Position numbers and translations under genes: made by a program
The notes under the pieces: model-generated
Databases searched by the model: none
The model's input: only the letters and a program-made list of their open reading frames with translations
Told to the model about the DNA's origin: nothing
DNA from: Clostridia bacterium
GTDB lineage: Bacteria > Bacillota > Clostridia > Christensenellales > CAG-1252
Direction of reading: 5' to 3'
Assembly (NCBI GenBank): GCA_017394805.1
Contig: JAFPXC010000020.1
Coordinates: 69,578 to 133,577, forward strand
Length of the DNA: 64,000 nt
In this document: positions 1 through 64,000 of the stretch, piece by piece
Layout: the number at the start of each line of letters is the position of its first letter
Position numbering within the stretch: the stretch's first letter is position 1

Positions 1-587
1 ATGCTTTTGTTGATGACGGCGATGAAGTACACCCATTCGGCGATTTCGCGTTCGGACGCCCACTTGCCGAGCAAACTCTCGGCCAAGGCCGCCTCGAAGA
101 GGGCGGGATCGTCTATGACGGGGGCGTTGCTTTGCGTCAGTACGCCGCCCGGCGAGAGGCTGTTGGCGGTGGCGCCGTATTTTGCCAACCGAAGCGCCGC
201 GTTTTTGGTGTAGGTGACCACGCCTCCTTTGGAGGCGGAGTATTGCGGAAACTCGGATCCGTTGGTGGCGGAGGCCGAGGCTATGGTGACGAGCGCTTTG
301 ATATGGGGCTGTACGGCGTAGGTCTCGATGGCGTTGATGGTGCCCTTGAGGTTGACGTCGATCGCGTCCTCGTCGGGGAGTTGCACGCCGGCGGCCGTGA
401 CGAGAATCTCCACGCCGTCTACGGCGGGTAGGGGATCGCGTACGTCGGCGAGAATATGCGAATAATCGGCGTCGCGAATGGCGGCGGGCAGTATATCCAA
501 CCCGACGACTTCGTGCCCTTTTTCGAGGAATAGAATTGCGGTCGCTTTGCCGATGCCGCTACTTGCACCCGTGATTAAGACTTTCAT
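1..587 (-). CDS. SDR-family short-chain dehydrogenase/reductase (3' end runs off the window start)
   Basis: Reverse-strand ATG at 587 gives MKVLITGASSGIGKAT (TGxxxGxG Rossmann motif). YSASK (YxxxK catalytic motif) lies further on. I translated the frame by hand and it stays open to position 1. ATGA overlap with the stop of the upstream gene (584-587). Absent from the ORF track because it is edge-truncated. Confidence 0.8.
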   Translation of the reverse strand, partial: MKVLITGASSGIGKATAILFLEKGHEVVGLDILPAAIRDADYSHILADVRDPLPAVDGVEILVTAAGVQLPDEDAIDVNLKGTINAIETYAVQPHIKALVTIASASATNGSEFPQYSASKGGVVTYTKNAALRLAKYGATANSLSPGGVLTQSNAPVIDDPALFEAALAESLLGKWASEREIAEWVYFIAVINKS

Positions 588-1324
588 TTGTAGTTCTCCT
601 TGCACCAATCGATATATGCCTGCCCGACGCTTTCGTCTTCCATCTTCTTGACGATGCGGTAGCCGATGGGAGAGAAAACGACCTCAAACAGCAATTCGGC
701 CACGGCGCCCGTGACGGCGCACGTCAGACATTGCACGATGCTCCAGCCGAAGAAATGCAGGCTGACGATGAGCGCGAAGAGCAGATTGTCGACGAATTGC
801 GCGATGAACGTAGATACGTAACTGCTCACCGAAAACGCCACGAAATTGTGGTTTTTGAAGGCGCGATTGATGACGAAATGCAGAATATTGTTGAGGATCG
901 CCGAGGAAATGAACGCAACCGAACTGCCCAATATGACGAACCAAGAGGAAGCGATGGTGGCGTCTATTGAAGCGTTGATGACGCCTTCCGACCCTTCGAC
1001 GTAACTTTGCGACCAAGTGCCGGGGATATAGGAGATGGCAAACAGAAGCAACGCGACGGTCAAATTGATGATCAACGCCCCGACGGACAGCATATTGCCC
1101 GCGCGTACGCCGAAGCGGCGCGTGACGATGTCCATCACCAAGAAGCAGATCCAAGAGAAGAGAATGCCGCAGTCCAAGGCAAGCCAGTCGACGCCCAAAT
1201 CGATGCTCTTGTTGGCGAGCAAATTCATGCAGACGACGGATACGGCAAGCAGGGCAAACAAATAGGCGGGTACGTTGCGTAGTAAAAGGGAAAAATCCGT
1301 AAATAAGCGCTTGATTTTAGTCAA
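584..1324 (-). CDS. yhhQ: Queuosine-precursor transporter, YhhQ/VUT (DUF165) family membrane protein
   Basis: 246-aa polytopic membrane protein resembling the YhhQ family. TTG start at 1324 preceded by AAGGAGG with 8-nt spacing. Directly preceded by a preQ1-I riboswitch-like element, the usual regulatory partner of this family. Confidence 0.75.
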   Translation of the reverse strand: MTKIKRLFTDFSLLLRNVPAYLFALLAVSVVCMNLLANKSIDLGVDWLALDCGILFSWICFLVMDIVTRRFGVRAGNMLSVGALIINLTVALLLFAISYIPGTWSQSYVEGSEGVINASIDATIASSWFVILGSSVAFISSAILNNILHFVINRAFKNHNFVAFSVSSYVSTFIAQFVDNLLFALIVSLHFFGWSIVQCLTCAVTGAVAELLFEVVFSPIGYRIVKKMEDESVGQAYIDWCKENYK

Positions 1325-1332
1325 AATATTGA

Positions 1333-1375
1333 CCTCCTTGTTTTTTATTAAAGATGGTTAGGCAAGGAACATCTT
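1333..1375 (-). promoter_or_regulatory. preQ1-I riboswitch (translational, sequesters the SD)
   Basis: The minus strand reads AAGAUGUUCCUUGCCUAACCAUCUUUAAUAAAAAACAAGGAGG. P1 is AGAUG/CAUCU. The loop starts with UUC. There is an A-rich tail, and loop CCUUG can pair with tail CAAGG, which is the SD. The architecture is nearly superimposable on the B. subtilis queC and T. tengcongensis preQ1-I aptamers as I remember them. Confidence 0.72.
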
Positions 1376-1381
1376 TATTGT

Positions 1382-1410
1382 ATTGTAACACGGCGAGGAC
1401 GTAAAGGCAA
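1382..1410 (-). promoter_or_regulatory. Putative sigma-A promoter of the riboswitch-yhhQ transcript
   Basis: Minus strand TTGCCT - 17 nt - TACAAT. The predicted TSS falls about 7 nt downstream, at the 5' edge of the aptamer. Confidence 0.5.
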
Positions 1411-1445
1411 TTGATTTTTAGCATATAAAAATGTAAAAGTGGCAA

Positions 1446-1727
1446 GTATACGTTATGTACTGTACATTTTGTATCGTGATAACGAGTAAAACAGTAGAAG
1501 ATATACGTAACGTATAGTATTGACAAAATATATACGTTTTGTATAGGAGTTCCTATGTATATACGTTTTGTGAAGAAAACCGCGTTTGTTGTATATACGT
1601 TTTGTATAGAAACGATGCTTATAGTATGGTTTTAGACTTTTGGAAAATGGAAAAGAGTATAAATTGTATAGTTTGCTATGAAATTATACAAAACGTATAG
1701 TCGTAGACTGCTGTACGTTTTGCATGT
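1446..1727. repeat. Cluster of about 9 copies of the palindromic motif (C)TRTAC-N5-GTAYA(G), locus 1
   Basis: Sites at 1447-1461, 1460-1476, 1501-1517, 1530-1546, 1560-1574 (degenerate), 1593-1609, 1684-1700 and 1711-1727, plus a right half-site at 1666-1671. The 18-mer TATATACGTTTTGTATAG is identical at 1529-1546 and 1592-1609, with a 15/18 copy at 1558-1575. The cluster lies between the divergent yhhQ and oxidoreductase promoters. Confidence 0.85.
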
Positions 1728-1778
1728 AATCCCCGCGGACGATTAACTGTCCTCGTACGCGCACGCGCTAAAAGCGTC

Positions 1779-1806
1779 TTGACTTTTTTGCAAAATATAC
1801 TATAAT
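1779..1806 (+). promoter_or_regulatory. Putative sigma-A promoter of the oxidoreductase/carbonic anhydrase pair
   Basis: TTGACT - 16 nt - TATAAT. The ATG at 1825 lies 18 nt after the -10, so the leader is very short and has only a weak AGG. Confidence 0.5.
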
Positions 1807-1824
1807 AATATCAGGTATACCGTT

Positions 1825-3138
1825 ATGAGCAAGATTATCGTAGTTGGATTGGGGCACGGCGGGTTGATTGCCGCCGCGAAATTGGCCGAATCGGGCCACG
1901 AAGTCGTTATCTTCGAGAAGCGTTTGCCGCACGAGATTGGGCACGAATGGGAAGATAGATTCGACTTCGACCTCTTGGCGCGGATAATCGGCAAGGATAT
2001 CGCGGACTTCCCCGAGGGGAGTTGGCGGTATAGGGGAGATTGCACCTTCGTCAGCCCCGACAAGCGTACCGTGATAGACGTGCATTTTGCGAAAGACAAG
2101 CGGCAAAAAATCATGTGGCGCAAGCCGCTGATCGGGATGCTCGTCGACTACGCCCGCAGCAAAGGCGTGGAGATACGCTACCAAACGGAAGTCTCCGCGC
2201 CCGTTGTCAAGGACGGCAAGGTGGTCGGCGTCATCGTCGAGGGCGAAAAGGCGTATGCCGACCTCGTCGTTGACGCGTCGGGCGTATTCTCCGTCCTGCG
2301 CAAACAACTCCCCGACGATTGGGGAATAGAGAAAGAGCCGACGCGCGGCGACGTGTTCTACGCCAACCGCGCCTATTACGCTCGAGTCGACGGATACCCC
2401 ACCCCCGTCGTTCCTTTCGAGATCTACTTGATACACGAGGGCGAGCAGGGGCTGTCGTGGCTATGCACCAACGAGGACTCGGTGGACGTGTTGATCGGTC
2501 GCGTTTATCCCATAGACGAGGCCAAAGTAGAGGAACAACTGCGCATTTTCCGCGCGTCGCACCCGTGGCTCGGCGAGAAAGTACGGTGCGGCGGCAACTT
2601 TGCCGTCATTCCCGTGCGCAGGCCCTTGACGCGCATGGTGGGCGAGGGGTATGCCGCCGTGGGTGATTCGGCTTTTATGACCACGCCGATGAACGGTATG
2701 GGCATCGACTTGTCCCTACGAGCGGGGGAGATATTGGCCGAGAGCATAGGCGAAAAGGGCGTGACGATAGACGCCTTGTGGGCGTATAACCGCAAGTACC
2801 TCGCCACGGTGGGTGCCGCGGCCGCCAAGAACGAGGGGCTCAAAAACGCCTTGCTCAATCTACCGCCCGAGGGCGTGGATTTCTTGTACGAAAGCGGCGT
2901 CGTCGAGGCGGAAGACCTATCGGGCGGCGGCAAAAATATGACCTTTCGGCGGCTTATGCGCAAGTTGATACACGGTATGAAACGCCCCAAATACTTCTTC
3001 GCCATCGTCAAAGGGCTGATGAAAGGCGGCAAAATGACCAAATTGTATGCAAATCCGCCGCAAAACTTCGACTGCGAGGCCATCGCCGAATGGTCGCGTA
3101 AGATCGAGCAAAACGTCGTGAAAGTGGAGGAAAGATGA
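1825..3138 (+). CDS. FAD-dependent oxidoreductase (geranylgeranyl-reductase / phytoene-desaturase-like fold)
   Basis: 437 aa. The N-terminal sequence IIVVGLGHGGLIAAAKLAESGHEVVIFEKR is a GxGxxG-x17-E dinucleotide-binding motif. A GDSA-type FAD motif (AAVGDSAF) lies near residue 290. Confidence 0.75.
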   Translation: MSKIIVVGLGHGGLIAAAKLAESGHEVVIFEKRLPHEIGHEWEDRFDFDLLARIIGKDIADFPEGSWRYRGDCTFVSPDKRTVIDVHFAKDKRQKIMWRKPLIGMLVDYARSKGVEIRYQTEVSAPVVKDGKVVGVIVEGEKAYADLVVDASGVFSVLRKQLPDDWGIEKEPTRGDVFYANRAYYARVDGYPTPVVPFEIYLIHEGEQGLSWLCTNEDSVDVLIGRVYPIDEAKVEEQLRIFRASHPWLGEKVRCGGNFAVIPVRRPLTRMVGEGYAAVGDSAFMTTPMNGMGIDLSLRAGEILAESIGEKGVTIDALWAYNRKYLATVGAAAAKNEGLKNALLNLPPEGVDFLYESGVVEAEDLSGGGKNMTFRRLMRKLIHGMKRPKYFFAIVKGLMKGGKMTKLYANPPQNFDCEAIAEWSRKIEQNVVKVEER

Positions 3139-3668
3139 ATCAAATAGATATTTTGGAGCGGTTGTGGGAAGGCAACCGCGAATACGTCAAGAGCGGTAGG
3201 TACAAAGGGAACGTGGGCGAAAGTTTGCGCTCGTCGCTGGCCGCCAAACAAAGCCCGTTGGCCGTGGTCGTGACTTGCTCGGACTCTCGCGTGGTGCCCG
3301 AGGTGATTTTCGGCGCGGATTTGGGCGAGTTGTTCGTCGTTCGCGTGGCGGGCAACGTGCTGGGCGACGTTGAGTTGGCTAGTATCGAATACGCCACGGC
3401 GCATTTGGGCGTCAAAGTCGTCGTCGTGCTTGGGCATACCGCGTGCGGGGCAATCGCCGCCGCCATAGCGGGGGAGGAAGAAGGCCTCGTGGGGACGATA
3501 ACCGCGCCCATTCGCAAAATCATCGCAGGCGAGCAAAACGCCTACAAAGCCGCCGTTAAAAACGTCGTCTATCAGGTAGGCGTTGTCGAAGAGACCTTTG
3601 GCGAAGCGAACGTGGAAGCGGTCGGCGCCATATACGACGTGTCCAAGGGCACGATTGAGTTTTTGTAA
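3135..3668 (+). CDS. Beta-class carbonic anhydrase
   Basis: 177 aa with the zinc ligand motifs CSDSRV and HTACGA. ATGA start/stop overlap with the upstream oxidoreductase gene. Confidence 0.85.
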   Translation: MNQIDILERLWEGNREYVKSGRYKGNVGESLRSSLAAKQSPLAVVVTCSDSRVVPEVIFGADLGELFVVRVAGNVLGDVELASIEYATAHLGVKVVVVLGHTACGAIAAAIAGEEEGLVGTITAPIRKIIAGEQNAYKAAVKNVVYQVGVVEETFGEANVEAVGAIYDVSKGTIEFL

Positions 3669-3699
3669 ATTATAACCTTGTTAAAAGGAGGATTTATCT

Positions 3700-5286
3700 A
3701 TGAAAAAAATAGGCATAGTTACGCTAATTGCCATCACGCTGTGCCTCGTGCTGGCGTTCACGGCTTGTACGCCTACGCCTGCGTCCAAAGTGTTCGATGC
3801 AAAGAAGTTCGACACTTCGGTGAATACGAAAGTGTTGACGCAGGCCGTCAAAGTGACCGAATTGGACGGGTATTCGTTGAATAATCGCGCCAACGGATTG
3901 ATGTTGTTCAGCAAAATCAACGGCACCAAAAACGAGTATATTGTGTACGACGCCGTAGCCGAACGCGTCGTAAAGGCCTATTCGGAGGATACCAACGTTA
4001 AATACGCAATTACGCTGCAGTCGGTCAATTTCGTCGACGGTGTGTTCTATGTATTGCGCACGCGTACCGGTGCGACGGAAGCCGAATATTCGTATAAATA
4101 CGAGTTGATCGAGGCAAACGGCGAGACCGTCGCCGAGCAAACGACAGACTATGTGATTGACAACGTAATAAACGTTCGTGCGGACGTCATCCTGTTTGAT
4201 AATACGCTGTATCGCATCGGCGGCGATAATAAAATCGACAAAATCAAAGAGTTGAACGATTTGACCGGCGTTATTCCCAATTTCGACAGCAAGCGGAACG
4301 GCTGTTACTACGACTTCGATGGCGATAAATTTACCGTTTACGACGAGGATTTCGACGTGATCTACTATTATGAGGCACCCAACTACGCCACGAATCCCAA
4401 CTTCAACGTGTTGGATAACGGCAATGTGCTGACTACCTATTCGATACCGAAAATGGATACGGACAACAAGTACGTTTATATCCAAGTGCAAAACAACGCC
4501 GCCAAGAAATACGACCTGCGTCAGTTGGTCATCAACCCCAAAAAGGGCAAAATATCTCAGTTGGAGAATAAATATTATATCGCGTTTGCCTCGTCGCGCT
4601 ACGAGGACGACGGCGAAGACGTTTTCAATGGGCTCAACAAAAAATACGTCAACGTGGCCTGCATCTATCCCATCGAAGACGGGTATCTCAAAAACAACAA
4701 TTCGGACTCTATAATCGTGAGCATAGGCAACGACGGCTTGCCGGGGGATATCCTCAACGCGACCATCGAGGGCGAGCAAGGCTTTGAGTGCATCTCCAAG
4801 GATAGAGTCATCATCAACGACTGGTTCGGCAATAGTTATTTGTGCAACTACAAGGGAAAGGTCATCGGCAAAGTGACGAACAAAATCGGCTATAACGAAA
4901 CCTTCGTCATCGGTGCCGAAAACGTGTACGATATGGACCTCAAAGTGGTGTGCGCCTATGCGAAAGCGGGGTACGACTACGAGTTCTGCTTGGGCAACAG
5001 CGTTGTGCTGAGTAAGGAAGTAGACGGCAAGGTGCAGTATAAACGCTTGACTGCCGATAGCGTTTTGCACGATCTTTGCGACGATAGCGCGAACTTTACC
5101 AGACAAAGCGCGTATTATTCGGTGCGTAAGAACATCGGCAAATACGAACTGTATAACTGCGACAGCGATTTGATCTGGACGGCGGAAAGCCCGATTTCCG
5201 TGTATGCGGATACGTGGGGCGCAAGACAATACGGTCTTGTCAAGGTAAACGAGAGTGGCAGCAACGTATATTATATCTTGCATTAA
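3700..5286 (+). CDS. Lipoprotein of unknown function
   Basis: 528 aa. AAAGGAGG SD 8 nt upstream. Signal peptide MKKIGIVTLIAITLCLVLAFTAC with the lipobox LAFTAC. N/K/Y/D-rich mature part with no catalytic motif that I recognise. Confidence 0.75.
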   Translation: MKKIGIVTLIAITLCLVLAFTACTPTPASKVFDAKKFDTSVNTKVLTQAVKVTELDGYSLNNRANGLMLFSKINGTKNEYIVYDAVAERVVKAYSEDTNVKYAITLQSVNFVDGVFYVLRTRTGATEAEYSYKYELIEANGETVAEQTTDYVIDNVINVRADVILFDNTLYRIGGDNKIDKIKELNDLTGVIPNFDSKRNGCYYDFDGDKFTVYDEDFDVIYYYEAPNYATNPNFNVLDNGNVLTTYSIPKMDTDNKYVYIQVQNNAAKKYDLRQLVINPKKGKISQLENKYYIAFASSRYEDDGEDVFNGLNKKYVNVACIYPIEDGYLKNNNSDSIIVSIGNDGLPGDILNATIEGEQGFECISKDRVIINDWFGNSYLCNYKGKVIGKVTNKIGYNETFVIGAENVYDMDLKVVCAYAKAGYDYEFCLGNSVVLSKEVDGKVQYKRLTADSVLHDLCDDSANFTRQSAYYSVRKNIGKYELYNCDSDLIWTAESPISVYADTWGARQYGLVKVNESGSNVYYILH

Positions 5287-5320
5287 GCCGTAGCAACCGA
5301 TACCCCCTAGCGGTATGCAC

Positions 5321-5361
5321 AAAAAAAACGCTTCTTCTCTTGGCGGAAGAAGCGTTTTTTA
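5321..5361. terminator. Bidirectional intrinsic terminator between convergent genes
   Basis: A8 run, stem ACGCTTCTTC (5328-5337) / GAAGAAGCGT (5346-5355), then a T6 run. Confidence 0.8.
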
Positions 5362-5373
5362 TGCGCTGCAAAA

Positions 5374-7077
5374 TCAGTTGAGTTTGGCTGAGAAGTCCGC
5401 GATGCCCGCGTTGACGGCCTGCATCACCTTGGCCACCGTGCCCTCGCGGAAGGGGTTGTCGAGGTGCGCCAAATCGAGAAGGGCAAAGTAGCCGCGACTG
5501 CCGCCCGCGCGGCACAGGGCGAGATAGTCCGTCCACGCCGTTTGGTGGTCGGCGCGGTCTTTGGCGAAGAATTGGAACGCGCACACTTGCGCCAAGGCGT
5601 AGTCCACGTAGTAGAATGGGTAGAGGAAGATATGCTGTTTTTGCATCCAGAAGCCGCCCTCTGCGAGGAACTCGTTGCCGTCGTAGTCACGCCAAGGCAG
5701 GTATTTTTGCTCTATCTCGTGCCATACGGCGCGGCGCTCTTTGGCGGTCATTGCGGGCTTCTCGAATACGCGGTGCTGGAACTCGTCCACCGACACCAGG
5801 TAGGGAATGCAGGTGAGGGCGCCGACGAGGTGCGCGTAGCGGTATTTGTCCGCCGCTTCTTTTCCGAAGAACTTGTCCGCATAGGGGTAGGCGAAGTGCT
5901 CCATCGACATGGAGTGTATCTCGTCCACTTCGCTGGTTGACCACACCATTTCGCTGAGGGGTTGCGTTTTGGCGGCCGTATAGGCCTCGAACGCGTGCCC
6001 CGCTTCGTGCGTCAAAACGTCCACGTCGGCCGAGGTGCCGTTGAAGTTGGAGAAGATGAAGGGCGCGCCCAACGAGCCGAGGAAGGTGCAGTAGCCGCCC
6101 ATATGTTTGTTGGGGCGAGTCTCCAGATCGAACAATTCGTAGTCGCACATAAACTTGAAAAACTCCGCCGTTTCGGGGGAGAGCGCTTGATAGAACTCGA
6201 GCGCTTTGCCTACCAAAACGTCCTTGCCGCCGATGGGATTTGCGTTGCCGTCGGGGAAGAGGAGTTCTTCGTCGTAGTAGCGCAATTTGTCTACGCCCAG
6301 CCGTTTGGCTTGTTCGGCGTGCAGACGGGCGCACACGGGCACGATCTCGTCGCGCACTTGGTCGCGGAAGGCGGCCACGTCTTTGGCGGTGTAGTCGTAG
6401 CGCTCGCGTTGCAGATAGATATAGTCGATATAACTGTCAAAGCCCAACGCTTGCGCTTTTTTGACGCGCAGCGCCACCAACTTGTCGTAGATGGCGTCCA
6501 ACTTGTCCGAAATGCTCTCGTACAAGGCCGCCCATTTCTCAAAGGCCTCTTTGCGCTCGGCGCGGTCGGTCGAATTCATGTGTTTGAGTAGACCGTAGAA
6601 GTTGCACGTTTCGCCGCGGAAATCGCACGACGCCATGGCCGCCGTCTTGGAATACTCTCGCCCGAGTTTTTCCTCGCGGATCATCATGGGGACGATTTTG
6701 GCGTTCATCAGTTTGAGTGAGGTCTCGAGGTTTTTGACCACCAAGTCGCTGTAACGCTCGGCAAGCGCGCCGACGTAGGGGGAGGCCACGACGGCTTTGT
6801 TGAACTTCTTCATTTTGAGTTGCAGTTTGGCGGCGAAGCCGTCCAAAAACTCCATCTCGCCCTCGTAGAACTTGTCGCTCATATCCATCGTGTTGCGGAT
6901 AGAGGCCACGGTGAACATGGTTTCGATTTCTTTACCTTGGCGATCCACGTCGGCGTAGATGCGGCACAATTCGTTGCCCGATTTGACTTTTTTGACTTGC
7001 TTGATGGCTTCGTCGAGTTGGGCGTAGAGAGCCGCTTCGTCGGGGCGCACGTATTTGATTTCGCTGAATTTTTGCAT
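5374..7077 (-). CDS. pepF: Oligoendopeptidase F (M3B metallopeptidase)
   Basis: 567 aa from the ATG at 7077 (TAAGGAGATAACT upstream). HEAGHAF zinc motif. The ORF-track entry 5374..7527 carries a spurious 150-aa N-terminal extension across the upstream terminator. Confidence 0.85.
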   Translation of the reverse strand: MQKFSEIKYVRPDEAALYAQLDEAIKQVKKVKSGNELCRIYADVDRQGKEIETMFTVASIRNTMDMSDKFYEGEMEFLDGFAAKLQLKMKKFNKAVVASPYVGALAERYSDLVVKNLETSLKLMNAKIVPMMIREEKLGREYSKTAAMASCDFRGETCNFYGLLKHMNSTDRAERKEAFEKWAALYESISDKLDAIYDKLVALRVKKAQALGFDSYIDYIYLQRERYDYTAKDVAAFRDQVRDEIVPVCARLHAEQAKRLGVDKLRYYDEELLFPDGNANPIGGKDVLVGKALEFYQALSPETAEFFKFMCDYELFDLETRPNKHMGGYCTFLGSLGAPFIFSNFNGTSADVDVLTHEAGHAFEAYTAAKTQPLSEMVWSTSEVDEIHSMSMEHFAYPYADKFFGKEAADKYRYAHLVGALTCIPYLVSVDEFQHRVFEKPAMTAKERRAVWHEIEQKYLPWRDYDGNEFLAEGGFWMQKQHIFLYPFYYVDYALAQVCAFQFFAKDRADHQTAWTDYLALCRAGGSRGYFALLDLAHLDNPFREGTVAKVMQAVNAGIADFSAKLN

Positions 7078-7248
7078 AGTTATCTCCTTATAGTTGTATA
7101 TGAAAACCATATCATATTTTGACGAATTAGTCAACAATGGCGGCGCATCTTTTTGCTCGTATAGCGCGAACTGCCGCTTACGCTTCGGCTTGACCTGACG
7201 ATCACGGACGAATGCGCGGTTTACAGACGAATTGAAAGAGTAAAGCAC

Positions 7249-7290
7249 AAAAAAACGCGTCTCCCGTGTGGCGAGAGACGCGTTGTTTTT
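7249..7290 (-). terminator. Intrinsic terminator after the small membrane protein gene
   Basis: Stem ACGCGTCTC (7255-7263) / GAGACGCGT (7275-7283). On the minus strand it is followed by a T7 run. Confidence 0.75.
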
Positions 7291-7295
7291 GATCG

Positions 7296-7577
7296 TCAAC
7301 TGAACAAATTGGCAAACCACCGCGTGAGGGCTTCTATGCCGCCCGTGGCGACTTTGACGATAATAAGGACGCCGAAGACGATGAGGGTAAGTATCAACCC
7401 GCAGAAGAAAGAGCGCGAGAAGTTGCGTACGTTGACGTTGTTGGACCTGCTCAACGAGTTGATCAGCAGTACGATGAAGCCGACGATGGGCACGGCGTAC
7501 AATATGCTCAACCCGAAATAATGCCAAGGGCTGATGGGTGATTTGTCACCGGGTGCGTTGGAATAGTCTTTGCTCAT
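7296..7577 (-). CDS. Small membrane protein (2 predicted TM helices), unknown function
   Basis: 93 aa. AAGGAGATATCT precedes the ATG. Two hydrophobic stretches. A terminator follows directly. Confidence 0.6.
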   Translation of the reverse strand: MSKDYSNAPGDKSPISPWHYFGLSILYAVPIVGFIVLLINSLSRSNNVNVRNFSRSFFCGLILTLIVFGVLIIVKVATGGIEALTRWFANLFS

Positions 7578-7672
7578 AGATATCTCCTTTTTGATGCGGC
7601 TATGCCGCGTATGGATTTATTATTGCACGATAGTGCGGCGAAGTCAAGCGCGCGGAGCATCTCACGGAAATG

Positions 7673-7963
7673 CTATTTTTGCAAGGACTTGAGATAATTC
7701 TTGCATTCGTACATTCGGTTGTCGGCGCGGTTGTCGTAATCTTCGCCTTCCGGCAAGACGACGAATTCGTCGCCGCCGTTGCGATAGACGGGACTATGCT
7801 TGAATTGATTGCAGATGAGCGTGCACGCGTTGCGGAGCAGTTTTTCGACTTCGAGAAGACCTCGTTGTTGACGATAAACAGCAAGGCAATGGCAAGTATC
7901 GGCACGATCGAATACATTTATTTCTCCCAATATCTCTTTGTTGTAAGTAAAATATTGTAGCAC
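7673..7963 (-). pseudogene. Remnant or miniaturised GGDEF (diguanylate cyclase) domain
   Basis: The 96-aa frame contains RNGGDEFVVL and a RADNRMYECK tail (compare RADxAlYxAK). It lacks the N-terminal half of the domain and about 40 aa between the two motifs. There is only a GTG start and no SD. Confidence 0.45.
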
Positions 7964-8084
7964 AGATAGACTGTGTATTCAATTAAAACTGAATAATAAT
8001 CCGCATTTAGTCGACGAATACCGACAAATAAGTTCCGACACGAGGCATATTGTAATGTTTTTCAAAATAATTTGCAAAAAGTAA

Positions 8085-8113
8085 TTGCTTTTTGGGACGA
8101 TGTGGTTTATAAT
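8085..8113 (+). promoter_or_regulatory. Putative sigma-A promoter of the tRNA-Ala gene
   Basis: TTGCTT - 17 nt - TATAAT, 18 nt upstream of the mature tRNA 5' end. Confidence 0.55.
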
Positions 8114-8130
8114 CTATAATGCAAACGCGT

Positions 8131-8206
8131 GGGGGCATGGCTCAGTTGGTAGAGCGATACGTTCGCAACGTATAGGCCAGGGGTTCGAATCCCCTTGTCT
8201 CCACCA
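8131..8206 (+). tRNA. tRNA-Ala (anticodon CGC), CCA encoded
   Basis: Hand-folded cloverleaf. Acceptor GGGGGCA/TGTCTCC with the Ala identity pair G3:U70. D arm GCTC-AGTTGGTA-GAGC. Anticodon stem ATACG/CGTAT with loop TTCGCAA. T arm AGGGG-TTCGAAT-CCCCT. 3' CCA. Confidence 0.93.
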
Positions 8207-8212
8207 CTTCAA

Positions 8213-8239
8213 AGCGACCGAGATTCGGTCGCTTTTTTC
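8213..8239 (+). terminator. Intrinsic terminator of tRNA-Ala
   Basis: AGCGACCG / CGGTCGCT stem with a 5-nt loop, followed by T6. Confidence 0.75.
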
Positions 8240-8336
8240 GTGGTGGAGAGAAGGGGCTCCTCACCCCGACCTACGGCCAGGCTGCACCCCTCGCTACGCT
8301 CGTGTGGAAGGCTCCTCATGAGCGGTCGCTTTTTTC
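8240..8336 (-). other. Inverted tRNA-Ala 3'-end-like fragment bracketed by a 14-bp direct repeat
   Basis: The minus strand reads ...GGTCGGGGTGAGGAGCCCCTTCTCTCCACCA, against the tRNA 3' part GGCCAGGGGTTCGAATCCCCTTGTCTCCACCA. The T-stem and acceptor 3' strand are conserved, but the T-loop is replaced and there is no matching 5' acceptor strand. CGGTCGCTTTTTTC occurs at 8226-8239 and again at 8323-8336. Confidence 0.5.
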
Positions 8337-8392
8337 AATCGTTTGACAGCGGCTGGTTTGGATGGTAAAATCAAAAATAAGGCGGTGAGTAT

Positions 8393-10078
8393 ATGGTAAG
8401 GCATCTATTATATTCGCAGGATAACATTACACTGATATTTAGTCTTGCATTTATTATTTGGTTTGTCATTCTTTTGATCGTGCGTAAACCGGTCGGAGAT
8501 AACGCCGTAAAAGCAAAGGTATGGATAGGTCTGTGCTTCGTTCCGCTTGCGGCGGCAATAATTCATTTCTTCTTGTATTCGTTCGGCGACGCGGTGCTGC
8601 CCTTGTTGGCGAAATATGCGTTTATTTATGCGTCGGCCATTCTTACGGCGTTTTTCCCGCTGGTTTTTATGAAAAAGAGCAATAAACCCGTAAAAATAGT
8701 CGGTGCTACGGTTATCGGCGCAGTATGTCTCGTTTCGCTTTTTTTCTATATCGATTCGCCGGCGTCGGTCAATTACTCGAACGGAGATTTGAAGAGCGCA
8801 TACGTTTCGTTGTGCGATTATTTTGAAGAAAACTACATATTGAACGAATGGAAAAAGCCCGATTACGAAAAAATCAAAGCGGACGGCTTGCTGTTGATCG
8901 ACGAAGCCGAAAAGACGGGCGATATAACGAAATACTACGAAGCGATCGACACATTCACGTACGGCTTTTATGACGGACATATGGGTATGTCCTTCTATGA
9001 CGAAAACGATTATTTGATGACGAAGTTAAAGCAATTCAACGACTACGGACTGTCTCTCGTTACGCTGGACGACGGAACCACGATAGCCGTTGACGTGGAA
9101 GACGGGCTTGCCATAAAAAACGGCGACACGGTTACGAAATGGAACGGCGTTCCCATAGACCAAGCCGTTGAAAGCGTGCAGGTGCCGACGCCCGAGGCGG
9201 TAGCCGAAAACGAGAGGATAGAGAAGGCGTTCTGGCTGGCCGGTACGGGCGGCGAGCGCGTTGAGGTGTGCTATATCAACTCGGATAGCGAAGAAAAAAC
9301 GATTACGCTCGATAGGCTTGATTCCGCGTTGCCGAGAGCCTTGCGGGCGAGACGGCTGTTTTGGCACAATACGGATGGGGCATATTCGTATAAAATGCTC
9401 AACGACGATACGGGATATATGAAAATCAAGACGGAAGAAACCGACCGTTTTCACGATTATTTCGCCTACGTCAGCGGCAACCATATATACGCGAGAGAGA
9501 CGTTCAGACGCGACCTGCGAACGCTGAAAAAGCAGGGAATGATGAAGTTGATCGTTGACCTGAGAAACAACGGCGGCGGTTATGACGAGGTCGCAACCGC
9601 TTTTGCAAGTCTGTTTGCAAAAGAAAAAACGTACGCCTTTTCGCTCGGCATCAGAAAGAACGGCGAGTACGTCAAAACCGCCGACAGATATATTATGGCC
9701 GACGGCGAATTCGGCGACGTTGAGATACTCGTGCTTACCAATATGCGCTGTGCGTCCGCGGGTGACGGAATGGTGCTGTATATGTCAAAGCTCGACAACG
9801 TGACGATTGCGGGCTTGTCCTGCCCCTCGGGCTGCAATCAGGAATCGGGCGGCTCGATATATATGCCGAAAGGAGTGGTCGTTAATTTTCCCGTTGGCCT
9901 TGTGCTGGACGAAGAAGGAAATCCGAATATCGACGTTGATGATTCAAGGCAAAGCCGAACGCCGCTCGACGTAAAGATCCCTTTGACGAAAGAGGCGGCT
10001 CTTGCGATCTTTAACGAGGAAAACTTTGACAACGGGGAGGATTACGAACTCGAATGGGCGATCAATTATCTCAATTAA
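8393..10078 (+). CDS. Membrane-anchored S41-family (C-terminal processing / tail-specific) peptidase
   Basis: 561 aa. The N-terminal ~120 aa contain about 4 hydrophobic helices. The C-terminal part carries DLRNNGGGY and TNMRCASAGD motifs typical of S41 peptidases. SD AAGGCGGTGA. Confidence 0.78.
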   Translation: MVRHLLYSQDNITLIFSLAFIIWFVILLIVRKPVGDNAVKAKVWIGLCFVPLAAAIIHFFLYSFGDAVLPLLAKYAFIYASAILTAFFPLVFMKKSNKPVKIVGATVIGAVCLVSLFFYIDSPASVNYSNGDLKSAYVSLCDYFEENYILNEWKKPDYEKIKADGLLLIDEAEKTGDITKYYEAIDTFTYGFYDGHMGMSFYDENDYLMTKLKQFNDYGLSLVTLDDGTTIAVDVEDGLAIKNGDTVTKWNGVPIDQAVESVQVPTPEAVAENERIEKAFWLAGTGGERVEVCYINSDSEEKTITLDRLDSALPRALRARRLFWHNTDGAYSYKMLNDDTGYMKIKTEETDRFHDYFAYVSGNHIYARETFRRDLRTLKKQGMMKLIVDLRNNGGGYDEVATAFASLFAKEKTYAFSLGIRKNGEYVKTADRYIMADGEFGDVEILVLTNMRCASAGDGMVLYMSKLDNVTIAGLSCPSGCNQESGGSIYMPKGVVVNFPVGLVLDEEGNPNIDVDDSRQSRTPLDVKIPLTKEAALAIFNEENFDNGEDYELEWAINYLN

Positions 10079-10190
10079 CGCACTCGGTGACTTCCTTGAC
10101 CGATAATTAAAATTGCCGCCGCAAGCGTTCTTTCGAACCGCGGCGACAGGGGGAAATGCATACCGTGCATTGAGCGCAAGGTTTGGGGTG

Positions 10191-12095
10191 CTAATATCCT
10201 TTGGTGCAGTCTACGACGTTCTGCGGGGCGCGCCCCTGGATATAGTCGATGACGTTTTGGGTGACGTCCTGCACGTAGCGGTCGTGACCGTCCATGACGA
10301 ACATGGCGCGATGGGGAGAAAGGACTACGTTGTCGAACTCTTGCAAATTGTATTTGCTGGGCATGAGTAGGTCGGATTTGTTTTTGGGTTTTTCCTTCCA
10401 TACGTCGTTGGCGATGCCGGCGATAACGTTGTTTTTGAGCGCGTCGTAGAGATCTTTTTCGTTGAGTACGTTGCTACGGCCCACGTTGACGATGAATTTA
10501 TCGCGCAACCACTCGAAACTCTCCTTGTTGAAAATATCGTCCGTGTCGGGCGTTTTCGGCAGGGAAGAGATGATGAGATCGCAAGTTTGGCACAGCTCTT
10601 TGAAATCCTTGACGAGACGAACGTTGTGGTAGGGTTTGCCTCTGTCTATGGTGTATGTCTCAATATCGTTGGCCATGAGTATTTTGTGTATCTGCTTGCC
10701 GATGTCGCCATAGCCCAATAGACCTATCTTCATATCGAAAATGCTTTTCCAATACCGATAGTTTTCGTCGTTCCATTCGCCTTTTCGGAGTTTTTTGTCG
10801 AAAATGCAGATTTGATTGACCAGCGTGATAGCCAACCCGAACGCATACTCGGCAATGTAGTCCGAATTGACGTGCGAATTGCACAATAATACGTCCTTTT
10901 GGGCCAGCTCTTTGAGGGGGAAATCGTCTACGCCCGTCTTGTAGGCGAAGATCGCTTTGAGACGATTGGCCGTAGCGAGCGTGGCCGCGGAGAGTTTCTT
11001 GCCGATGAAGACGTCAACGTCGGATAGGTCTACGTCGTTCAATCCGCATACGCGGACGGTGGCGAAATTGGACAGCACGCTACGCATTCTTTCGAAGGAA
11101 GCGTCCATTTCACCCACGCTCAGCAATATGGTGGGATCTTTCAATATCCGATTGAAATCGTAGTAGGAAGCCACCGTTTCGTAGGGTGCGTTGAGAATGT
11201 CGCCCGCCACTTGGTGTTTGAGTATATAAGACGATATGCCCAATTCGAGCGCTTCCGAGAGGTCGTCGTGCGTGAATAGTCCGTATATAACGCCTGCGTC
11301 GAAAGCGTCGCCCCCGCCGATGCGTTCTTTGACGCGCAATTTGATGCCGTCCAACGCGATGGTTTCCTTGTGAGAGGCCGCCACCACGCGCATCAAGCCG
11401 ACTTCGCCTTTTTTGTCGTCGAGTCTATCCCGCAAAAACAGGTATTTGGCGTCGGGATAGAGCGAAAAAAAGCCGTTGACGAAATCGTCTTGCAGATCTA
11501 AAAAGACCTGCATATCCTTGGTGGACGCCGAGATCACGTCGACGTAGCGAAGCAGTTTGCGAAACGTCGCGCCCGCTTGGTCGGTAGTCCACAAAGCGGG
11601 GCGGTAATTGAAATCGAAACTTGTGGGAATGCCCCGTTCCCGTGCGCTTCGGAGAAGGCGAAACGCCACTCGCTCGGCGGAAGGGGACACGGCGAACGAA
11701 ATGCCCGACACGTGGAACCATCCTACGTCGTCGAAAATATGCTCGAAATCAACGTCGCTCTCGTCGATATGCGCGAATGCGGAATTGCGCCTGTTGTAAA
11801 CGGTCGCTTTGGCGCGGTCTTTCTCTTGGGCGAAGAGATAGTATTCGCCCATATTGCCGTCTTTGACAATGACCGAAGACGTGTCGACGCGGTATTCGTT
11901 GAGTTTGGCGAGGGCGAACGCGCCGATCTTGTCTTTGGGCAGTACGCTGAGATACTTCGCGTCGAGCCCCATTCCCGAAAGACAGCATAATACGTTCGCT
12001 TCCGTGCCGCCGCAGCAATAGTCGAAAGACGAATTGGTATCTATATCGTCTGCGGATAATCTGAGTAATATTTCACCGAATGCAAGTACTTTCAT
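10191..12095 (-). CDS. Fusion protein: PfkB-family sugar(-acid) kinase (KdgK-like) + D-isomer-specific 2-hydroxyacid dehydrogenase
   Basis: A single 634-aa ORF. The N-terminal ~310 aa are KdgK-like (FGEILLRL, GGTEANV, and the GGGDAFDAG anion hole). The C-terminal ~300 aa carry the NAD site GLLGYGDIGKQI and an R/D/H catalytic set (VGRSNV, ANDVW, SPHRA). Confidence 0.8.
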   Translation of the reverse strand: MKVLAFGEILLRLSADDIDTNSSFDYCCGGTEANVLCCLSGMGLDAKYLSVLPKDKIGAFALAKLNEYRVDTSSVIVKDGNMGEYYLFAQEKDRAKATVYNRRNSAFAHIDESDVDFEHIFDDVGWFHVSGISFAVSPSAERVAFRLLRSARERGIPTSFDFNYRPALWTTDQAGATFRKLLRYVDVISASTKDMQVFLDLQDDFVNGFFSLYPDAKYLFLRDRLDDKKGEVGLMRVVAASHKETIALDGIKLRVKERIGGGDAFDAGVIYGLFTHDDLSEALELGISSYILKHQVAGDILNAPYETVASYYDFNRILKDPTILLSVGEMDASFERMRSVLSNFATVRVCGLNDVDLSDVDVFIGKKLSAATLATANRLKAIFAYKTGVDDFPLKELAQKDVLLCNSHVNSDYIAEYAFGLAITLVNQICIFDKKLRKGEWNDENYRYWKSIFDMKIGLLGYGDIGKQIHKILMANDIETYTIDRGKPYHNVRLVKDFKELCQTCDLIISSLPKTPDTDDIFNKESFEWLRDKFIVNVGRSNVLNEKDLYDALKNNVIAGIANDVWKEKPKNKSDLLMPSKYNLQEFDNVVLSPHRAMFVMDGHDRYVQDVTQNVIDYIQGRAPQNVVDCTKGY

Positions 12096-12107
12096 CGCGT
12101 TACCTCA

Positions 12108-13676
12108 TCAAATCTTCGGCTGACCGTTGGAGTCGAAAATACGCTCGTGCGCGAGTTCCATATACGCTATGCAGGCAAGTAGAGCGTCGCCGCTTTCACG
12201 ATAGTAGCGGATAGGGCAGTATTTATGGGACTTTTGCAGGCAATTCTGTGCGCCGAAGCGGACGCGCGGGGATAGTTTGCGATAGACGCGTAGCGTTTCG
12301 TCGCGCTTGCGTAAGGTAAATCCGTATTTGAAATCCACGGCGAGCTTGTCGTGTCTGACCAGGAAATATTTGCTGTCGAGTTTTTCTTTTTTGAGAGGAT
12401 TGCCGCTTACGTCGGCGGAGAAATCCTCGATTTGCCGTTTGAGCGCTTCCGCCCCGATGTTGAGTACGACGTAGAAATACAGATTGGGTTTGCCTCCTTC
12501 CACCAGGTCGCGCGCCAGCCCCAGGAAGTTGGTGCGTAGATCGAAGGCATACTGATCTTTGGTGATGCCGAAGTTTTCTTTGAGCGTTTTGGCGATCACC
12601 GTGGCGAACAATTCGTTCTCGACGCCCTCGATGATCACTTTCGCCTGTCGGTCGTAGTAACTATCGAACTTGTCCGGTTTGAAGGCAAGCGATATTGGTT
12701 GGGCGAACTTGTTTTTCCAAGTCGTCTTTTTGCGACTGCGTTTTTCGATCAAAAGATATCCGTCCGACGTGATGACCAACCCGTTGATGCCGATTTGGTT
12801 GCACAGAAGACTGTCTTTGAGATCGTTCAGGCGGGGATTATACTCGTACAGATCGCGCACGGTCACGCCTTGCTCGATGCAGTAGTCCATACATCTGTTG
12901 GTCAGCAGCATCTGATAATAGGTGGATTTTTGCGTTTCGAGCGTCAACTCGTCGGTCTCATCGGTTTGGCGGAAGGATACATCCCTAAGGCGAATGGACG
13001 TCGCGTTGCGCACGATAGAGTGTTTGTGCGCGCTGATGAGATTGGTGGCGCAGTTGATGAGAAAGTCGGGCAGTTGGTATTGCTCTGGCGAATCGTGTAT
13101 CGTGATGGTTGCGTTGCCTTCAACGTTGGCATACACGTTGACGTTCGGCAAGGTAAGCACGTGCTTTTGCGTGAATTGCCCGACGTCCATACAATAGTTT
13201 ATGCGCTCGTCCGAATATTTGTCGTAAATGTAGGGATAGAGGTATCGACGGGGGCGACGGTCGGCAATATGCGCGGTGATCTGCAGATCGTGGCCAACGC
13301 TATCGTAGCGGTTTTGGATGATTTCGGCCGTGCAGTCGTCTTCGCTGAAATGGCTCTTGTATCGGTGAATGATGGCGCGTTTTTCGTCGTTCAATTTGGT
13401 GTATTCTTCGCTTCTGTTGCGGAAAACGTCAACGAAAAAGACCACCGTCGCGCTGGCAAGCGCCGTCAGACAAACGGATATGAAACTCATATCCGTGATC
13501 AACTTGCGCAGGGCCTCTTGGGGGGATAAGCCATGTAATTCGTGGAAGGGCAACTTCGGCAGGACGAGTATGGAGATCAAAATGACAGCCACGCACAGAA
13601 TGACGAAGATGATCGCTCTGAAAAGGCCCCGTTCCCAACTTTTGTGTATTTCTTTGAAAGTTGCGTGTTTTCGCAT
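12108..13676 (-). CDS. Hypothetical 2-TM membrane-anchored protein with a large soluble domain (possible degenerate Nudix-like fold)
   Basis: 522 aa. SD AAAGGAG. Two N-terminal hydrophobic helices (residues ~18-40 and ~65-87). The stretch GINGLVITSDGYLLIEKRS ... GVENELFATVIAKTLKENFGI resembles a Nudix strand plus box but lacks the catalytic REx2EE. I do not recognise a family. Confidence 0.65.
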   Translation of the reverse strand: MRKHATFKEIHKSWERGLFRAIIFVILCVAVILISILVLPKLPFHELHGLSPQEALRKLITDMSFISVCLTALASATVVFFVDVFRNRSEEYTKLNDEKRAIIHRYKSHFSEDDCTAEIIQNRYDSVGHDLQITAHIADRRPRRYLYPYIYDKYSDERINYCMDVGQFTQKHVLTLPNVNVYANVEGNATITIHDSPEQYQLPDFLINCATNLISAHKHSIVRNATSIRLRDVSFRQTDETDELTLETQKSTYYQMLLTNRCMDYCIEQGVTVRDLYEYNPRLNDLKDSLLCNQIGINGLVITSDGYLLIEKRSRKKTTWKNKFAQPISLAFKPDKFDSYYDRQAKVIIEGVENELFATVIAKTLKENFGITKDQYAFDLRTNFLGLARDLVEGGKPNLYFYVVLNIGAEALKRQIEDFSADVSGNPLKKEKLDSKYFLVRHDKLAVDFKYGFTLRKRDETLRVYRKLSPRVRFGAQNCLQKSHKYCPIRYYRESGDALLACIAYMELAHERIFDSNGQPKI

Positions 13677-13704
13677 GTGTAACTCCTTTGTGACAGACGA
13701 TCGA

Positions 13705-14133
13705 TCATTCGTTCGAGCCGTCGGGATGGTCGGGCGTGTTGTCGATCGACTCAGCCGTTTCTTCGCCGCCCGAAGGCGTCAATTCCGCAGGTACGAGCGC
13801 GTCGTCTACGGGCAGAGGCCTGTTGTTGTTGAGACCTACTGTGTTGTCTACGGGCAGGGCAAAGGCGATGCCGTGGCAGTTGGTATTGATGCCCACCTTG
13901 CTGTACAAAGCGTGCAGTATGGTGTCGCGTATGGGCGTGGGCACCAATATCATCACCATCTCTTTGTTGGGCTGTATGGCGATGTTGAAGTAGCGCTCGG
14001 CCTCTTTGTTGGCCGTGCCTCTCGCGTGGACGACCGTACCGCCGCGTGCGCCGCATTCCTTGGCCGCGTCCATGACGTTGTCGATATATCCTTCGTCTAC
14101 GATACAAATGATCAGTTGATGCCTATATTCCAT
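13705..14133 (-). CDS. P-II-family signal-transduction-like protein with an acidic C-terminal tail
   Basis: 142 aa. A beta-alpha-beta pattern (LIICIVDEGYIDNVMDAAKECGARGGTVVHARG ... HGIAFALPVDNTVGL) aligns by eye to GlnB/PII. SD TAGGAG. Confidence 0.7.
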   Translation of the reverse strand: MEYRHQLIICIVDEGYIDNVMDAAKECGARGGTVVHARGTANKEAERYFNIAIQPNKEMVMILVPTPIRDTILHALYSKVGINTNCHGIAFALPVDNTVGLNNNRPLPVDDALVPAELTPSGGEETAESIDNTPDHPDGSNE

Positions 14134-14142
14134 ACGATGCTC

Positions 14143-14526
14143 CTATAACTTGCGCGTGTCGCTCAAAAAACTGTACGCCGAAACGCCGATGAGGGCGGAC
14201 ATGGGCACGGTGTAGGCGATGCCCTTGCCACCTTTGATGGTGTTGAATTTCTCTTCCAATTCTTCCAAAACGCCCTGTACGCAGTCCTCGCGAATGACGC
14301 TGACGATGACCGTGCGCTCGGTGTTGGCAAAGCCCATATACGCCAAAGCCGCTTTGGGCGCGGTGCCGTTGGCAAGAAGTTGCAACTGCATATTGACGTG
14401 GTAGGACTGTATCAAATCCATATAAAAATCCGCCTTGTTACGGTTGACCACCGTAAACAGGACGCTCAACTTGTCGCTTTTGAGTTTTTGATTGGTATTG
14501 GTGTTGACGATGCGTTTCTTTTTCAT
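14143..14526 (-). CDS. P-II-like protein (second, divergent paralog)
   Basis: 127 aa (LSVLFTVVNRNKADFYMDLIQ ... KGIAYTVPMSALIG). It starts 3 nt after the stop of the upstream permease gene, suggesting translational coupling. Confidence 0.62.
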   Translation of the reverse strand: MKKKRIVNTNTNQKLKSDKLSVLFTVVNRNKADFYMDLIQSYHVNMQLQLLANGTAPKAALAYMGFANTERTVIVSVIREDCVQGVLEELEEKFNTIKGGKGIAYTVPMSALIGVSAYSFLSDTRKL

Positions 14527-14529
14527 AGG

Positions 14530-16053
14530 CTACATAAATTCGATGATCTGCTCGTCGTCCGCGTCGTAGATATGACGCAACGCGATGCGCTTGCGTATAA
14601 GGTGCGCCGCTACGGCTCTGAAGCCCAATACCTGTATGGTGATGAGGGGCGTCATAGCCACCAAAGCGACCACGCCGAAGCCGTACTCGAGGACGGATTG
14701 CTCCCCGCGCAGGGCGAAGGACGCGCCGATGACCATGGGTAGGATAAAGCCCGAAGTCAAGGGACCGGACGCCACGCCGCCCGCGTCGAACGCGATGGCC
14801 GTGTAGATTTTGGGTACGAAGAAACTCAAACCGAGGCTGACGATGTAGCCGGGAATGAGATAGTAGAGAATGGAGAAGCCGTAGATAAGGCGAATGATGC
14901 TCAACCCGATGGAGATGCCCACGCCCAAGGAGAGGGCAATCATCATACTGCGTTTGGACACCGTGCCGCCCGTGGTGGTCTCGACCTCTTTGTTGAGCAC
15001 GTGGACGGCAGGCTCGGCCAAAACGACCACCATGCCGATAACGACGCCGAATATGGTCAAGAGCAATTTGTTGTCGGACAGGCTGACGCCGATCTTGTAC
15101 CCGACGGGCATAAAGCCGATTTCGACCGCGCCCAAGAAGAGCACCATACCGATAAAGGTATAGATGAGGCCGAATACGATTTGTTTGACCTTGCTTTTGG
15201 GCAGGTGCATCAACGTCAGTTGCAGTAATACGAAGAAGACGACGATGAGGGACAGCGCGCGGACGACGTTGAGCACGACGTTGAGCACGGTGCCGCCGAA
15301 GAACGCGCCGAGGTGGGCGCTCACCGAATAGTCGGAAAGGGTATAGGCCATGTCGCCCTTGGCGACAAGCGCCAAGATGAGTACGGCGGCCACGGGGCCG
15401 ATGGAGCAGAGCGAGATGAGGCCGAAACTGTTTTCGCCGCTGTTTTTACCGCCTACGGTGGCGGCAACGCCTATGCCCAAGGCCATGATGAAGGGCACGG
15501 TGATGGGGCCTGTCGTCACGCCGCCCGAATCGAACGAGAGGGGCAGAAAGGCCTTTTTTTGCGTTTCGATAAGCACCGCCGCGACGGCAAACAGCAGGAA
15601 ATAGAAGAAAATAAGTATCGACGACAAGTCCTTTTTGAATAGGATCTTCACCATGCCGATGAGCAGGAAAATGCCGACGCCCGCGCCCACGCCGAAGAGG
15701 AGCGCGTATGGATTGATGACCGATTTGACTTGGTTGGCCAGGACGGATAGGTCGGGTTCGGCGACCGTGACCAATACGCCCATGATCAAGGTGACCGTCA
15801 ACAAAAGGGGTATGTTCTTGCGCTTTGTCAGGCTGGTGCCCATGGATTCGCCGATGGTCATCATGGCGAGTTCCGCGCCCATATTGAAGAGCGCGATGCC
15901 CGCTATCAGCACGACAACGCATATGGAAAACGTGACGATCTCCAAGGTCGACAGGTGAACGAACGGCGTAAAATAGACGGCTATAACGACGATTGCCACG
16001 GGCAATACGGCGCACAACGCTTCTATGAACTTTTTGTTGAGGTTTTTGAACAT
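14530..16053 (-). CDS. Polytopic membrane protein, DUF1538-like putative permease (internally duplicated)
   Basis: 507 aa with more than 10 hydrophobic helices in two similar halves. Pairing with PII-like genes matches my recollection of the DUF1538 neighbourhood. The family assignment was not verified by a search. Confidence 0.65.
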   Translation of the reverse strand: MFKNLNKKFIEALCAVLPVAIVVIAVYFTPFVHLSTLEIVTFSICVVVLIAGIALFNMGAELAMMTIGESMGTSLTKRKNIPLLLTVTLIMGVLVTVAEPDLSVLANQVKSVINPYALLFGVGAGVGIFLLIGMVKILFKKDLSSILIFFYFLLFAVAAVLIETQKKAFLPLSFDSGGVTTGPITVPFIMALGIGVAATVGGKNSGENSFGLISLCSIGPVAAVLILALVAKGDMAYTLSDYSVSAHLGAFFGGTVLNVVLNVVRALSLIVVFFVLLQLTLMHLPKSKVKQIVFGLIYTFIGMVLFLGAVEIGFMPVGYKIGVSLSDNKLLLTIFGVVIGMVVVLAEPAVHVLNKEVETTTGGTVSKRSMMIALSLGVGISIGLSIIRLIYGFSILYYLIPGYIVSLGLSFFVPKIYTAIAFDAGGVASGPLTSGFILPMVIGASFALRGEQSVLEYGFGVVALVAMTPLITIQVLGFRAVAAHLIRKRIALRHIYDADDEQIIEFM

Positions 16054-16066
16054 TGACTTTGATTCT

Positions 16067-19000
16067 CTATTCTACAGTAAGATCGACGGCGACGACGTAT
16101 GTATGAAACTTGGGCAGTTTGTACGGTTTTTTCGTGCAAGCCATGGCGGGCAGGTCGCCGCCCACGCCCCGTTGCGCTCCGTCCACGTTGACGGTGAGGT
16201 AGGGTAGTCTGCCCAACTCGTGCAAGTGCTTGGCTTCGTCCAGCATATCCACCGTGTAGGGGTGCACCCCGAGTTGGAAGTTGTGGCTGACCGCGCTCAG
16301 TTTCACCTTGCGCTTGTCGCCGATCTCGGCCCATCTGACGTCCATACGGTTGCCGTTTTCCTGCGGGCTGAGGTAGTCGTGCGTCATTTCTTCGCCCGAT
16401 TTGCGGTAGACGCCCAAGACGCAGTTGCGCGCGCGATCCGAATAGGCCTCGTGCTCGCCGTTGCCGTAGTAGGTGACGCCGTCTATCCCCTCGGAAAGCC
16501 CGAATTCGAAGCCGTAGCGCACCATATTGGCCATCGGCGTCAAATTCATCGCCAGCCGCACCGTGCCGTCGGGATAGAAGGTGTAATCGATATCGAAACC
16601 CACGATATAACGAGCGTGCATATCGAAGTGTAGCAAGATTCCGTCCTCAGACTCGGTCATGGACGAGGCCACGCATTTGGCGCGTTTGGCCACGTTGCGG
16701 AATTTGCTGAGGCCCAACAGTTTGTTGAGGTCAACGACCGAGTTGGACTCGTATTTGTCGTTGTTGGTGATGGCGCGCCAGAATTGCGGTTTGACGGGCG
16801 TTTGGAGATACTCCAGCCCGCCGCGCCGTATGCTCTCCAGGGCGCCCGTGGCGAGATTGACGCGATAGGTGGTCGCGCCCGCAAATACCGTGAATGCGTC
16901 CCCGTCGCGTTGATAGTTGACCTTGCCTTTGCTGTGGGCGGTATTGCGCACGACGCGATTGAGCAAGAAGTCGTCGTAGGCGACGACGTGCCCCGCCGCC
17001 GCGTAGGGCAGGTCGGCTTTTTGACGGAACTCCACCAAAAGGCTGTACTCGGCGTCGTCCTTTGCGCGTAATTCGCGCGGCAAATCGAAATACGCCGTGG
17101 AGTTGGGCTTACAGTCGGGGAACAACTGCGCGCAGTCGTAACTCTTGCGTAGAGCGTCTACGCCGTCGCGGCGCAGCGTAAGGTCCATCGTATAGCCGTC
17201 GAGGGTGCTAAAAGATTGTTTGTTGTGAACGCAAAGGGTGTGCTTGTCGAGCGTGCATTGAATGCGCTCGTACACCTTGAAAACCTCGTAGAAAGCGGGG
17301 TTGGGCGAGCGGTCGGCACGCAGTATGCCGTTGAAAGCAAACACGCCGTCGTTGGGCTTGTCGCCCCAATCTCCGCCCATCGTCCATTGTGTTACGCCGT
17401 CTACGATGCGTTTGATGGATTGGTCGGCGAAGTCCCATATATAACCGCCTGTAAGGCGCGGGTTTTTCTCGAATACGTCCCAATAGTCGCCGAAGTTGCC
17501 GAGGCTGTTGCCCATACAATGCGCGTACTCGCATTGTATAAAGGGCTTATGCTTGTATTGCGCGGGCGTCAAAAGGTTGCCCATACCCAAATTCCACAAG
17601 GCTCTGCTGTGGATATACGGCTTGTTGTCGGCTATCTTCTGCATGGATGTCTGTTTGGCGTACATCGAGCTGACCATATCGCTGACTTGATGATATGGCT
17701 CGTAGTGGATGAGGCGGGTGCCGTCCAATTCCAAGGCGACGCGTTTGAGGGCGGGGAAGACCTTTCCTTTGCCCGATTCGTTGCCCAAAGACCAGAAGAG
17801 AATGCACGGATGGTTGCGGAAAGCGCGTACCATATTGCGCATACGATACTCGGTGTGGCGTAGCCACAGGGGATTGCCACGCGGTATGAGATGGGCCAAT
17901 CCGTGCGTTTCGAGATTGTTCTCACACATGACCAAGATGCCCAATTCGTCGCACATTTCGTAGAAAAAGGCGGGGTTGGGGTAGTGGCAGGTGCGGATAG
18001 AGGTCACGTTGTTGGCGCGTAATAGGCACAAATCCCGATAGGTCAACTCTCGCGGTACGGCGTGGCCGTATTCGGGATGAAAATCGTGACGGTTGACGCC
18101 GCATATTTTGACGAGCCGACCGTTGAGGGCAATATAGGGTTGTCCCGACGGATCGTCCTCGCGCACGTCTACTTTGCGGAAGCCGTAGCGGAAGAGCCGC
18201 TTGTCCGTGACGACGCCGTTCTTTTCCAATCGTAATTCGAGGTTGTAGAGGTGCGGCGTTTCGTGGCTCCACAGCAAGAAGTCGCGCAGTTGCTTGGTCT
18301 GGAATTGCATGGTAGCCTTGGCTTCGAGTTTCATTTTGACCTTCAAAGCGGGGATCTCCAGGTGGCAAACGGTGCCTTCGGGATGGTCGACCGACACGTC
18401 GGCGATGATGGTCGCTTGGGACAATCCGTCCGTGAATTCCGTATGGAAGTACGCGTCCGTAAAATGGCTATCCGACACATATTGCAGGGTGACGTCGCGG
18501 AAAATGCCCGCCAAACGCCACATATCTTGATCCTCGAGATAGGAGCCGGTGCAGAACTGCACCACCAAAACGGACAGGCGGTTTTCGCCCGTCGTCACGA
18601 AATCGGTCACGTCGTACGCCGCGTAGTCGAAGGTATCCTCGGAGTAGCCGACGAAACGTCCGTTGACGTAAACGACCCCGCAACTGTTGATGCCGTCGAA
18701 GCGCAAGATCACCTTTTCTCTGTCCGCCTTGACTTCGAACGTGCGCGTATAGAAGCCGCACGGATTGATGGCGTCGTCGATATAAGGCAGTTTGCCCGCC
18801 CGCATACTGATGGGGTAGGGGTACCGGACGTTGGTGTAGATGGGGGTGCCGTAGCCTTTGATTTGCCATTCGGAAGGGACGGAAATGACGTCCAAGCCGT
18901 CGCAGTCCACGTCCGCGGCGAACAACTTTTCGTCGAAATCGTTGACCGAGTCGTAAAAGCGAAAATACCACTCTCCGTTGAGATCGAGTACGGCGGGATG

Positions 19001-19087
19001 GCCGCCTTCGTCCAAGGGGGCGGTCAACGCGTTGCGCTCGAGCGTGTTGACGCTGAATATATCTTTGTTTTGCCAATATTTTTCCAT
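16067..19087 (-). CDS. lacZ: Beta-galactosidase, glycoside hydrolase family 2
   Basis: About 1006 aa with GH2 motifs NRHDFHPEYGHA, WSLGNESG and CEYAHCMGNS. I prefer the ATG at 19087 (AAGTGAG 7 nt upstream). The ORF track starts at the GTG at 19099, which lacks an SD. Confidence 0.9.
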   Translation of the reverse strand: MEKYWQNKDIFSVNTLERNALTAPLDEGGHPAVLDLNGEWYFRFYDSVNDFDEKLFAADVDCDGLDVISVPSEWQIKGYGTPIYTNVRYPYPISMRAGKLPYIDDAINPCGFYTRTFEVKADREKVILRFDGINSCGVVYVNGRFVGYSEDTFDYAAYDVTDFVTTGENRLSVLVVQFCTGSYLEDQDMWRLAGIFRDVTLQYVSDSHFTDAYFHTEFTDGLSQATIIADVSVDHPEGTVCHLEIPALKVKMKLEAKATMQFQTKQLRDFLLWSHETPHLYNLELRLEKNGVVTDKRLFRYGFRKVDVREDDPSGQPYIALNGRLVKICGVNRHDFHPEYGHAVPRELTYRDLCLLRANNVTSIRTCHYPNPAFFYEMCDELGILVMCENNLETHGLAHLIPRGNPLWLRHTEYRMRNMVRAFRNHPCILFWSLGNESGKGKVFPALKRVALELDGTRLIHYEPYHQVSDMVSSMYAKQTSMQKIADNKPYIHSRALWNLGMGNLLTPAQYKHKPFIQCEYAHCMGNSLGNFGDYWDVFEKNPRLTGGYIWDFADQSIKRIVDGVTQWTMGGDWGDKPNDGVFAFNGILRADRSPNPAFYEVFKVYERIQCTLDKHTLCVHNKQSFSTLDGYTMDLTLRRDGVDALRKSYDCAQLFPDCKPNSTAYFDLPRELRAKDDAEYSLLVEFRQKADLPYAAAGHVVAYDDFLLNRVVRNTAHSKGKVNYQRDGDAFTVFAGATTYRVNLATGALESIRRGGLEYLQTPVKPQFWRAITNNDKYESNSVVDLNKLLGLSKFRNVAKRAKCVASSMTESEDGILLHFDMHARYIVGFDIDYTFYPDGTVRLAMNLTPMANMVRYGFEFGLSEGIDGVTYYGNGEHEAYSDRARNCVLGVYRKSGEEMTHDYLSPQENGNRMDVRWAEIGDKRKVKLSAVSHNFQLGVHPYTVDMLDEAKHLHELGRLPYLTVNVDGAQRGVGGDLPAMACTKKPYKLPKFHTYVVAVDLTVE

Positions 19088-19187
19088 GTGTGCGCTCACT
19101 TTTCGGTATGATGGTTATATTATATAATATAAAATCGAATATTTCAAGCCCTAAAGCGGTTAATTTAATCGAAGCGCAAACAATCTA

Positions 19188-19222
19188 TTTACTTTTTGCG
19201 GTTGGTGTCGTATAATAAAAGC
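19188..19222 (+). promoter_or_regulatory. Putative promoter giving leaderless dnaX mRNA
   Basis: TTTACT - 17 nt - TATAAT (19211-19216) - 6 nt - ATG (19223). No SD. Confidence 0.5.
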
Positions 19223-20884
19223 ATGGCATACACGTCTTTATATCGCAAATACAGACCGTCCACCTTTGACGAGGTGATCGGACAGGATACGGTCGTGCGC
19301 ATTTTGCGCAATATGGTGAGCGCGGGCTCTATCGCGCACGCCTATTTGTTTACGGGTACACGCGGTACGGGCAAGACTTCCGTCGCGCGTATTTTCGCCA
19401 AGGCCGTGAATTGCCTTAGCCCCGTCGACGGCTCGCCGTGCGGACAATGTGCCGCGTGCAAGAGCATCGAGTCGGGCACGATGGATTTCATTGAGTTGGA
19501 CGCCGCCAGCAACAACGGCGTGGACGATATCCGCGCCCTTAGGGAGAGCGTCAAATATCCGCCGTCGGACGAGCGTTTGCGCTACAAGGTCTATATCATC
19601 GACGAAGTGCATCAGTTGTCGCCACAGGCGTTCAACGCCTTTCTCAAGACCTTGGAAGAGCCGCCCGCCTATTGCATTTTCATCTTGGCTACGACCGAAG
19701 TGCAAAAGTTGCCGCAGACCATTTTGTCCCGCTGTTTGCGCTTCGATTTTCGCACCGTTTCGCAAGAGGACTTGGCCGCGCATATCGAACGCATATTCGA
19801 CAAAGAGGGCGTAAAGTACGAAAAAGAGGCGGTTTGGTGCATTGCGCAAGCGGGGGCGGGCAGCGTACGCGATACCATGTCGGTGGCCGATACCTGTATG
19901 TCCGCTTCGGACGGCTTCGTCACCTACCAAAAGGTGTTGGGCGTGCTGGGCGCCAGCGATCCCACGTTGATCGCCGACGTGGCGGAGTGCATTCTCAAAG
20001 GGGATTTGGCACGGTCGCTTTCGCTGGTGGAACGCAACGTTTCGATGGGCAAAAACGTCAACGTGCTTACCAAGGATATCACCAAATACATTCGCGATTT
20101 GCTCATCGTCAAAGCGGACCCCAAGGCCAACGATTATCTCAAAATGCCCGAGGACAGCTATCGCCGAGCGAAAGGGATAGCCGACGACCTGGACGCCGTG
20201 ACTTTGGTGCGTGCCTTGGATATTTTTTCGGGACTGGACGGCAATATGCGTATCGCGGCGTCGCCGCGCACGGTGTTGGAGAACGCCATCGCGCGTACCG
20301 CGACTATCAGCGGCGTCAACCTGACCGATTTGTCCGCCCGCGTGAGCGGCGTGGAACGCAAAATCGACGAGGTCGACAAGAAGATCGAGGAGGGCGTCAA
20401 AGTGGTCGCCGTGGCCGCCTCTGCGCCCGTGACGGAGAGTAAAACCGTCGAAACCAACGAGAACACCGCCGCTGTCGCGACGGACAATCTGACGGCGGTC
20501 GACAATCCCTTCGACGAAGATGCAGGTGCGGCCGCGCCCATTAGCACGACGCCGGACGACTATATGTCCGTCAAAGCTGTGTCGCTCAAATATCGCGGCA
20601 ATCTTATCACCTTGCTACGCGAGAAAAAGATGCTTATGATGGGCACGATTATCGACAACGCCTTCATCACAGTGAAGGATAACGTCGTGACTTTTAGCGT
20701 CGGGGACGAAAACGACGTGGACTATCTCGAAAAGAAACGCGAACTGTTGGAAAAGTTGACCGCGGAAATAATGAAAGGAAACTACAAATTAGCTTTCAAG
20801 TTCTCGCCGCCCAAGAAAAAGGACGAAGACTTCGTTTCGGCTTTGGCACAGATCGTCGGCGAGGACAAAATAACCAAAAAATAG
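19223..20884 (+). CDS. dnaX: DNA polymerase III subunits gamma/tau
   Basis: MAYTSLYRKYRPSTFDEVIGQD, Walker A GTRGTGKTS, and a CxxC zinc module. Conserved dnaX-ybaB-recR order. Confidence 0.92.
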   Translation: MAYTSLYRKYRPSTFDEVIGQDTVVRILRNMVSAGSIAHAYLFTGTRGTGKTSVARIFAKAVNCLSPVDGSPCGQCAACKSIESGTMDFIELDAASNNGVDDIRALRESVKYPPSDERLRYKVYIIDEVHQLSPQAFNAFLKTLEEPPAYCIFILATTEVQKLPQTILSRCLRFDFRTVSQEDLAAHIERIFDKEGVKYEKEAVWCIAQAGAGSVRDTMSVADTCMSASDGFVTYQKVLGVLGASDPTLIADVAECILKGDLARSLSLVERNVSMGKNVNVLTKDITKYIRDLLIVKADPKANDYLKMPEDSYRRAKGIADDLDAVTLVRALDIFSGLDGNMRIAASPRTVLENAIARTATISGVNLTDLSARVSGVERKIDEVDKKIEEGVKVVAVAASAPVTESKTVETNENTAAVATDNLTAVDNPFDEDAGAAAPISTTPDDYMSVKAVSLKYRGNLITLLREKKMLMMGTIIDNAFITVKDNVVTFSVGDENDVDYLEKKRELLEKLTAEIMKGNYKLAFKFSPPKKKDEDFVSALAQIVGEDKITKK

Positions 20885-20893
20885 GAGGTAATT

Positions 20894-21232
20894 ATGGGTA
20901 GAGGAGGATACGGCGGCTTTGGCGGCGGCAATATGCAAAACATGATTCGCCAAGCGCAGAAGATTCAGGAAGAAATGCAACAGGCGCAGGAGAATTTGCG
21001 CAATACCGAGTTCGAAGGCAACGGCGGCGGCGAGTTGGTCAAAGTGGTCATGACGGGGGATAAAGACGTCGTGTCCGTTTCCATCAAGCCCGAAGCGGTG
21101 GATTCCGACGATATCGAAATGCTCGAAGATTTGATCACGGCCGCTTTGCAGGACGCCACCGAAAAAGTGGACGCCGAGACGCAACGCGTGATGGGTCCCT
21201 ATACTTCCATGTTGGGCGGCGGTATGTTTTGA
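20894..21232 (+). CDS. ybaB: Nucleoid-associated protein YbaB/EbfC
   Basis: 112 aa. NMQNMIRQAQKIQEEMQQAQE ... GGELVKVVMTGDKDV is typical of YbaB. SD GGAGG. Confidence 0.9.
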   Translation: MGRGGYGGFGGGNMQNMIRQAQKIQEEMQQAQENLRNTEFEGNGGGELVKVVMTGDKDVVSVSIKPEAVDSDDIEMLEDLITAALQDATEKVDAETQRVMGPYTSMLGGGMF

Positions 21233-21816
21233 TGAATCAATCCGAAACGATTGACGCGTTGGTCGCGCAGTTTACCAAGTTGCCGGGCGTGGGCAAAAAG
21301 AGCGCCATACGCTATGCGTATGCCGTTATCGATATGCCCGAAGCGGACGTCGAGCGATTTGCCGACGCGATGGTGGCCGTCAAAAAAACCGTGCATTTTT
21401 GCAAGATTTGCGGCAACTATACGGACGGCGAAACCTGTGAAATTTGCGCCAACAGGCAGAGCAAAGTCATTTGCGTGGTCGCCGAGCCGAAGGATATCGT
21501 TGCGTTCGAAAAACTCAACGAGTTTCACGGGCTCTACCACGTCCTGCACGGGCTGTTGCAACCCATGAAAGGCGTGGGGGCGGACGACCTCAATATATCT
21601 TCGCTGTTGACTCGTTTGGACGGGGTGGAAGAGGTGATTGTCGCCACCAATCCCAGCGTGGAAGGCAACGCCACGGCGCTCTATCTCAGCCGCCTTATCA
21701 AGCCGCTCGGCGTAAAAGTGACGCGCATTGCCATGGGGATTCCGGCGGGTAGCGAGATCGAATATATCGACGAAACCACGCTGTCGCACGCGCTGTGGAA
21801 TAGAAAGGAAATATAA
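21229..21816 (+). CDS. recR: Recombination protein RecR
   Basis: 195 aa. HhH (LPGVGKKSA), C4 zinc finger (CKICGNYTDGETCEIC) and Toprim region. ATGA overlap with ybaB. Confidence 0.93.
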   Translation: MMNQSETIDALVAQFTKLPGVGKKSAIRYAYAVIDMPEADVERFADAMVAVKKTVHFCKICGNYTDGETCEICANRQSKVICVVAEPKDIVAFEKLNEFHGLYHVLHGLLQPMKGVGADDLNISSLLTRLDGVEEVIVATNPSVEGNATALYLSRLIKPLGVKVTRIAMGIPAGSEIEYIDETTLSHALWNRKEI

Positions 21817-21840
21817 ATATCGATTGAGAATATAAAAGAA

Positions 21841-21866
21841 ACGGGCGCCTATCGGCGTCCGTTTTC
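21841..21866. terminator. Intrinsic terminator between convergent recR and the acidic-protein gene
   Basis: Stem ACGGGCGCC (21841-21849) / GGCGTCCGT (21854-21862) with a 4-nt loop, followed by TTTT. Confidence 0.7.
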
Positions 21867-21868
21867 GC

Positions 21869-24853
21869 TTAGATGACATAGAACTTTCTCGTTCGATAGA
21901 GTAGGGCGTACACGATTACCCATACTGGCAGCAACAGTAGCATGGCCGCGGGGTAGAACACGGGGGCGATAAGGGTGTTGATCTCGCTGATATTGGCGCC
22001 CGATTTCGGATTGAAGAAGGCGATCAGTAAGAAGATCATCATCAATATCAACGCCACCATGAACGAGGTTGCGAACGATAGTTTGAAGGAGAAGGTCGCC
22101 GGCGCGTGTCGGTCTTTGTACGCCAGATAGCGTACGCCGCAGTAGCAGGGGATAAGGAACAGCACGATGCCCGTGCATAGGTAGGGCATAAAGCCGAGCC
22201 CCGCGTATTTGTCACACACGAAGTAGCCGATGAGAATGAGCGCGACCGCCACCAGATAGACTAAGCACGAGGTGGCAAAGCGAATGCTGTTGACGTTGAT
22301 ATATTTCTGCGAATAGTACTGCACGGTATGCTGGACGACGTATTGGCGCACATCGTAGCCTTTTTTGCGCATCTCTTCGCGGAATTCGGACAGACTGCCG
22401 CATTCCTTCATCGTGATTTTGCTGTCCACGTCTTCTTGCTGTTTGGGCGCGTTGGACGAATTGAACAAGTTGTGCAAAATCGTCTTGTACGACAGGTGTT
22501 TTTCCGTTTCTTCCTGTTGCAGGTAGATTTCCAATTCGGTTTGGGGCGTGAAGATGGCGGAGTAGGACTCTCTCTTTGGCGAGATTTCTTCCTCTTTGAC
22601 CTCGGGCACTTCCTCTTCTGGCTCTTGCGGCTCCTCGGTTTTATCGTCCTCGATCAAGCCCAAAAGGCGCATAGAAGCAAGCCTTTTCTCGTGCATTTCG
22701 GGGTTTTCTTCCAATTCTTGCCGAATGTCGGCACGACTGAACGCCGTCCTGCGTTTGATTGGTTCAGGCTCGGCTTGGGCGGCCTCTTGCGATTGCTCGT
22801 ACAAGGCAAAGGTGTCGGCTTCTTCCTCTTCGGCAATGACGCGTTCCTCGTTTTTGCGGCCTTTACGCCCTTTCTGCCGCGCCTTTTTGTCTTCTTTGAC
22901 GGGCGCAACGGGCTCGTTCGATTCTTCCTCGGGCAAGGAACTATTCGCCTCTACGACGGCTTCGTCATAGGTGGATTCGGGCTGTGCTTCCGCTTGTTCC
23001 GAGGGGAGAGTAGCCTCGACGTCGGACGGAGTTTCGTCGGTTTGCGCTTCTTCTTGCGTTTCGCTATCGGCGTCGTCGGCACGAGATTCTTGTTCGGCGG
23101 GTTCTTCCGTTCGTTCGCTTGCGACCACAGGCTCTTTATAGGTTCGTTCTGCTTCGGGCACTACGGGATATTCCTCGTCGGTCGTCTCTTGTGCGGGTTC
23201 TTCCGTTGTGTCTTGGGATGGCTCGCCGAAGAGGACGTATTCGTCCATCACGGTCGAAGTCGGTTCGTAGGCGGATTCGGTCTCGACCGCGGTGGGCGTT
23301 TCGTCGTCCTCGACAACTGCTTCGAGCTCGTCGGTTTCGTTATATTCTTCGGTTATGTCTTCTTCTGCCGCTTCGTCTCGTTCGTCGACGGGTTGCTCGG
23401 CGCTTTCGGTTTCGATCGATTCGTCTTCAACGTCGGCGTTTTCGTCAACTATTTCCGCGCATATCTCGTCTTCGTCCGTATCGTCGGTATTTTCGACGAC
23501 AAAGGGCGGTTCATCGCCGTCTTCTTCGTGTTCTTCGCTATTCTCTGCGGCGATAACTTGTTCGTCTTCCGATTCTTCTTCGACTGCTTCCGTTTGGTCG
23601 CTTTCGACAGCATACGCGGCCTCGTCCGCCGTATCGTCGAATTGCTCGTCGAGCACTTCCTCGGCAACTTCGGCAGGTTCTTCCTCGTCGTTATCGTCCG
23701 ATTCTCGTTCGTCTTCGCAGACGGTTTCAGCTTGTTTGAACGGCTCGTAAGAGTAGGGCGGCTCGTATTCGCTTGCCGCTTCATCGTCTGCGCTTTCGTC
23801 TTCGTCCGTCACCTGCGCCTCTTCCGCCGTATCGTCTTCGGCGGCGTAAAGCGCTTCGTGCGCAGGCTCGTATTCTTCGTCCGATATTGCTTCCTCGTCC
23901 GTTTCTTCTTGCACGACCTCTTCTTGCTCGTCGTCGGAGGGTAGGGCGGGTTGTTCTTCGTCTTGGGCGGCTTCTTTTATTTCAGTCTCGTCTTCGTTTA
24001 TATCGTCGGCAGCTTCTTCGAAGGGCTCTTCCTTGATTTCTTCCTCGTCCGACTCGGCGAAAACTTCCTCGACTTGTTCGGCTTCTGCGGGGAGTTCGTC
24101 GGAAATTTCTTCGCATTCGACGTTGGAATCTTCCTCAGACTCGGACGAATCGTCTTCGTCAACGTCCTCGGCAGCGTCTTTCGCCGCTATTGAATCTTCT
24201 TCCGTTTCGGCGGGCTCTTCGACTTCTACGGGGCATTCTTCTTCGATTTGCGCGGAATCATCCTCGTTTTCTTGGTCATCAGCTGCGTTTTCGGTCGAAT
24301 ATTGCGCATCGGTATCCGTTTCCTGTTCGGTTAGAGATTCGTCAATGGCGATATCCGTTTCACTTTCGACTTCACTTTCGTCGGTATCGGCGGCGTCCGC
24401 TTCCGCTGCAAGTTCGGTGAACTCCTCGGCATCTTCGATTTCGAAAATCTCGAGGTTGTCTTCAAAAATGTGCAGGGTAGGCTTGCCGTCACCGAAATCA
24501 TCGGTGAGATATATCTTCTCGTTCGAAGCGCTCACCGGAGAGAGCGCCAGCGCGTCGCACAATTTGTCGATCATTTGGTCGTCCAGATTGAACATAGGCA
24601 GGTCATCGACCGAAATGCGCAGGGCAAAAAACGAGCGGTTGGGATCGGATTCTTGACAAATGCAGGCAATCAGGCAATCCAACTGCAATTCGTTGACTCT
24701 ATTGGCGACGCTCAAAGGGGAAATATGATAACGGTCCAAAAAACCGTCCAAAGACGACGTAATCTCGTAAACTGTCAACGAGGAATGCGCCAATGCGTTG
24801 AGTATGTAGGAATCCATTTGTTCCAGCAATTCATCGTATATATTATTTCCCAT
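21869..24853 (-). CDS. Hyper-acidic membrane-anchored protein: winged-helix-like N-terminal domain, ~540-aa D/E-rich disordered tract, 4-TM C-terminus
   Basis: 994-aa ORF. The N-terminal ~130 aa are globular (ILNALAHSSLTVYEITSSL... resembles a wHTH). Residues ~140-680 are roughly 40-50 percent D+E by eye, with almost no K/R. A short basic patch follows (KKARQKGRKGRKNEER). The C-terminal ~150 aa contain four long hydrophobic helices. No family recognised. Confidence 0.75.
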   Translation of the reverse strand: MGNNIYDELLEQMDSYILNALAHSSLTVYEITSSLDGFLDRYHISPLSVANRVNELQLDCLIACICQESDPNRSFFALRISVDDLPMFNLDDQMIDKLCDALALSPVSASNEKIYLTDDFGDGKPTLHIFEDNLEIFEIEDAEEFTELAAEADAADTDESEVESETDIAIDESLTEQETDTDAQYSTENAADDQENEDDSAQIEEECPVEVEEPAETEEDSIAAKDAAEDVDEDDSSESEEDSNVECEEISDELPAEAEQVEEVFAESDEEEIKEEPFEEAADDINEDETEIKEAAQDEEQPALPSDDEQEEVVQEETDEEAISDEEYEPAHEALYAAEDDTAEEAQVTDEDESADDEAASEYEPPYSYEPFKQAETVCEDERESDDNDEEEPAEVAEEVLDEQFDDTADEAAYAVESDQTEAVEEESEDEQVIAAENSEEHEEDGDEPPFVVENTDDTDEDEICAEIVDENADVEDESIETESAEQPVDERDEAAEEDITEEYNETDELEAVVEDDETPTAVETESAYEPTSTVMDEYVLFGEPSQDTTEEPAQETTDEEYPVVPEAERTYKEPVVASERTEEPAEQESRADDADSETQEEAQTDETPSDVEATLPSEQAEAQPESTYDEAVVEANSSLPEEESNEPVAPVKEDKKARQKGRKGRKNEERVIAEEEEADTFALYEQSQEAAQAEPEPIKRRTAFSRADIRQELEENPEMHEKRLASMRLLGLIEDDKTEEPQEPEEEVPEVKEEEISPKRESYSAIFTPQTELEIYLQQEETEKHLSYKTILHNLFNSSNAPKQQEDVDSKITMKECGSLSEFREEMRKKGYDVRQYVVQHTVQYYSQKYINVNSIRFATSCLVYLVAVALILIGYFVCDKYAGLGFMPYLCTGIVLFLIPCYCGVRYLAYKDRHAPATFSFKLSFATSFMVALILMMIFLLIAFFNPKSGANISEINTLIAPVFYPAAMLLLLPVWVIVYALLYRTRKFYVI

Positions 24854-24890
24854 ATAATAGTATTTTAGTACAAACGACCATAAAAGTCAA
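24854..24890 (-). promoter_or_regulatory. Putative promoter of the acidic-protein gene (leaderless or near-leaderless)
   Basis: Minus strand TTGACT - 17 nt - TAAAAT - 8 nt - ATG (24853). No SD. Confidence 0.45.
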
Positions 24891-24946
24891 TAAGAACGCA
24901 AATATTATAGGTGAGCGACCGCTAAAATGAAACGGCGGCGAAGCAC

Positions 24947-25354
24947 AATACATTATGTACGGTATGAAACGTATAGTATAATCGGCATACAAAACGTATA
25001 GTTTTATAACCATACAAAATGTATAGCAATACATACAAAATGTACAATAGCGGCAGTAATGGCGTATATGTACATTTTGTATAGTATACTGTACATTATG
25101 TATAGTTGCAAATAAAACATCAGCCATGGAAGACGGGGAGTTGGTGCGCGTGTACGTTTTGTATAGTGCGCTATACGTTATGTATAGATACACAAGTTGC
25201 TCGGTAATGACTATATGTTTTGTATATCTACGACAAATATTCATGTACAAGGATACTGTCGATCGGCTTGCCGTGTTCGCTCCGGATTGTCTGTATGTCT
25301 TCGATGAATGCCTTGTTTTTGTTTGGCGGCTATTTATTCTGTACAAAACGTACG
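24947..25354. repeat. Palindrome array, block A: at least 11 copies of CTRTAC-N5-GTAYAG
   Basis: Left half-site starts at 24947, 24986, 25011, 25032, 25069, 25090, 25151, 25172, 25212 and 25340, plus a right-half-only site at 24971. Examples: CATACAAAACGTATAG (24986-25001) and CTATACGTTATGTATAG (25171-25187). The spacer is always A/T-rich. Confidence 0.9.
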
Positions 25355-25370
25355 ATTTTGGCCAAATTTT

Positions 25371-25416
25371 GCCTATATCTTTTCGCAAAAGGCGTCTTTT
25401 GCGAAAAGATATAGGC
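25371..25416. repeat. Perfect 21-bp inverted repeat (hairpin/cruciform) in the array core
   Basis: GCCTATATCTTTTCGCAAAAG (25371-25391), loop GCGT, then CTTTTGCGAAAAGATATAGGC (25396-25416). There is no flanking U-tract on either strand. Confidence 0.9.
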
Positions 25417-25618
25417 AAAGCGCAAATTTCCCTCGTCAGAGCCCGTATATACAAAAGATAATTGCCGCCCGACACCACCGAACGGAATGGGTTGGCGTGC
25501 GTGCGCTTTCGTTCGGCCAAACTGACGGATCGCCCCTGCCCTATCGACGCAAATTTGCAAAAATCGTCAAAATTCTCCTCGGGGGAAAATACTTGCATTC
25601 GCCAAAAAACGCGCGATA

Positions 25619-26229
25619 TGTACATAATGTATAGTCAAATAAACGCCTGGTGATGGCCTATATATAATGTATACAAAATGTACAGTCAACTGTATAAAAC
25701 GTATAGATAAGAATTATTGGGACCAACATTGCATTCTGTAGATTTTATACAGCAAACTATACTAAACGTATAGATGGCAATTAAGAATGAATAGCGCGAC
25801 CTCACTCCCCCGCCCTGACCGTCCTTCAATAATCGAACTATACAAAATATATATATAACTATACATATTGTATACTATACATTTCATACAGCGTACTATA
25901 CATTATGTATATGTATATTTCGTATAGTAAATATGTCCTTACGGCTGCTTCCCGTTTTGAGCCGTCAATATTGTCCATTGTGTATGTACAAATTGTATAG
26001 ATACAAAACGTATAGGCCTATACAAAGCGTACAGTCATTCGTTTCATCGGCACGCTGTACAAAACGTATATGGTGTGTTTGAGACTATGCTATACGTTAT
26101 GTATATATACAAATTGTATAGTTTGAAACGTCGCTATACATATCGTATACATACATTTTGTATACTTGGCGTTCGTCTTGCTGAGATACGATTCTTCCGC
26201 CCGCATATTGTTACTGTATAAAACGTATA
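25619..26229. repeat. Palindrome array, block B: at least 20 copies of CTRTAC-N5-GTAYAG
   Basis: Left half-site starts at 25619, 25659, 25670, 25691, 25737, 25758, 25839, 25860, 25876, 25897, 25912, 25985, 26000, 26019, 26056, 26091, 26106, 26135, 26150 and 26215. Example: CTATACTAAACGTATAG (25757-25773). Confidence 0.9.
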
Positions 26230-26291
26230 TTATCGGTATTTTTTGTATATTCAATCATTTTAGAAAAATATGTTTTTTTATCGAAAAAGTC

Positions 26292-26320
26292 TTGCAAAAA
26301 TAACCTGTTTATGGTAGAAT
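26292..26320 (+). promoter_or_regulatory. Putative sigma-A promoter of the XRE gene
   Basis: TTGCAA - 17 nt - TAGAAT. A leader with SD GAGGTG precedes the ATG at 26347. Confidence 0.55.
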
Positions 26321-26346
26321 GAAACTACCATTTATGAGGTGCAGTA

Positions 26347-26559
26347 ATGAACAATTTTAAGTACAATCTCATAATCACCCGCAAGCGTTGCAAGTATACC
26401 CAAAAGGAGATGGCGGATATGCTTGGCGTGACCGAGGGTTGCTACGCGCACTGGGAACAAGGGCGGAATGAGCCGAGCATCGCTTATATCATTCAGCTTT
26501 GCAAACTGTTACACGTTACGTCGGACGAGCTGCTGGGTGTCAACAATGACGAGAACTAA
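26347..26559 (+). CDS. XRE-family helix-turn-helix transcriptional regulator
   Basis: 70 aa. YTQKEMADMLGVTEGCYAHWEQGRNEPS is a classic Cro/C1-type HTH. Confidence 0.82.
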   Translation: MNNFKYNLIITRKRCKYTQKEMADMLGVTEGCYAHWEQGRNEPSIAYIIQLCKLLHVTSDELLGVNNDEN

Positions 26560-26581
26560 GTCGCAAACAGCGACTTTTTTC
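26558..26581 (+). terminator. Probable intrinsic terminator after the XRE gene
   Basis: AAGTCGC / GCGACTT stem with a 5-nt loop, then T6. It overlaps the stop codon. Confidence 0.55.
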
Positions 26582-26609
26582 TTTGCTTAAAATCTTTTCG
26601 CAAAAATTA

Positions 26610-26644
26610 TTGCATTTCCGCTCAATCCGTCTTATCATAATAGT
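26610..26644 (+). promoter_or_regulatory. Putative promoter giving leaderless recombinase mRNA
   Basis: TTGCAT - 17 nt - TATCAT (26633-26638) - 6 nt - ATG (26645). No SD. Confidence 0.5.
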
Positions 26645-27700
26645 ATGGACAATTACTTTCAAAACCGCGATATCGAAAACACGAAGAAGCTGAGCGCGCT
26701 ACGCAAGCAACTGCCGCCCTACTGCGGCAAGTATTTCGTCGCCATTTCTTCGGTCACGACGGCTTTGACGAGATTGGGCTACGCACGCGATTTGCTCATA
26801 TTCTTCAACTACCTCTGCTCTACCGGTCAATTCGGCATGTGCACACCCCCCGAGTTCGATATCGACCGTCTCAACGCCGTAACGCAATCGGACATCGAGG
26901 CCTATCTCGATTATCTGTCCAATTACGAGGTGGACGGCAAAATATACGTCAATAAATTGAGCGCCATGTCGCGCAAACTGTCCGCCGTGCGCTCTCTCTT
27001 CAAATATCTGTATAACAAGGACTTGTTGCACGAAAACGTTTCCGCCAAGGTGCTGACGCCCAAACTGCACGAAAAGGAAATCATTAGGCTGGAGTCGGAC
27101 GAAATGCAGCGCTTTATGGACGTGGTGGAACGCGGCGACAATCTGGGCGAGGGGCATCAATCGGCCTACCACAAAAACGTCGCCCTGCGCGATATGGCCA
27201 TCACTACCCTACTGCTCGGCACGGGCATTCGTATCAGCGAATGCGTCGGCCTCAACGTGGACGACCTGGACTTCGACAACCGCAAATTCGTCGTGACGAG
27301 GAAAGGCGGCAGTCGCTCCATATTGTATATGCCCCAAGAGGTGATCGACGCGTTGCAGGCCTACCTCAGCGTACGTTTGGCCATTCCCACAGATACCGAC
27401 GCCTTGTTTTTGTCCCTGCAAAACAGGCGTATCAACGTGCGTACCGTGCAGATTATGGTGCGAAAATACGCCGCGGCCGCCGTGCCGACGAAGCATATCA
27501 CGCCGCACAAATTGCGCTCTACGTTCGGTACCAATCTATATAGAGAAACCAAAGATATTTATGTCGTGGCCACCGTACTCGGCCATAGCGACGTGAATAC
27601 GACCAAAAAACACTACGCCGCCATCAGCGAAGATATCAAAAAGCAGGCGGCAGAGGTCGTGCGCTTGCGCCCCTCGGACGGCGACGATACGCACGAATAA
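26645..27700 (+). CDS. Tyrosine site-specific recombinase, XerC/XerD-like
   Basis: 351 aa. N-terminal SAM-like core-binding domain. The catalytic residues sit in their usual context (GTGIRISE; HKLRSTFGT; LGHSDVNTTKKHYA). Confidence 0.9.
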   Translation: MDNYFQNRDIENTKKLSALRKQLPPYCGKYFVAISSVTTALTRLGYARDLLIFFNYLCSTGQFGMCTPPEFDIDRLNAVTQSDIEAYLDYLSNYEVDGKIYVNKLSAMSRKLSAVRSLFKYLYNKDLLHENVSAKVLTPKLHEKEIIRLESDEMQRFMDVVERGDNLGEGHQSAYHKNVALRDMAITTLLLGTGIRISECVGLNVDDLDFDNRKFVVTRKGGSRSILYMPQEVIDALQAYLSVRLAIPTDTDALFLSLQNRRINVRTVQIMVRKYAAAAVPTKHITPHKLRSTFGTNLYRETKDIYVVATVLGHSDVNTTKKHYAAISEDIKKQAAEVVRLRPSDGDDTHE

Positions 27701-27706
27701 CGCAGT

Positions 27707-27901
27707 CTATTTTTTCGATTTATTGTTGGGAACAACGACGCTGTCGATCAAAACGCCGTTGTAGTCCGCCATATCCAAGCATTTCATGCAGTTATCACAG
27801 CGCTTCGTGGGATCCAGATCGCACATATCGCAAGCGCCGCAATCGTCGCAAATAACGCCTTTGACCAAAATACATTCCTTGCCGACGTTGGGATTAGTCA
27901 T
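27707..27901 (-). CDS. Small cysteine-rich protein, 2 x [C-x7-C-x2-C-x2-C]
   Basis: 64 aa. GGAGG lies 7 nt upstream of the ATG. 8-nt overlap with the upstream ynbB-like gene. Eight Cys at positions 10, 18, 21, 24, 27, 35, 38 and 41 form an internal duplication. Confidence 0.6.
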   Translation of the reverse strand: MTNPNVGKECILVKGVICDDCGACDMCDLDPTKRCDNCMKCLDMADYNGVLIDSVVVPNNKSKK

Positions 27902-29138
27902 GCTTTGCCTCCAATACCGCTCGTAAACATTGTTTGACGGCCAAATACGCGTGTTCGTAAGTCAATGCGCCCTGTAAATAGGCGATATAGGGCTTTTTGA
28001 TGGGCGCGTCCGCGCTCAATTCGATGCTGGCGCCGCCTACGAACGTGCCCGCCGCCATGATGACTTGATCTTGGTAGCCGGGCATATCCCACGGATACGG
28101 CACCACGTTGCTGTCGATGGGCGAAACCTTTTGGATCTCGCGGATAAAGGCTATCAATTCGCTCTCGCTGTCGAATACGATACTGCGGATAATATCGTAG
28201 CAATCGGCGTTGGCCTTTGGGATAGTGGTGTAGCCCGCTATCGTGAACGCGTGCCCGAAGAGAATGCTGCCTTTCAACGCCCCCGCGACCACGTGCGGCG
28301 CCATAAACAGGCCTTGATAGTAGTATTGATAGCCGTAGGCGTAGGAACCAACTTCCATGCCGATACCCGGTGCGGTCAGGCGATAGGCGGCGGCGTCTAC
28401 GTAGCGTTTTTTGCCCGCCAAATAGCCGCCCGTGGGTGCCAATCCGCCCCCGATATTTTTGATAAGACTGCCTGCGATGAGGTCTGCGCCGACGTCCGTC
28501 GGCTCGGAATCCTGGACGAATTCGCCGTAGCAATTATCCACGAATATGACGGCCTCACTATCTATGGACTTGACGAAGGAAATGCACTCGCCGATGGCTT
28601 GGACGGACAAGGCGTTGCGATCGGAATAGCCGCGTGAGCGCGTGATGAAGACCACTTTCGGGCGTTCGGCGAGGGCGCGGCGTATGGCGTCGAAATCGAA
28701 CGCGTCGCCTATCAAATCCACTTGTCGATAGGCAATGCCGTATTCGCGCATACCGCCCGCCTCTTCCCCGTTGATGATGCTGTCGAGGGTATCGTAGGGC
28801 TTGCCCGTCACCGAAAGAAGGGTGTCGCCCGGACGCAACAAGCCGAATAAGCCGATGGCCAAGGCGTGCGTGCCGCCCGTAATAAGCGGGGAAACGATAG
28901 CCGCCTCCGCGTGGAAGACGTCGGCGTAAACCGCGCACAGTGTGTCGCGGCCTATATCGCCGTAGCCGTACCCCGTGGAGCCTTTGAGGTGGCGTTCGGA
29001 GACGTTGTTGCGGCGAAAAGCGTCCAGCACTTTGGCTTGATTGGCGAGCGCGACGCGGTCTATTGTGGCAAATTGCGCACCGGCCGCTATCACTGCGTCC
29101 GTTAGTATTCGTTGAATTTTGTCGTCGATATCAGTCAT
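27894..29138 (-). CDS. ynbB: YnbB-like PLP-dependent protein (methionine gamma-lyase family, the so-called aluminium resistance protein)
   Basis: 414 aa. The N-terminal region ...NQAKVLDAFRRNNVSERHLKGSTGYGYGDIGRDTL... is characteristic of this family as I recall it. 8-nt overlap with miaA. Confidence 0.8.
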   Translation of the reverse strand: MTDIDDKIQRILTDAVIAAGAQFATIDRVALANQAKVLDAFRRNNVSERHLKGSTGYGYGDIGRDTLCAVYADVFHAEAAIVSPLITGGTHALAIGLFGLLRPGDTLLSVTGKPYDTLDSIINGEEAGGMREYGIAYRQVDLIGDAFDFDAIRRALAERPKVVFITRSRGYSDRNALSVQAIGECISFVKSIDSEAVIFVDNCYGEFVQDSEPTDVGADLIAGSLIKNIGGGLAPTGGYLAGKKRYVDAAAYRLTAPGIGMEVGSYAYGYQYYYQGLFMAPHVVAGALKGSILFGHAFTIAGYTTIPKANADCYDIIRSIVFDSESELIAFIREIQKVSPIDSNVVPYPWDMPGYQDQVIMAAGTFVGGASIELSADAPIKKPYIAYLQGALTYEHAYLAVKQCLRAVLEAKHD

Positions 29139-30027
29139 TTTCGATTACCTTATTTAGGTTGGAATTGAATTCTTTGTAGTCCAGCCATACCGCGTTTTCG
29201 TATTGGCGGAACCAGGTCAACTGCCGCTTGGCGTAGTTGCGCGAGCGTTTTTTGATGAGTTCTATCGTGCCCGAATAGGAATTTTCACCCCGCAGATATT
29301 CGGCCATTTCTTTGTAGGCGATGGCTTGGAAGGACTGCGCCGAATACGGCACGCCGCTTGCCAGTAACGCGATTACTTCGTCCACTAAGCCCTTGGCTTC
29401 CATCACGTCCACGCGAAGATTGATGCGCTCGTATAAGTCCGCTCTGTCGCCCGACAGCACGAACATACGGTAGTCGTAGCGTGGCTCTTTGTGCATATCG
29501 CCCAGGCTGTGCTCCTCTCCGTTGAGGGCTAATTCCAGCGCACGCCCTACCCTTTTTACGTCGTTGGGAAAGAGTTTTGCGGCGCGTTCGGGCGCTTTTT
29601 GGCGAAGCAGTTCGTACATATATTCGTTGCCTTTTTCGGCGTACATCGCTTCGATTTGCGCTCGAATTTGGGGATTATACTCGCGAAAAGTCATGGGATA
29701 CAATAGCGAATTGATGTATAACCCCGTGCCGCCCACGAGTATGGGCGTCTTGCCGCGGGATAGTATATCGTCCACGCAAGCGGAAGCCATGCGTTGATAC
29801 TCCGCCACCGAAAAAGGCGCGTCCGGCTCTACCACGTCAATCATATAATGCGGCACGCCCTGCATCTCCTCGGGGGTGACTTTGGCCGTGCCGATATTCA
29901 TGCGACGGTAGATTTGCATACTGTCCGCGCTGACGACTTCGCCGTCCAAAGCCTTGGCGGCGGCTACGCTCAGCGCCGTTTTGCCGGTGGCCGTGGGGCC
30001 ACCTATCACGATAATTCTACCCTTCAT
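29131..30027 (-). CDS. miaA: tRNA dimethylallyltransferase
   Basis: 298 aa. P-loop GGPTATGKT, SADSMQIYR and GGTGLY motifs. Confidence 0.92.
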   Translation of the reverse strand: MKGRIIVIGGPTATGKTALSVAAAKALDGEVVSADSMQIYRRMNIGTAKVTPEEMQGVPHYMIDVVEPDAPFSVAEYQRMASACVDDILSRGKTPILVGGTGLYINSLLYPMTFREYNPQIRAQIEAMYAEKGNEYMYELLRQKAPERAAKLFPNDVKRVGRALELALNGEEHSLGDMHKEPRYDYRMFVLSGDRADLYERINLRVDVMEAKGLVDEVIALLASGVPYSAQSFQAIAYKEMAEYLRGENSYSGTIELIKKRSRNYAKRQLTWFRQYENAVWLDYKEFNSNLNKVIEND

Positions 30028-31931
30028 ACGATACGTTTGAACATCTTGTCGAGTTGATATTTGCTGAGTTTGATATAGGCGGGTCTACCGTGCGGACAAT
30101 GCGCGGGCAAGGCCTCGCCGAATAGGTTTTGACACAGCAATTTGATGGCGTCCACGTCCATATAGGTATTGCCTTTGACGGCGGCTCTACACGCGGTGTA
30201 CGCCAATTTTTCGTGCAAAATGCGCGCGTTGGTGCCGTCGAATCCTTCGCTCAACAACAGATGGACGAACGCTTGTACGTCCATATCGACGAGCAAAGCG
30301 GGCATGGCTTCGAGGGAAAACGAGGTCTCGCCCGTCCGTTTGATGTCGATACCCAAAGCGCAAATATCCGCAAGGCGGTCGGAAAGCAACGCGCTCTCCT
30401 CTTCCGCAAGGTCGAAGTCGTACGGCACGAGCAAGGGTTGCACGACTAAGTTTTTGTCGGCGTATTGGCGTATAATGCGGTTGTACAGCACGCGTTCGGC
30501 CGCGGCGTGCTGGTCGACGAGCAATAGTTCGCCCTTGTACTCCGCCACGATATAGGTGCCGAGCACCTGCCCCACTACGCGTAGCGCGGACGAGTCAAAA
30601 GGCTCCTCGGCGGGCGGTGTATCGGTAGATTTCGGCTCCTCTTGGGCGTAACCGCCAAGCAAGTCGACGCCTACGTCTTCGGTCGGAAAGTCCTTTCGCT
30701 CGGTCGAACGGGGCGCGACGGCGGGACTGTCGAAATCGAAGGGAAGATCCGATTTGGCGTTGACCGCGTCGAACAAGTTGTCCCGATAGGCCGTATAGGC
30801 TTGCGCATAAGCGTCATTTTCGGCGAAACGAGACGTGTTTTGGGGCGCGTCGACATCGAGTTCGACGTGCGACGGGACTTCGTCTCCCACTGGTTTTTGC
30901 GGCGAAACGGCTTCGATGGGTTGGTTGAACAGGATATCGCGCGAGCGCAAGTATTCTTCGAGTGCCTGCCGCACCACGCGATAGGCAAAGCCGAACAATT
31001 TGTTGGCGTAGACGAAACGCACGTCCGCTTTGGTGGGGTGCACGTTGACGTCTATCTCGTCGTTGGGCATACGGATATGCAAGGCGAACAACGCGTAGTT
31101 GCGTTTCATCAGGTAGTCGCGATATGCGTTGTTGACCGAGGCGGACAAAGTGGCGTTGGAGACGACTCTGCCGTTGACCACGGTGATTTGATTGGCGCGT
31201 GTGCCCGCCGTGTAGTCCACGTCCGAGACGTACCCCTCGACGGTATAGCCGTATTCGCTTTTGGCGACGTGCAGCATGTGCCCGAACGCCTCTTCGCCGA
31301 AGACCGCGCACACGGCGGACTCGAGCCCGTCGCCCGTCGTCTGCAAGAGGGTTTTGCCCTCGCCCGTCAAGGTGAAACGGATATGCGGATTGGCGATGAT
31401 CAACCGTTCGCACAACGCGACGATATCCCGCCCTTCCTGCTTGGCTGACCGCAAAAACTTGAGACGCGCGGGGGTATGATAGAACAAATTGCGCACCTCG
31501 ACGGTCGTGCCCACGGCACCAGAAGATAGCATAGCCTTGCCGATTTCGTTGCCGCTCGCTGTGATTGCGTATGCCTCGCCGCCCGCTTGGCGCGAGGTCA
31601 ATTTGACCATAGCCACCGCGGCAATAGAAGCCATCGCTTCGCCGCGGAATCCAAGCGTGCCGACGTGGAAAAGGTCTTCGGCCGTGGTGATTTTGCTGGT
31701 GGCGTGGGGCAAAAACACTTTGTCGAGGTCGTCTGCTGAAATACCTTTGCCGTTGTCCGAAACACATATTTCGTCCAAGCCGCCCCCCGTAAAGCGCACG
31801 AAAACCTCGGTAGCGCCCGCATCCAATGCGTTTTCTACCAATTCTTTGACGACGGACGAAGGTTTTTCGACCACTTCACCCGCCGATATTTTGTTGTAGA
31901 CGGACGCGTCAAGTACGTGGATATCAGCCAT
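30024..31931 (-). CDS. mutL: DNA mismatch repair protein MutL
   Basis: 635 aa. GHKL ATPase N-terminus (ISAGEVVEKPSSVVKELVENALDAGA). C-terminal dimerisation/endonuclease region. ATGA overlap with miaA. Confidence 0.93.
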   Translation of the reverse strand: MADIHVLDASVYNKISAGEVVEKPSSVVKELVENALDAGATEVFVRFTGGGLDEICVSDNGKGISADDLDKVFLPHATSKITTAEDLFHVGTLGFRGEAMASIAAVAMVKLTSRQAGGEAYAITASGNEIGKAMLSSGAVGTTVEVRNLFYHTPARLKFLRSAKQEGRDIVALCERLIIANPHIRFTLTGEGKTLLQTTGDGLESAVCAVFGEEAFGHMLHVAKSEYGYTVEGYVSDVDYTAGTRANQITVVNGRVVSNATLSASVNNAYRDYLMKRNYALFALHIRMPNDEIDVNVHPTKADVRFVYANKLFGFAYRVVRQALEEYLRSRDILFNQPIEAVSPQKPVGDEVPSHVELDVDAPQNTSRFAENDAYAQAYTAYRDNLFDAVNAKSDLPFDFDSPAVAPRSTERKDFPTEDVGVDLLGGYAQEEPKSTDTPPAEEPFDSSALRVVGQVLGTYIVAEYKGELLLVDQHAAAERVLYNRIIRQYADKNLVVQPLLVPYDFDLAEEESALLSDRLADICALGIDIKRTGETSFSLEAMPALLVDMDVQAFVHLLLSEGFDGTNARILHEKLAYTACRAAVKGNTYMDVDAIKLLCQNLFGEALPAHCPHGRPAYIKLSKYQLDKMFKRIV

Positions 31932-34548
31932 GGTTTGCCCTCTCGATAAGGTCGGCCAACACCAGCATAGCCTGCACGGGCGTCAGCCGTTCGACGTTGG
32001 TCTCCTTGAGTATTTTGCGTATTTCTTCGGCGGTTTCGTCGTGCTCTGCAAACATACTCATTTGCGATTGATTTACACCGCCTAACGTGTCCAACATAAT
32101 GGAATTGGTGTCGCTCGCTTCGCGGCGTTCGAGCTTCTTGGCAATCTCTTTGGCGCGTACCAAGACGGGTTTTGGTACGCCCGCCATGCCCGCGACCTCG
32201 ATGCCGAAACTCTTGTTGGTGCCACCGCGTGCGATGCGGTGCAAAAACACCACGTTGTCGCCCTTCTCGTCCACCAATACGCGGTAGTTCTTGACCGCAG
32301 CCAACTTGCCCTCCAACTCGGTCAATTCGTGGTAGTGCGTGGCGAACAAGGTCTTGGCGCCTACGACGTTGGTGACGTATTCCATCACGCTCCAGGCGAT
32401 GGACAGGCCGTCCACCGACGAGGTGCCGCGCCCGATTTCGTCCATAATAAGCAGGGAATCCTTGGTAGCGTTGTGCAGAATGTTGGCCACCTCGATCATC
32501 TCCACCATGAATGTACTCTGCGCGTTGGCGAGGTCATCCGAAGCGCCCACCCGCGTGAAAATGCGGTCGACGAGGCATATCTCCGCCTTTTCGGCGGGGA
32601 CGAAACAGCCCACGTGCGCCATCAAAACGATGATGGCCACCTGCCGCATATAGGTACTTTTGCCCGCCATATTGGGGCCGGTGATGACCATGGTGCGGCA
32701 ATCCTTGTCCAAGGTGGTGTCGTTGGGCGTGAACTTGTTTTTGCCGAGCAATTTCTCGATGACGGGATGGCGCCCGCCCACGATATTGATGGCCTTGATC
32801 TTGGCGCCGATGGTGGGCTTGACGTAGTTGTTTTCGATGCTCACCAAAGCGAAGGACAGCAAGGTGTCCGCCTCGGCGATGGCGCCCGCCGTGACGATGA
32901 GGTCCTTGACGATGGCGTTGAGCATACTGCGCAACTGCGCGAAAATGGCCTGCTCCAAAGCGACCGCTTTGTCGTGTGCGCCCAGCACCTTGCTTTCCAA
33001 CTCGATGAGTTCGTCCGTCTTGTAGCGTTCGCCGTTGGTCAAGGTCTGCTTGCGTTGGTAGCGCTCGGGCACCAAGTCAATATTAAGCTTAGTCACCTCG
33101 ATATAGTAGCCGAATACGTGGTTGAAACCTATTTTGAGGTTTTTGATGCCCGTCTCGGCCTTTTCTTTGTTTTCCAAATCCTTGATCCATTGCTTGCCGT
33201 TGGCCTCGGCCGAGCGGTATTCGTCCAAATCGCGGTTGAAACCGTCGGCAATGTAGCCGCCGTCGCTGACGAGCATGGGCGGATTGTCGCAAATGGCCTT
33301 GCTGACCACCTCGGTCTCGCGCTCGAAGAGGGAGATATCGGCGGCGAGGGATTGCAACAACTCGCACTTGGCCTTGTCGAGTATGCCTTTGACGACGGGC
33401 AGCACGACCAGCGAATTGCCGATGGCGAGAACGTCGCGGGGGTTGACCGAATTGTACGACACCTTGCCGGCCAAACGCTCCAAATCGCGCACACAGCCCA
33501 AAACACGCGTCAAATCCGTGCGTAGGCGCACGTTTTTGATGAGTTCGGCTACGGCTGCAAGCCGCTCGTTGATGGCCTTCTCGTTGCGCAAAGGCGCGTC
33601 TATCCATCGGCGCAAATTCCTTGCGCCCATCGCCGTCTGCGTCTTATCCATCAGCCAAAGCAAAGTGCCCTCTTTGCGGCGGTCGCGAATGGTCTCGGTG
33701 AGTTCGAGATTGCGCCTGGTGGCCGCGTCGAAGAACATAATGGACGATTGATTGACCTTTTGCACCTTGTTGAAATGGGACAAAGCGCGCTTTTGCGTCT
33801 CCAACAAATAGGACATAAGAGCGCCTGCCGCCGATATGCCCAAGGGACAATCCTCGCACTCGTAGGCCTCCAAGGTGCGCACGCCGAATTGTTGGCACAA
33901 TACGCCGTACGCGTCCGTATATTTGAAGGCGTAGTCGTAGTATATGGTGGGATTGACGCGGTACACGGCGTCGGGATTGAGCCTATTCTTGCCGTCCGCG
34001 TTGAGGATTATCTCGCTGGCGTGTACGCCGTTGAGAATGTTCTCGGCCATCTTTAGAGCGTCCTCTCCCTCGGTCTGCGTCAACTTAAATTCGCCCGTCG
34101 AAAGGTCGGCGTAGGCGACGCCGCAGCCCTTGGCGGTGTAATAAAACGCGGCGAGATAGTTGTTTTGCTTCTCGTCGAGAATGGTGTCCTCGACCACCGT
34201 GCCCGCCGTGATGACACGAACGACGTCACGTTCGAGCATACCCTTGCTCTCGCCCGGCGAGGTAAGTTGCTCGCAAATAGCCACCTTGTAGCCCTTGTTG
34301 ATGAGACGGCTGACGTAGGTGTCGACCGCGTGGTAGGGAACGCCGCACATGGGCGCACGCTCGGGAAGACCGCAATCGCGGCCCGTGAGCGTCAACTCCA
34401 ACTCGCGCGAGACCGTAACGGCGTCGTCGAAAAACATTTCGTAGAAGTCGCCCAGACGGTACATCAATATGACGTCGGGATATTGCTCCTTGACGTCCAT
34501 ATAGTGTTGCATCATAGGGGATAATTTGGATTTGTCCGGCAAGCTCAT
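31924..34548 (-). CDS. mutS: DNA mismatch repair protein MutS
   Basis: 874 aa from the ATG at 34548 (MSLPDKSKLSPMMQHYMDVKEQYPD). Walker A GPNMAGKST. ATGA overlap with the miaB stop. The ORF track adds a spurious 42-aa extension. Confidence 0.93.
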   Translation of the reverse strand: MSLPDKSKLSPMMQHYMDVKEQYPDVILMYRLGDFYEMFFDDAVTVSRELELTLTGRDCGLPERAPMCGVPYHAVDTYVSRLINKGYKVAICEQLTSPGESKGMLERDVVRVITAGTVVEDTILDEKQNNYLAAFYYTAKGCGVAYADLSTGEFKLTQTEGEDALKMAENILNGVHASEIILNADGKNRLNPDAVYRVNPTIYYDYAFKYTDAYGVLCQQFGVRTLEAYECEDCPLGISAAGALMSYLLETQKRALSHFNKVQKVNQSSIMFFDAATRRNLELTETIRDRRKEGTLLWLMDKTQTAMGARNLRRWIDAPLRNEKAINERLAAVAELIKNVRLRTDLTRVLGCVRDLERLAGKVSYNSVNPRDVLAIGNSLVVLPVVKGILDKAKCELLQSLAADISLFERETEVVSKAICDNPPMLVSDGGYIADGFNRDLDEYRSAEANGKQWIKDLENKEKAETGIKNLKIGFNHVFGYYIEVTKLNIDLVPERYQRKQTLTNGERYKTDELIELESKVLGAHDKAVALEQAIFAQLRSMLNAIVKDLIVTAGAIAEADTLLSFALVSIENNYVKPTIGAKIKAINIVGGRHPVIEKLLGKNKFTPNDTTLDKDCRTMVITGPNMAGKSTYMRQVAIIVLMAHVGCFVPAEKAEICLVDRIFTRVGASDDLANAQSTFMVEMIEVANILHNATKDSLLIMDEIGRGTSSVDGLSIAWSVMEYVTNVVGAKTLFATHYHELTELEGKLAAVKNYRVLVDEKGDNVVFLHRIARGGTNKSFGIEVAGMAGVPKPVLVRAKEIAKKLERREASDTNSIMLDTLGGVNQSQMSMFAEHDETAEEIRKILKETNVERLTPVQAMLVLADLIERANHG

Positions 34549-35852
34549 AGTATCTCTCCAAACAATGAAGCGGACTGTGACCGCGTGATTTTGACCGTAA
34601 CGAATTGCCCGATAAGGTCGGCGCCGCCCTCGAAAGTGACCAATCGACCGCTCTCCGTCCTGCCGCACACGCACCCTGCCCGCTTGGGCGCGACGTCCTC
34701 GACCAGCACTTCATACGAATGCCCCGTGTAGGTGTCGCTGATCTCTTTGGTGATGCGGTTTTGTTCGGCAACCAAAGCGGTGATACGCGCTTTTTTGACG
34801 CCGGGCGGTATCTGCTCCATCGTGGCGGCGGGCGTGCCTTTGCGCGGCGAATAGACGAAGGTGAACGCGTTGGAGAAGCGCACCTTGCGTACCAGATCCA
34901 AGGTGTCCTCGAAGTCCTCATCCGTCTCGCCGGGGAAGCCGATCATTATGTCCGACGTAATGCCGACGTCGGGCAATTTGGCCTTGAGTTCCTCGATGAT
35001 GGCGAGGTAGCGGGCGCGATCGTAGTGGCGATTCATCGCTTTGAGAATCCTGTCCGAACCCGATTGCACGGGCAAGTGCACGTTGTTGCATATATTGGGA
35101 TAGCGCGCTATGACGTCGATGACTTTGCTCGAAAAGTCCTTGGGGTGCGAGGTCATAAAGCGTATGCGGTATTTGCCTTCGATTTGGGCGATGCGCTCTA
35201 GGAGGTCTGCGAAGTTTTCGCCGTCCGCAAGGTCGCTGCCGTAACTGTCTACGTTCTGCCCGAGCAAGGTGATCTCCTTGTACCCTTCGGCGATAAGCGC
35301 GCGCACCTCGGCGACCACGTCCTCGATTTTGCGCGAACGCTCACGCCCGCGCACGTAGGGCACGATGCAGTAGGTGCAAAAATTGTTGCAACCGTACATA
35401 ATATTGACCCAAGCGTTGGGATAGGAGGTACGGGTAACGGGCAATTTGGCGTCCGCGTCGACGGTGCTGTCGGCGAGCGAAACGCTCTTTTTTCCGCGCC
35501 GTCTGGCTACGACTGCGGCGGGTAATTCGGCCAAATTGGACGTGCCCAAAACGATATCCACGTAGGGGAATTTCTTTTTGAGCAACTCGGCGGCGCCTTT
35601 TTGCTGGGTCATACAGCCCACGACGGCGATAATCATGTCTTTCTTTTGGCGTTTGAGCCCTTTCAAAACCCCGATATTGCCCTGAATCTTCTTCTCGGCG
35701 GTGTCGCGGATACAGCAAGTATTGAAGACCACGATATCCGCGTCTTCTTCGCTATTGCACGCCGAATAGCCGATGGCTTCGAGCATACCGGCGATCTTTT
35801 CGGACTCATGCACGTTCATTTGGCAACCGTACGTCTTGATAAGGTAATTCAT
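34545..35852 (-). CDS. miaB: tRNA-2-methylthio-N6-dimethylallyladenosine synthase
   Basis: 435 aa. UPF0004 N-terminus (TYGCQMNVHESE), radical-SAM motif CNNFCTYCIVP and a TRAM C-terminus. Confidence 0.92.
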   Translation of the reverse strand: MNYLIKTYGCQMNVHESEKIAGMLEAIGYSACNSEEDADIVVFNTCCIRDTAEKKIQGNIGVLKGLKRQKKDMIIAVVGCMTQQKGAAELLKKKFPYVDIVLGTSNLAELPAAVVARRRGKKSVSLADSTVDADAKLPVTRTSYPNAWVNIMYGCNNFCTYCIVPYVRGRERSRKIEDVVAEVRALIAEGYKEITLLGQNVDSYGSDLADGENFADLLERIAQIEGKYRIRFMTSHPKDFSSKVIDVIARYPNICNNVHLPVQSGSDRILKAMNRHYDRARYLAIIEELKAKLPDVGITSDIMIGFPGETDEDFEDTLDLVRKVRFSNAFTFVYSPRKGTPAATMEQIPPGVKKARITALVAEQNRITKEISDTYTGHSYEVLVEDVAPKRAGCVCGRTESGRLVTFEGGADLIGQFVTVKITRSQSASLFGEIL

Positions 35853-36075
35853 AACCCCCTCCGCTTTGACAAATTATACAACCATACGAACGCCCATTCT
35901 AACGAATGGTATCTAACTGCGTATAGATTGGTCGCTGCGCTCCCTGCGTTCGGCTGCAAGGCGGCGCGAACGACGTGCAAATACTACGTGCTTGCGCGTT
36001 CGCTTCTATTATAGCATATTGCGCTCTATTTCGCAAGGATTTGGGCGACAAATATGCGCGTATATAGTATTCTCA

Positions 36076-36104
36076 ATAAAAAATGGACGAGGCAAGCCTC
36101 GTCC
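36076..36104 (-). terminator. Intrinsic terminator after pgi
   Basis: GGACGAGG / CCTCGTCC stem with a 4-nt loop. A T-run follows on the minus strand. Confidence 0.75.
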
Positions 36105-36125
36105 AAGATTGGTTTCTATGTGCGT

Positions 36126-37526
36126 TTAGCCGATGATATACTTCTCGCTCTTGGCCTTGGCAGACTGCAACTCTTTCTTCTTTTCTTCGAATCCCTTGCG
36201 GTCGAACAAAGCGAAGGTGGCTTTCTTGCCCTCTTCCACGCCGGGTTGGTTGAAGGTGTTGATATTGAGCAAAGCGCCGCAGTAGGCGGTCTCGAGCATG
36301 AAGAGCATCAACAGTTGCCCCAAAGTAAACTCGTTGACTTGGGGAACGTAGATGGTGTGATTGAGACGGTTGGCCTTGGTGAGCGCGTACTCGGTGGCGA
36401 TGCGCTCGTTGTTGAGCAAAGTGCCCATATCGTTGCCGCACAGGAAGTTGACGTCGGGGAAATCGGGCAAGCCCTGCGGTATGAGATATTCCTTGCGGAA
36501 ATTGTCCACGGCGATGAACGTGACCACCTTGTCGAAGGGGCCTTCGGTGTACAGTTGGATTTGGCTGTGCTGGTCGGTGACGCCCAACGCTTTGACGGGC
36601 GTTTGCCCCGCGTATACGGTCTTGCCGTCGTAGTCGACGGCCTTGCCCAAACTCTCGCCCCACAGTTGGCAATACCAATCCGCGATATATTTGAGGCTGT
36701 CGGCATAGGGCATCATAACCGAAATGTTCTTGCCCTTGCGCATGGCGATATATTGCAAGACGGCGCACATCAAGGGCGCGTTCTCGGCGGGGTCGGCGGA
36801 TTTGGAGCGCTCCTGCATATCTTTGGCACCCGCGAGGAATGCCTTGATATCAATGTCCAATACGGCCGCGGGCAACAAGCCCACGGGGCACAACTCGGAG
36901 AAGCGACCGCCCACCGAATCGGGAATGTAGAAGGTCTTGAAGCCCTCTTTTTGGGCCAATTTGATGAGGTTGCCTTTGCAGGTGTCCGTGGTGGCGATGA
37001 CGTTCTTCGCCCAATCCGCACCGATCTGCTTTTGGAGAATATCGCTGATGATGAGGTATTGGCTCATGGTCTCGCTGGTGGCGCCCGATTTGGTGATGAC
37101 GTTGAAGCAGGTCTCCTTGGGGTCGATGATATCCATCAAAGCGTTCATACGCTCGGGGTCCACGTTGTCTTCCACGTAGAACTTGGGGCCGCCGCGCTTG
37201 TCGTCGGGCAACTCGTTGTAGTGCAGGTGTTTGAGCGCCTGAAATACGGCGATGGGGCCCAAAGCCGAGCCGCCGATGCCCAGCACGACGAAGGCCTTGA
37301 ACTGCTTGCGCACCGCCTTGGCGGTGGCGATGATATCCTCGACGATGGCGTCTTGGTTGTAGGCCAATTCCGCCCAGCCGAGCATCCCTTTGCCGCTGTT
37401 GTCGCGCACGTACTCGAAAGCCTTGGCCGCTTGGGGCTTGATGGCCTCGATCTCTTGGTCGGTGAAGCCCTCTTTGCCGATATAATCGGCCATCATATTG
37501 TTGTAATCCAATCTGATACGTTCCAT
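36126..37526 (-). CDS. pgi: Glucose-6-phosphate isomerase (short Firmicutes type)
   Basis: 466 aa. SIS-domain motifs (VVLGIGGSALGP, ITKSGATSET). SD AAGGAG. Confidence 0.9.
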   Translation of the reverse strand: MERIRLDYNNMMADYIGKEGFTDQEIEAIKPQAAKAFEYVRDNSGKGMLGWAELAYNQDAIVEDIIATAKAVRKQFKAFVVLGIGGSALGPIAVFQALKHLHYNELPDDKRGGPKFYVEDNVDPERMNALMDIIDPKETCFNVITKSGATSETMSQYLIISDILQKQIGADWAKNVIATTDTCKGNLIKLAQKEGFKTFYIPDSVGGRFSELCPVGLLPAAVLDIDIKAFLAGAKDMQERSKSADPAENAPLMCAVLQYIAMRKGKNISVMMPYADSLKYIADWYCQLWGESLGKAVDYDGKTVYAGQTPVKALGVTDQHSQIQLYTEGPFDKVVTFIAVDNFRKEYLIPQGLPDFPDVNFLCGNDMGTLLNNERIATEYALTKANRLNHTIYVPQVNEFTLGQLLMLFMLETAYCGALLNINTFNQPGVEEGKKATFALFDRKGFEEKKKELQSAKAKSEKYIIG

Positions 37527-37536
37527 ATTCTTCTCC

Positions 37537-38340
37537 TTACTTGACGTTTTGTCTTAGTGATTTCAGATATTGCAAACTGTCTTGCAACTCATATACTTCC
37601 TTGAAATTGTTCTGGTAGGCTTCGATGAGCACCGCGCCCTCGAACCCCATATCGGCAAGGCGTTGGAAAAACGCCTTGAAGTCGAAACTGCCCCTGCCCG
37701 GCAAGCACAAAGTCTTGTCGTCGTCGTAGTCAACGACGTGCACGGTGGCCAAGCGGCTGCCCATGGCGTCCAGATAGGCGTAGACGTCCACCTCGGACTG
37801 CATGGCCTGCTTGATATCCAAAGTGGTGCGCAAATCCGCGTCGTAGGGCGACAAAGAGGTGATGAATTCGGGATAGTTGTAGTAGGCCCAATGCACGTTT
37901 TCGTAACACAAAGTGACGCCGTATTCGTGGCATATCTCGTCCACGTGCTTGACCTTGGGGCCGAAAGTGGCGAAGTCGATATGGTAGGGCTTGCGTTTGA
38001 GCCGCGCCGGCCCGTGAAAGGTGTAGAACTTCGCGCCCATCATCCGTCCGTTGCCCAACGCCAACCGAAGCCACTCTTCCGCGTCCTCTACCGTCCTGGG
38101 GCTGATATTGAACAACTCGGGCTCGAAATGCTGGTTGAGCGTGTGAATGCTGTGAATGGGCAAATCGCCCTTGTTGCGCACGTACAGCCTGCCGAACTCG
38201 GGCTTGTACTCGCGGAAGGTGCTCATAAAAACCTCAGCCGTCTCCGCGCCCAAATCGCGCACGACGGGTAAGGCGTCTTCGGTGTGGTACCGCGTAAACA
38301 AGGACGCGGTGGATATTCCCAACTTGAACTGTGCACTCAT
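37537..38340 (-). CDS. Sugar phosphate isomerase/epimerase (xylose-isomerase-like TIM barrel)
   Basis: 267 aa from the ATG at 38340 (MSAQFKLGISTASLF...). The family call rests on the overall pattern of TIM-barrel AP-endonuclease-2-like proteins. The GTG extension in the ORF track lacks an SD. Confidence 0.72.
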   Translation of the reverse strand: MSAQFKLGISTASLFTRYHTEDALPVVRDLGAETAEVFMSTFREYKPEFGRLYVRNKGDLPIHSIHTLNQHFEPELFNISPRTVEDAEEWLRLALGNGRMMGAKFYTFHGPARLKRKPYHIDFATFGPKVKHVDEICHEYGVTLCYENVHWAYYNYPEFITSLSPYDADLRTTLDIKQAMQSEVDVYAYLDAMGSRLATVHVVDYDDDKTLCLPGRGSFDFKAFFQRLADMGFEGAVLIEAYQNNFKEVYELQDSLQYLKSLRQNVK

Positions 38341-38375
38341 AGTCGTATTATACAATACAAAAGCATATTTTGCAA
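38341..38375 (-). promoter_or_regulatory. Putative promoter giving leaderless mRNA for the isomerase/epimerase gene
   Basis: Minus strand TTGCAA - 17 nt (ending in TG) - TATAAT - 6 nt - ATG (38340). Confidence 0.55.
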
Positions 38376-38486
38376 TCCTCACCGCAAAAAACTTTTATTT
38401 ATTTGTTATTTATCGCGGTCTGACGGCTCCCCCCCCAAAAAAAAGAAAAGCGGCTAGCGAAGTAGCCGCCGATTGGTGATCGAGCG

Positions 38487-38798
38487 TTAATTCGCCTCGT
38501 CCGGCATTTTGAGATATACGTCGTACAATTCCCGTACCAATTCCATATCGTCTTCGACAAAGAGGCTATTGCCGCCATCGTCGTCGACGTCGACCTTAAA
38601 TAGGATGGTTTCGTCTGTCTCTACGCCGCAATAGGGCCGCATGGGACGCAGGAATACGTATAAGTCTTCTTCGTGCGGAATAATGGCAATTTGCTCGAAC
38701 TCACAGGTAGTGCCGTTCTCTTCGCATAGGGTGATGGGGTCGGTGTTGTCTTGGTCCAAGAGGACGTCCAGAATGTCAAAGTTCTCTTCTTTATTCAT
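38487..38798 (-). CDS. DUF1292-family small acidic protein
   Basis: 103 aa. The pattern ...CEFEQIAIIPHEEDLYVFLRPM... is typical of DUF1292 as I recall it. SD GGAAGGAGG. A terminator lies at 38437-38469. Confidence 0.72.
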   Translation of the reverse strand: MNKEENFDILDVLLDQDNTDPITLCEENGTTCEFEQIAIIPHEEDLYVFLRPMRPYCGVETDETILFKVDVDDDGGNSLFVEDDMELVRELYDVYLKMPDEAN

Positions 38799-38952
38799 AA
38801 TTGCCTCCTTCCGAGGGTATGACCTCGTGGTATATTGTCCGTAAGGACGTATTCGGTATAGTACGCCCCGCGGGCGTTCGTCAACGGTCGGGGACGAAAT
38901 TTTATAAAAAAAAAAGGCTCGATCGCTCGAGCCTTTTGGATGATAGATACGC

Positions 38953-39468
38953 TTAGAATTCGCCTTCGATCATACCGACGTTGCCGTCCTGGCGCTTGTA
39001 CACCAAACTGACCAAGCCCGTCTCGGCGTTGAGGAAGAGATAGAAATTGTTGTCCAACATTTCCATTTGGAACAAGGCCTCCTCGACCGACATACTTTGC
39101 AGTTTGTAGTGTTTGGTACGCACCAAGGTGGGCATCACTTCGGGCTCGGCCTCGGCGGGTACTTCGATCTTCTCGCGCAGATTCTTGTTGAGTTTGGTGC
39201 GATATTTGCGCATTTGGCGCTCGACTTTGGGTACGACGACGTCCACGTTGTTGTACATATTGTCCGAAGTTTCTTCGGCGCGCAAGGTGGTGGAGCCCAA
39301 CGAAATGGTCAACTCCATTTTGCACTTGCCGTGTTCCTCTTTGCAGACGACACGCGCAACGTCCTCATCCGAGAAGTAATGCCCGAGTTGTTTGTCGATC
39401 TTGTGACGAATAACGTCTTCGAGATGAGCGCTGACGTCGTATTTCCTTCCGACTATTTCGATACGCAT
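38953..39468 (-). CDS. hpf: Ribosome hibernation-promoting factor (long HPF)
   Basis: 171 aa. MRIEIVGRKYDVSAHLEDVIRHKIDK... with the C-terminal dimerisation domain. SD AAGGAGG. Followed by a GGCTCGA/TCGAGCC + T10 terminator (38906-38937). Confidence 0.9.
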   Translation of the reverse strand: MRIEIVGRKYDVSAHLEDVIRHKIDKQLGHYFSDEDVARVVCKEEHGKCKMELTISLGSTTLRAEETSDNMYNNVDVVVPKVERQMRKYRTKLNKNLREKIEVPAEAEPEVMPTLVRTKHYKLQSMSVEEALFQMEMLDNNFYLFLNAETGLVSLVYKRQDGNVGMIEGEF

Positions 39469-39562
39469 AGTTGTTGCCTCCTTATGTTGATTTGAAACGC
39501 GAGGTTTCTTGTCTACATTATACCGTATCTTTCCCCCCGTTTCAAGGGGGTATTTTCAAATT

Positions 39563-42124
<2,562 letters not shown>

Positions 42125-42134
42125 AATGTCCTCC

Positions 42135-42971
42135 TTATTCCAAACCCTCCACGTACTTGCGGAAGGCGTCTTTGTTGCCCTCGTCCACCGCGAGGTGGTT
42201 GAAGGCGTGTATGTAGCCGAATTTATTGCCCACGTCGTAGCGCTCGCCCGAGAACTTGCAGTATTGCACGTGTGCTTTTCCGGCCTCGATATTGAGAGCG
42301 TCCGTGAGCCACAATTCGCCCGCACGGACGTCCGTGTTGCGCAGTATTTCAAATCCCTTTTTGTCCAATACGAAGCGCCCGAGGCTGGTCAAATTGCCCG
42401 ACAGTTCGCCCTGCGGCTTCTCTACGATGCGGCTGACTCTGCCGTTGCGGTCGGTCTCGGCCTTGCCCTCTACGAGGGCACAGGTGCGGATGATCTCCTC
42501 TTTTTGCGCCTGTACGCCGATGACCGAGCAATAGTCGTGCGTGGTAGATACGTCGATGAGTTGCTTGGTGGCGGCGGGATCGCCCACGATGATATCGTCG
42601 CCGAACAAGACGGCTACCGTCTGTCCGTCGGCGAATTCCATGCCGCGAAGAACGGCGGCGCCCGAGCCGTACAGATTGCCTTGATAGTTGAAGGCTACGC
42701 TGACCATCTTGCCCAAACAGTTGTATTCGTAGGTGCCGCCTTTGTCGAAGGTGCGCGGATCCTCGGTGCCCGCGAAATATTTGGCAACCATCCCTTTTTC
42801 GTGATTGATGACGAACAAAATCTCGGTGACGCCGCTCGCCACGGCCTCTTCCACGATGTATTGCAACGTGGGTTTGACGCCGATGGGCAGCATCTCCTTG
42901 GCGATGATGTTGGTGATGGGTTGCATCCGTGTACCGCGACCTGCTACGGGGATAATGGCTTTTTTGATCAT
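42135..42971 (-). CDS. galU: UTP--glucose-1-phosphate uridylyltransferase
   Basis: 278 aa from the ATG at 42971 (AAAGGAGAG upstream). The N-terminal KAIIPVAGRGTRMQPITNIIAKEMLPI is a nucleotidyltransferase motif. Confidence 0.82.
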   Translation of the reverse strand: MIKKAIIPVAGRGTRMQPITNIIAKEMLPIGVKPTLQYIVEEAVASGVTEILFVINHEKGMVAKYFAGTEDPRTFDKGGTYEYNCLGKMVSVAFNYQGNLYGSGAAVLRGMEFADGQTVAVLFGDDIIVGDPAATKQLIDVSTTHDYCSVIGVQAQKEEIIRTCALVEGKAETDRNGRVSRIVEKPQGELSGNLTSLGRFVLDKKGFEILRNTDVRAGELWLTDALNIEAGKAHVQYCKFSGERYDVGNKFGYIHAFNHLAVDEGNKDAFRKYVEGLE

Positions 42972-42996
42972 ATTGCTCTCCTTTATGATTTGCCTA

Positions 42997-43031
42997 TTGG
43001 CAATTTGCGTTTTTCGGTGTATAATAATGGT
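42997..43031 (+). promoter_or_regulatory. Putative promoter giving leaderless dinB mRNA
   Basis: TTGGCA - 17 nt (ending in TG) - TATAAT (43020-43025) - 6 nt - ATG (43032). Confidence 0.5.
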
Positions 43032-44288
43032 ATGCTTACACCCGATTTTTCTCGTATCATCCTGCATATCGACGCCAACAACTTCTACGCGTCCTGCGAA
43101 TGCGCCCGCAACCCCGAACTCAGGGGACACCCCTTGGTGGTGTGCGGCAATCCGCAAAAACGCAAAGGTATCGTGTTGGCCAAGTCCTACGAAGCCAAAC
43201 GCTACGGCATTCAAACGGGGGATACGGTGTTTACCGCCCAAAAGAAGTGCCCTAACGTTATTTTGATTCAACCGGACTTTTCTATTTATTCCTATTACAG
43301 CAAGCGGCTGTTTGCGCTCTACACGCAGTACACCGACCGCGTGGAAAGTTTCGGTATGGACGAGTGCTGGCTGGACGTCACGGGCTCCAAGCGCCTCTTC
43401 GGCGACGGCAAGCAAATCGCGGACGCCATACGCGAGAAGGTCAAGGAAGACCTACGACTCACCGTATCCGTCGGCGTGTCCTTTACCAAGGTCTTCGCCA
43501 AACTCGGCTCGGACTACAAGAAGCCCGACGCTACCACGGTCATCGACCGCGACAACTACCGCACCCTCGCCTGGGGCCTGCCCGTCGGCGATATGATCAT
43601 GGTCGGGCACCAGACCGAGAAAGCCTTGCGCAACATCGGCATACTCACCATAGGTGAGTTGGCCAACGCGCCCGAGAATATCCTGCGGGACAAGTTCGGC
43701 GTCAACGGCGTCAAACTAATGCACGCGGCGCAGGGTATCGAGGACGGCGAAGTGATGCACTACTACGACCACGTGATACCCGAAAGCATTTCCAACGGCA
43801 CCACCACCTCGGTGGATATCGAACGCGTCGAAGAAGCGCTCGCTCTCGTTACCACATTATCCGATATGGTGACCACGCGCCTGAGGGGGTACGGCCTACG
43901 CGCCATGGGTTGCTTCATCTACTGCAAATCGCACGATTTCGCGGGATTCGGCGGCACCATGCGGCTGGACTACCCCATCGGCTCGGCGAGCGAACTCATT
44001 GACAACTGTATGGAGATGCTGCGCTCTTTGTGGAGCGAACGCTCGTTCGTACCCTTGCGCTCCATCACCTTGGGCGTGTCGCGCCTCATCGGCGGCGACG
44101 TCTATTGGCAGACCTCTATATTTGACACGGTGGACCACCAACGCAACACGCAGGCCGACCAAGCCGTGGACGGCATACGCGCCAAGTTCGGCAAAGGCGT
44201 CATTTCCAGAGCCGCCACCCTCACCTACACCTATACGACGGACGAAATACTCGACGACAGCACCTACAAACCCTTCAAAAAGAACTGA
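43032..44288 (+). CDS. dinB: DNA polymerase IV (Y-family)
   Basis: 418 aa. ILHIDANNFYASCE, SFGMDECWLD and SVGVSFTKVFAKLGSDYKKPD motifs. The ORF-track entry 42111..44288 is this gene fused to an antisense shadow of galU. Confidence 0.9.
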   Translation: MLTPDFSRIILHIDANNFYASCECARNPELRGHPLVVCGNPQKRKGIVLAKSYEAKRYGIQTGDTVFTAQKKCPNVILIQPDFSIYSYYSKRLFALYTQYTDRVESFGMDECWLDVTGSKRLFGDGKQIADAIREKVKEDLRLTVSVGVSFTKVFAKLGSDYKKPDATTVIDRDNYRTLAWGLPVGDMIMVGHQTEKALRNIGILTIGELANAPENILRDKFGVNGVKLMHAAQGIEDGEVMHYYDHVIPESISNGTTTSVDIERVEEALALVTTLSDMVTTRLRGYGLRAMGCFIYCKSHDFAGFGGTMRLDYPIGSASELIDNCMEMLRSLWSERSFVPLRSITLGVSRLIGGDVYWQTSIFDTVDHQRNTQADQAVDGIRAKFGKGVISRAATLTYTYTTDEILDDSTYKPFKKN

Positions 44289-44373
44289 TTTTCGCAAAAA
44301 AACGTTTGACTTTTCGAGGATTCTATAATATAGTATTACCATCAATCGGTTAGCGAAAGGTAGGTGAAAAGGA

Positions 44374-44556
44374 ATGTCAGTCGTCAAAGTACGTGATGGT
44401 GAGTCGTTGGACAGCGCTATCAAACGCTTCAAGCGTCAATGTACCAAGGAAGGTATCATCGGCGATATCAAGCGCAAAGAGGCTTATGAAAAACCCTCCG
44501 TTAAGCGTAAGAAGAAGCAAGAAGCCGCCAGAAAGCGCAAGAACAACCGTGACTAA
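44374..44556 (+). CDS. rpsU: 30S ribosomal protein S21
   Basis: 60 aa. [25 protein letters not shown] ... [11 protein letters not shown]. Confidence 0.92.
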
Positions 44557-44568
44557 TCCTTAGTCCCT

Positions 44569-44593
44569 ACCGCACCTTCGGGTGCGGTTTTTC
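44569..44593 (+). terminator. Intrinsic terminator after rpsU
   Basis: ACCGCACC-TTCG-GGTGCGGT followed by a T-run. Confidence 0.8.
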
Positions 44594-44596
44594 TTT

Positions 44597-44932
44597 TCAG
44601 CACATTTTGTCGCCCAACTGCTCGCCGCCCAAAATATGGACGTGCAGATGCTCCACGCTTTGACAACCGAATTGTCCCTTGTTGCTGACCAAACGGAAGC
44701 CGTCGGTCAAGCCCAACTCGTCCACCATCGTCGAAACCTTTTTGACGCACTTGGCGAGAGTGCCCGCCTGTCTGTCCGTCATCTCAACTATGTTGGCGTA
44801 GTGCTCCTTGGGCAAAAGAAGCAAATGCACCTTGGCCTGCGGATTGAGATCTTTGATGATCATCATATCCTCGTCCTGGTAGACGCAATTCGTGGGGATT
44901 TTACCCGAGATAATGTCGCAAAATACACACAT
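44597..44932 (-). CDS. HIT-family (histidine triad) nucleotide hydrolase
   Basis: 111 aa. CVFCDII and the HLHVHILGG triad. Confidence 0.88.
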   Translation of the reverse strand: MCVFCDIISGKIPTNCVYQDEDMMIIKDLNPQAKVHLLLLPKEHYANIVEMTDRQAGTLAKCVKKVSTMVDELGLTDGFRLVSNKGQFGCQSVEHLHVHILGGEQLGDKMC

Positions 44933-44941
44933 ATTTTCTCC

Positions 44942-46183
44942 TTATACGATTTCTGCCAACACGCCGTCCATATAGGGCGACAGGCAACGTACCGTATACA
45001 CGCTGTTGGGTTTGCACGCATGGTGCAACGGAATGTAGACTTTAATATAATTGGAAGTATGCCCCTGCATATACATATCGTCCGCACGCTCGGTAGCCGC
45101 TTCCAACGTATATCCTATAAAACTATGTACGAACGCCGTGGCAAGTTCGTTCTTGAGCGCGCTCATCTGCCCCACGCGGCGCTGCATTTCTTCGGGCGCG
45201 ACGGGCGGCAAGACGTAGGCTTTGGTGCCCTTTCTGCGACTGTACGGGAAGACGTGCAGATTGGCGAATTCCATCTCCCGAACGAACGCGAGGCTTCGGT
45301 CGAACTGCTCCGCCGTCTCGGTGGGGAAGCCCACGATGACGTCCGTCGTAACGGCCGCCAAGGGGAAATACGCGCGTATGAGCGCCACTTTGCGGGCGAA
45401 TTCGGCCGTGGTGTAGTGGCGATTCATCGCCCTGAGCGTCTCGTCGTCCCCCGATTGAAGGGAGAGATGGAAGTGATCGCAGAAGTTGCCCGCCTCTTTC
45501 ATGGCGGCGAGCAATTCGTCTGTGATGACGTTCGCTTCGAGCGAGCCGAAGCGGAACCTGGCGGGAATGACGCTTAGCGCTTTGACCAGATCCACCAAAG
45601 ACAAGCCCAAATCCAACCCGTAGGCGGCCGTATTGATGCCGGTCAGCACCAATTCGGCGTGCGTATTCGCTTTGACGGCGCACTCGGCGACCACGTCTTC
45701 CAACGCCCTCGAACGCGCCCTACCGCGCAGATAGGGCACCAGACAATAACTGCAAAAATTGTTGCACCCGTCCTGCACTTTGACGTTGCCGCGGGCACGC
45801 TCGCCCTCGCCTATTATCAACGGCTCGAACGAGGCGGGAATCTCTTTGACGTTTTGCCCCGTAGGCAAGCCGCACACGTCCATTTTGTCGGCGGTGCCGC
45901 CCACGAAATCCACGTTTTTGTCCGCAAATTGCGCGGGATTGTTTTGGGACGCGCAGCCTACGACGTATATCTTGGCGTCGGGATTGTATTTGCGCACCCG
46001 CGCCACGCATTGACGACTCTTTTTCTCCGCTTCTGCGGTGACGGCGCAGGTGTTGATGACGTAGATATCCGCCACGCTCAACTCCTCGGACACCTCGTAG
46101 CCGAGCCGTTGAAAAGCGGCGGCGATGCTGTCGCATTCACATTGATTGACCTTGCAGCCCAGATTGACGACCGCGACTTTCAT
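44942..46183 (-). CDS. mtaB: tRNA t6A37 methylthiotransferase MtaB (MiaB-like radical SAM)
   Basis: 413 aa from the ATG at 46183 (MKVAVVNLGCKVNQCE). Radical-SAM motif CNNFCSYCLVP. 1-nt TGATG overlap with rsmE. Confidence 0.85.
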   Translation of the reverse strand: MKVAVVNLGCKVNQCECDSIAAAFQRLGYEVSEELSVADIYVINTCAVTAEAEKKSRQCVARVRKYNPDAKIYVVGCASQNNPAQFADKNVDFVGGTADKMDVCGLPTGQNVKEIPASFEPLIIGEGERARGNVKVQDGCNNFCSYCLVPYLRGRARSRALEDVVAECAVKANTHAELVLTGINTAAYGLDLGLSLVDLVKALSVIPARFRFGSLEANVITDELLAAMKEAGNFCDHFHLSLQSGDDETLRAMNRHYTTAEFARKVALIRAYFPLAAVTTDVIVGFPTETAEQFDRSLAFVREMEFANLHVFPYSRRKGTKAYVLPPVAPEEMQRRVGQMSALKNELATAFVHSFIGYTLEAATERADDMYMQGHTSNYIKVYIPLHHACKPNSVYTVRCLSPYMDGVLAEIV

Positions 46184-46896
46184 CACAATACCTCCAACGT
46201 CGAACATACCACGCCCAGCGCCACGATGGCCGCCGTTTCGGCACGCATAATCCGCTTGCCGAGACTGAACGTCACCGCGCCTTTTTGACGGGCAAAATCG
46301 GCCTCTTCGTCGGTAAAACCGCCTTCGCTACCGATAATAACCGCCATATCTTCGGGCGTTTTGCCCGCCAACGCGTCGCGCAGCAGGCGTTTATCTTCCT
46401 TTTCGTAGGCCATATAGACGGGTTTGTCCGTATCGAACAATGCCTCGAACGGCACCGCGTCTCGTACCGTGGGCAATTTGGCGCGGCCGCATTGCTTGCA
46501 GGCTTCCAACACGATGCGCTCCAACCGCTCTTTGCGTACAGAGCGCTCGGCCGTGTTGCGACTGACGAAAGGCCGAATGACGTTGGCGCCGATCTCCACG
46601 GCTTTTTGCACCTCGATCTCCAACTTCTCGGGTTTGATAAGCCCGCAACACAGGGTAAGGTCGAATGGAAGTTCCGCGTCGTTGGGGACTCTGTCGTCTA
46701 TCCGCAAGGTGGCTTTGACCTTGTCAATGGCCGTCACGGTGCAGTAGTAGTCGTAGCCCGAATTGTCGCACACGATGGCCTTGTAACCCACCTTGAAACG
46801 CAAAACGCCCGTCATGTGACGGTACTCGTCGCCGACCACCGTTACGGCGTCGCCGTCGATATATTCGGGGGTTACGTAAAACCTGCGCAATTCCAT
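46183..46896 (-). CDS. rsmE: 16S rRNA (uracil1498-N3)-methyltransferase
   Basis: 237 aa. PUA-like N-terminus and SPOUT C-terminus (IGSEGGFT). Conserved position after prmA. Confidence 0.88.
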   Translation of the reverse strand: MELRRFYVTPEYIDGDAVTVVGDEYRHMTGVLRFKVGYKAIVCDNSGYDYYCTVTAIDKVKATLRIDDRVPNDAELPFDLTLCCGLIKPEKLEIEVQKAVEIGANVIRPFVSRNTAERSVRKERLERIVLEACKQCGRAKLPTVRDAVPFEALFDTDKPVYMAYEKEDKRLLRDALAGKTPEDMAVIIGSEGGFTDEEADFARQKGAVTFSLGKRIMRAETAAIVALGVVCSTLEVL

Positions 46897-46897
46897 A

Positions 46898-47824
46898 TTA
46901 CACCCGCATAAGGTAGGCGCGCCAATCTTTGAGCGCGACCTCTTCCTCTACCGCGAAGCCTTTTTGCCGATAGACGGCCAGCACTTCGTCTTTGCGTTCG
47001 GCGATGATGCCGGACACGATTAGATAGCCGTTCTTGCGGATATGCCGTCCGACCGTGTCGGCGAGCGTGATGAGGATATCCGCCGTTATGTTGGCAAGCA
47101 CCACGTCGGCGGTATGGGAACACCCGTCCAATAGACTTGCCGTCCGCGCCTCGTAGTTCGTCACGCCGTTCAAAGCGGCGTTTTCGCGCATATTCTTCAT
47201 CGCGTTGTCGTCTATGTCGGCGAAGTAGCAATGCGCGGCGCCCATCTTCATGGCGGCGATGCCCAATATGCCCGAGCCGCAGCCAACGTCGATGATTTGC
47301 TTGCCCTTGACGTCAAGTTGTTGGAGCAATTTCAAGCACATCTGCGTGCTCTCGTGCTCGCCCGTGCCGAACGCCATGCACGGATTGATTTTGACGGTGA
47401 TTTTGCCTTCCGTCTCGGTCTCCCAAGCGGGCAACACGGTGACGTCGCCCACCCGTATGGGCTTGTAAAAAGCCTTCCAATTGTCGTACCAACTGTCGTC
47501 GTCGGTCGTTTCGCCCAACGCGATATCCAATAACCCCATATCCACGGGCATTGCTTCTCGGGCGAAGTCCAACTGCTCGCGCAACGCTTTGAGGGAAAGG
47601 TCGGAGGGCTTGTCCCCGTAGAAAGCCGTCACTTTGACGACGTCGTCCTGCGCGAAAAGGCTGTCGTCTATGTAGTCCCAAAAGAGTTCGGACTTCCCTT
47701 TGACAAGGTCGGCGAGGTCGTTTTTATCCTGAATACTCACGCCCTCGGCGCCCATCTCGAAGAGATAGCACGACACGATGTCCGAGCCTAAGGTCGTGGT
47801 CGATACGGTAACGGTATAACTCAT
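46898..47824 (-). CDS. prmA: Ribosomal protein L11 methyltransferase
   Basis: 308 aa. SAM motif DVGCGSGILGIAA. Confidence 0.9.
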   Translation of the reverse strand: MSYTVTVSTTTLGSDIVSCYLFEMGAEGVSIQDKNDLADLVKGKSELFWDYIDDSLFAQDDVVKVTAFYGDKPSDLSLKALREQLDFAREAMPVDMGLLDIALGETTDDDSWYDNWKAFYKPIRVGDVTVLPAWETETEGKITVKINPCMAFGTGEHESTQMCLKLLQQLDVKGKQIIDVGCGSGILGIAAMKMGAAHCYFADIDDNAMKNMRENAALNGVTNYEARTASLLDGCSHTADVVLANITADILITLADTVGRHIRKNGYLIVSGIIAERKDEVLAVYRQKGFAVEEEVALKDWRAYLMRV

Positions 47825-47825
47825 A

Positions 47826-48956
47826 TTACTTGTTTTGGTCGTTGAACTTCTTGAGGCTCTCCTCTTGCGAGGCGGAGAGGCTGTTGCCGAACGCGGTCAG
47901 CGCGTCGCGCTGTGCCTTGGACAGTTTGGTGGGTGTGACCACCTTGACGGTGAAGTACAAATCGCCGTATACGTCGCGCATGGCGGACTTCATACCCTTG
48001 CCCTTCAATTTGAACACCGCGCCCGTTTGGGTGCCCTCGGGTATCTTGTACTTGACGTTGCCGTAGGGCGTGGGCACGTTGATCTCGCCGCCCAACGCGG
48101 CGACGATATAACTAAGGGGCATCTCGTACTGCAAATCGTTGTTGCGACGCGTGTACAAGGGGTGGGGTTTGACGCTGACGGCGATGATGAGGTTGCCGTT
48201 GGGGCCGCCGTTCATGCCGCACTCGCCGTCGCCCTGATAGACGATGGTCTGCCCGTCGGCGATGCCGGCGGGTATGTTGGCGTGCACCGTGCGCATATTG
48301 ACCACGAAGCCCTTGCCCGAGCAATCGGGACACGGATCGGTGATGATCTTGCCTTTGCCCTTACAATCGGGGCACACCGACTCCTGCACCACCTGTCCGA
48401 ACAGGCTGTTGGTGCGAATGCGCACCACGCCCGTGCCCCCGCAACGGGTACACGAACGCGTGGCGTTGGCGGATTTGGCACCCGAACCCTTGCAGGTGGG
48501 GCACACCTCGCGGCGTCTGAACTTCAAATCCTTTTTGACGCCCTTGACGCTCTCCATAAACTCGATGCTGACGTGAATCTGCACGTCGTCGCCACGACGG
48601 GGGGCGTTGGGGTTTTGGCGACGGGCGCCGCCCCCGAACGAGCTGAAGATATTGCTGAAGAAATCGCCGAAAGGATCGCCGCCTTCGCCGCCGCCGAATC
48701 CGCTACCCGAAAATTGCGGGCCGTCCTCGCTACCGTATTGGTCGTAGGCCGCTTTCTTTTGGGGATCGGACAGCACCTGATAGGCGTGATTGATCTTCTT
48801 GAACATCTCCTCGGCTTCCTTGCGCTCGGCCTCGGGTTTGGTCGAATAGAGGTCGGGGTGATATTTCTTGGCCAAGCGCCTATAGGCGCTCTTGATTTCT
48901 TCGTCGGACGCGTCCTTGGATACGCCCAATATTTCGTAATAATTGTAGTCTGCCAC
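47826..48956 (-). CDS. dnaJ: Chaperone DnaJ
   Basis: 376 aa. J-domain with HPD, G/F region and four CxxCxGxG zinc repeats. Confidence 0.94.
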   Translation of the reverse strand: MADYNYYEILGVSKDASDEEIKSAYRRLAKKYHPDLYSTKPEAERKEAEEMFKKINHAYQVLSDPQKKAAYDQYGSEDGPQFSGSGFGGGEGGDPFGDFFSNIFSSFGGGARRQNPNAPRRGDDVQIHVSIEFMESVKGVKKDLKFRRREVCPTCKGSGAKSANATRSCTRCGGTGVVRIRTNSLFGQVVQESVCPDCKGKGKIITDPCPDCSGKGFVVNMRTVHANIPAGIADGQTIVYQGDGECGMNGGPNGNLIIAVSVKPHPLYTRRNNDLQYEMPLSYIVAALGGEINVPTPYGNVKYKIPEGTQTGAVFKLKGKGMKSAMRDVYGDLYFTVKVVTPTKLSKAQRDALTAFGNSLSASQEESLKKFNDQNK

Positions 48957-49023
48957 GATGAACTCCTTTTGTTAAAGGGTTGGGAGTGCAAAGATTTTGC
49001 ACTCCCCTATAGCCGTTGTTCGC

Positions 49024-50832
49024 TTATTCGACGGTGCCGTCGCCGCCGATATCGCCGTTGTCATCGGTCGAGGTCTGTTGACCTTGCGCCTGCTGCGCTT
49101 GCTGGTACAACTTGGTGAAGATGGGCTGTACGGTGTTGTTGAACTCGTCCATGGCCTTCTTAATCTCTTCGATATCGCTGCTGTCCAGCTTCTCACGCGC
49201 TTTCTTGGCGGCCTCTTCGACGGTCTTTTTGTCTTCCTCGCTGATGGCTTCGCCACCCTCTCGCACCGTCTTTTCGGCGGCGTACAAGGTGTTTTCGGAA
49301 GTGTTCTTGAGGTCTACCAATTCGCGGCGCTTCTTGTCCTCTTCGGCGTATTGCTCGGCCTCTTTGACGGCCTTGTCGATATCGCTTTCGGAGAGATTGG
49401 TGCTGGCGGTGATGGTGACCGACTGCTCTTTGTTGGTGCCCTTATCGCGCGCTTTGACGTTGACGATGCCGTTGGCGTCGATATCGAAGGTCACCTCGAT
49501 CTGAGGTACGCCGCGGGGAGCGGGGGGAATGCCGTCCAAGGTGAAGCGGCCCAAGGTCTTGTTGTCTTTGGCGAACTCACGCTCGCCCTGCAAGACGTGA
49601 ATGTCCACGGCGGGTTGATTGTCCGCGGCGGTGGAGAACACCTGCGTTTTGCTGGTGGGAATGGTGGTGTTGCGGTCGATAAGCCGCGTGAACACACCGC
49701 CCATGGTCTCGATGCCGAGGCTCAACGGCGTGACGTCCAGCAAGAGGACGTCTTTGACGTCGCCCGCCAACACGCCCGCTTGAATGGCCGCGCCGATGGC
49801 GACGCACTCGTCGGGGTTGATGCCTTTGTAGGGCTCTTTGCCGCTGACTTTGCGCACCGCGTCCACCACGGCGGGGATACGGGTGCTGCCGCCGACCAAG
49901 ATAACTTTGCTGATGTCGTTGAAGGTGAGACCCGCGTCGCTCATCGCCTTCTTGGTGGGCACGATGGTCGCTTCGACCAAGTGCGCGGTCAGGCTGTCGA
50001 ATTTGGCCTTGGTGATATCCATATCAATGTGCAGAGGACCGTCGGCGTTGGCGCTGATATAGGGCAGGTTGATGCTGGTCTTGGTGACGCCGGACAACTC
50101 GATCTTGGCCTTTTCGGCGGCCTCTTTGATACGTTGCAGGGCCACTTTGTCGCCCGAAAGGTCTACGCCCGACTCCTTTTTGAATTCGCCGACCACGTAG
50201 TCGATAAGGCATTGGTCGAAGTCGTCGCCGCCCAAGTGCGTGTTGCCGTTGGTGGCCAACACTTCGAAGACGCCGTCGCCGATTTCCAGAATGGACACAT
50301 CGAACGTACCGCCGCCCAAGTCGTAGATCAATACCTTTTGATTCTTGTTTTCGCCTTTATCCAAGCCGTAGGCCAATGCGGCGGCCGTGGGCTCGTTGAT
50401 GATACGCAGCACTTCGAGTCCCGCGATACGGCCCGCGTCCTTGGTGGCTTGACGTTGGCTGTCCGAGAAGTAGGCGGGCACGGTGATGACGGCTTGCGTC
50501 ACTTTCTGCCCGAGGTAGGCCTCTGCGTCCGCTTTGAGTTTGCTGAGGATCATGGCGCTGATCTCTTGGGGGCTGTACTTCTTGTCGTCGATGGTGACGG
50601 TCTCGGCAGTGCCCATCTTGCGCTTGATGCTGGTGACCGTGCGCAGGGGGTTGGCTACCGCCTGACGTTTGGCCACTTGGCCTACTCTTCTCTCGCCCTC
50701 TTTGGTGAAGCCGACCACGCTGGGGGTGGTGCGGTTGCCTTCGGGATTGGGAATAACGGTGGGTTCGCCGCCTTCCATAACGGCGACGCAACTATTGGTT
50801 GTACCTAAATCTATACCGATAATTTTGCTCAT
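49024..50832 (-). CDS. dnaK: Chaperone DnaK (Hsp70)
   Basis: 602 aa. [15 protein letters not shown] and DLGGGTFD motifs. Confidence 0.96.
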
Positions 50833-50859
50833 AGTTCTATCTCCTTTTCAGTTTATTTA

Positions 50860-51435
50860 TTAGACCGCCACTTTGACCATCGCGGGTCTGATGACGTAAT
50901 CTTTGTATTTGTAGCCCTCTTGGAACACGGCGACCACTTTGCCCGCTTCGTCCGCGTTCTCCTCTTGCATCACGGCGTTGTGCACTTCGGGATCGAAGGC
51001 TTCGCCGAGGGCGGGTATCTGCTCCACGCCTATCTTCTGCATGGCCAAATCGAATTGCTTTTTGATCTGTACGATGCCGGCCATGGCCTTGTCGTCTTCT
51101 TTGAGCACTTCCAAGGCGCGGTTGATGCTGTCGATGACGGGGAAGACGGCGGTCAAGGTTTGGGTGATGCCCACCAATTTCTGCCGCTCGTTGTCGGCGG
51201 CCGAACGCTTGCGGTAATTGTCGTACTCGGCGAGCATACGCAGATACTTTTCGTTCTGCTCCTTATTCTCCTTTTCGAGCCGTTTTACCTCGTCCGCGAG
51301 TTTCTGCTTCTCCGTCGGGCCGTTCTTCTTGGGGGCTTTGGGCTTTTCGACGGTTTCTTTGCCCGCGTCGCTCGCTTGCTCTACCGTTTGCTCGGCCTTT
51401 TCTTCTTGATTGATGTCCTGTTGCTTGTCGTTCAT
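50860..51435 (-). CDS. grpE: Nucleotide exchange factor GrpE
   Basis: 191 aa. Coiled-coil N-terminus plus a C-terminal beta domain. 4-nt overlap with hrcA. Confidence 0.92.
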   Translation of the reverse strand: MNDKQQDINQEEKAEQTVEQASDAGKETVEKPKAPKKNGPTEKQKLADEVKRLEKENKEQNEKYLRMLAEYDNYRKRSAADNERQKLVGITQTLTAVFPVIDSINRALEVLKEDDKAMAGIVQIKKQFDLAMQKIGVEQIPALGEAFDPEVHNAVMQEENADEAGKVVAVFQEGYKYKDYVIRPAMVKVAV

Positions 51436-52448
51436 TTCGTCTCCTTATCGTCCAATATGGACTTGATGGTCATTTCCAAGTATTGCAGTACGCCGATGAC
51501 TTTTTTGTAATCCATGCGCTCGGGGCCTATGACGCCGGCGTGCACCTCGCGGTTGCCGCTCACTTTGTAGGTGGCGGACACCAACGAGCCGTGTTCGATG
51601 CCGTCCTCTTTGCCGATGCGGAAGCTGAATTCGACGTCCGAATCGCCTACCATATCCGTCAGTTCCTCTTTGTGCTCCAGTAGGGACAGCACGCCGCGCA
51701 TATTGTCCACTTCGTCCGTGTACTCGGGATAGTCCAGCAGTTTGCTGGTGCCCTCGACGAACACCGAGGCGTCGCCCCCGCCGAAACGCTCCAAGGAAGA
51801 GATGATTTGGTCCAAAATGTCCTTGTAGGCCTGTATCTCGCCCTCAACCGAATTCATCTTGTCGCGTATCTCGTCCACGGTCATGCCGCCGAACATACGA
51901 TTGAGCAGATCCGAACTGGTCTTGAGATAACTATCGCCCATATCGGCGGGAATGTCGATGATGCAATCCTTGAGGACGCCCGAGTCCGTGATAATGACCA
52001 CCAACGCCTTATCGCCGCCCAAGTCCACCAATTTGATGTCCTTGACGCGCACGGTGCCCACGTTTTTGACCACGATGACCGAGGTGTAGTTGGTGGTATC
52101 CGACAGCACCTGCGCCGTGGAACGAATGACGTCGGCCACGTCGTCCATCTTGTCGTCGAGGTAGGTCTTGAGGTCGGTAATCTGCGGCACCATCGGCCCT
52201 TCGGTGGGAATGGTCTCCACGAACAATTTGTACGCCTTGGCGGTGGGGATGCGGCCGGCGGATACGTGCGGTTGCACCAGATAGCCCATCTTCTCCAAAG
52301 CGGCCAACTCCGCACGAATGGTGGCCGAACTGATCTCTTCGCCATAATCCTCTTTGATGTCCGCGCTCGACACGGGCTCGGCCGTCTCGATATAACGCGC
52401 CACCAATAGGCACAGTATCTTTTGTTTGCGAATGGTCAGCGTACTCAT
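51432..52448 (-). CDS. hrcA: Heat-inducible transcription repressor HrcA
   Basis: 338 aa from the ATG at 52448 (GAGGAG 7 nt upstream). MSTLTIRKQKILCLLVARYIETAEPVSS is a wHTH. CIRCE operators lie upstream. Confidence 0.9.
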   Translation of the reverse strand: MSTLTIRKQKILCLLVARYIETAEPVSSADIKEDYGEEISSATIRAELAALEKMGYLVQPHVSAGRIPTAKAYKLFVETIPTEGPMVPQITDLKTYLDDKMDDVADVIRSTAQVLSDTTNYTSVIVVKNVGTVRVKDIKLVDLGGDKALVVIITDSGVLKDCIIDIPADMGDSYLKTSSDLLNRMFGGMTVDEIRDKMNSVEGEIQAYKDILDQIISSLERFGGGDASVFVEGTSKLLDYPEYTDEVDNMRGVLSLLEHKEELTDMVGDSDVEFSFRIGKEDGIEHGSLVSATYKVSGNREVHAGVIGPERMDYKKVIGVLQYLEMTIKSILDDKETK

Positions 52449-52477
52449 TTGGCTCTCCTCGGTTAGTATGCCCGACT

Positions 52478-52504
52478 TTGGCACTCGTAACCCTTGACTG
52501 CTAA
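52478..52504. promoter_or_regulatory. CIRCE operator 1 (overlaps the predicted TSS)
   Basis: TTGGCACTC-N9-GACTGCTAA against the consensus TTAGCACTC-N9-GAGTGCTAA. Confidence 0.85.
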
Positions 52505-52505
52505 C

Positions 52506-52534
52506 ATTATATGCCCAATTTTTAGCAATGTCAA
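52506..52534 (-). promoter_or_regulatory. Consensus sigma-A promoter of the hrcA-grpE-dnaK-dnaJ operon
   Basis: Minus strand TTGACA - 17 nt - TATAAT. Confidence 0.8.
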
Positions 52535-52548
52535 GCGATGACTGCTAA
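52522..52548. promoter_or_regulatory. CIRCE operator 2 (overlaps the -35)
   Basis: TTAGCAATG-N9-GACTGCTAA. Confidence 0.75.
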
Positions 52549-52584
52549 ATTATTTGCGAATTATTGCACTATTTTTGTAAAATA

Positions 52585-52631
52585 CTATACAAATTGTATA
52601 TTTTTGACCAATTTCTATACGCTTCGTATAG
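52585..52631. repeat. Two copies of the CTATAC-N5-GTATA(G) palindrome, locus 3
   Basis: CTATACAAATTGTATAT (52585-52601) and CTATACGCTTCGTATAG (52615-52631). They lie about 50-100 bp upstream of the hrcA promoter. Confidence 0.8.
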
Positions 52632-52805
52632 TTAATTATCCGTATTGCCTACGTTATGATAGTCGCACGGTCTTTCCGTTTGCGCCGCTTCGTCGTATAT
52701 CGGCGCGCACGCCTTATATCTCGCGCGACCTTATAAATCTCGTTGCGCACGCACTCATACGAAAAAGGGCGCCCGACGGACGCCCTCGTTGGCTATCAAA
52801 AGCCG

Positions 52806-55502
52806 TTAGTATAATTTGCTGTACACCACGCGGGACGAAGTGAATTCGCCTTGGAAGACGAAAGGCTCGGTGCAATCCGCGTCCAAATAGACGTTGTTGC
52901 CTTCCTCGTATTCGATCCACGTGCCAGCAGCAATATAATTCTTGGTCTTGCCGACCACCGCGCCTTCGTACACGAAACGCGTTTCGAGCACCGGCAATCT
53001 CGTATATTTGGTCACTTCCACGCCATTGACGTCGGCTTTGGTGACGTCTGCGAAGTCGATGCTGTAACCGTAGTCCTCTGCCGAATAGATGAGCGTTTCG
53101 GTAGAGTCGTTGCGATAGAATAACTCATTGAACAAAAACTCACCGTTCATGGTGAAAGGAACGACCGCGTACATCTTGTCAATAAGGTACGCATACACGT
53201 GCGTGCGGGTATTGTCCTCTTCGTCGAAATAGACGTAGGTCTCGCCGTCGAAGATGCGCTCGGTAAAGGCGCCGTCGTAATAGTAGGTACCGCAGATGAA
53301 GGGATTGACGCCAAATTGCGTATCGCTCCAGAAGAGTTTGCCGCGGCGCACTTCGATAAAGTCGTAGGAGGCCTTGGTAGCCACGTTGGTCACGTCAACG
53401 TCGTTGATATAGAAAGTGGTGGGCAGGAAGATGCGCTTGGGCTGCTTGGCGTCACGACGATAGACCGTGATATTGTCGGTGATGGTGGTGGTGTAGTTGG
53501 GGTCGATGAGTTGGGTGCACGCCGCGTCTTCGAACAGCACGTAGTCCATATTGCAGAAGTCTACGGTGGTGCCGTAGCCCTTTTGCATGGTCATATAGGT
53601 CTCGGTGGTGCCATCCGCGTACACGTCGATGACCGTGTAGTCGAAATATTCGGGATGCGCCTCGCCTTGGGGTTTGACGAAGAAATCCGTCGCGTCCGCG
53701 CCAACCTGTACGGTAGCGGGCGCAAGGGTGTTGAACGCGGGGTCCAAATAGACCTCTTTATCCGGGAACATAGATTGCAGATCTATGCCGTCGCCCACCG
53801 TATATTCCACGGGATATTCGCTGACGGGCACGAGTTCTTTGCCCTCGTAGTCGTAAATATGGAAATGCACCCACACGCGTTGAGGTTGCTCCTCGCCGCC
53901 TTGTCCTTGACCTTGACCGCCCGAGGGGTCTTTGTCACCGCCCTGCGGATCTTTGTCACCACCGGTGGGATCTTTATCGCCGCCCTCTTGGCCGCCTTGG
54001 CCCTCTTCACCCGTGCCGCTGCCCGCCGTGGACTTGGCGAACATCAACGCGTTGGGCGATTCGCTATAGGCGATGATATAGGTCGTATCTTCCTTGACGG
54101 ACACGCAAACGTCCGTGAATTGAGGCGAAACCGCGTCGGCCGAAACGACGAAGTTGTACTCGGTCAGCGTTTCCTCATACCAACGGGCGAATTCTTGGGC
54201 GGTAAAGTCCGCGAGGGTGAATATAAAAGCGTTATTTTGTTGCTCGTAGCCGTTGACGACGCCGCGTTCGCTCTTGGGGGCGGGTATGCCGTAGCCGAAT
54301 AAGCGTACGATCTTATCTTCATCCCAATCGTTCAACTGCCTGCCGCCGCTCTCCCCGCCGCTCACGGGTTGCCCGTCGTAATCGTCGTCCACGCCCGAAA
54401 TGGCAAAGGCGGCGATGACGTCGGTCTTGGCGATCTTGTTGAAGTCGTCGAAGGTCGATTTGATATTGGCGTTGGCGGTGCCTTCTTTGGCCAAATACTC
54501 GTCCGACTTGATCTCGGTGGCATTGAGTCCGAAGTCGTCGTACAACGTGGCGCAAAGGGTGCGGCGCAACGAAACGTTGACCATACCGTCGTGCGCGTCG
54601 GTGTGATTGGTGAAATAGACCTTGCCGTTCTTGAAAGCCTGCGCTTTACCGCCGTATTTGGCGGCGTCCGCATAGGCGTCAAAGGTGCGGTGCGCGTCGT
54701 CTTTGACCATCTTGGTGGGCGAGATATAATAGGCCTTGGCCCACTCTTTGATCTTGCCTTCCACGACGTTGACGTAATCGTATTCGTAGGTATTGGTGCG
54801 CTCTCGCTCGTCCGCAAAGCGACTGCAATCGTCCACGTAGCGCATCGTGAGGGAGTAGTTTGGCTCGGACTTGTTCATATCGTAGTCCAAGGTGAGTTCG
54901 GCGTAGAAGCGCTGCTCGTGCGTTTCCGTACCCGCCGTGTAGACGATGACAAGGCCGAGGTGCACGCGGATAATATCCGAAGAGTCGATGTCTATGTCGA
55001 TGGACACGTCGGCCACATAGTCCTGCGTCTTGCCCGCCTTGCCGGTGGCGAAGTCGAAATCGGCCTTGCCGGTCACTCTGTCCTTGTACACCTTGCCGAG
55101 TTCGTACGAAGCACCCACTTTTTCGTAGAGCGCTTTGATGTATTGGAATTGGATCATGGGCGGTTCGTCATACTTGAATTCGGGCTCGGCGACCGTCTTG
55201 TTTTCGTCGCATAGGTCGATAAGCAAATCCACATTGGTCTTGTTGGCGGTGCCCGTCGTCTCTTCGGCATCGGCGACAAGGGTGGGAGCAAACAGCGAGA
55301 AGAAGCCGTCCCGCTGCGTGGTGCCCGTATAGGCTTTTTGGTTGGTCAGGCTTCTCGCCACACCCTTGAAAGCCTTTTCTATTTTTTGCTGTTGCGCATT
55401 GAGTTTGGTTTCGTTATTACAAGCAGTCATCACGCCTGCCGTACAGGCGACCAAAATGACGACAAGCACCAAAATCAATGCAAACGAAACGCGCTTTTTC
55501 AT
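52806..55502 (-). CDS. Large lipoprotein of unknown function with a G/D/K/P/Q-rich linker
   Basis: 898 aa. SD AAGGAG. Signal peptide with the lipobox LVAC. It has its own consensus promoter (55529-55557) and terminator (52761-52786). Internal GGDKDPT/GGDKDPQ/GGDKDPS 21-nt tandem repeat at about 53922-53984. Confidence 0.75.
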   Translation of the reverse strand: MKKRVSFALILVLVVILVACTAGVMTACNNETKLNAQQQKIEKAFKGVARSLTNQKAYTGTTQRDGFFSLFAPTLVADAEETTGTANKTNVDLLIDLCDENKTVAEPEFKYDEPPMIQFQYIKALYEKVGASYELGKVYKDRVTGKADFDFATGKAGKTQDYVADVSIDIDIDSSDIIRVHLGLVIVYTAGTETHEQRFYAELTLDYDMNKSEPNYSLTMRYVDDCSRFADERERTNTYEYDYVNVVEGKIKEWAKAYYISPTKMVKDDAHRTFDAYADAAKYGGKAQAFKNGKVYFTNHTDAHDGMVNVSLRRTLCATLYDDFGLNATEIKSDEYLAKEGTANANIKSTFDDFNKIAKTDVIAAFAISGVDDDYDGQPVSGGESGGRQLNDWDEDKIVRLFGYGIPAPKSERGVVNGYEQQNNAFIFTLADFTAQEFARWYEETLTEYNFVVSADAVSPQFTDVCVSVKEDTTYIIAYSESPNALMFAKSTAGSGTGEEGQGGQEGGDKDPTGGDKDPQGGDKDPSGGQGQGQGGEEQPQRVWVHFHIYDYEGKELVPVSEYPVEYTVGDGIDLQSMFPDKEVYLDPAFNTLAPATVQVGADATDFFVKPQGEAHPEYFDYTVIDVYADGTTETYMTMQKGYGTTVDFCNMDYVLFEDAACTQLIDPNYTTTITDNITVYRRDAKQPKRIFLPTTFYINDVDVTNVATKASYDFIEVRRGKLFWSDTQFGVNPFICGTYYYDGAFTERIFDGETYVYFDEEDNTRTHVYAYLIDKMYAVVPFTMNGEFLFNELFYRNDSTETLIYSAEDYGYSIDFADVTKADVNGVEVTKYTRLPVLETRFVYEGAVVGKTKNYIAAGTWIEYEEGNNVYLDADCTEPFVFQGEFTSSRVVYSKLY

Positions 55503-55528
55503 ACTTTTTCTCCTTGTTAGTTTTTATA

Positions 55529-55557
55529 ATTATATATCATATCCACACTATTGTCAA
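55529..55557 (-). promoter_or_regulatory. Consensus sigma-A promoter of the large lipoprotein gene
   Basis: Minus strand TTGACA - 17 nt - TATAAT. Confidence 0.65.
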
Positions 55558-55692
55558 TAGTTTTCTCACGTTGCACGGCGCTAACATATTTTTGGTAAAA
55601 TCACGCCGTTAGGGGCAAAATAGCGCAAATTATAAGCGAAATCAAGTGTGATTGCAATTAACATAAAAACGAAAATCAATTTGAAATAAATG

Positions 55693-56802
55693 CTATTTAT
55701 TAATAAATAGCAAACTGATTTGATTGGAAACGTACAGTAGTTCGGGATCGATACGGAAATAGCCGTCGCATATACTGCAGGTCTTGCGCACGAGGGGGTT
55801 GGCCAAAACCGCGGCGTACTCCTCGCAAAAATCCACGCCGAAGCGTTCGTAATAGGCGGCCAAATCTACGCCCAACGTAGTGCGAAGGCCGAGCATGATC
55901 GTCTCTTCCTTGCGGTCGGACAATGTATTATCGCCCTCATCTCGATACCGCGTGCAGTCGGCCATATACGCCGCGAGATCGGGCGAGTGATAGAAGCGAC
56001 GGCCGCCTGCGAAACTATGCGCGGCGGGGCCGAACCCCATATATTCTTTGCTCTGCCAACAATGCAGGTTGTGTCGGCATTGGTAGCCCGAGGCGGCGAA
56101 ATTGCTCACCTCGTAGCGCGTCAATCCGTGTGCCTGCAAATAGGCGGCGGCCGCTTGATACAACGCGGCGGCTTCGTCCTCGTCGGGCAAGGCGATGCGC
56201 CCCGCCCTTACGCTGCGTTCGATGGGCGTACCCTCTTCCAACTGCAAAGCGTACACCGAAACGTGACGGACGAAGGGCAACATGGCGGCGAGATCCGCCG
56301 TGACGGACGCGGCGGTTTGATGGGGTAAGCCCACGATATAGTCCGCGTTGACGTTGGCGAAAATCGTATGCGCCATGCGCAAAGCGGCGAGCGCCTCGTC
56401 CGCGGTGTGCACGCGCCCCATCACGGCAAGCACCTCGTCCTGTAAGGATTGCACGCCGATACTCAGGCGATTGACGCCCAACGAGCGCAAGGCGTCGAAC
56501 AGTTCCGCCGAGCAACTCTCGGGATTGCACTCCACCGTAAATTCTTCGAGATAATCGAGTATAAACGCGTCGGTAAGCGCGTCGAAAATCCTGCGCCATT
56601 GCGCGGAGCGAAGCAAAGACGGGGTGCCGCCCCCCACGAAAATCGTATCTACGAGGCGGTCGTCCCCCGCGGCGCGTATTTCGCGGCACAACGCGTCCAC
56701 GTAGTCGTCCATAGGGGACAAGTCGCAAACGCTGTAGAAGTCGCAATAGGCGCACTTCCTGCGGCAAAACGGTACGTGAATATAGACGCCCGTTTTGGTC
56801 AT
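55693..56802 (-). CDS. hemW: Radical-SAM heme chaperone HemW (HemN-like, oxygen-independent coproporphyrinogen oxidase family)
   Basis: 369 aa. VYIHVPFCRRKCAYCDF is the CxxxCxxC motif. 1-nt TAATG overlap with lepA. Conserved lepA-hemW order. Confidence 0.88.
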   Translation of the reverse strand: MTKTGVYIHVPFCRRKCAYCDFYSVCDLSPMDDYVDALCREIRAAGDDRLVDTIFVGGGTPSLLRSAQWRRIFDALTDAFILDYLEEFTVECNPESCSAELFDALRSLGVNRLSIGVQSLQDEVLAVMGRVHTADEALAALRMAHTIFANVNADYIVGLPHQTAASVTADLAAMLPFVRHVSVYALQLEEGTPIERSVRAGRIALPDEDEAAALYQAAAAYLQAHGLTRYEVSNFAASGYQCRHNLHCWQSKEYMGFGPAAHSFAGGRRFYHSPDLAAYMADCTRYRDEGDNTLSDRKEETIMLGLRTTLGVDLAAYYERFGVDFCEEYAAVLANPLVRKTCSICDGYFRIDPELLYVSNQISLLFINK

Positions 56803-58604
56803 TATTCGTCGTCTCCGACCTTGAGAATGGTCATAAAAGCGTCCGAGGGTATCTCAACCGAGCCGACCTGGCGCATACGCTTTTTGCCCTCTTTCTGCTT
56901 CTCCAAAAGTTTCTTTTTGCGCGTGATATCGCCGCCGTAGCACTTGGCCAAAACGTCCTTGCGCAAGGCCTTGACCGTCTCGCGGGCGATGACCTTGTTG
57001 CCGATGCACGCCTGAATGGGTATCTCGAACATTTGGCGGGGGATAACGTCTTTTAGACGTTCCGCCACCTTTCTGCCCCGCTCGTAGGCGCTGTCTTTGA
57101 AGACGATCATACTCAACGCGTCGCACATTTCGCCGTTGAGCAGAATGTCCAAACGCACCATATCGTTCTTGACGTAGCCGTCCATCTCGTAGTCGAGGCT
57201 GGCGTACCCGCGCGAGCGCGACTTCATGCTGTCGAAAAAGTCGTACAGAATCTCGCTCAAGGGAATTTGGTACGACAGCACTACCCTCTGCGGATCGAGA
57301 TAGGTCATATCCTTGAATATGCCGCGCTTTTGCTGGCACAACTCCATAATTGCGCCCACGTAGGCGGGCGGCGTGAACACGGACAACTTGACGATGGGCT
57401 CCTCGATATAATCTATCTCGGCGGGGTTGGGCAACTTGGTGGGGTTGTCGATCATCAATATTTCGCCGCTCGTCTTGTGTACGCGGTAACTCACCGAGGG
57501 CGCGGTGGTCACGAGGTCGAGGTCGAACTCGCGCTCCAATCGCTGGGTGATGACGTCCATGTGCAATAGCCCCAAAAACCCGGTGCGGAAACCGAAACCC
57601 AACGCCGTGGAAACGTCGGGCTCGAAATAGAGGCTGGCGTCGTTGAGCTTGAGTTTCTCCAACCCCTCGCGCAATTCGTTGTACTTACTGCCGTCGGCGG
57701 GATAGATACCCGCGAACACCACGGGTTTGACCTCTTTGTAGCCGGGATAAGGCGCGGCGCACGGATTTTCGGCCTTGGTGATGGTGTCCCCCACGGCCGT
57801 ATCCACCACGTTTTTGATAGAAGCCGCGAGGTAGCCGACTTCGCCCGAATGCAATACGGACACGGGACGCATCTTGGGCGTAAACACGCCTACTTCGGTG
57901 ACGTCAAACTCTTTGCCCGTGCTGCACATACGGATGCGGTCGCCCACTTTGACCGTGCCTTCGCCCACGCGAATGAGGGAAATAGCGCCCTTGTAATTGT
58001 CGTAGACCGAATCGAAAATGAGGGCTTTGAGGGGGCTTTCGTCGTCCACTTTGGCGGGGGGCAGTTGCTCGATGATCTGCTCGATGAGATGGTCGATGCC
58101 GATGCCCTCTTTGGCGCTCACCAAGGGCGCTTCGTCCGCGGGAATGCCGATGACGTCCTCGATTTGCTTTTTTGCTTCCTCTACGTCCGCCGAAGCGAGG
58201 TCTATCTTGTTGATAACGGGCAGTATTTCCAGATTGTTGTCCACCGCGAGATAGGCGTTGGTCAAGGTCTGCGCCTCTACGCCCTGCGTGGCGTCCACGA
58301 TGAGAATGGCCCCCTCGCACGCAGCCAAAGAACGCGACACTTCGTAGGTGAAGTCCACGTGCCCCGGGGTGTCTATGAGGTTGAGAACGTACTCGTGATC
58401 CTTGTACTTGTAGTACATACGCACGGGTTGCAATTTGATGGTGATGCCGCGCTCGCGTTCCAAGTCCATGCTGTCCAGCAGTTGGTCCTTGCTTTCGCGT
58501 TCGCTCACGGTCCCCGTGAACTCCATCAAGCGGTCGGCCAAGGTGCTTTTGCCGTGGTCGATATGGGCTACGATACAAAAATTGCGAATGTAACTTTCGG
58601 TCAT
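56802..58604 (-). CDS. lepA: Translation elongation factor 4 (LepA)
   Basis: 600 aa from the ATG at 58604 (GGAGG upstream). [21 protein letters not shown] and DTPGHVDF G-domain motifs. Confidence 0.94.
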
Positions 58605-58719
58605 ACTTGCCTCCACACGAAATAGTATACTTTTTTGCATTAATTTTGGCAAGTGGTATTTACAACTCAACGCAAATTTGATATACTGTAAAGGAACTTT
58701 TACTTCGGGAGGCAATACT

Positions 58720-59457
58720 ATGATAGATTTCAGTTGGTTATTGGACAAACCCATCGCGCACCGCGGTTTTTGGGGACAAGGCGAAGGGGATCAACCCTTT
58801 TGCGCCGAGAACTCTTTGACGGCCTATCAGCGCGCCATAGATAAGGGCTACAATATCGAAATCGACGTGCACCTTATGGCGGACGACGACTTCGCGGTGT
58901 TCCACGACGGCACCACCACCAGAGTGTGCGGCGTCAATGCCAAAGTCGCCTCGCTCACCAAGGCCGATCTGCCCAACTATCATCTGTCCAATACCGCCGA
59001 CACCATTCCCACTTTGCGCGAAGTGCTCGACTTGGTGGACGGGAAGGTGGGTCTTCTCATCGAAATGAAAGACTTCACCAACAAGAACGATTGCTGCAAA
59101 AAGTTGTACGACTATCTCAAAGATTACAAGGGCAACTACGCCATTCAGTCCTTCAATATCACGGTAGGCGGCGGCGCTTTGGGTTGGTGGCGCGCCAATA
59201 CCACGGGCGTGCCCATCGGCATATTGTCCTGCCGTCCTTTGGACGTGCTGCTCCCCTCTTGGAAGAAAGCCATTCAGCCCGACTTCTTCGCTTTCGACAT
59301 CAAGGGCTTGCCCGTTAAGTATATCGAGAAACAGCGCAAGGAATGCGGCGTCAAATTGCTCACCTGGACCATTCGCACGCAAGAAGCCTACGACAAAGCC
59401 GTCAACGAAGTCAAAGTCGATAATATCATCTTCGATACCTATCGCTTAATAAATTGA
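58720..59457 (+). CDS. Glycerophosphodiester phosphodiesterase
   Basis: 245 aa from the ATG at 58720 (GGGAGG upstream). IAHRGF ... [11 protein letters not shown] ... IEIDVHL ... FHD are GDPD motifs. Confidence 0.85.
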
Positions 59458-59474
59458 TTGAGGAGAAAATACAA

Positions 59475-59675
59475 ATGATTATTACGTGCGGTGAATGCGG
59501 AAGAAACGTTTCGGATCAAAGTTACGTCTGCCCCGGTTGCGGCAGAGACGTGCGCGTACTCAAAGCCAACGGCTACGGTTGTCGTAATTGTACCAATCGC
59601 TATGACGACGATTGCAAGAGTTGGGGCCCCAGTGGCTACCCCTGTTTGGCGTATTACGAAGAAGATTACGACTGA
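59475..59675 (+). CDS. Small zinc-ribbon protein
   Basis: 66 aa from the ATG at 59475 (GAGGAG 8 nt upstream). CGECG...CPGCG plus CRNC...C pairs. Confidence 0.55.
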   Translation: MIITCGECGRNVSDQSYVCPGCGRDVRVLKANGYGCRNCTNRYDDDCKSWGPSGYPCLAYYEEDYD

Positions 59676-59691
59676 TGCATAATCGATAATC

Positions 59692-59720
59692 AAAAAAGGC
59701 AGGACATTGTCCTGCTTTTT
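59692..59720. terminator. Bidirectional intrinsic terminator
   Basis: A6 run, GCAGGAC-ATT-GTCCTGC, then T5. Confidence 0.8.
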
Positions 59721-59721
59721 C

Positions 59722-60255
59722 TTATACGGCGTTTTCGTCAAATAGTATTTTAGGCGGAACGTAGCGCAATGCAAGCCACGCGCCCACGCCCAAGACGAGG
59801 TAGTCTACGAGATAGAAAGTCATGGTCTCGGCAATCAAAGCAAAGGGCGCGCCCCTGTGCACGTTGATGGCGATGAGGCAAGTATAGACGAAGGCGTACG
59901 CTACGCCCAACGCCGCCCCTATCGGCAACGCCGAAAAACGGCGGGTTTTGAGAAGCCCCCACGCGGCGACCGAGGCCGCGGTGAACGCCGCCAACTCGAA
60001 GACGATGGCGAGGCCGTCGTCCAACACCAAGCCGTAGACGATGGAGCGCACGCCGAAGGCTATCGCCGCCTCGGCGGGCGAATAGCAAACGAGCAAGAAC
60101 GCGGCGAACAATACGCCCAACTGCACGCGCAAATAGGGAACGGTGGGGAATAGGGGCGGAATAAGCGTCTCGACGTAGCCCAGCAACCCCGCAAGCACCG
60201 CGCACACCAATGTGACGATCAATTTCTTCTTGGAAGTCAACGTCCACTTTTTCAT
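59722..60255 (-). CDS. Gx-transporter / heptaprenyl-diphosphate-synthase-component-I-like membrane protein
   Basis: 177 aa with 5 hydrophobic helices. The family call comes from overall resemblance and the typical pairing with a NusG-domain-II gene immediately upstream. Confidence 0.65.
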   Translation of the reverse strand: MKKWTLTSKKKLIVTLVCAVLAGLLGYVETLIPPLFPTVPYLRVQLGVLFAAFLLVCYSPAEAAIAFGVRSIVYGLVLDDGLAIVFELAAFTAASVAAWGLLKTRRFSALPIGAALGVAYAFVYTCLIAINVHRGAPFALIAETMTFYLVDYLVLGVGAWLALRYVPPKILFDENAV

Positions 60256-60256
60256 A

Positions 60257-60592
60257 CTACGTCAACTCCACCACCACGCCCAACGTGGGATATATTATCT
60301 TGTCCCCTTTGCGGGATAGCGTCGCCACCCTGCCCCGATAGACGGTCTCCAACTTGTCCCCGTTGACGCGCACCTGCACGCCGCTATAGGTAGCCACGGG
60401 GTTGTAGGGTTGCCCGAGCGCAAGGGTGGACACGGCCTTGCCGTCCACGTACACGGTAGCGGTGGCGGCCGATTCGCGCGGCAAGAGAACGGTGAGCAAG
60501 CACGCCGTGACGACGACCACTACGAGGGCGGCCACGAGCAAGTCCCACTTGCCCAAAACGCGTATTTTGTTGTGTTCGGCATAGGCATTCAT
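60257..60592 (-). CDS. NusG-domain-II-containing membrane-anchored protein
   Basis: 111 aa from the ATG at 60592. One TM helix, then a beta-rich segment ATVYVDGKAVSTLALGQ...VQVRVNGDKLETV. Confidence 0.65.
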   Translation of the reverse strand: MNAYAEHNKIRVLGKWDLLVAALVVVVVTACLLTVLLPRESAATATVYVDGKAVSTLALGQPYNPVATYSGVQVRVNGDKLETVYRGRVATLSRKGDKIIYPTLGVVVELT

Positions 60593-60627
60593 ATCGAAAT
60601 TATACCGCATTTCGCGCCGTTTGTCAC
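60593..60627 (-). promoter_or_regulatory. Putative promoter giving leaderless mRNA for the NusG-II / Gx pair
   Basis: Minus strand GTGACA - 17 nt - TATAAT - 6 nt - ATG (60592). Confidence 0.5.
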
Positions 60628-60744
60628 CCAAAAGGCACGATTTACTCTCGCTTTTGCACATAATTTCGCTACTTTTGGGGCAATGTTGCGCCAATCAGTT
60701 GAAATTGTTGCCCATTTACTATATAATTTTGATAGGAGTGAGGT

Positions 60745-61569
60745 ATGAAGTACAGCAAACTTGCTTTTCAATATATGGCCAACAAACACTTTTGGAAACT
60801 GCTTTTGTTGCTAATAGCGCCGGCGGTGGCCATTTCTATGTTTACCGGTTTCGACACCACGGCCAAACTCATCACGCGCTTCCCCGAGCGCACCGAATAC
60901 AGCTTCGCCGAGATGTTCCACCTGACCAGCGAGGTCAATTGGAAAGTGCTCATCGGCTTGGTGGTTATGTTCTTTGCTTACGTGGTGCTGTTCGCCGTGA
61001 TGATCGGCGCGATGCAACGCCATATGCGCACGGGACGCTTCGCCATGACCAACATAGGCAAGCGCATCAACGAGAACTTCCTGCCCGTGTTTCTCACCTT
61101 GTTGATGGTGTTCTTGTTCATCTTCCTGTACGGCTTGTTCCTCAATATCACCATCATCGCTTGGTGGGCCATGACCAAGAACCTCGTGGCGACCTACATA
61201 CTGACCATCTTCTTTATGGTGGCGTTCTTCCTCTTGTTGATGTGGCTGTTCACCATCTTCTTCCTCACCTGCCCCAATATGGTGGTGACCGGGCAAAGTC
61301 TTTCGGACAGCGTGAGTTACAGCATCCGCATTTCGCGCTCCAAGCGCCGCCAACTGTACCTCGCCATCGCCCTGCCTTTGTCCATCATGATGGTACTGCA
61401 ATTCGGCTTGGTGTGGATACCCGAAAAGGTGTATAAGATACTGCACGTCATCACCAACGCGATTATGGTGCTGTTCATCACTTGCTATTATCCCGTGCTG
61501 ATGTTCGTCAGCTACTACGATATCAACGACAAGGACCGCGAGGATCTCTTGCCCGTCAATCGTCTATAG
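60745..61569 (+). CDS. Polytopic membrane protein, unknown function
   Basis: 274 aa. SD GGAGTGAGG. About 6 hydrophobic helices. Confidence 0.65.
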   Translation: MKYSKLAFQYMANKHFWKLLLLLIAPAVAISMFTGFDTTAKLITRFPERTEYSFAEMFHLTSEVNWKVLIGLVVMFFAYVVLFAVMIGAMQRHMRTGRFAMTNIGKRINENFLPVFLTLLMVFLFIFLYGLFLNITIIAWWAMTKNLVATYILTIFFMVAFFLLLMWLFTIFFLTCPNMVVTGQSLSDSVSYSIRISRSKRRQLYLAIALPLSIMMVLQFGLVWIPEKVYKILHVITNAIMVLFITCYYPVLMFVSYYDINDKDREDLLPVNRL

Positions 61570-61577
61570 GAGTTGTT

Positions 61578-62510
61578 ATGCCACTCAAACATTCCCTCAA
61601 TATTCTTATATACAAATACGGCGTGGTCTTCAAAATGATCGCGTACTACGCCATTTTGCTGTTGATTTTCGTGTCCATCGCCGCGGGCATTTTGTCCCCC
61701 ATCTTCTCCGAAATGTACGCGGAGATACAAGAGACGGGCGTCACCGTCCAACTGCACCAATTCTTCGACGAGTTCTTGCAGGGCGACAGTTCTCTCATCG
61801 AGACTTTCCAGGCCATCGGCGTGGCGGTCAACAGCATCATCGACATCGTCGTCAACAACAATATGGCCGTCACCAAGGGGCTCGTGGTCATCGGCGTCTT
61901 CGCCATCTTGTATATCTACCTCGTCAGCTTCGCCAACCTCGTGTGTAGCGACGTGGTCAACAACTTTATGAACAGCGCCTCGCGCTTCGGCTTTTTGAGC
62001 AACCTCATCTACAACCTCGGTAAGAGCGCGTTGTACGGGTTGTTGTATTTGGTGACCTACCTGCCCGCCACCGCATGCTCGGTGGCCGTGACCTATTTCG
62101 TCGGCTACGGGCTCGTCAAAGGAGGCGCGTTCCTCTTGGCGTTCCCCGCGTGCTGTATGACCTTCCTCGTGTTGCAATCCTTGGTGCTGACGGTATTCGC
62201 AGGCTGGTTGCCCGCCATCGTCGTGGACAAGAAAAGCGTGGCCAAAGCGTTGGTCGAGGGGCCGAAGTCCATTCTCAAAGACCACTTCGGCTACTGCTGG
62301 ATGACCATGTTCGTCACCATGTTCTTGTGCTTCATCTTCGTGATGATCTCCACGTTCTTCACCTTCGGGTTCGGCTTTATCATCGCCTTCCCCACCGCCG
62401 TGGTCGCCGTCAAGATATTGGAATTGGTCTTCTACTTCAACGCGCACGGCTACAAGTTCTACGAAACCGACAAAAAGGTCGCCGAGGAAACCCTCCCCAA
62501 AATGGAATAG
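61578..62510 (+). CDS. Polytopic membrane protein, unknown function
   Basis: 310 aa from the ATG at 61578 (TAGGAG upstream). About 6 hydrophobic helices. Starts 8 nt after the previous gene. Confidence 0.65.
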   Translation: MPLKHSLNILIYKYGVVFKMIAYYAILLLIFVSIAAGILSPIFSEMYAEIQETGVTVQLHQFFDEFLQGDSSLIETFQAIGVAVNSIIDIVVNNNMAVTKGLVVIGVFAILYIYLVSFANLVCSDVVNNFMNSASRFGFLSNLIYNLGKSALYGLLYLVTYLPATACSVAVTYFVGYGLVKGGAFLLAFPACCMTFLVLQSLVLTVFAGWLPAIVVDKKSVAKALVEGPKSILKDHFGYCWMTMFVTMFLCFIFVMISTFFTFGFGFIIAFPTAVVAVKILELVFYFNAHGYKFYETDKKVAEETLPKME

Positions 62511-62568
62511 CCGTTCAAAACTCTGCATTACAAATTACAAACGCATCGTACGCATACGAAGCGACAAC

Positions 62569-62604
62569 GAAAAGTCTCCGTCGGAAGGTCGGCGGAGACT
62601 TTTC
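62569..62604. terminator. Bidirectional intrinsic terminator
   Basis: GAAAAGTCTCCG ... CGGAGACTTTTC. A 12-bp stem flanked by A and T runs. Confidence 0.8.
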
Positions 62605-62640
62605 GTAACCTTTTCGCGCAAATGCGCCTTGCGAATAGCG

Positions 62641-64000
62641 TTATTTCTTGCCGCCCGCACGCATCGCGTTGAGAATGGCCAACACCGCCACGCCCACGTC
62701 CGCGCCCACGGCCAGCCACATCATCACGGCCGACTGCGCCACGGGGGTGAAACTCAACGCCATCACGCCCAATTTGACGCCCAACGCAAAGACGATATTT
62801 TCCACGACGATGCGTTTGGTTTTGAAAGATATGCGGCGTAGTTTGGGTATTTGTGTCAGGCTGTCGTACATCAACACCACGTCCGCGCTCTCGATGGCCG
62901 CGTCCGAGCCTACGCCGCCCATCGCCACGCCTACGGCGGCCGTGGCGATGACGGGTGCGTCGTTGATGCCGTCCCCGACGAAGGCAACGGTCTTGCCCTC
63001 TTTTTGCCATTCGACCACCTTGTTGACCTTGTCTTCGGGCAAGGTCTCGGCGTAATAGGCGTCCACGCCCACCTCTTGGGCCACTTCGGCCACGATGGAC
63101 GCGCTGTCGCCCGACAGCATAATGGTTTCGATTTGTTGCTCCTTGACGGTCTCGATGGCTTGGCGGCTATCCGCTTTGACGGTGTCTTTGATGGATATAC
63201 AGCCGACCAAAGCCCCGTTTTGGGCGACGTAGACCACCGTTCCGACCGACGTCGGGCACGCAGCCACATCCACGTCGTAGGCCGCCATCAACGAGGCGTT
63301 ACCGGCCAAAACGACGGCTTCTCCGTTGCGCGCCACCATACCTTTGCCCCGTATCTCCTCTATCGCGTACGCTTCGGCGTCAGACGCGTTTTCGGTCGCA
63401 TACGCGTCGCATATCGACTTGGCGATGGGGTGATTGCTATGCCGCTCGCAAAGGTAGGCGAGCGACAGCACCTCTCGACGCTTGTCCTCGGGCCATACGG
63501 ACGACACGGCGAACCGCCCTTCGGTCACGGTGCCCGTCTTGTCCATCACCAACATATCGACCTTGGTGACGGCGGCGAACACGTGGCCGCCCTTGATGAG
63601 AATGCCCATCCTGCCCGCTAAGCCGATGGCGCCGAAGTAGGTCAAAGGCACGCTGATGACCAAGGCGCACGGGCAACTGACCACCAAAAAGACCATCGCC
63701 TTTTTGAGCCAAAACGCCCAAGTGGGCCAATCGTTGTAGTGAATGCATAGCGGCACGACCACGCCGATGATCAACGCGATGCCGACCACGATGGGGGTAT
63801 AGAACTTGGCGAACGTGGTGATGAAGTTTTCAACGGGCGCTTTTTGCTCGCGCGCTTTCTCCACCAACGCTATCATTTTGGAAGCCGTCGATTCGCCGTA
63901 GGGCTTGGTGACTTCCACGCGCAGTACGCAGCCGATATTGACCGCGCCCGACATGACTTGGTCGCCCACCGCGACCGTGCGCGGCACGCTCTCGCCGTTC
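62641..64000 (-). CDS. Heavy-metal-translocating P1B-type ATPase (5' part beyond the window end)
   Basis: SCPCALVISVPL (CPC), DKTGTVT, GDGINDAP and VGVAMG motifs. The frame stays open to position 64000, so the Met shown in the ORF track is internal. Confidence 0.9.
   Translation of the reverse strand, partial: NGESVPRTVAVGDQVMSGAVNIGCVLRVEVTKPYGESTASKMIALVEKAREQKAPVENFITTFAKFYTPIVVGIALIIGVVVPLCIHYNDWPTWAFWLKKAMVFLVVSCPCALVISVPLTYFGAIGLAGRMGILIKGGHVFAAVTKVDMLVMDKTGTVTEGRFAVSSVWPEDKRREVLSLAYLCERHSNHPIAKSICDAYATENASDAEAYAIEEIRGKGMVARNGEAVVLAGNASLMAAYDVDVAACPTSVGTVVYVAQNGALVGCISIKDTVKADSRQAIETVKEQQIETIMLSGDSASIVAEVAQEVGVDAYYAETLPEDKVNKVVEWQKEGKTVAFVGDGINDAPVIATAAVGVAMGGVGSDAAIESADVVLMYDSLTQIPKLRRISFKTKRIVVENIVFALGVKLGVMALSFTPVAQSAVMMWLAVGADVGVAVLAILNAMRAGGKK

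Follow-up and report, generated by a model that had tools for sequence, protein, structure and literature searches.

A Clostridia membrane protein with a PadR-like head and a long acidic linker, encoded beside a XerS-like recombinase gene and a dif-like palindrome

Single-recombinase Xer systems are described as having two parts, a recombinase and its site. We know of no XerS or XerH system described with a third, membrane-anchored partner gene or with flanking arrays of accessory palindromes, nor of any factor that organises the Firmicutes terminus region or tethers it to the membrane. A site lying beside the recombinase gene characterises Xer modules of the single-recombinase kind (PMC1914069, PMC5357621). 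FtsK, which is tied to Xer/dif, combines a four-transmembrane (TM) anchor, a very long low-complexity linker rich in Pro/Gln, a motor, and a gamma winged helix that recognises KOPS and switches on Xer (PMC3870252, PMC5357621). RocS (S. pneumoniae), RicO (S. aureus), Noc and RacA have a DNA-binding N-terminal fold, a disordered middle and a membrane-association end, and bind clustered chromosomal sites (bioRxiv 10.64898/2026.03.06.710092). Their heads are of the MerR or ParB type, they have coiled coils and an amphipathic helix or DivIVA, and they act near the origin, not the terminus. HubP/FimV are membrane-anchored, very large acidic cytoplasmic interaction platforms affecting chromosome positioning (PMC8789113); HubP itself combines a LysM domain in the periplasm with a single TM helix, acidic repeats and a TPR end. 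BcrR-type regulators carry an N-terminal XRE-type HTH and four C-terminal TM helices in one polypeptide of ~200 aa, with essentially no linker, and are tied to bacitracin resistance genes. Known PadR proteins (PF03551; e.g., B. subtilis PadR, LmrR, Pex and AphA) are soluble, 100-180 aa long and typically local repressors.

The locus analysed here lies in a 64,000-nt stretch of Clostridia DNA (the window). Its central gene encodes a 994-aa protein with the following features:

21869..24853, minus strand: whole gene of the 994-aa protein (PadR-like head, acidic linker, four TM helices), stop included; from the ORF list, the full-length homologs P0003-P0012 and 7 contigs
24862..24890, minus strand: promoter-like TTGACT-17-TAAAAT; from sequence, with the same layout in locus L003
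24449..24853, minus strand: N-domain, residues 1-135; from AF2, Foldseek, PDB profile matches and hhalign
22814..24448, minus strand: acidic, presumably disordered linker, residues 136-680; from composition
22853..22888, minus strand: basic patch KKARQKGRKGRK, residues 656-667; from sequence
22652..22753, minus strand: conserved linker island RRTAFSRADIRQELEENPEMHEKRLASMRLLGLI, residues 701-734; from alignments
22289..22576, minus strand: conserved juxtamembrane domain, predicted to be cytoplasmic, residues ~760-855, containing ...SEFREEMRKKGYDVRQYVVQHTVQYYSQKY...; from alignments
21902..22288, minus strand: four TM helices, residues 856-984; from hydropathy and positive-inside distribution
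21872..21901, minus strand: short basic C-tail, following the TM helices

The ORF has an ATG start and 994 codons plus the stop. It runs from a globular N-domain through the acidic tract to four C-terminal TM helices, and the ORF, tract and four-TM tail reported in the initial annotation were all present by the ORF list and by composition. The 994-aa sequence was found unchanged on 7 contigs; the places listed include at least two metagenome samples. In many homologs the ORF stays open through an acidic tract that cannot be aligned, with intact end domains in many species. This maintenance, together with the identical copies, points to a real gene. An ORF of 538 aa on the opposite strand (22328..23944, plus strand) was considered as a gene and rejected as a shadow of the GAA/GAG-rich coding strand, because homologs share the N- and C-domains in the minus-strand frame only. 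The -10 hexamer ends 8 nt upstream of the ATG, so the mRNA is probably leaderless. The promoter (24890-24862, minus strand) abuts an array of 17-bp palindromes, as had been stated; the first 17-mer-like site is at ~24948.

No Pfam or NCBIfam match was found for the 994-aa protein, in agreement with the earlier view that no characterised family has this architecture. A profile search with the C-domain recovered 220 cluster representatives (counted at 50% identity) at E <= 1e-3, 99 at <= 1e-10 and 23 at <= 1e-30. In the listed full-length members, the match lay at the C-terminus or a few residues from it. Four distant members (P0022, P0025, P0027 and P0030) matched the Pfam PadR family PF03551 with 58-76 bits (cut-off 27). 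Judged from these sequences, the proteins are a previously unannotated Clostridia group, with a head, a variable linker and a conserved four-TM C-domain. They come from a large set of anaerobes living in the gut and rumen.

The hydrophobic segments spanned residues ~856-878, 885-907, 922-945 and 958-984. Clusters of K/R were found ahead of TM1, between TM2 and TM3 and in the C-tail, and this distribution predicts an N-in/C-in topology, with the head and the tract in the cytoplasm. With a four-TM anchor as its tail and a head and tract that are probably cytoplasmic, the protein is fairly described by the earlier wording of a membrane-tethered head on a polyanionic linker. Outside the membrane, no region of the family is better conserved than the juxtamembrane domain, for which neither Pfam nor the PDB gave a relative.

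Residues 136-680 contained 228 D+E in 545 residues (41.8%) and 20 K+R (3.7%), with a net charge of -208, and the protein is the most acidic member of its family. At the start of the tract, residues 140-189 were free of K/R, as had been noted, but the D/E count was 21, not 22. TRF gave only trivial 2-copy repeats of 8-12 nt in the tract, which argues against a recent repeat expansion. Among homologs the composition of the linker is conserved, but not its sequence or length: it can be as short as 80 or as long as 780 residues, with a D/E content between 12% and 39%, the conserved parts of the family being the head and the C-domain. In the window protein ~640 residues lie between the head and the conserved C-terminal core. 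The basic patch KKARQKGRKGRK exists, but inside the end of the tract and not after it as first described. Similar patches occur in L001, L003, P0007, P0009 and P0012; they are absent from P0003-P0006, so the patch is not family-wide. The core of the linker island, (K/R)xxxAxxxLG(L/I), recurs among many family members. The size, acidity and membrane anchoring recall HubP, from which the protein differs in having a wHTH head, four TM helices and no tract repeats; neither LysM nor any other Pfam domain was found in it.

The AF2 model of the head (18-sequence alignment; pLDDT 93, pTM 0.86) had helices at residues 4-23, 28-38 and 46-58 and strands at 62-66 and 75-78. This corresponds to a PadR-type winged helix (~1-80; recognition helix 46-58, wing 62-78), followed by an extra alpha/beta subdomain (~85-135) with a conserved DLP(I/M)F-LDD motif. 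The best Foldseek matches in the PDB were wHTH repressors, including the PadR-DNA complex 5x11 and LmrR. The head profile matched Pex, PadR and AphA in the PDB (E = 3e-4 to 5e-3), and hhalign aligned it to the family's own canonical PadR heads with a probability of 89%. The Pfam search of the whole protein and of the N-domain alone gave no match at E <= 1; the window head does not reach the Pfam PadR gathering score and its homology is visible only at profile level. A DNA-binding type of N-domain had been proposed before, and the fold evidence agrees. The stretch then taken for the HTH (SYILNALAHSSLTVYEITSSL, residues 15-35) runs instead from helix 1 to helix 2.

From the model and the profiles, the head is a degenerate PadR-type wHTH. 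It shares fold and element order with the PadR family and appears homologous by profile; unlike known PadR proteins, it is strongly acidic and is followed by the linker and the four-TM domain. Its core (85 aa) had 4 K+R and a net charge of -9. The mean number of K+R in the core was 5.7 in the close clade and 6.9 in the mid clade, both array-bearing, and 12.4 in canonical relatives. From the canonical set tested (K47, Q48, T50, Y52, R57 and R77, numbering of A5), the hhalign alignment showed the invariant recognition residues K47, Q48, Y52 and R57 replaced, and only the wing arginine kept, as R73. The window head has lost half of its basic residues along with the canonical recognition residues. 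With such an acidic core and these residues missing, DNA binding by the head in the acidic clade appears uncertain. The four remaining arginines (R41, R53, R73 and R79) lie inside or beside the HTH and wing elements.

Upstream of the gene or partly overlapping it, the window contained:

24948..25230, no strand: left cluster of 17-bp palindromes, CTATAC-N5-GTATAG type; from motif matches
25368..25419, no strand: perfect palindrome with 24-nt arms; from sequence
25380-25407, no strand: dif-like core TTTTCGCAAAA-GGCGTC-TTTTGCGAAAA; from cross-locus site comparison
25619..26250, no strand: right cluster of 17-bp palindromes; from motif matches
26347..26559, plus strand: 70-aa XRE/HTH_3 protein, candidate binder of the 17-mers; from Pfam HTH_3, E = 4e-12
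26645..27700, plus strand: 351-aa XerS-like tyrosine recombinase; from Pfam Phage_integrase and a SAM-like N-domain
23939..25541, no strand: interval of the GGGNAGGG (KOPS-like) polarity flip; brackets the dif-like site

The best NCBIfam match of the recombinase was XerS, with 196 bits against a cut-off of 267, so the sequence is XerS-like but not a XerS equivalog. A ~350-aa XerS-like recombinase gene adjoins the family gene in 11 of the 12 loci examined (window, L003, L006, L007, L008, L009, L010, L011, L012, L013 and L017), separated by an insertion in L010. The linkage holds in three distinct chromosomal settings and whether the two genes are divergent or in tandem. Identity of the window recombinase to its counterparts was 47-64% in all related loci. 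For one distant member (L016), no recombinase was found within about 3-4 kb. The initial annotation had not mentioned the recombinase or the dif-like site.

Most loci that include the intergenic region hold an 11-N6-11 palindrome. The pattern T[AT]TTCG[CT]AAAA-N6-TTTT[GA]CGAA[AT]A was found in eight loci (window, L003, L006-L008 and L010-L012), with conserved 11-bp arms and a variable 6-bp spacer. It was present once per locus in seven of the eight; L011 had three copies. The arms resemble the difSL arms TTTCCGAAAA and TTTTCTTGAAA (PMC5357621), and the palindrome may function as a dif site. A lone arm lies at 26595-26605, just upstream of the recombinase promoter. The insertion in L010 (~5.5 kb) encodes a Rep and has degenerate site copies at its bounds; by its sequence it looks like an IMEX.

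The window held 10 copies of GGGNAGGG, against 4.4 expected. All four on the left were on the plus strand (the last at 23939-23946) and all six on the right on the minus strand (the first at 25534-25541), placing the flip, in the 64 kb covered, within a 1.6-kb interval around the dif-like site. In related loci the polarity was consistent for 14 of 17 copies. GC skew was +0.06 to +0.13 up to 22 kb and then ~0 or negative, an asymmetric change, since values on the right stay near zero and do not become clearly negative; the genes on the left point both ways. The locus shares with XerS/difSL and XerH/difH the ~350-aa recombinase and a difSL-like palindromic core beside its gene, where polarity signals also appear to converge (PMC1914069, PMC5357621). 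It differs in the sub-threshold XerS score and in the site, here a perfect palindrome with a 6-bp spacer, while difSL is described in the review literature as asymmetric with an 11-bp central region.

Being encoded almost always beside a XerS-like recombinase gene and a dif-like site, the family may connect the terminus of the chromosome with the membrane. Of the readings considered, we tentatively favour a physical role: the protein could fasten either the dif/Xer locus or the Xer nucleoprotein complex assembled on it to the cytoplasmic membrane, much as a motor-less FtsK, or RocS, RicO or Noc, would. It would act as a polytopic anchor, from which the cytoplasmic PadR-type head hangs on the ~545-residue polyanionic tract. 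The tract would serve as an extended spacer with no affinity for DNA or for the anionic membrane, and basic partners might also dock on it, as on HubP. The acid-drifted head might contact DNA weakly, or contact a protein partner, the XRE protein or the recombinase. The linkage in 11 of 12 loci across contexts and gene orders, the conserved arms in eight loci, the nearby GGGNAGGG polarity and GC-skew shifts and, indirectly, the IMEX-like insertion bounded by degenerate dif-like sites are consistent with such coupling. Against it stand the asymmetric skew and mixed left-side gene orientation, the acidic head without canonical recognition residues, the locus without a nearby recombinase and the recombinase score under the XerS cut-off.

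Four-TM anchor, very long low-complexity linker, winged helix and, presumably, the tie to Xer/dif are shared with FtsK; here the domain order is reversed, the linker is acidic, and there is neither an ATPase motor nor sequence homology. Where RocS and RicO are recognised by a MerR head, a coiled coil and an amphipathic helix, we found a PadR-type head and a four-TM anchor, and the proteins of that group lack a hyperacidic tract and an integral four-TM domain; by this comparison the likeness to RocS/RicO is functional only. A more specific version of the coupling, which we consider unlikely, is that Clostridia with a single XerS-like recombinase rely on a dedicated membrane protein, lacking a motor, that recruits the dif-Xer complex to the membrane or septum or licenses it there. 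In the acidic clade, the XRE protein would then bind the array of ~35 17-mers around dif, and the head would dock on this complex, not on naked DNA.

Adjacency to the recombinase gene is equally expected of a local transcription factor. The protein could be a membrane-bound one-component regulator (BcrR, ToxR or CadC type), or a factor released by proteolysis, whose head represses or activates its own promoter and the adjacent xer-(lexA/XRE) genes, whose four-TM/juxtamembrane module senses a signal from the membrane or envelope, and whose linker is only a spacer. We regard this as somewhat unlikely. The canonical family members keep intact PadR heads with an invariant recognition helix, the divergent or tandem order with the recombinase and lexA is the usual layout of regulator and target, and the conserved C-domain could act as a sensor. 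However, no shared operator was found upstream of the family genes and the PadR box (ATGT-N8-ACAT) was not enriched there; a housekeeping dimer-resolution recombinase is an unobvious target for a regulator responding to membrane signals; linkers of 300-780 residues are hard to account for; and in the window's clade the recognition residues of the head are lost.

In the scheme of the initial annotation, with its RacA/ram-like logic, the head itself would bind the 17-bp palindromes and so anchor both the array and the other, dispersed 17-mer clusters at the membrane or pole. The window has 22 exact matches to the 17-mer, against 0.06 expected. In favour of the scheme, the fold is a wHTH with its four arginines in or beside the HTH and wing, and half-sites one helical turn apart would suit a dimer. 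Arrays around the dif-like site are confined to the acidic-head clade. In 4 of 4 close homolog loci (window, L003, L006 and L007) they lie directly upstream of the gene, but they are absent at seven distant-homolog loci, an observation that the initial annotation had named as refuting its proposal. Moreover, the array-bearing loci share the same motif while their heads are only 17-40% identical and differ in their recognition helices (e.g., SPLSVANRVNELQ vs SEQSIDHVLDALY). The 70-aa XRE protein, very highly conserved by eye across the four array-bearing loci, strictly tracks the arrays (4/4 array loci, 0/7 array-less loci). Together with the net charge of -9, the four K+R and the lost recognition residues of the head core, this makes tethering through head-bound 17-mers improbable; the sequences make the XRE protein found with the arrays a likelier binder than the head.

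In other Gram-positives, YneA, SosA and ChiZ are membrane division inhibitors encoded next to lexA. A similar SOS- or division-linked effector could be imagined here, as the protein is membrane-anchored and lexA is in the same gene cluster in L008 and L012, but this is very unlikely: the window's clade has no lexA in its cluster, no LexA box (GAAC-N4-GTTC) was found upstream of any family gene, the sole box in these clusters being before lexA itself in L008, and the known inhibitors, which are small and cross the membrane once, lack a DNA-binding fold. Hardly credible is that the tract itself is the functional part (DNA mimic, anti-repressor decoy or cation buffer) with head and tail as accessories, or that the ORF is not a gene, because, despite the extreme net charge and the partner-binding acidic modules known from HubP (PMC8789113), acidity varies across the family while head and C-domain are conserved, the ORF is maintained across species and contigs, and nothing found speaks for the initially suggested roles as a decoy, an anti-sigma-like factor or a cation buffer.

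If the more specific version, with a dedicated membrane protein for the dif-Xer complex, is true, Firmicutes would have their first known tether between chromosome and membrane on the terminus side, and a Xer system would have a third component. A winged-helix membrane partner at a dif-like site would add a new player in chromosome dimer resolution and segregation. With 220 representatives in gut and rumen anaerobes and 11 of 12 loci linked to the recombinase, the family would offer a testable handle on terminus-envelope coupling in these bacteria. Its range of linker lengths and charges would also provide a natural series of tethers for studying disordered polyanionic linkers between DNA and membrane.

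The minus strand at 21869-24853 holds an ORF of 994 codons (ORF listing), and its product comprises the following parts:

Residues 1-135: globular N-domain
Residues 136-680: acidic tract, 228 D+E and 20 K+R in 545 aa, net charge -208
Residues 140-189: start of the acidic tract, 21 D/E and no K/R
Residues 656-667: basic patch, KKARQKGRKGRK
Residues 701-734: conserved island in the linker, core ...KRLASMRLLGL..., seen in many family members
Residues about 760-855: juxtamembrane domain, predicted cytoplasmic, conserved together with the four TM helices (C-domain alignments A1, A2 and A4)
Residues 856-984: four hydrophobic TM helices

Both the K/R-poor acidic tract and the four C-terminal helices proposed in the initial annotation were recovered. 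No tandem repeats of note were found in the acidic tract. The K/R residues cluster ahead of TM1, in the TM2-TM3 gap and in the C-tail, a distribution consistent with N-in/C-in topology, which would put both head and tract on the cytoplasmic side. This is a real gene: the identical 994-aa protein was present on seven contigs, and in many species the frame stays intact through non-alignable acidic tracts of varying length, with both end domains conserved.

An opposite-strand ORF of 538 aa was rejected as a compositional shadow. Another ORF (260 aa, 24843-25625, minus strand), called by some gene finders and covered by a public gene call (L014, 256-1011), is probably spurious; it spans both the dif-like site and the array to its left, and has no counterpart in the related loci L003 or L006. 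For the 994-codon gene, the -10 hexamer ends just 6-8 nt ahead of the ATG, with no Shine-Dalgarno sequence (window 24862-24890, minus strand; L003 about 8075-8108), and the mRNA is probably leaderless in the window's clade, unlike in the distant L008, which has a normal Shine-Dalgarno. On the metagenome contig L001, a frameshift (about 1090-1185) splits the homolog right after the basic patch. In L003, which is nearly identical, the gene is unbroken, and the split probably reflects misassembly or else a strain-level pseudogene.

Scanned directly against Pfam and NCBIfam, neither the full-length protein nor its head or tail had a significant match. A word-indexed homolog search returned one relative for the tail; for the head its sole match was an identical fragment, and a 16-sequence C-domain alignment matched nothing. 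Where that search had given a single tail relative, it took an exhaustive search with a profile of the 314 C-terminal residues to open up the family, with 220 representatives (clusters at 50% identity) at E ≤ 1e-3 and 23 at ≤ 1e-30. The protein lengths ranged from about 115 to 1123 aa, and in the listed full-length members the C-domain match ended at, or a few residues short of, the C-terminus. The C-domain had no Pfam relative, and its profile no match in the PDB. The complete architecture was common to all proteins of the close clade (P0003-P0012), and the N-terminus of distant members, e.g., P0022, P0025, P0027 and P0030, held a canonical Pfam PadR domain. By iterative search within the family set, the window head was linked to 119 of 152 N-termini, the others being mostly short or N-terminally truncated. 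The linker varied between about 80 and about 780 residues and between 12% and 39% D+E, the window protein being the most acidic. As judged by these profiles, the protein is no orphan, and its family is uncurated.

The head was recognized as a PadR-type wHTH by several lines of evidence, in agreement with the wHTH-like fold first suspected from the sequence. A profile built on 18 divergent heads, the canonical ones left out, had PadR-family proteins as its top PDB matches (Pex, E = 3e-4; 4esf; AphA), and hhalign joined the window-type heads to the family's canonical heads with 89% probability (E = 2e-6, 82 columns). The AF2 model from the 18-head alignment (pLDDT 93, pTM 0.86; the single sequence gave a pLDDT of only 54, which was not usable) had a helix, a helix-turn-helix, a beta wing and then a small alpha/beta subdomain. 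Its best Foldseek matches in the PDB were wHTH repressors: ZitR/MarR, BlaI, the B. subtilis PadR-DNA complex and LmrR. By profiles and model together, the head belongs to the PadR fold class. DNA binding by the window head is possible but not assured, because its 85-aa core has only 4 K+R (net -9), against an average of 12.4 K+R (net +0.7) in canonical heads, and because the invariant canonical residues K47, Q48, Y52 and R57 are substituted, the wing arginine being the sole one kept in the hhalign alignment.

The main new result is the conserved recombinase neighbourhood. Upstream of the gene, the window is organized as follows:

24854-26346: intergenic region
25368-25419 (core 25380-25407): perfect palindrome in the middle of this region, core TTTTCGCAAAA-GGCGTC-TTTTGCGAAAA
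26347-26559, plus strand: gene for a 70-aa XRE protein
26595-26605: lone dif-like arm
26645-27700, plus strand: gene for a 351-aa tyrosine recombinase
27707-27901, minus strand: Cys-rich ORF

The best curated match of the recombinase was XerS (196 bits, under the cut-off of 267). We surveyed 12 loci, whose heads ranged from 71% identity to the canonical PadR type. The recombinase adjoined the gene for the head-4TM protein in 11 of them, the distant L016 being the sole exception, and in the ten loci compared it was 47-64% identical to that of the window. The linkage spans three chromosomal settings (recR-ybaB-dnaX with ynbB-miaA-mutL-mutS; rnhA-proC; others) and both gene orders, divergent in the window, L003, L006, L008 and L011, and tandem in L007, L009, L012, L013 and L017. 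Within the literature library searched, no paper gave a PadR-Xer link or a description of an XerS-like module in Clostridia. A conserved Cys-rich ORF of 64-69 aa (C..C.DCG.C.MC...PTK.CDNCM.CL), with no Pfam match, adjoins the recombinase in the window, L006 (5972-6181) and L007 (9758-9964); in L007, and probably also in L017, it lies between the recombinase and the head-4TM gene.

The core of the palindrome recurs in L003, L006, L007, L008, L010, L011 and L012, and a lone arm lies just upstream of the recombinase promoter (-35 hexamer) in five loci, including the window. In the related loci they are located as follows:

L003: core 7584-7611; lone arm about 6466
L006: core 9186-9213; lone arm about 7463
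L007: core 7360-7387; lone arm 8632-8657
L008: core 7865-7892
L009: lone arm about 6655
L011: 5127-5154, 5413-5440 and 5799-5826, three sites within 700 bp of intergenic DNA, one perfect and two degenerate
L012: core 3481-3508

Across loci, the site keeps its 11-bp arms and varies in its 6-bp spacer, as a core site for a tyrosine recombinase would. The arms of the window site resemble those of difSL, TTTCCGAAAA and TTTTCTTGAAA (PMC5357621), and a site beside its own recombinase gene is the hallmark of XerS and XerH modules (PMC1914069, PMC5357621). The palindrome beside the XerS-like gene is thus a probable dif-like site, and the lone arm may be an autoregulatory binding site; in L007, its position holds a tail-to-tail pair. 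In L010, an insertion of about 5.5 kb (about 1634-7188), encoding a rolling-circle Rep (REP_ORF2-G2P) and unknown ORFs, separates the recombinase from the head-4TM gene. It is bounded by degenerate dif-like copies and looks like a Xer-exploiting element (IMEX). The dif-like pattern was not found between the recombinase and head-4TM genes of L013, where another short motif (TTAAACGC / TAACG; 1490-2040), present several times, may form a lineage-specific array.

The 17-mer, a palindrome of the CTATAC-N5-GTATAG type, was searched as TRTAC-N5-GTAYA and occurs 22 times in the window, versus 0.06 expected. Fifteen of the 22 copies form two clusters flanking the dif-like site, an arrangement found likewise in L003, L006 and L007. 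That homologs always neighbour such arrays holds for these four loci and not for the seven with canonical heads, all array-less. The initial annotation had the head binding the 17-mer. The 70-aa XRE protein is the better candidate, because it co-occurs strictly with the arrays and its HTH region is nearly invariant over the four array loci (by inspection), while their heads are just 17-40% identical and differ in their recognition helices at the same motif. Small 17-mer clusters also lie upstream of an FAD-oxidoreductase gene (cluster about 1440-1720, gene 1825-3138) and of the hrcA-grpE-dnaK operon (52586-52630), so the motif is dispersed and its binder, whichever protein that is, acts at more than one place. 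Elsewhere in the window, two large ORFs of 898 aa (52806-55502, minus strand) and 528 aa (3700-5286, plus strand) matched nothing in Pfam or NCBIfam.

That the array is a set of plasmid or ICE iterons, or a mobile island, was rejected because the module keeps its chromosomal synteny in several divergent genomes, between recR-ybaB-dnaX and ynbB-miaA-mutL-mutS, has housekeeping genes within or adjoining it, and lacks a rep gene. Rfam and tRNA scans (window 21-28 kb and 20-29 kb) gave no match, so the array is neither an RNA family already known nor an att site linked to a tRNA.

Over the window, the GC skew runs between +0.06 and +0.13 as far as 22 kb, and beyond that is about 0 or negative. The KOPS-like octamer GGGNAGGG, which is the E. 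coli KOPS consensus, occurs 10 times, versus 4.4 expected:

Left of the site, plus strand: 426, 13852, 18813, 23939
Right of the site, minus strand: 25534, 29545, 34674, 37692, 60328, 62491

The polarity is thus 4/4 plus on the left and 6/6 minus on the right, and the flip between 23946 and 25534 brackets the dif-like site. In the related loci, several of them closely related to one another, the polarity was 14/17 consistent. From these signals, with an asymmetric skew and 64 kb visible, we infer that the locus is an XerS-like module for dimer resolution that lies at the terminus or close to it.

Together, these data show a predicted membrane protein whose cytoplasmic wHTH head is carried on a very long polyanionic linker and whose gene, throughout a large family, lies at a putative Xer/dif-like module. 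Most economically, it would physically link the dif/Xer locus, or the Xer complex there, to the membrane; repulsion from DNA and from anionic lipids would keep its acidic linker extended. FtsK likewise has four TM helices, a long linker and a winged helix, and adds a motor. RocS, RicO and Noc are DNA-membrane bridges parallel to the proposed link (bioRxiv 10.64898/2026.03.06.710092), and chromosome positioning can be organised by a hyperacidic membrane-anchored region, as HubP illustrates (PMC8789113). The chief rival reading is a plausible one, in which the protein is an ordinary transcription factor, bound to the membrane, that regulates the adjacent genes; a PadR-box scan (ATGT-N8-ACAT) and a shared 8-mer search found no common operator upstream of the family genes. 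lexA lies within the cluster in L008 and L012; an SOS-linked effector has no support, and was marked down because a LexA-box scan upstream of the family genes found none. The decoy and cation-buffer roles once considered found no support either.

A membrane-tethered DNA-binding fold is a known kind of protein. The new variations on it seen here are its conserved association with a single-recombinase Xer module, the extremely polyanionic linker and, in the window's clade, the array-flanked dif-like site.

Follow-up and report, generated by a model that had tools for sequence, protein, structure and literature searches.

A probable XerS-like/dif dimer-resolution module within an operator-like array at an apparent replication terminus in Clostridia

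Why do a tyrosine recombinase, a small XRE protein, a field of short palindromes and a large acidic membrane protein stand together between two clusters of housekeeping genes? The question is raised by a locus in a 64-kb stretch of DNA from a Clostridia bacterium (contig JAFPXC010000020.1; the whole stretch is referred to here as the window). The locus is flanked on one side by dnaX-ybaB-recR and on the other by a Cys-rich 64-aa ORF, Met_gamma_lyase, miaA and mutL (Table 1). A preliminary description had named the four elements, and all are present where it placed them. Its statements that the borders lack a tRNA target, phage or conjugation genes and an att-like direct repeat have been borne out: the single tRNA of the window lies at 8131, none of the neighbouring genes is of phage or conjugation type, and no such repeat was found flanking the block. 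Three explanations had been offered: a chromosomal Xer-type recombinase placed here by coincidence, a decayed integrative element, or a recombinase acting on the palindromes. The first comes closest to the truth. The block is probably a terminus dimer-resolution module, composed of an XerS-like recombinase and its dif site, with an added layer of XRE protein and operators and a linked membrane protein. The Xer/dif module is of a known kind; what is unusual is the presence of about 30 probable sites for a repressor-like protein around dif and of a membrane protein with a winged helix.

Table 1. Coordinates of predicted features in the window
Feature	Position	Strand	Basis or remark
Acidic membrane protein, 994 aa	21869-24853	-	ORF call and composition
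Non-coding gap, 1,493 bp, holding array and dif	24854-26346		GC 0.37 vs 0.54 for the window
Promoter-like site of acidic gene, TTGACT-17-TAAAAT	24862-24890	-	Consensus match only
Left operator-like block, ~9-11 copies	24948-25228		Motif matches
Positionally conserved operator-like site	25340-25354		Ends 25 nt before dif core
Perfect palindrome, 24-nt arms, enclosing dif core	25368-25419		Mid-gap, GC-richer part
Predicted dif core, TTTTCGCAAAA-GGCGTC-TTTTGCGAAAA (11-6-11, 28 bp)	25380-25407		Unique in window
Right operator-like block, ~19 copies	25616-26251		Start-to-start 21 and 15 bp dominant
XRE promoter, TTGCAA-17-TAGAAT with TG extension	26292-26320	+	Consensus match only
XRE/HTH_3 protein, 70 aa	26347-26559	+	Pfam HTH_3, 46 bits
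XRE intrinsic terminator	26558-26583	+	Terminator scan (26558-26576) and sequence
Half-dif 14-mer, ATCTTTTCGCAAAA, identical to left dif arm	26592-26605	+	Abuts recombinase -35
Recombinase promoter, TTGCAT (26610-26615)-17-TATCAT (26633-26638)	26610-26638	+	Read from sequence
XerS-like tyrosine recombinase, 351 aa	26645-27700	+	Pfam Phage_integrase and SAM-like N domain
Cys-rich ORF, 64 aa	27707-27901	-	Recurrent recombinase neighbour
Outlying cluster, ~8 sites of the 17-bp motif	1447-1727		Motif scan
Two perfect 17-bp sites	52586-52632		Upstream of hrcA (51432-52484, -)

The recombinase, its dif site and the terminus

Among NCBIfam profiles, the recombinase is matched best, and over its full length, by XerS (196 bits, below the XerS equivalog cut-off of 267), followed by XerA (161 bits), XerC (157 bits) and XerD (141 bits); generic phage integrase profiles score lower and cover it in part. 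The closest solved structures are those of XerD and XerA. Its homologues number at least 8000, and in the family alignment R196, K220, H288, R291, H314 and Y324 are invariant.

The preliminary description had treated the gap upstream as a palindrome array, and a dif-like site inside this interval was overlooked. The site has identical inverted 11-bp arms around an asymmetric 6-bp centre, and one full 28-mer occurs in the 64-kb window. A sequence of the form TWTTCGYAAAA-N6-TTTTRCGAAWA is found near the orthologous recombinase in 46 of 80 Clostridia loci and, with variants, in six more (~52/80), while in about one third of related loci the recombinase has no dif nearby. In 44 of the 46 loci, no more than 4 kb separate the consensus site from the recombinase gene downstream of it, and the pairing reaches the Lachnospiraceae. 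Across loci the arms are kept and the centre varies; in a cross-genome alignment, dif is the sole conserved block of the central island. These comparisons indicate that the 28-bp site is the recombinase's own dif.

The best full-length match to XerS, combined with the linked dif site, suggests a chromosome dimer-resolution module of the XerS/difSL type. The streptococcal/lactococcal system consists of a single 356-aa XerS and a 31-bp asymmetric difSL (PMC1914069, PMC2965235). The locus resembles it in having an apparently single recombinase of about 350 aa with XerS as best family match, and a site that precedes the recombinase gene and forms one module with it, at the apparent terminus. It differs in its score below the cut-off, in a 28-bp site with identical inverted arms and no match at the locus to streptococcal difSL, in its hosts (Clostridia, namely Christensenellales-like organisms and Lachnospiraceae), in the half-site at the promoter and, in this clade, in a dif that lies 1.24 kb from the gene and within an operator array. 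XerH/difH of Helicobacter and Campylobacter and the archaeal XerA/dif are likewise single-recombinase Xer systems, and XerH and XerA structures were found by sequence with the recombinase as query; however, these sequence matches are weaker than that to XerS, and the sites differ in sequence.

The GC skew is greater to the left than to the right of dif in 29 of 30 testable loci, and its sign switches from plus to minus at dif in 26 of the 30; in the loci without a dif site, the switch was seen in none of eight. In the window, the skew to the left of dif is +0.07 to +0.12 irrespective of gene strand. The step is asymmetric rather than a mirror image: one side has a skew of about +0.08, the other of about 0 to -0.04. 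In addition, KOPS-like words are directed at dif in 11 of 11 cases, in an exploratory count. As judged from local skew, the locus thus appears to be the replication terminus. At division, two recombinase monomers would occupy the arms of each dif, following the streptococcal XerS/difSL scheme, and chromosome dimers would be resolved to monomers. Consequently, of the earlier suggestion of a chromosomal Xer recombinase placed here by coincidence, the Xer type stands and the coincidence does not, given a recombination site inside the array interval and a locus at the apparent terminus.

The recombinase gene had also been credited with a leaderless-type promoter directly after the XRE terminator. 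Such a promoter can be read from the sequence, with the ATG at 26645 following TATCAT by 6 nt; a promoter scan omits it because its -35 element agrees with the consensus at 3 of 6 positions only. At the same place relatives have a clear TTGACA-17-TATAAT-~6-ATG, which makes a leaderless recombinase mRNA plausible. The combination of half-site and promoter is also present in many relatives that have neither the XRE gene nor the array, and the half-site is an ancestral promoter feature. By binding the half-dif that overlaps its own leaderless promoter, the recombinase might repress its own synthesis.

The XRE protein and the operator-like array

The Cro-like XRE protein consists of the HTH_3 domain alone. 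Its orthologues occur only beside the recombinase, within the clade that bears the array; they share 71-93% identity, their HTH hardly varies, and the protein is better conserved than the recombinase. No close relatives were found in phage/viral collections or in viral contigs. The array unit is a 17-bp palindrome, cTRTAC-N5-GTAYAg; the window contains 22 perfect matches to TRTACNNNNNGTAYA, compared with a shuffle-based expectation of 0.06, and 28 copies lie in the gap at no more than one mismatch. With a spacing of 10 bp between its half-sites, the 17-bp dyad fits an HTH dimer of the Cro/cI family. Array and XRE occur together in 8 lineages, and neither is present in 79 other genome loci. From this observed co-occurrence, we infer that the 17-bp sites are probably bound by the XRE protein.

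The layout of the locus is syntenic across the eight lineages, over which recombinase identity falls to 57%. About 25-40 copies of the unit are kept in each array-bearing genome despite complete turnover of the array sequence, and the array straddles dif in all six genomes with complete gaps. The operator-like site that ends 25 nt from the dif core aligns in place in 6 of 7 genomes; in the window and in loci L084, L088 and L089 the distance from its start to the 28-mer is exactly 40 bp. Where the flanks are rearranged (locus L001), the array, dif, XRE and recombinase stay together, and on its left side the array borders on the 3' end of a gene and not on a promoter. The preliminary description had taken a recombinase grouping with the housekeeping Xer proteins, together with a lack of co-conservation, to speak against a common unit; the outcome is mixed, in that the recombinase is of Xer type but the four elements are co-conserved within the clade.

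It is proposed that XRE dimers bound along the array would form a coat of about 1.3 kb around dif, and that this coat would also set the expression of XRE itself. In what is the weakest step of the scheme, the coat may mark or organise the dif region as an accessory nucleoprotein structure, and it could govern the access, pairing or timing of dif. A partial parallel exists in cer and psi, where sites for proteins other than the recombinase lie beside the Xer core, as a putative XRE site does here at a fixed distance. The accessory sequences of cer and psi bind ArgR/PepA and ArcA. However, cer and psi are plasmid sites (PMC2965235), whereas tens of sites, presumably bound by XRE, lie here on both sides of a chromosomal dif, and any role as a topological filter would be hypothetical.

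The 17-bp motif also occurs at other promoters, so the XRE protein may be an ordinary regulator whose largest cluster of sites is here by chance. It would then be a conventional factor for hrcA, for the Vut_1/oxidoreductase pair and for its own gene, the 1.3-kb field would be an oversized autoregulatory or decoy operator, and dif would share the gap by chance, the field contributing nothing to recombination or termination. Proteins of the XRE family usually act as repressors, the motif recurs in two further promoter regions of the window (the outlying cluster lies between the Vut_1 transporter gene (584-1324, -) and the FAD oxidoreductase gene (1825-3138, +)), and only about 40-60 bp separate the array from the promoters of XRE and of the acidic gene. 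Yet a few operators suffice for autoregulation, and the number retained per genome is far larger. Furthermore, the field always straddles dif with one site fixed at 25 nt, and in L001 the array has stayed with dif, XRE and recombinase, its left edge lying at a gene end. Ordinary regulation is thus a possible explanation that we consider unlikely.

The acidic membrane protein

The fourth element has 29% D+E overall and 40% in residues 141-770. Its N-terminal winged helix (aa 1 to ~140) is followed by a disordered linker (~aa 160-700, 40% D/E) and a C-terminal four-TM domain, with pLDDT values in the AlphaFold2 model of 91-98, <50 and >90, respectively. The top PDB matches of the N-domain in Foldseek are PadR-family regulators. 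The protein of the window has no match in Pfam or NCBIfam, PadR included, and Pfam PadR is found in 46 of 70 members of its family. The family to which the protein belongs combines a PadR-type winged helix with a long linker and four TM helices; PadR regulators resemble the N-domain best in fold, but here the winged helix is fused through a low-complexity linker of 100-800 aa to the four-TM domain. The first 95 aa carry a net charge of -11, and since the winged helix is strongly acidic in the array clade, DNA binding by the acidic protein has probably been lost.

In 24 of 45 fully flanked loci, a gene of the family lies no more than 10 kb from the recombinase; it is either divergent across dif or follows the recombinase gene immediately, after a gap of 84-150 bp. 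The family is genetically linked to xer/dif across Clostridia, far beyond the array clade. From gene linkage and architecture, we infer the roles of both the XRE coat and the membrane protein. In concept, a DNA-binding module tied to the membrane or divisome and to segregation recalls Noc, RocS (mentioned in PMC8136486) and MatP/matS. There is, however, no homology to these; the candidate membrane link here would be four integral TM helices and not an amphipathic helix.

An explanation modelled on MatP/matS-ZapB or Noc would make the array a centromere-like site, XRE an adaptor and the acidic protein the anchor of dif to the membrane or septum. The recurrence of the membrane protein family beside xer/dif fits this idea, as do the plasmid-centromere-like layout of an array with a small DNA-binding protein and a winged helix that has become acidic in the array clade, as if another protein had taken over DNA binding. 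Nevertheless, any contact of XRE with the membrane protein would be hypothetical, there is no partition NTPase at the locus, the family is small (168 clusters), and the linkage could stem from slow rearrangement near the terminus rather than from function. We regard such an anchor as improbable.

Fork arrest, mobile elements and inversion

It could also be postulated that the XRE-coated array pauses replication forks and confines termination to the dif region. Artificial repressor-operator arrays are known to stall forks. The array lies on both sides of dif at the GC-skew switch, and the skew step, sharp to one side of the switch but flat to the opposite side, could result from a one-sided barrier. 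In RTP/Ter of B. subtilis and Tus/Ter of E. coli, a small DNA-binding protein is encoded beside terminus sites, just as the XRE gene adjoins its putative sites here. However, those systems have a few polar sites in opposed groups, whereas the sites here are palindromic, with no built-in polarity, and tightly packed, and XRE has no homology to RTP or Tus. Moreover, related genomes have Xer/dif at the skew switch without an array, and smaller clusters of the motif lie away from dif. A fork barrier is thus distinctly improbable.

The decayed integrative element suggested earlier would now take the form of a remnant of a dif-integrated IMEX or prophage, perhaps anciently domesticated, with XRE and array as a leftover repressor/operator pair or as an origin or centromere. 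The gap is AT-rich, the stretch from dif to the half-site holds XRE and half of the array, XRE bears a weak resemblance to phage repressors (among them the RstR family of CTX phage, 52 bits, cut-off 80), and L040 contains a possible small insertion between two dif-like sites. However, the window contains only one full dif, so that no segment has a site at each end, and the array extends on both sides of dif. The half-site is ancestral, being found without XRE; other element genes and close relatives in viral contigs are absent; and the layout is stable over eight lineages with XRE strongly constrained. Such an origin is very unlikely, and the earlier suggestion is not supported.

That the recombinase would recombine the palindromes as a shufflon or inverton, generating structural variants in 24.9-26.3 kb, is hardly credible: many mutually inverted repeats do lie beside a tyrosine recombinase, and several metagenome contigs end within the array, but contig ends are expected at any repeat, the 17-bp units with their 5-bp spacer are unlike the conserved 28-bp target, they occur only where XRE does whereas the recombinase family is far wider, and independent samples of one species gave collinear arrays (100% and 99.7% identity).

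A minor observation concerns the Cys-rich 64-aa protein, which has no family match in profile searches: in about 25 of 80 loci, its tblastn match and the recombinase are no more than about 2.5 kb apart.

Layout of the interval and identity of the recombinase

The elements described earlier between recR and miaA, namely an acidic membrane protein, a palindrome array, an XRE regulator, and a tyrosine recombinase, have all been located, and that description has proved accurate (see table). The neighboring genes and the wider window include no phage, plasmid, or conjugation genes, and the reported lack of a tRNA target and of att direct repeats holds in the window. Rfam and tRNA scans of the interval gave no match, the sole tRNA lying 17 kb away. 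To the left are dnaX-ybaB-recR; to the right are the Cys-rich ORF, a Met_gamma_lyase-family gene, miaA, mutL, and mutS. Synteny in relatives, for which the preliminary description had proposed a comparison, is preserved: metagenome contigs encoding recombinases with 79, 78, 67, 66, 65, and 64% identity have the layout of the window, with lacZ-dnaX-ybaB-recR, a large Pfam-less protein on the opposite strand, a gap of 1.4-2.3 kb, XRE, the recombinase, a small Cys-rich ORF, and then mgl-miaA-mutL-mutS. In a more distant relative (L001, recombinase 57% identical), the same parts are present, and the segment containing dif, XRE, and the recombinase lies inverted between the recR and mutL flanks. 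The array nevertheless remains with dif (L001 7251-13026, compared with window 21869-27901); thus, inversions around dif leave the parts together.

Features of the interval and outlying copies of the array motif (window coordinates)
Feature	Position	Strand	Basis or remark
Acidic membrane protein, 994 aa	21869-24853	-	ORF and composition
Gap without a credible gene, 1,493 bp, AT-rich	24854-26346		GC 0.37 versus 0.54 for the window
Perfect palindrome with 24-nt arms	25368-25419		In the GC-richer central island of the gap
dif, 28 bp	25380-25407		Core of the palindrome
HTH_3/XRE protein, 70 aa	26347-26559		Profile match
Half-site, 14-mer of the left dif arm	26592-26605		Upstream of the recombinase gene
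Tyrosine recombinase, 351 aa	26645-27700		Profile match
Cys-rich protein, 64 aa	27707-27901	-	CxxCxxC motifs; no family match; adjoins recombinase in about 25 of 80 loci
Outlying motif cluster, about 8 sites	1447-1727		Between Vut_1 transporter and FAD oxidoreductase genes
Two perfect motif sites	52586-52632		Upstream of hrcA, adjoining CIRCE-like elements

The recombinase is a tyrosine recombinase of the Xer subgroup. It matches the Pfam Phage_integrase catalytic domain (122.8 bits) and an N-terminal SAM-like core-binding domain (27.4 bits), and its catalytic residues R196, K220, H288, R291, H314, and Y324 are invariant in an alignment of 21 sequences. Its best NCBIfam family is XerS (NF003462; 196.4 bits, E 5.5e-58, model positions 7-355 of 360), followed by XerA (161 bits), XerC (157 bits), and XerD (141 bits); generic phage integrase profiles cover it only partially, at 144 bits. 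The XerS score lies below the equivalog cut-off of 267 bits, and consequently the protein is not a XerS equivalog. No paralogue is present within the 64-kb window.

A dif site at the replication terminus

The core of the palindrome in the central island, TTTTCGCAAAA-GGCGTC-TTTTGCGAAAA, consists of two 11-bp arms around a 6-bp center, as in Xer core sites, and the full 28-bp site occurs once in the window, 1,238 bp upstream of the recombinase gene. For comparison, 80 genome loci encoding recombinase relatives (48-58% identity) were assembled, most of them from uncultured Clostridia and Christensenellales-like organisms, together with the cultured Lachnospiraceae Brotonthovivens. The pattern TWTTCGYAAAA-N6-TTTTRCGAAWA, with at most 3 mismatches, is found in 46 of the 80; in 44 it lies no more than 4 kb upstream of the recombinase gene, often at a distance of 100-500 bp, and sites with variant arms are seen in 6 more. 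The arms are kept among loci while the 6-bp center varies freely, and among close relatives dif is the only block of the central island that can be aligned. The identical arms would suit a homodimeric enzyme. Dif sites of the Bacillus subtilis and Escherichia coli types are absent from the window and from all loci, and neither the window nor any of the loci matches the 31-bp difSL, even with as many as 6 mismatches allowed.

The dif site marks the replication terminus. When the 8 kb to its left were compared with the 8 kb to its right in 30 loci, GC skew was higher on the left in 29, with a change from plus to minus in 26 and means of +0.083 and -0.038, respectively. None of 8 loci having the recombinase gene without a nearby dif has such a switch; the switch therefore follows dif rather than the gene. 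In the window, skew left of 25.4 kb is +0.07 to +0.12 on either gene strand and about zero to the right. Thus the step, here as in the locus average, is asymmetric, at about +0.08 on the far side and about 0 to -0.04 on the side of the recombinase gene; with 4-kb arms, noise limits placement of the switch to a few kb. In an exploratory count, the KOPS-like words GGGNAGGG and GAGAAGGG were aimed at dif in 11 of 11 cases, the right side being confounded by gene orientation.

This arrangement resembles that of streptococci and lactococci, in which XerS (356 aa) acts in FtsK-dependent resolution and difSL lies directly upstream of xerS in a single module (PMC1914069, PMC2965235). As in that system, the recombination site precedes its own recombinase gene (44 of 80 loci) and sits at the terminus (sign switch in 26 of 30 loci, with an asymmetric step in the window). 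Unlike the 31-bp difSL, however, the site in the window is a 28-bp 11-6-11 sequence with fully symmetric arms. The modular logic is alike in a different lineage. In our literature searches, XerS was reported only from streptococci and lactococci (with a mention of Lactobacillus helveticus), XerH from epsilon-proteobacteria, and XerA from archaea. Single-recombinase modules in which dif adjoins the gene are on record for these three groups, whereas no account of this module in Clostridia was found. Among the matches listed, at least 593 are to genomes, and the comparison suggests that many gut Clostridia carry a XerS-like module whose dif is palindromic. Such a module aids in locating termini and in correctly annotating "integrases" in thousands of metagenome-assembled genomes.

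Of the readings offered earlier, that of a chromosomal Xer-type recombinase has thus been borne out by the family assignment, the invariant catalytic residues, and a dif at the terminus; comparison of the loci shows what would be a single Xer-type recombinase with its own site. The combination of an XRE protein and an integrase had also raised the possibility of a decayed integrative element or prophage. However, gene order is preserved, the window has one full dif, element genes are lacking, and close viral relatives are absent: phage matches of XRE reach at most 42% identity, and in viral collections the recombinase is matched at 47% only by two unverified fecal contigs, both bearing dif. 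An element integrated at dif (IMEX) is likewise rejected, as the window has a single full dif instead of two flanking sites. Nor does the half-site at 26592 serve as the second, being a promoter feature that is also found in genomes without XRE and the array. The suggestion that the recombinase acts on the palindromes, as in a shufflon or invertible segments, fails because there is a single 28-bp target and the arrays are collinear, with 99.7-100% identity in two same-species pairs of independent samples. Finally, the array is not a surviving origin or parS centromere, since no DnaA boxes or parS sites were found in the gap.

Two side observations concern sites of this type. In L040, a genome locus with a recombinase relative, two dif-like sites (7924, 2 mismatches; 9790, 5 mismatches) lie 1.87 kb apart at 7924-9817 with three small ORFs of no assigned function between them, and the pair may represent a small element integrated at this dif type. 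The two viral-collection contigs, MT835478.1 and MT835555.1 ("UNVERIFIED: Bacteriophage sp."), have the 47%-identical recombinase with a dif-like site upstream and may be fragments of bacterial termini instead of phages.

The promoter half-site, the array, and XRE

The 14-mer of the left dif arm, ATCTTTTCGCAAAA, recurs directly before the recombinase gene, where it is followed by 4 nt, TTGCAT, 17 nt, TATCAT, 6 nt, and ATG. Many relatives, including genomes without XRE and the array, have either ACTATTCGYAAAA fused to TTGACA or TTGACA followed by TTTTGCGAATAGT, with TATAAT about 6 nt before ATG. The leaderless promoter proposed earlier is therefore supported by the conservation of this arrangement, the window's own -35 element being weak and omitted by the promoter scan. 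The position of the half-site suggests that the recombinase may repress its own promoter.

The array unit is a 17-bp palindrome, cTRTAC-(A/G)WWW(T/C)-GTAYAg, and the window contains 22 exact occurrences of its core pattern versus 0.06 expected. With at most one mismatch, the gap contains 28 copies, 9 to the left and 19 to the right of the central island, the dominant start-to-start spacings being 21 and 15 bp. The arms are conserved in sequence beyond mere complementarity while the spacer is variable, a pattern that points to a dimeric DNA-binding protein and away from an RNA or a recombination core. Each complete gap contains 14-38 copies on both sides of dif, and in 6 of 7 genomes one copy has a fixed position, ending 25 nt before the extended dif. 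The arrays cannot be aligned between species, but the motif is retained, a pattern that fits selection on many sites served by one reader.

XRE is the candidate for that reader. It matches HTH_3 at 46.4 bits (cut-off 23), its orthologues form seven 90%-identity clusters, and all those that can be placed are on recombinase-bearing contigs. Neither XRE nor the array is present in any of the 79 other genome loci, and the co-occurrence of protein and motif is perfect over about 90 loci; larger AT-rich islands around dif in four outgroup loci (L004, L017, L025, and L073) hold no comparable array, and three motif matches in L014 were rejected as chance occurrences within a gene. Because XRE and the motif co-occur, and because the HTH is virtually invariant while recombinase identity falls to 57-67%, XRE probably binds the 17-bp dyads. 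The outlying motif clusters indicate that the binder has further targets, which suggests a wider XRE regulon. When metagenomes were scanned for operator pairs with a 21-bp spacing, the matches were mostly unrelated tandem satellites of 21 bp, and none of them carried the recombinase, XRE, or dif.

The acidic membrane protein and a working model

The C-terminal 210 aa of the acidic protein define a family of 168 clusters (50% identity; exhaustive search with the C-domain), in which this domain is invariably C-terminal in proteins of about 400-1100 aa. At the N-terminus, 46 of 70 members have a Pfam PadR winged helix. The acidic protein itself has no match to Pfam PF03551 (PadR; 0 families) and scores 4.7 bits with an HMM of orthologous N-domains, and a joined N- and C-domain query of a word-indexed database gave no matches. 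In the AlphaFold2 model, an N-domain of three helices and a beta hairpin (pLDDT 91-98) and a four-helix membrane domain are both predicted with confidence, and the linker between them (about aa 160-700) is disordered. The top Foldseek PDB matches are PadR-family proteins (probability 0.95-0.99), with E values no better than about 0.1 owing to a long query that is mostly disordered. The protein is thus predicted to have a PadR-type winged-helix fold, in keeping with its orthology to PadR-bearing proteins. However, in the array clade the first 95 aa have a net charge of -4 to -13, versus about -1 elsewhere, and the linker is 30-40% D/E; direct DNA binding by so acidic a winged helix is therefore doubtful. 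In genomes with canonical PadR domains, nothing convincing was seen by eye in a search for PadR-type operators near dif.

Of the 45 loci flanked by 5 kb or more on each side, 24 have a family member, as detected with the C-domain profile, no farther than 10 kb from the recombinase. Over the full set of loci, the family gene is divergent with dif in between in 20 and directly downstream in 14, in most of which the gap is an operon-like 84-150 bp. Recurrent linkage across arrangements hints at a shared function of the family and xer/dif; alternatively, it reflects slow rearrangement around the terminus.

By the precedent of XerS, two recombinase monomers would bind each symmetric site, the asymmetric dif center would give direction, and recombination would resolve chromosome dimers, presumably under FtsK control. 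The recombinase would also shut down its own leaderless promoter via the half-site. Around this core, co-occurrence and geometry suggest that XRE dimers occupy the 17-mers, coating about 1.3 kb around dif, including the fixed-phase site. The favored and least certain step is that this coat would be an accessory architecture that marks or organizes the dif region. The coat might instead be a tether involving the membrane protein, or reflect plain regulation; the persistence of the array and its placement on both sides of dif speak against simple autoregulation. As a fork barrier it could pause replication, but palindromic sites speak against a polar terminator, and an RTP/Tus-type terminator is rejected, as the sites are palindromic rather than polar or opposed and the protein is an HTH_3 protein, not an RTP or Tus homologue.

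A broader hypothesis is tentative, and we think it rather unlikely as it stands: in one uncultured gut Clostridia clade, dif would lie in a nucleoprotein domain of its own, with some 30-40 operators under a coat of the near-invariant Cro-like protein, and this domain would organize the terminus together with the membrane-anchored, hyper-acidic winged-helix protein encoded beside it. If so, this would be a terminus-organizing system not described before, layered on a XerS-type recombinase, and the domain might tether the terminus, pair sister dif sites, or pause forks. Furthermore, the family that joins a PadR winged helix through a linker to four TM helices would represent a novel Xer/dif partner in Clostridia. 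Literature searches found no description of an operator field around dif, of a PadR-linker-TM family, or of its link to xer/dif. Thus, the core is ordinary biology re-identified, and the clade-specific layer is the interesting part; if functional, these features hint at how Firmicutes without MatP or RTP organize or time terminus events.

There is also a practical aspect. All relatives are metagenome assemblies, and several of their contigs terminate inside the array (L081, L082, and L085, 0.7-1.2 kb upstream of XRE); evidently, the array interrupts short-read assemblies right at the terminus.

Several neighboring genes deserve a brief mention. The Cys-rich gene of L001 (11049-11264) overlaps the recombinase stop codon by 8 bp. 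In several outgroup genomes, a YgjP-like metallopeptidase gene lies between the PadR-TM gene and dif, namely in L035 (8815-9495) and L054 (9125-9823; Pfam 166-173 bits) and, as judged by eye from the sequence, at the same place in L073 and L039. Finally, in the 725-aa ORF at 42111-44288 (noted region 43000-44288), the Y-family polymerase (IMS) domain starts only at residue 320; the N-terminal extension overlaps a clpB-like gene on the other strand and is probably an artefact of an upstream TTG start.

Follow-up and report, generated by a model that had tools for sequence, protein, structure and literature searches.

In the chromosome of a Christensenellaceae-type Clostridium, the non-coding interval 24854-26346 of the 64-kb stretch analysed here (the window) is crowded with copies of a 17-bp palindrome, which raises the question of what protein reads them and why they are gathered in two blocks around a motif-poor core (Table 1). 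The preliminary description had counted 31 sites, 11 in block A and 20 in block B, and a scan with a symmetric position-weight matrix, in which array sites were called at 14 bits or more, returned the same count. It had also proposed a comparison with shuffled sequence: the interval has 15 exact copies of TRTAC-N5-GTAYA, and 28 copies if up to one mismatch is allowed, versus means of 0.04 (maximum 1) and 0.94 (maximum 4) in 200 dinucleotide-preserving shuffles, which bears out the enrichment. The region is AT-rich as stated there (GC 0.37-0.385, compared with about 0.54 for the window), and its lack of a credible reading frame stands as well: the sole ORF noted, 260 aa on the minus strand (24843-25625), spans block A and was rejected as a gene, having a Y/C/I/R-rich junk translation without a Pfam match. 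Rfam covariance models run over 24000-27000 gave sub-threshold miRNA-like matches to the palindromes only, none of them at the gathering score.

Table 1. Features of the locus and further occurrences of the 17-bp motif in the window.
Feature	Position	Strand	Sequence or remark
Second array	1446..1727		6 sites of at least 14 bits, about 9 of at least 10 bits
994-aa protein gene	21869..24853	-	syntenic with xer and dif
Array block A	24947..25354		11 copies; side of dif away from xre and xer
Motif-poor core	25355..25618		between blocks A and B
dif-like site	25368..25419		52-bp perfect palindrome
Left arm	25378-25390		TCTTTTCGCAAAA (13 bp)
Centre	25391-25396		GGCGTC (6 bp)
Right arm	25397-25409		TTTTGCGAAAAGA (13 bp)
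Array block B	25619..26229		20 copies; between dif and xre
Variant operator-like element	26235..26251		CGGTATTTTTTGTATAT; 11.4 bits
xre promoter-like site	26292..26320	+	TTGCAA-17-TAGAAT, TG upstream of -10
xre	26347..26559	+	70-aa HTH_3 protein, Cro/C2 type
Terminator-like hairpin and T-run	26558..26576	+	directly after xre
Lone arm	26593..26605	+	TCTTTTCGCAAAA, then decayed second arm; 40 bp upstream of xer start codon
xer	26645..27700	+	351-aa tyrosine recombinase, XerS-like
Motif pair	52585..52631		two exact copies (52585/52615), 30 bp apart
17-bp site (proposed XRE target)			CTATACAAAACGTATAG

The architecture of the sites looks operator-like, as would suit the dimeric HTH protein that had been suggested to recognize them. 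Block A has the consensus CTATAC-W5-GTATAG. All of the 21-bp pairs listed in the preliminary description were found, at 25011/25032, 25069/25090, 25151/25172, 25670/25691, 25839/25860, 25876/25897 and 25737/25758, although site 25737 in the last of them is degenerate (14.7 bits); the closer pairs, 15-16 bp apart, were recovered at 25860/25876, 25897/25912, 25985/26000, 26091/26106 and 26135/26150. Site-to-site spacings of 20-21 bp are strongly over-represented, accounting for 26 of 205 spacings in four species. The 5-bp spacer is AT-rich as described but in the window is no random A/T stretch: once the sites are put in one orientation it follows AAAAY, the first four positions each being A in 21-27 of 28 sites, whereas other species have an AT-rich spacer and nothing more specific. 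Comparison of block B with the relatives L001 and L149 indicates purifying selection on individual array sites, single sites being kept in position while the sequence between them diverges. Short tandem duplications (units of 15-25 bp, about two copies each), a mark of local expansion, also occur in the array region.

The motif-poor core of about 260 bp is present as described; instead of being a promoter core, it carries a 13-6-13 dif-like site that the preliminary description had missed. In an alignment of 11 loci this palindrome is the only part of the core that aligns between species, and a 13-6-13 site lies upstream of an orthologous recombinase gene in 11 of 11 related loci in which the region is assembled. 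Across these loci it is the 6-bp centre that varies, between conserved arms; the arms are perfectly symmetric, and L005 and L006 differ in the centre although their recombinase is identical. Matches to the recombinase arm number three in the window (0.22 expected), while the canonical Firmicutes dif is absent from the 64 kb.

The product of the neighbouring xer gene matches Pfam Phage_integrase (1.7e-35), and its best NCBIfam model is XerS (NF003462), with 196.4 bits against a cut-off of 267 and an alignment over the full length (residues 13-338). The catalytic R, K, HxxR, H and Y are all present, and the stretches GTGIRISE, KGG, HKLRSTF and LGH..HY are visible. Among the 120 matches listed, all clusters of xer homologues are at least 53% identical, and identity across the clade is 57-78%; a scan of the genome collection with the recombinase returned one relevant genome, a Christensenellaceae MAG. 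Since the protein is equally long in relatives that have no arrays, it carries no extra arm-binding domain. It had been put forward as a candidate binder of the 17-mers; it most likely binds the 13-6-13 dif palindrome instead.

Signals of a replication terminus coincide with the palindrome. GC skew is +0.078 to its left and -0.012 to its right (p=1e-7) and is higher on the left in 10 of 10 loci. The octamer G[AG]GNAGGG, which we took as KOPS-type on the assumption that it is the host's own KOPS, has strand counts of 10:0 left of the site and 0:7 right of it, with the polarity switch between 23939 and 25534. These counts were taken from the window only, because k-mer polarity pooled over the related loci is confounded by shared orthologous genes. 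Both GC skew and KOPS-type polarity thus switch at the dif-like site. We consider it rather probable that the locus is a chromosomal dif at the terminus, with the palindrome serving the XerS-like recombinase and the 17-mers acting as operators of the XRE protein, an assignment made within 64 kb of a genome that may have a canonical XerCD/dif elsewhere, and with a recombinase below the curated XerS cut-off. The neighbouring recombinase would then probably resolve chromosome dimers at the palindrome.

In streptococci and lactococci, XerS is a single tyrosine recombinase of ~350 aa encoded beside its own dif-like site, difSL, an imperfect site of 31 bp with two inverted arms around a 6-8-bp centre, the whole module being placed where the GC skew shifts (Le Bourgeois et al., 2007; PMC1914069). 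The locus in the window resembles it in the presumably single recombinase of similar length, the adjoining inverted-arm site and the location at a skew shift, and XerS is the best-scoring curated model. It differs in the sequence of the arms and their perfect symmetry, in the score below the XerS cut-off, and in that dif is parted from xer by an operator array and xre, with a second array on the other flank.

To identify the reader of the 17-mers, we compared the three candidates that the preliminary description had named: the XRE protein is favoured by the comparative evidence, and neither the recombinase nor the N-terminus of the 994-aa acidic membrane protein is. The XRE protein (Pfam HTH_3, PF01381, E=4e-12) consists of the HTH only, with no obvious domain for cooperativity or for a partner, and the solved structures nearest to it are ImmR of ICEBs1 and P22 C2. 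Arrays are found in every locus with xre (seven species) and are absent in the four species without it. Across the array clade the protein is 73-96% identical, with a near-invariant HTH and a constant motif, and is thus more conserved than the recombinase (57-78%), which in turn exceeds the PadR-like N-terminus of the 994-aa protein (22-41%). Furthermore, a mobile-element repressor in L008 that is 45% identical to the XRE abuts the motif copies ACTGTACATTATGTACAGA and GAGTACATTATGTACATA, and three 5-5-5 palindromes precede the gene of an inovirus repressor with 38% identity. The proposal that the 70-aa XRE binds the 17-mers is well supported by these comparisons. Its homologue search, which depends on shared words, gave seven clusters, all of the same clade, and no relative was found in IMG/VR.

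The pair of protein and site recalls the 434 and P22 repressors and RstR of CTX-phi, which are likewise HTH_3 proteins with palindromic operators of 14-18 bp and an AT-rich centre. Operator pairs two helical turns apart are another shared trait, and by analogy with 434 and P22 we presume that the spacer is uncontacted. The RstR module offers a further parallel, a homologous repressor and the same operator being found in an element that exploits the host Xer. Unlike these systems, the arrays comprise 31-46 operators instead of 2-6 and do not surround a genetic switch, and the XRE is chromosomal and better conserved than the housekeeping genes beside it. The predicted xre promoter, conserved in L001 and L149, is overlapped by no 17-mer, which sets it apart from classic Cro/CI operators; about 40 bp upstream of its -35 hexamer lies the variant element CGGTATTTTTTGTATAT, invariant in three species. 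The terminator-like hairpin after the gene is conserved in L001, L149 and L034.

The order of array, dif, array, xre and xer is kept in relatives, a point on which the preliminary description had suggested looking for conservation, and was found in at least seven related gut Clostridia. The numbers of sites to the left and right of dif in the seven species are 9|19, 12|20, 10|15, 18|19, 18|28, 27|11 and 23|19, with 10-27 sites in the left-hand arrays of the six other species and 25-46 operators per locus in the relatives compared with 31 in the window. Depending on the species, the site nearest to dif is 12-254 bp away on the left and 70-405 bp on the right, and this variation (12-405 bp) argues against any precise architecture. 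Even in loci where the block is turned around with respect to its flanks it is unbroken, and the arrays move with dif. When oriented by the spacer, the sites are distributed 67+/32- on the left and 58+/54- on the right, with no mirror symmetry around dif. What is conserved is the bracketing of dif on both sides; distance, orientation and flanking genes are not. The array-less relatives have the same dif and recombinase, with lexA and a PadR-membrane protein gene as partners, which by comparison of the loci appear to be the ancestral partner genes of dif and xer. In scans of viral and JGI metagenomes for two sites 21 bp apart, the matches listed included one contig of the same clade (L149); the others inspected among them were rejected as unrelated 21-bp satellites, tandem repeats and other phage iterons.

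One of the relatives shows what can happen at the site itself. Compared with L007, which has the same recombinase protein, L008 carries two tandem insertions at dif (1787-3377 and 3397-9487) bounded by copies of ACTATTCGCAAAACACAAC; these were seen in this relative and not in the window. In the larger of the two there is a gene for a rolling-circle Rep (phrog_3419, 2e-23), and no match to a recombinase was found there. Insertions at dif occur in 0 of 7 array-bearing and 1 of 4 array-less species, which are tiny numbers. The XRE with its operator appears to be a member of the repressor-operator family that also provides the immunity module of these integrase-less, IMEX-like rolling-circle elements.

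Outside the array region, eight sites of at least 14 bits are present in two other intergenic regions, and none in the remaining ~62 kb of the window. Six of them (1446-1684) form a second, smaller array upstream of the promoter of a gene for an FAD-dependent oxidoreductase, and in L160, which is syntenic here, the matching intergenic region has one exact site. The other two precede hrcA by about 100-130 bp. A role specific to dif is thus not the sole reading of the motif, and sites at a few other promoters make the XRE probably a transcription factor as well.

How might such arrays work at a terminus? XRE dimers would read the TRTAC half-sites across an uncontacted AT-rich 5-bp spacer, and dimers 20-21 bp apart would sit on the same face of the DNA, where they would probably bind cooperatively. 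This would turn about 0.4-1 kb on each side of dif into repressor-coated DNA and leave open a bare core of 260-700 bp with dif inside. Because it is the bracketing that is conserved and not distance, orientation or flanking genes, we tentatively read the arrays, ahead of any other use, as a non-polar roadblock or insulator that may confine events to the dif core, a possibility that we rate as less likely than not. Fork fusion, and possibly the action of other translocating machines, would be confined to the core in this way. Synthetic lacO or tetO arrays of about 20 or more sites stall replisomes, and the arrays of 25-46 operators are of similar size. A block without polarity would, if present on both sides, need to be leaky. 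That the XRE and its arrays amount to a third, independently evolved termination device, a natural non-polar roadblock recruited from an IMEX immunity module that would pin fork fusion to the dif of an XerS-like dimer-resolution system widespread in Clostridia, is a bolder version of the roadblock reading and in our estimate an unlikely one.

The known termination systems resemble the locus in part. As with Tus-Ter of E. coli and RTP-Ter of B. subtilis, the terminus and dif have multiple sites for a small DNA-binding protein to their left and right. The tus and rtp genes each sit beside one of their own Ter sites, and xre likewise adjoins its presumed sites; the A and B sites of RTP are closely spaced or overlapping, which the close or overlapping 17-mer pairs recall. 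The XRE is unrelated to either protein, no match to the Tus or RTP families in Pfam or NCBIfam was found for the flanking proteins, and the sites are palindromic, lack mirror polarity as judged by the spacer and crowd into about 1 kb on each side, whereas Ter sites of Tus and RTP spread over tens to hundreds of kb. The orientation of the sites read in this way, not being mirror-symmetric, is a poor fit to a polar trap of this kind, although polarity could be encoded by other means. We know of no counterpart to operator arrays that bracket dif among Tus/Ter, RTP/Ter, MatP/matS and XerD unloading sites. In the literature searched, we found neither a description of the array-dif-array layout nor one of a dif-like site or XerS-like system in Clostridia.

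Other uses of the arrays have to be weighed against a roadblock. If the XRE were a domesticated immunity repressor concentrated at the landing site of IMEX-like elements, the arrays would be a local repressor reservoir, and the protein would either repress the replication operon of an incoming element with the same operator or silence inserted elements. Elements with a 45%-identical repressor and the same operator do insert at the dif of a relative without xre; the few insertion counts point the same way, and the dif centre that varies beside an identical recombinase is a hint of conflict with integrating elements. Nevertheless, we regard such a defence as improbable: immunity requires the repressor gene, and 30-45 chromosomal operators would titrate the repressor; the XRE is more conserved than the housekeeping recombinase, while immunity repressors usually diversify; and the arrays contain neither half-dif scars nor IMEX coding remnants, only the operator itself giving a match. 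More improbable still is a role like that of the accessory sequences of cer and psi, in which XRE-bound flanks would shape the Xer synapse and so give resolution selectivity or activate the recombinase. The likeness is that DNA which is, or here presumably is, protein-bound flanks the Xer core in cis, and the arrays are tied to dif in seven species. Because the dif arms are fully symmetric, directionality must come from outside the site, which counts for this role, as does a weak likeness of the XRE to the VC1465 family of Xer activation factors (E=9e-5, HTH only and far below the cut-off). The accessory sequences of cer and psi, however, lie on one side only, are about 180 bp long, keep a fixed distance from the core and are occupied by ArgR/PepA or ArcA, whereas the arrays are two-sided, 0.4-1 kb long, at variable distance and presumably bound by an XRE that has no domain beyond its HTH; and the array-less relatives manage with the same dif and recombinase. 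To a similarly small degree we credit a titration or autoregulatory buffer, in which the XRE would be a transcription factor of the usual sort that controls a small regulon, with the array as its sink and the proximity to dif incidental. The about nine sites ahead of the oxidoreductase gene, the two ahead of hrcA, the site kept in L160, and the predicted promoter and terminator that xre has of its own would all suit such a buffer. It leaves unexplained why two-sided arrays occur in all seven species and are inverted together with dif, and copy-number sensing would be weak, since xre is replicated along with its sink.

The 994-aa acidic membrane protein is a possible rival binder, or a partner, of the XRE. 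It combines a diverged PadR-like N-terminus with a ~650-aa polyacidic linker and a C-terminal multi-pass membrane domain that shares 32% identity with the PadR-membrane protein of L009. Its gene stands beside xer and dif in every locus with an assembled neighbourhood, including those without arrays, its N-terminus can be aligned with PadR domains, and PadR operators are also palindromes of about 16-17 bp; with a PadR-like winged helix as its DNA-binding part, it would anchor the terminus at the membrane or septum. An N-terminus that is only 22-41% identical within the array clade is too poorly conserved to read a motif that stays unchanged; furthermore, PadR is no longer detected in it by Pfam, and relatives with an intact PadR domain lack the 17-bp motif, so that we rate this binder as very unlikely. 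The AlphaFold model of the N-terminus, made with no alignment, was unusable (pLDDT 55.8). Least credit of all goes to a group of readings that would make the arrays a plasmid-type centromere or iteron origin, a set of arm-type sites for the recombinase, or remnants, without function, of mobile elements that have decayed. The preliminary description had drawn the first analogy from the layout of two blocks around a core, as in parC of plasmid R1, where the gene of the binder is adjacent, as is presumed here; the AT-rich region and the tandem duplications can be counted for this group as well. In parC, however, direct 11-bp iterons are bound by the ribbon-helix-helix protein ParR with ParM as partner and a promoter in the core; the present sites are palindromes in mixed orientation, and their core holds a recombination site. 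No partition ATPase (ParA/ParM) or Rep gene was found among the window genes, no DnaA box in the region and no parS in the window, and the setting is that of a housekeeping chromosomal locus, so the analogy was given up. Arm-type sites do not go with a recombinase that has no extra arm-binding domain, and remnants do not go with arrays kept in seven species, whose sites appear to be under purifying selection and in which scars and coding remnants are absent.

Taken together, the locus points to an undescribed dif/Xer system in a large set of gut and rumen Clostridia, most of them uncultured, and it identifies the attachment site that integrase-less rolling-circle elements use there. Its components, a 70-aa protein, a 17-bp site and a palindrome, are few enough to be tested directly, and they raise the question of how termination, dimer resolution and defence against dif-integrating elements may be coupled without Tus or RTP. 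A last feature concerns the recombinase gene: the lone arm in front of xer is conserved in L001, L149 and L034, and it could be an autoregulatory site or the relic of an ancestral dif in the xer promoter.

The interval 24854-26346 contains 15 exact copies of the palindrome TRTAC-N5-GTAYA, or 28 when one mismatch is allowed, compared with means of 0.04 and 0.94 in 200 dinucleotide-preserving shuffles. A symmetric weight matrix with a threshold of at least 14 bits returned 31 sites, 11 in block A and 20 in block B, the same number and division as in the preliminary description. Its other structural claims held as well: neighbouring sites show spacings of 21 bp and 15-16 bp, and the interval is AT-rich (GC 0.37-0.385 against ~0.54 for the window) and devoid of a credible ORF, the sole long one (260 aa, minus strand) translating into low-complexity junk without a family. 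The 5-bp spacer is in this genome a directional A-tract, AAAAY. An Rfam search of the array region found nothing. The suggested likeness to plasmid centromeres and iteron origins was abandoned, as neither a partition nor a Rep gene was found, the region holds no DnaA box and the window no parS. Pattern scans of viral and metagenome sequences gave one contig of the same clade among the matches listed; the other array-rich matches inspected proved to be unrelated, either 21-bp satellites or phage iterons.

Coordinates of the features in the window
Feature	Position	Strand	Content
Smaller array of the same motif	1446-1727		about 9 sites in 280 bp
Acidic membrane protein gene	21869-24853	-	994 aa
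Array, block A	24947-25354		11 sites
dif-like palindrome	25368-25419		52 bp, perfect
Array, block B	25619-26229		20 sites
xre	26347-26559	+	70-aa HTH_3 protein
Lone intact recombinase arm	26593-26605		followed by 6 bp and a decayed second arm
xer	26645-27700	+	tyrosine recombinase; many homologues in Clostridia MAGs
Motif pair	52585-52631		two exact copies, 30 bp apart

The core between the blocks, previously regarded as merely motif-poor, contains a perfect palindrome with the inner part TCTTTTCGCAAAA-GGCGTC-TTTTGCGAAAAGA. In all 11 loci with this region assembled, the DNA upstream of the orthologous recombinase has arms of ACTATTCGCAAAA or TCTTTTCGCAAAA and their inverse around a variable 6 bp, and nothing else there is conserved. 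The recombinase has homologues in at least 120 clusters, all those listed being at least 53% identical; the genome collection contains one relative under the label uncultured Christensenellaceae bacterium. All catalytic residues are in place, and XerS is the best curated model (full-length, ahead of XerA, XerC and XerD), with a score of 196 bits that lies below the cut-off of 267. A canonical Firmicutes dif was not found in the 64-kb window. We conclude with good confidence that the palindrome is the dimer-resolution site of the chromosome and that a single XerS-like recombinase acts on it. The module is organised like XerS/difSL (PMC1914069), but the site differs and the recombinase falls outside the curated XerS family.

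The position of the palindrome agrees with this assignment. GC skew is +0.078 to its left and -0.012 to its right (p=1e-7), and the left flank has the higher skew in 10 of 10 loci tested, which matches the expectation for a terminus in either orientation. Octamers of the KOPS/SRS type, G[AG]GNAGGG, all point towards the site, with 10 forward and no reverse copies on the left and none forward and 7 reverse on the right; across the window (1-64000) their polarity switches between 23939 and 25534. Control G-rich octamers follow the same trend less cleanly and with exceptions. The setting is chromosomal and conserved: one flank carries dnaX-ybaB-recR, the other a Met-gamma-lyase-like gene, miaA, mutL and mutS and, at a greater distance, hrcA-grpE-dnaK-dnaJ.

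Conservation of the array with its neighbouring genes, put forward earlier as a check, was found in seven species (the window and contigs L002, L034, L003/L004, L028, L035 and L036-38 of related Clostridia), all with the order array, dif, array, xre, xer. With the left-hand sites given first, their counts around dif are 9 and 19, 12 and 20, 10 and 15, 18 and 19, 18 and 28, 27 and 11, and 23 and 19, a 16- to 30-fold excess over shuffles in the four species shuffled; the further clade contigs L001 and L149 cover the xre-proximal array only. Two subclades differ in the direction of the whole block from array to xer: against the dnaX-recR and mutS-mutL-miaA flanks it is inverted, yet intact, in L003, L028, L035 and L036 as compared with the window, L002 and L034. 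Where it is inverted, xer is followed by a 67-71-aa ORF and then, on the xer strand, by the gene for the acidic membrane protein. Compared with species at ~78% recombinase identity, individual sites are kept in position while the DNA between them has diverged. Some relatives have arrays built as almost perfect tandem repeats with a 20-bp unit and up to 9 copies (L028 3838-3938, 4615-4675 and 5103-5263), in which the distance between half-sites alternates between 9 and 11 bp; this suggests growth by local tandem duplication. The distant relatives L005/6, L007/8 and L009 share dif and the recombinase and lack both xre and the array.

Three candidate binders had been proposed, and the comparison favours the XRE protein. 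Its identity across the clade is 73-96% and its helix-turn-helix hardly varies, the motif consensus is identical in all seven species, and motif presence strictly tracks that of xre. Identity is 57-78% for the recombinase, whose own site is most likely the core palindrome, and only 22-41% for the acidic membrane protein's N-terminus. From sequence, the XRE protein is the most likely binder of the 17-mers. Its closest solved relatives are ImmR of ICEBs1 and P22 C2. The inovirus PQ006182 encodes a repressor with 38% identity to the window XRE, and three copies of ACCGTAATTTTTACGGT lie directly upstream of its gene (1705-1785), with the same 5-5-5 operator layout and a different half-site.

Outside the main interval, sites of at least 14 bits are confined to two intergenic places in the window. 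The smaller array lies upstream of a TTGACT-17-TATAAT promoter of a gene for an FAD-dependent oxidoreductase, divergent from a Vut_1 transporter gene; in the syntenic relative L160, the matching intergenic region contains one exact site (4879). The pair at 52585/52615 precedes hrcA by ~100-130 bp, with a consensus TTGACA-17-TATAAT promoter and a CIRCE-like element in between, which suggests that the heat-shock operon too is contacted by the XRE protein.

The dif-like site is also used by mobile elements. The recombinase protein is the same in L007 and L008, and L008 has two tandem integrase-less insertions exactly at this site (1787-9487, compared with L007 9486-9521), each bounded by ACTATTCGCAAAACACAAC, with an intact palindrome regenerated beside xer. 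The larger one encodes a rolling-circle replication initiator (Rep), repressors, small ORFs and a 717-aa protein without a family, but no recombinase, a combination typical of elements that make use of the Xer system of their host. It also carries a previously uncalled XRE gene without a canonical start codon. The product shares 45% identity and the ..YAHWEQGR.. helix with the window XRE, and ACTGTACATTATGTACAGA and GAGTACATTATGTACATA lie immediately next to the gene in a divergent control region. The operator is the sole match of the arrays to this element. As the arrays contain neither half-dif scars nor coding remnants, an origin as remnants of inserted elements was rejected. The 6-bp centre of dif varies between most species examined, and L005 and L006 (8841-8864 in both) differ (GACAGC and CGCGAG) despite an identical recombinase protein; such variation may be an escape from elements that need matching centres for integration.

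The identities of the sites, their conservation, their co-occurrence with xre and their position at the polarity switch are established at the sequence level. XRE dimers would occupy the 17-mers, with pairs 20-21 bp apart bound on one face of the DNA, probably cooperatively, and both flanks of dif would therefore be coated and the core left bare. Sites on both sides of dif are conserved across the clade, whereas their distance to dif (12-405 bp), their orientation and the neighbouring genes are not, and the XRE protein has nothing beyond its HTH. For these reasons a passive roadblock or insulator around dif fits best, a reading that we hold only tentatively. Synthetic repressor arrays stall replisomes at about the size of the present arrays.

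Alternatively, the arrays could confer immunity against elements that integrate at dif, as those in L008 do, or exert accessory control of the Xer synapse. They could also serve as a sink that titrates a transcription factor with further targets at hrcA and the oxidoreductase gene, where the motif recurs, or as a membrane tether through the PadR-like protein. The latter, a constant neighbour of xer and dif, combines a diverged PadR-like N-terminus with a ~650-residue linker in which nearly every residue is Asp, Glu or small; its C-terminal membrane domain shares 32% identity with the PadR-membrane proteins found in distant relatives. The components themselves are familiar ones: XRE operators and a single-recombinase Xer module. 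The searchable literature yielded no description of the present dif and recombinase in Clostridia or of operator arrays flanking a dif site; there is a small but realistic chance that the locus is a device of a new type for termination or for guarding dif.

The lone recombinase arm lies between the xre terminator and xer, 40 bp upstream of the xer start, and the intact and decayed arms recur in the xre-xer spacers of L001, L149 and L034. In L009 a full dif overlaps the TTGACA-17-TAAACT promoter of xer. The arm could be an autoregulatory site or what is left of an ancestral dif within the xer promoter, which could have been split on acquisition of the array and xre. Directly downstream of xer, the array-less L005/6, L007/8 and L009 carry lexA, which is missing from this position in every array-bearing locus (27700-27894 compared in the window). 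Acquisition of xre and the arrays thus coincides with two further changes: lexA has left the operon, and the PadR signature of the adjacent membrane protein has decayed.
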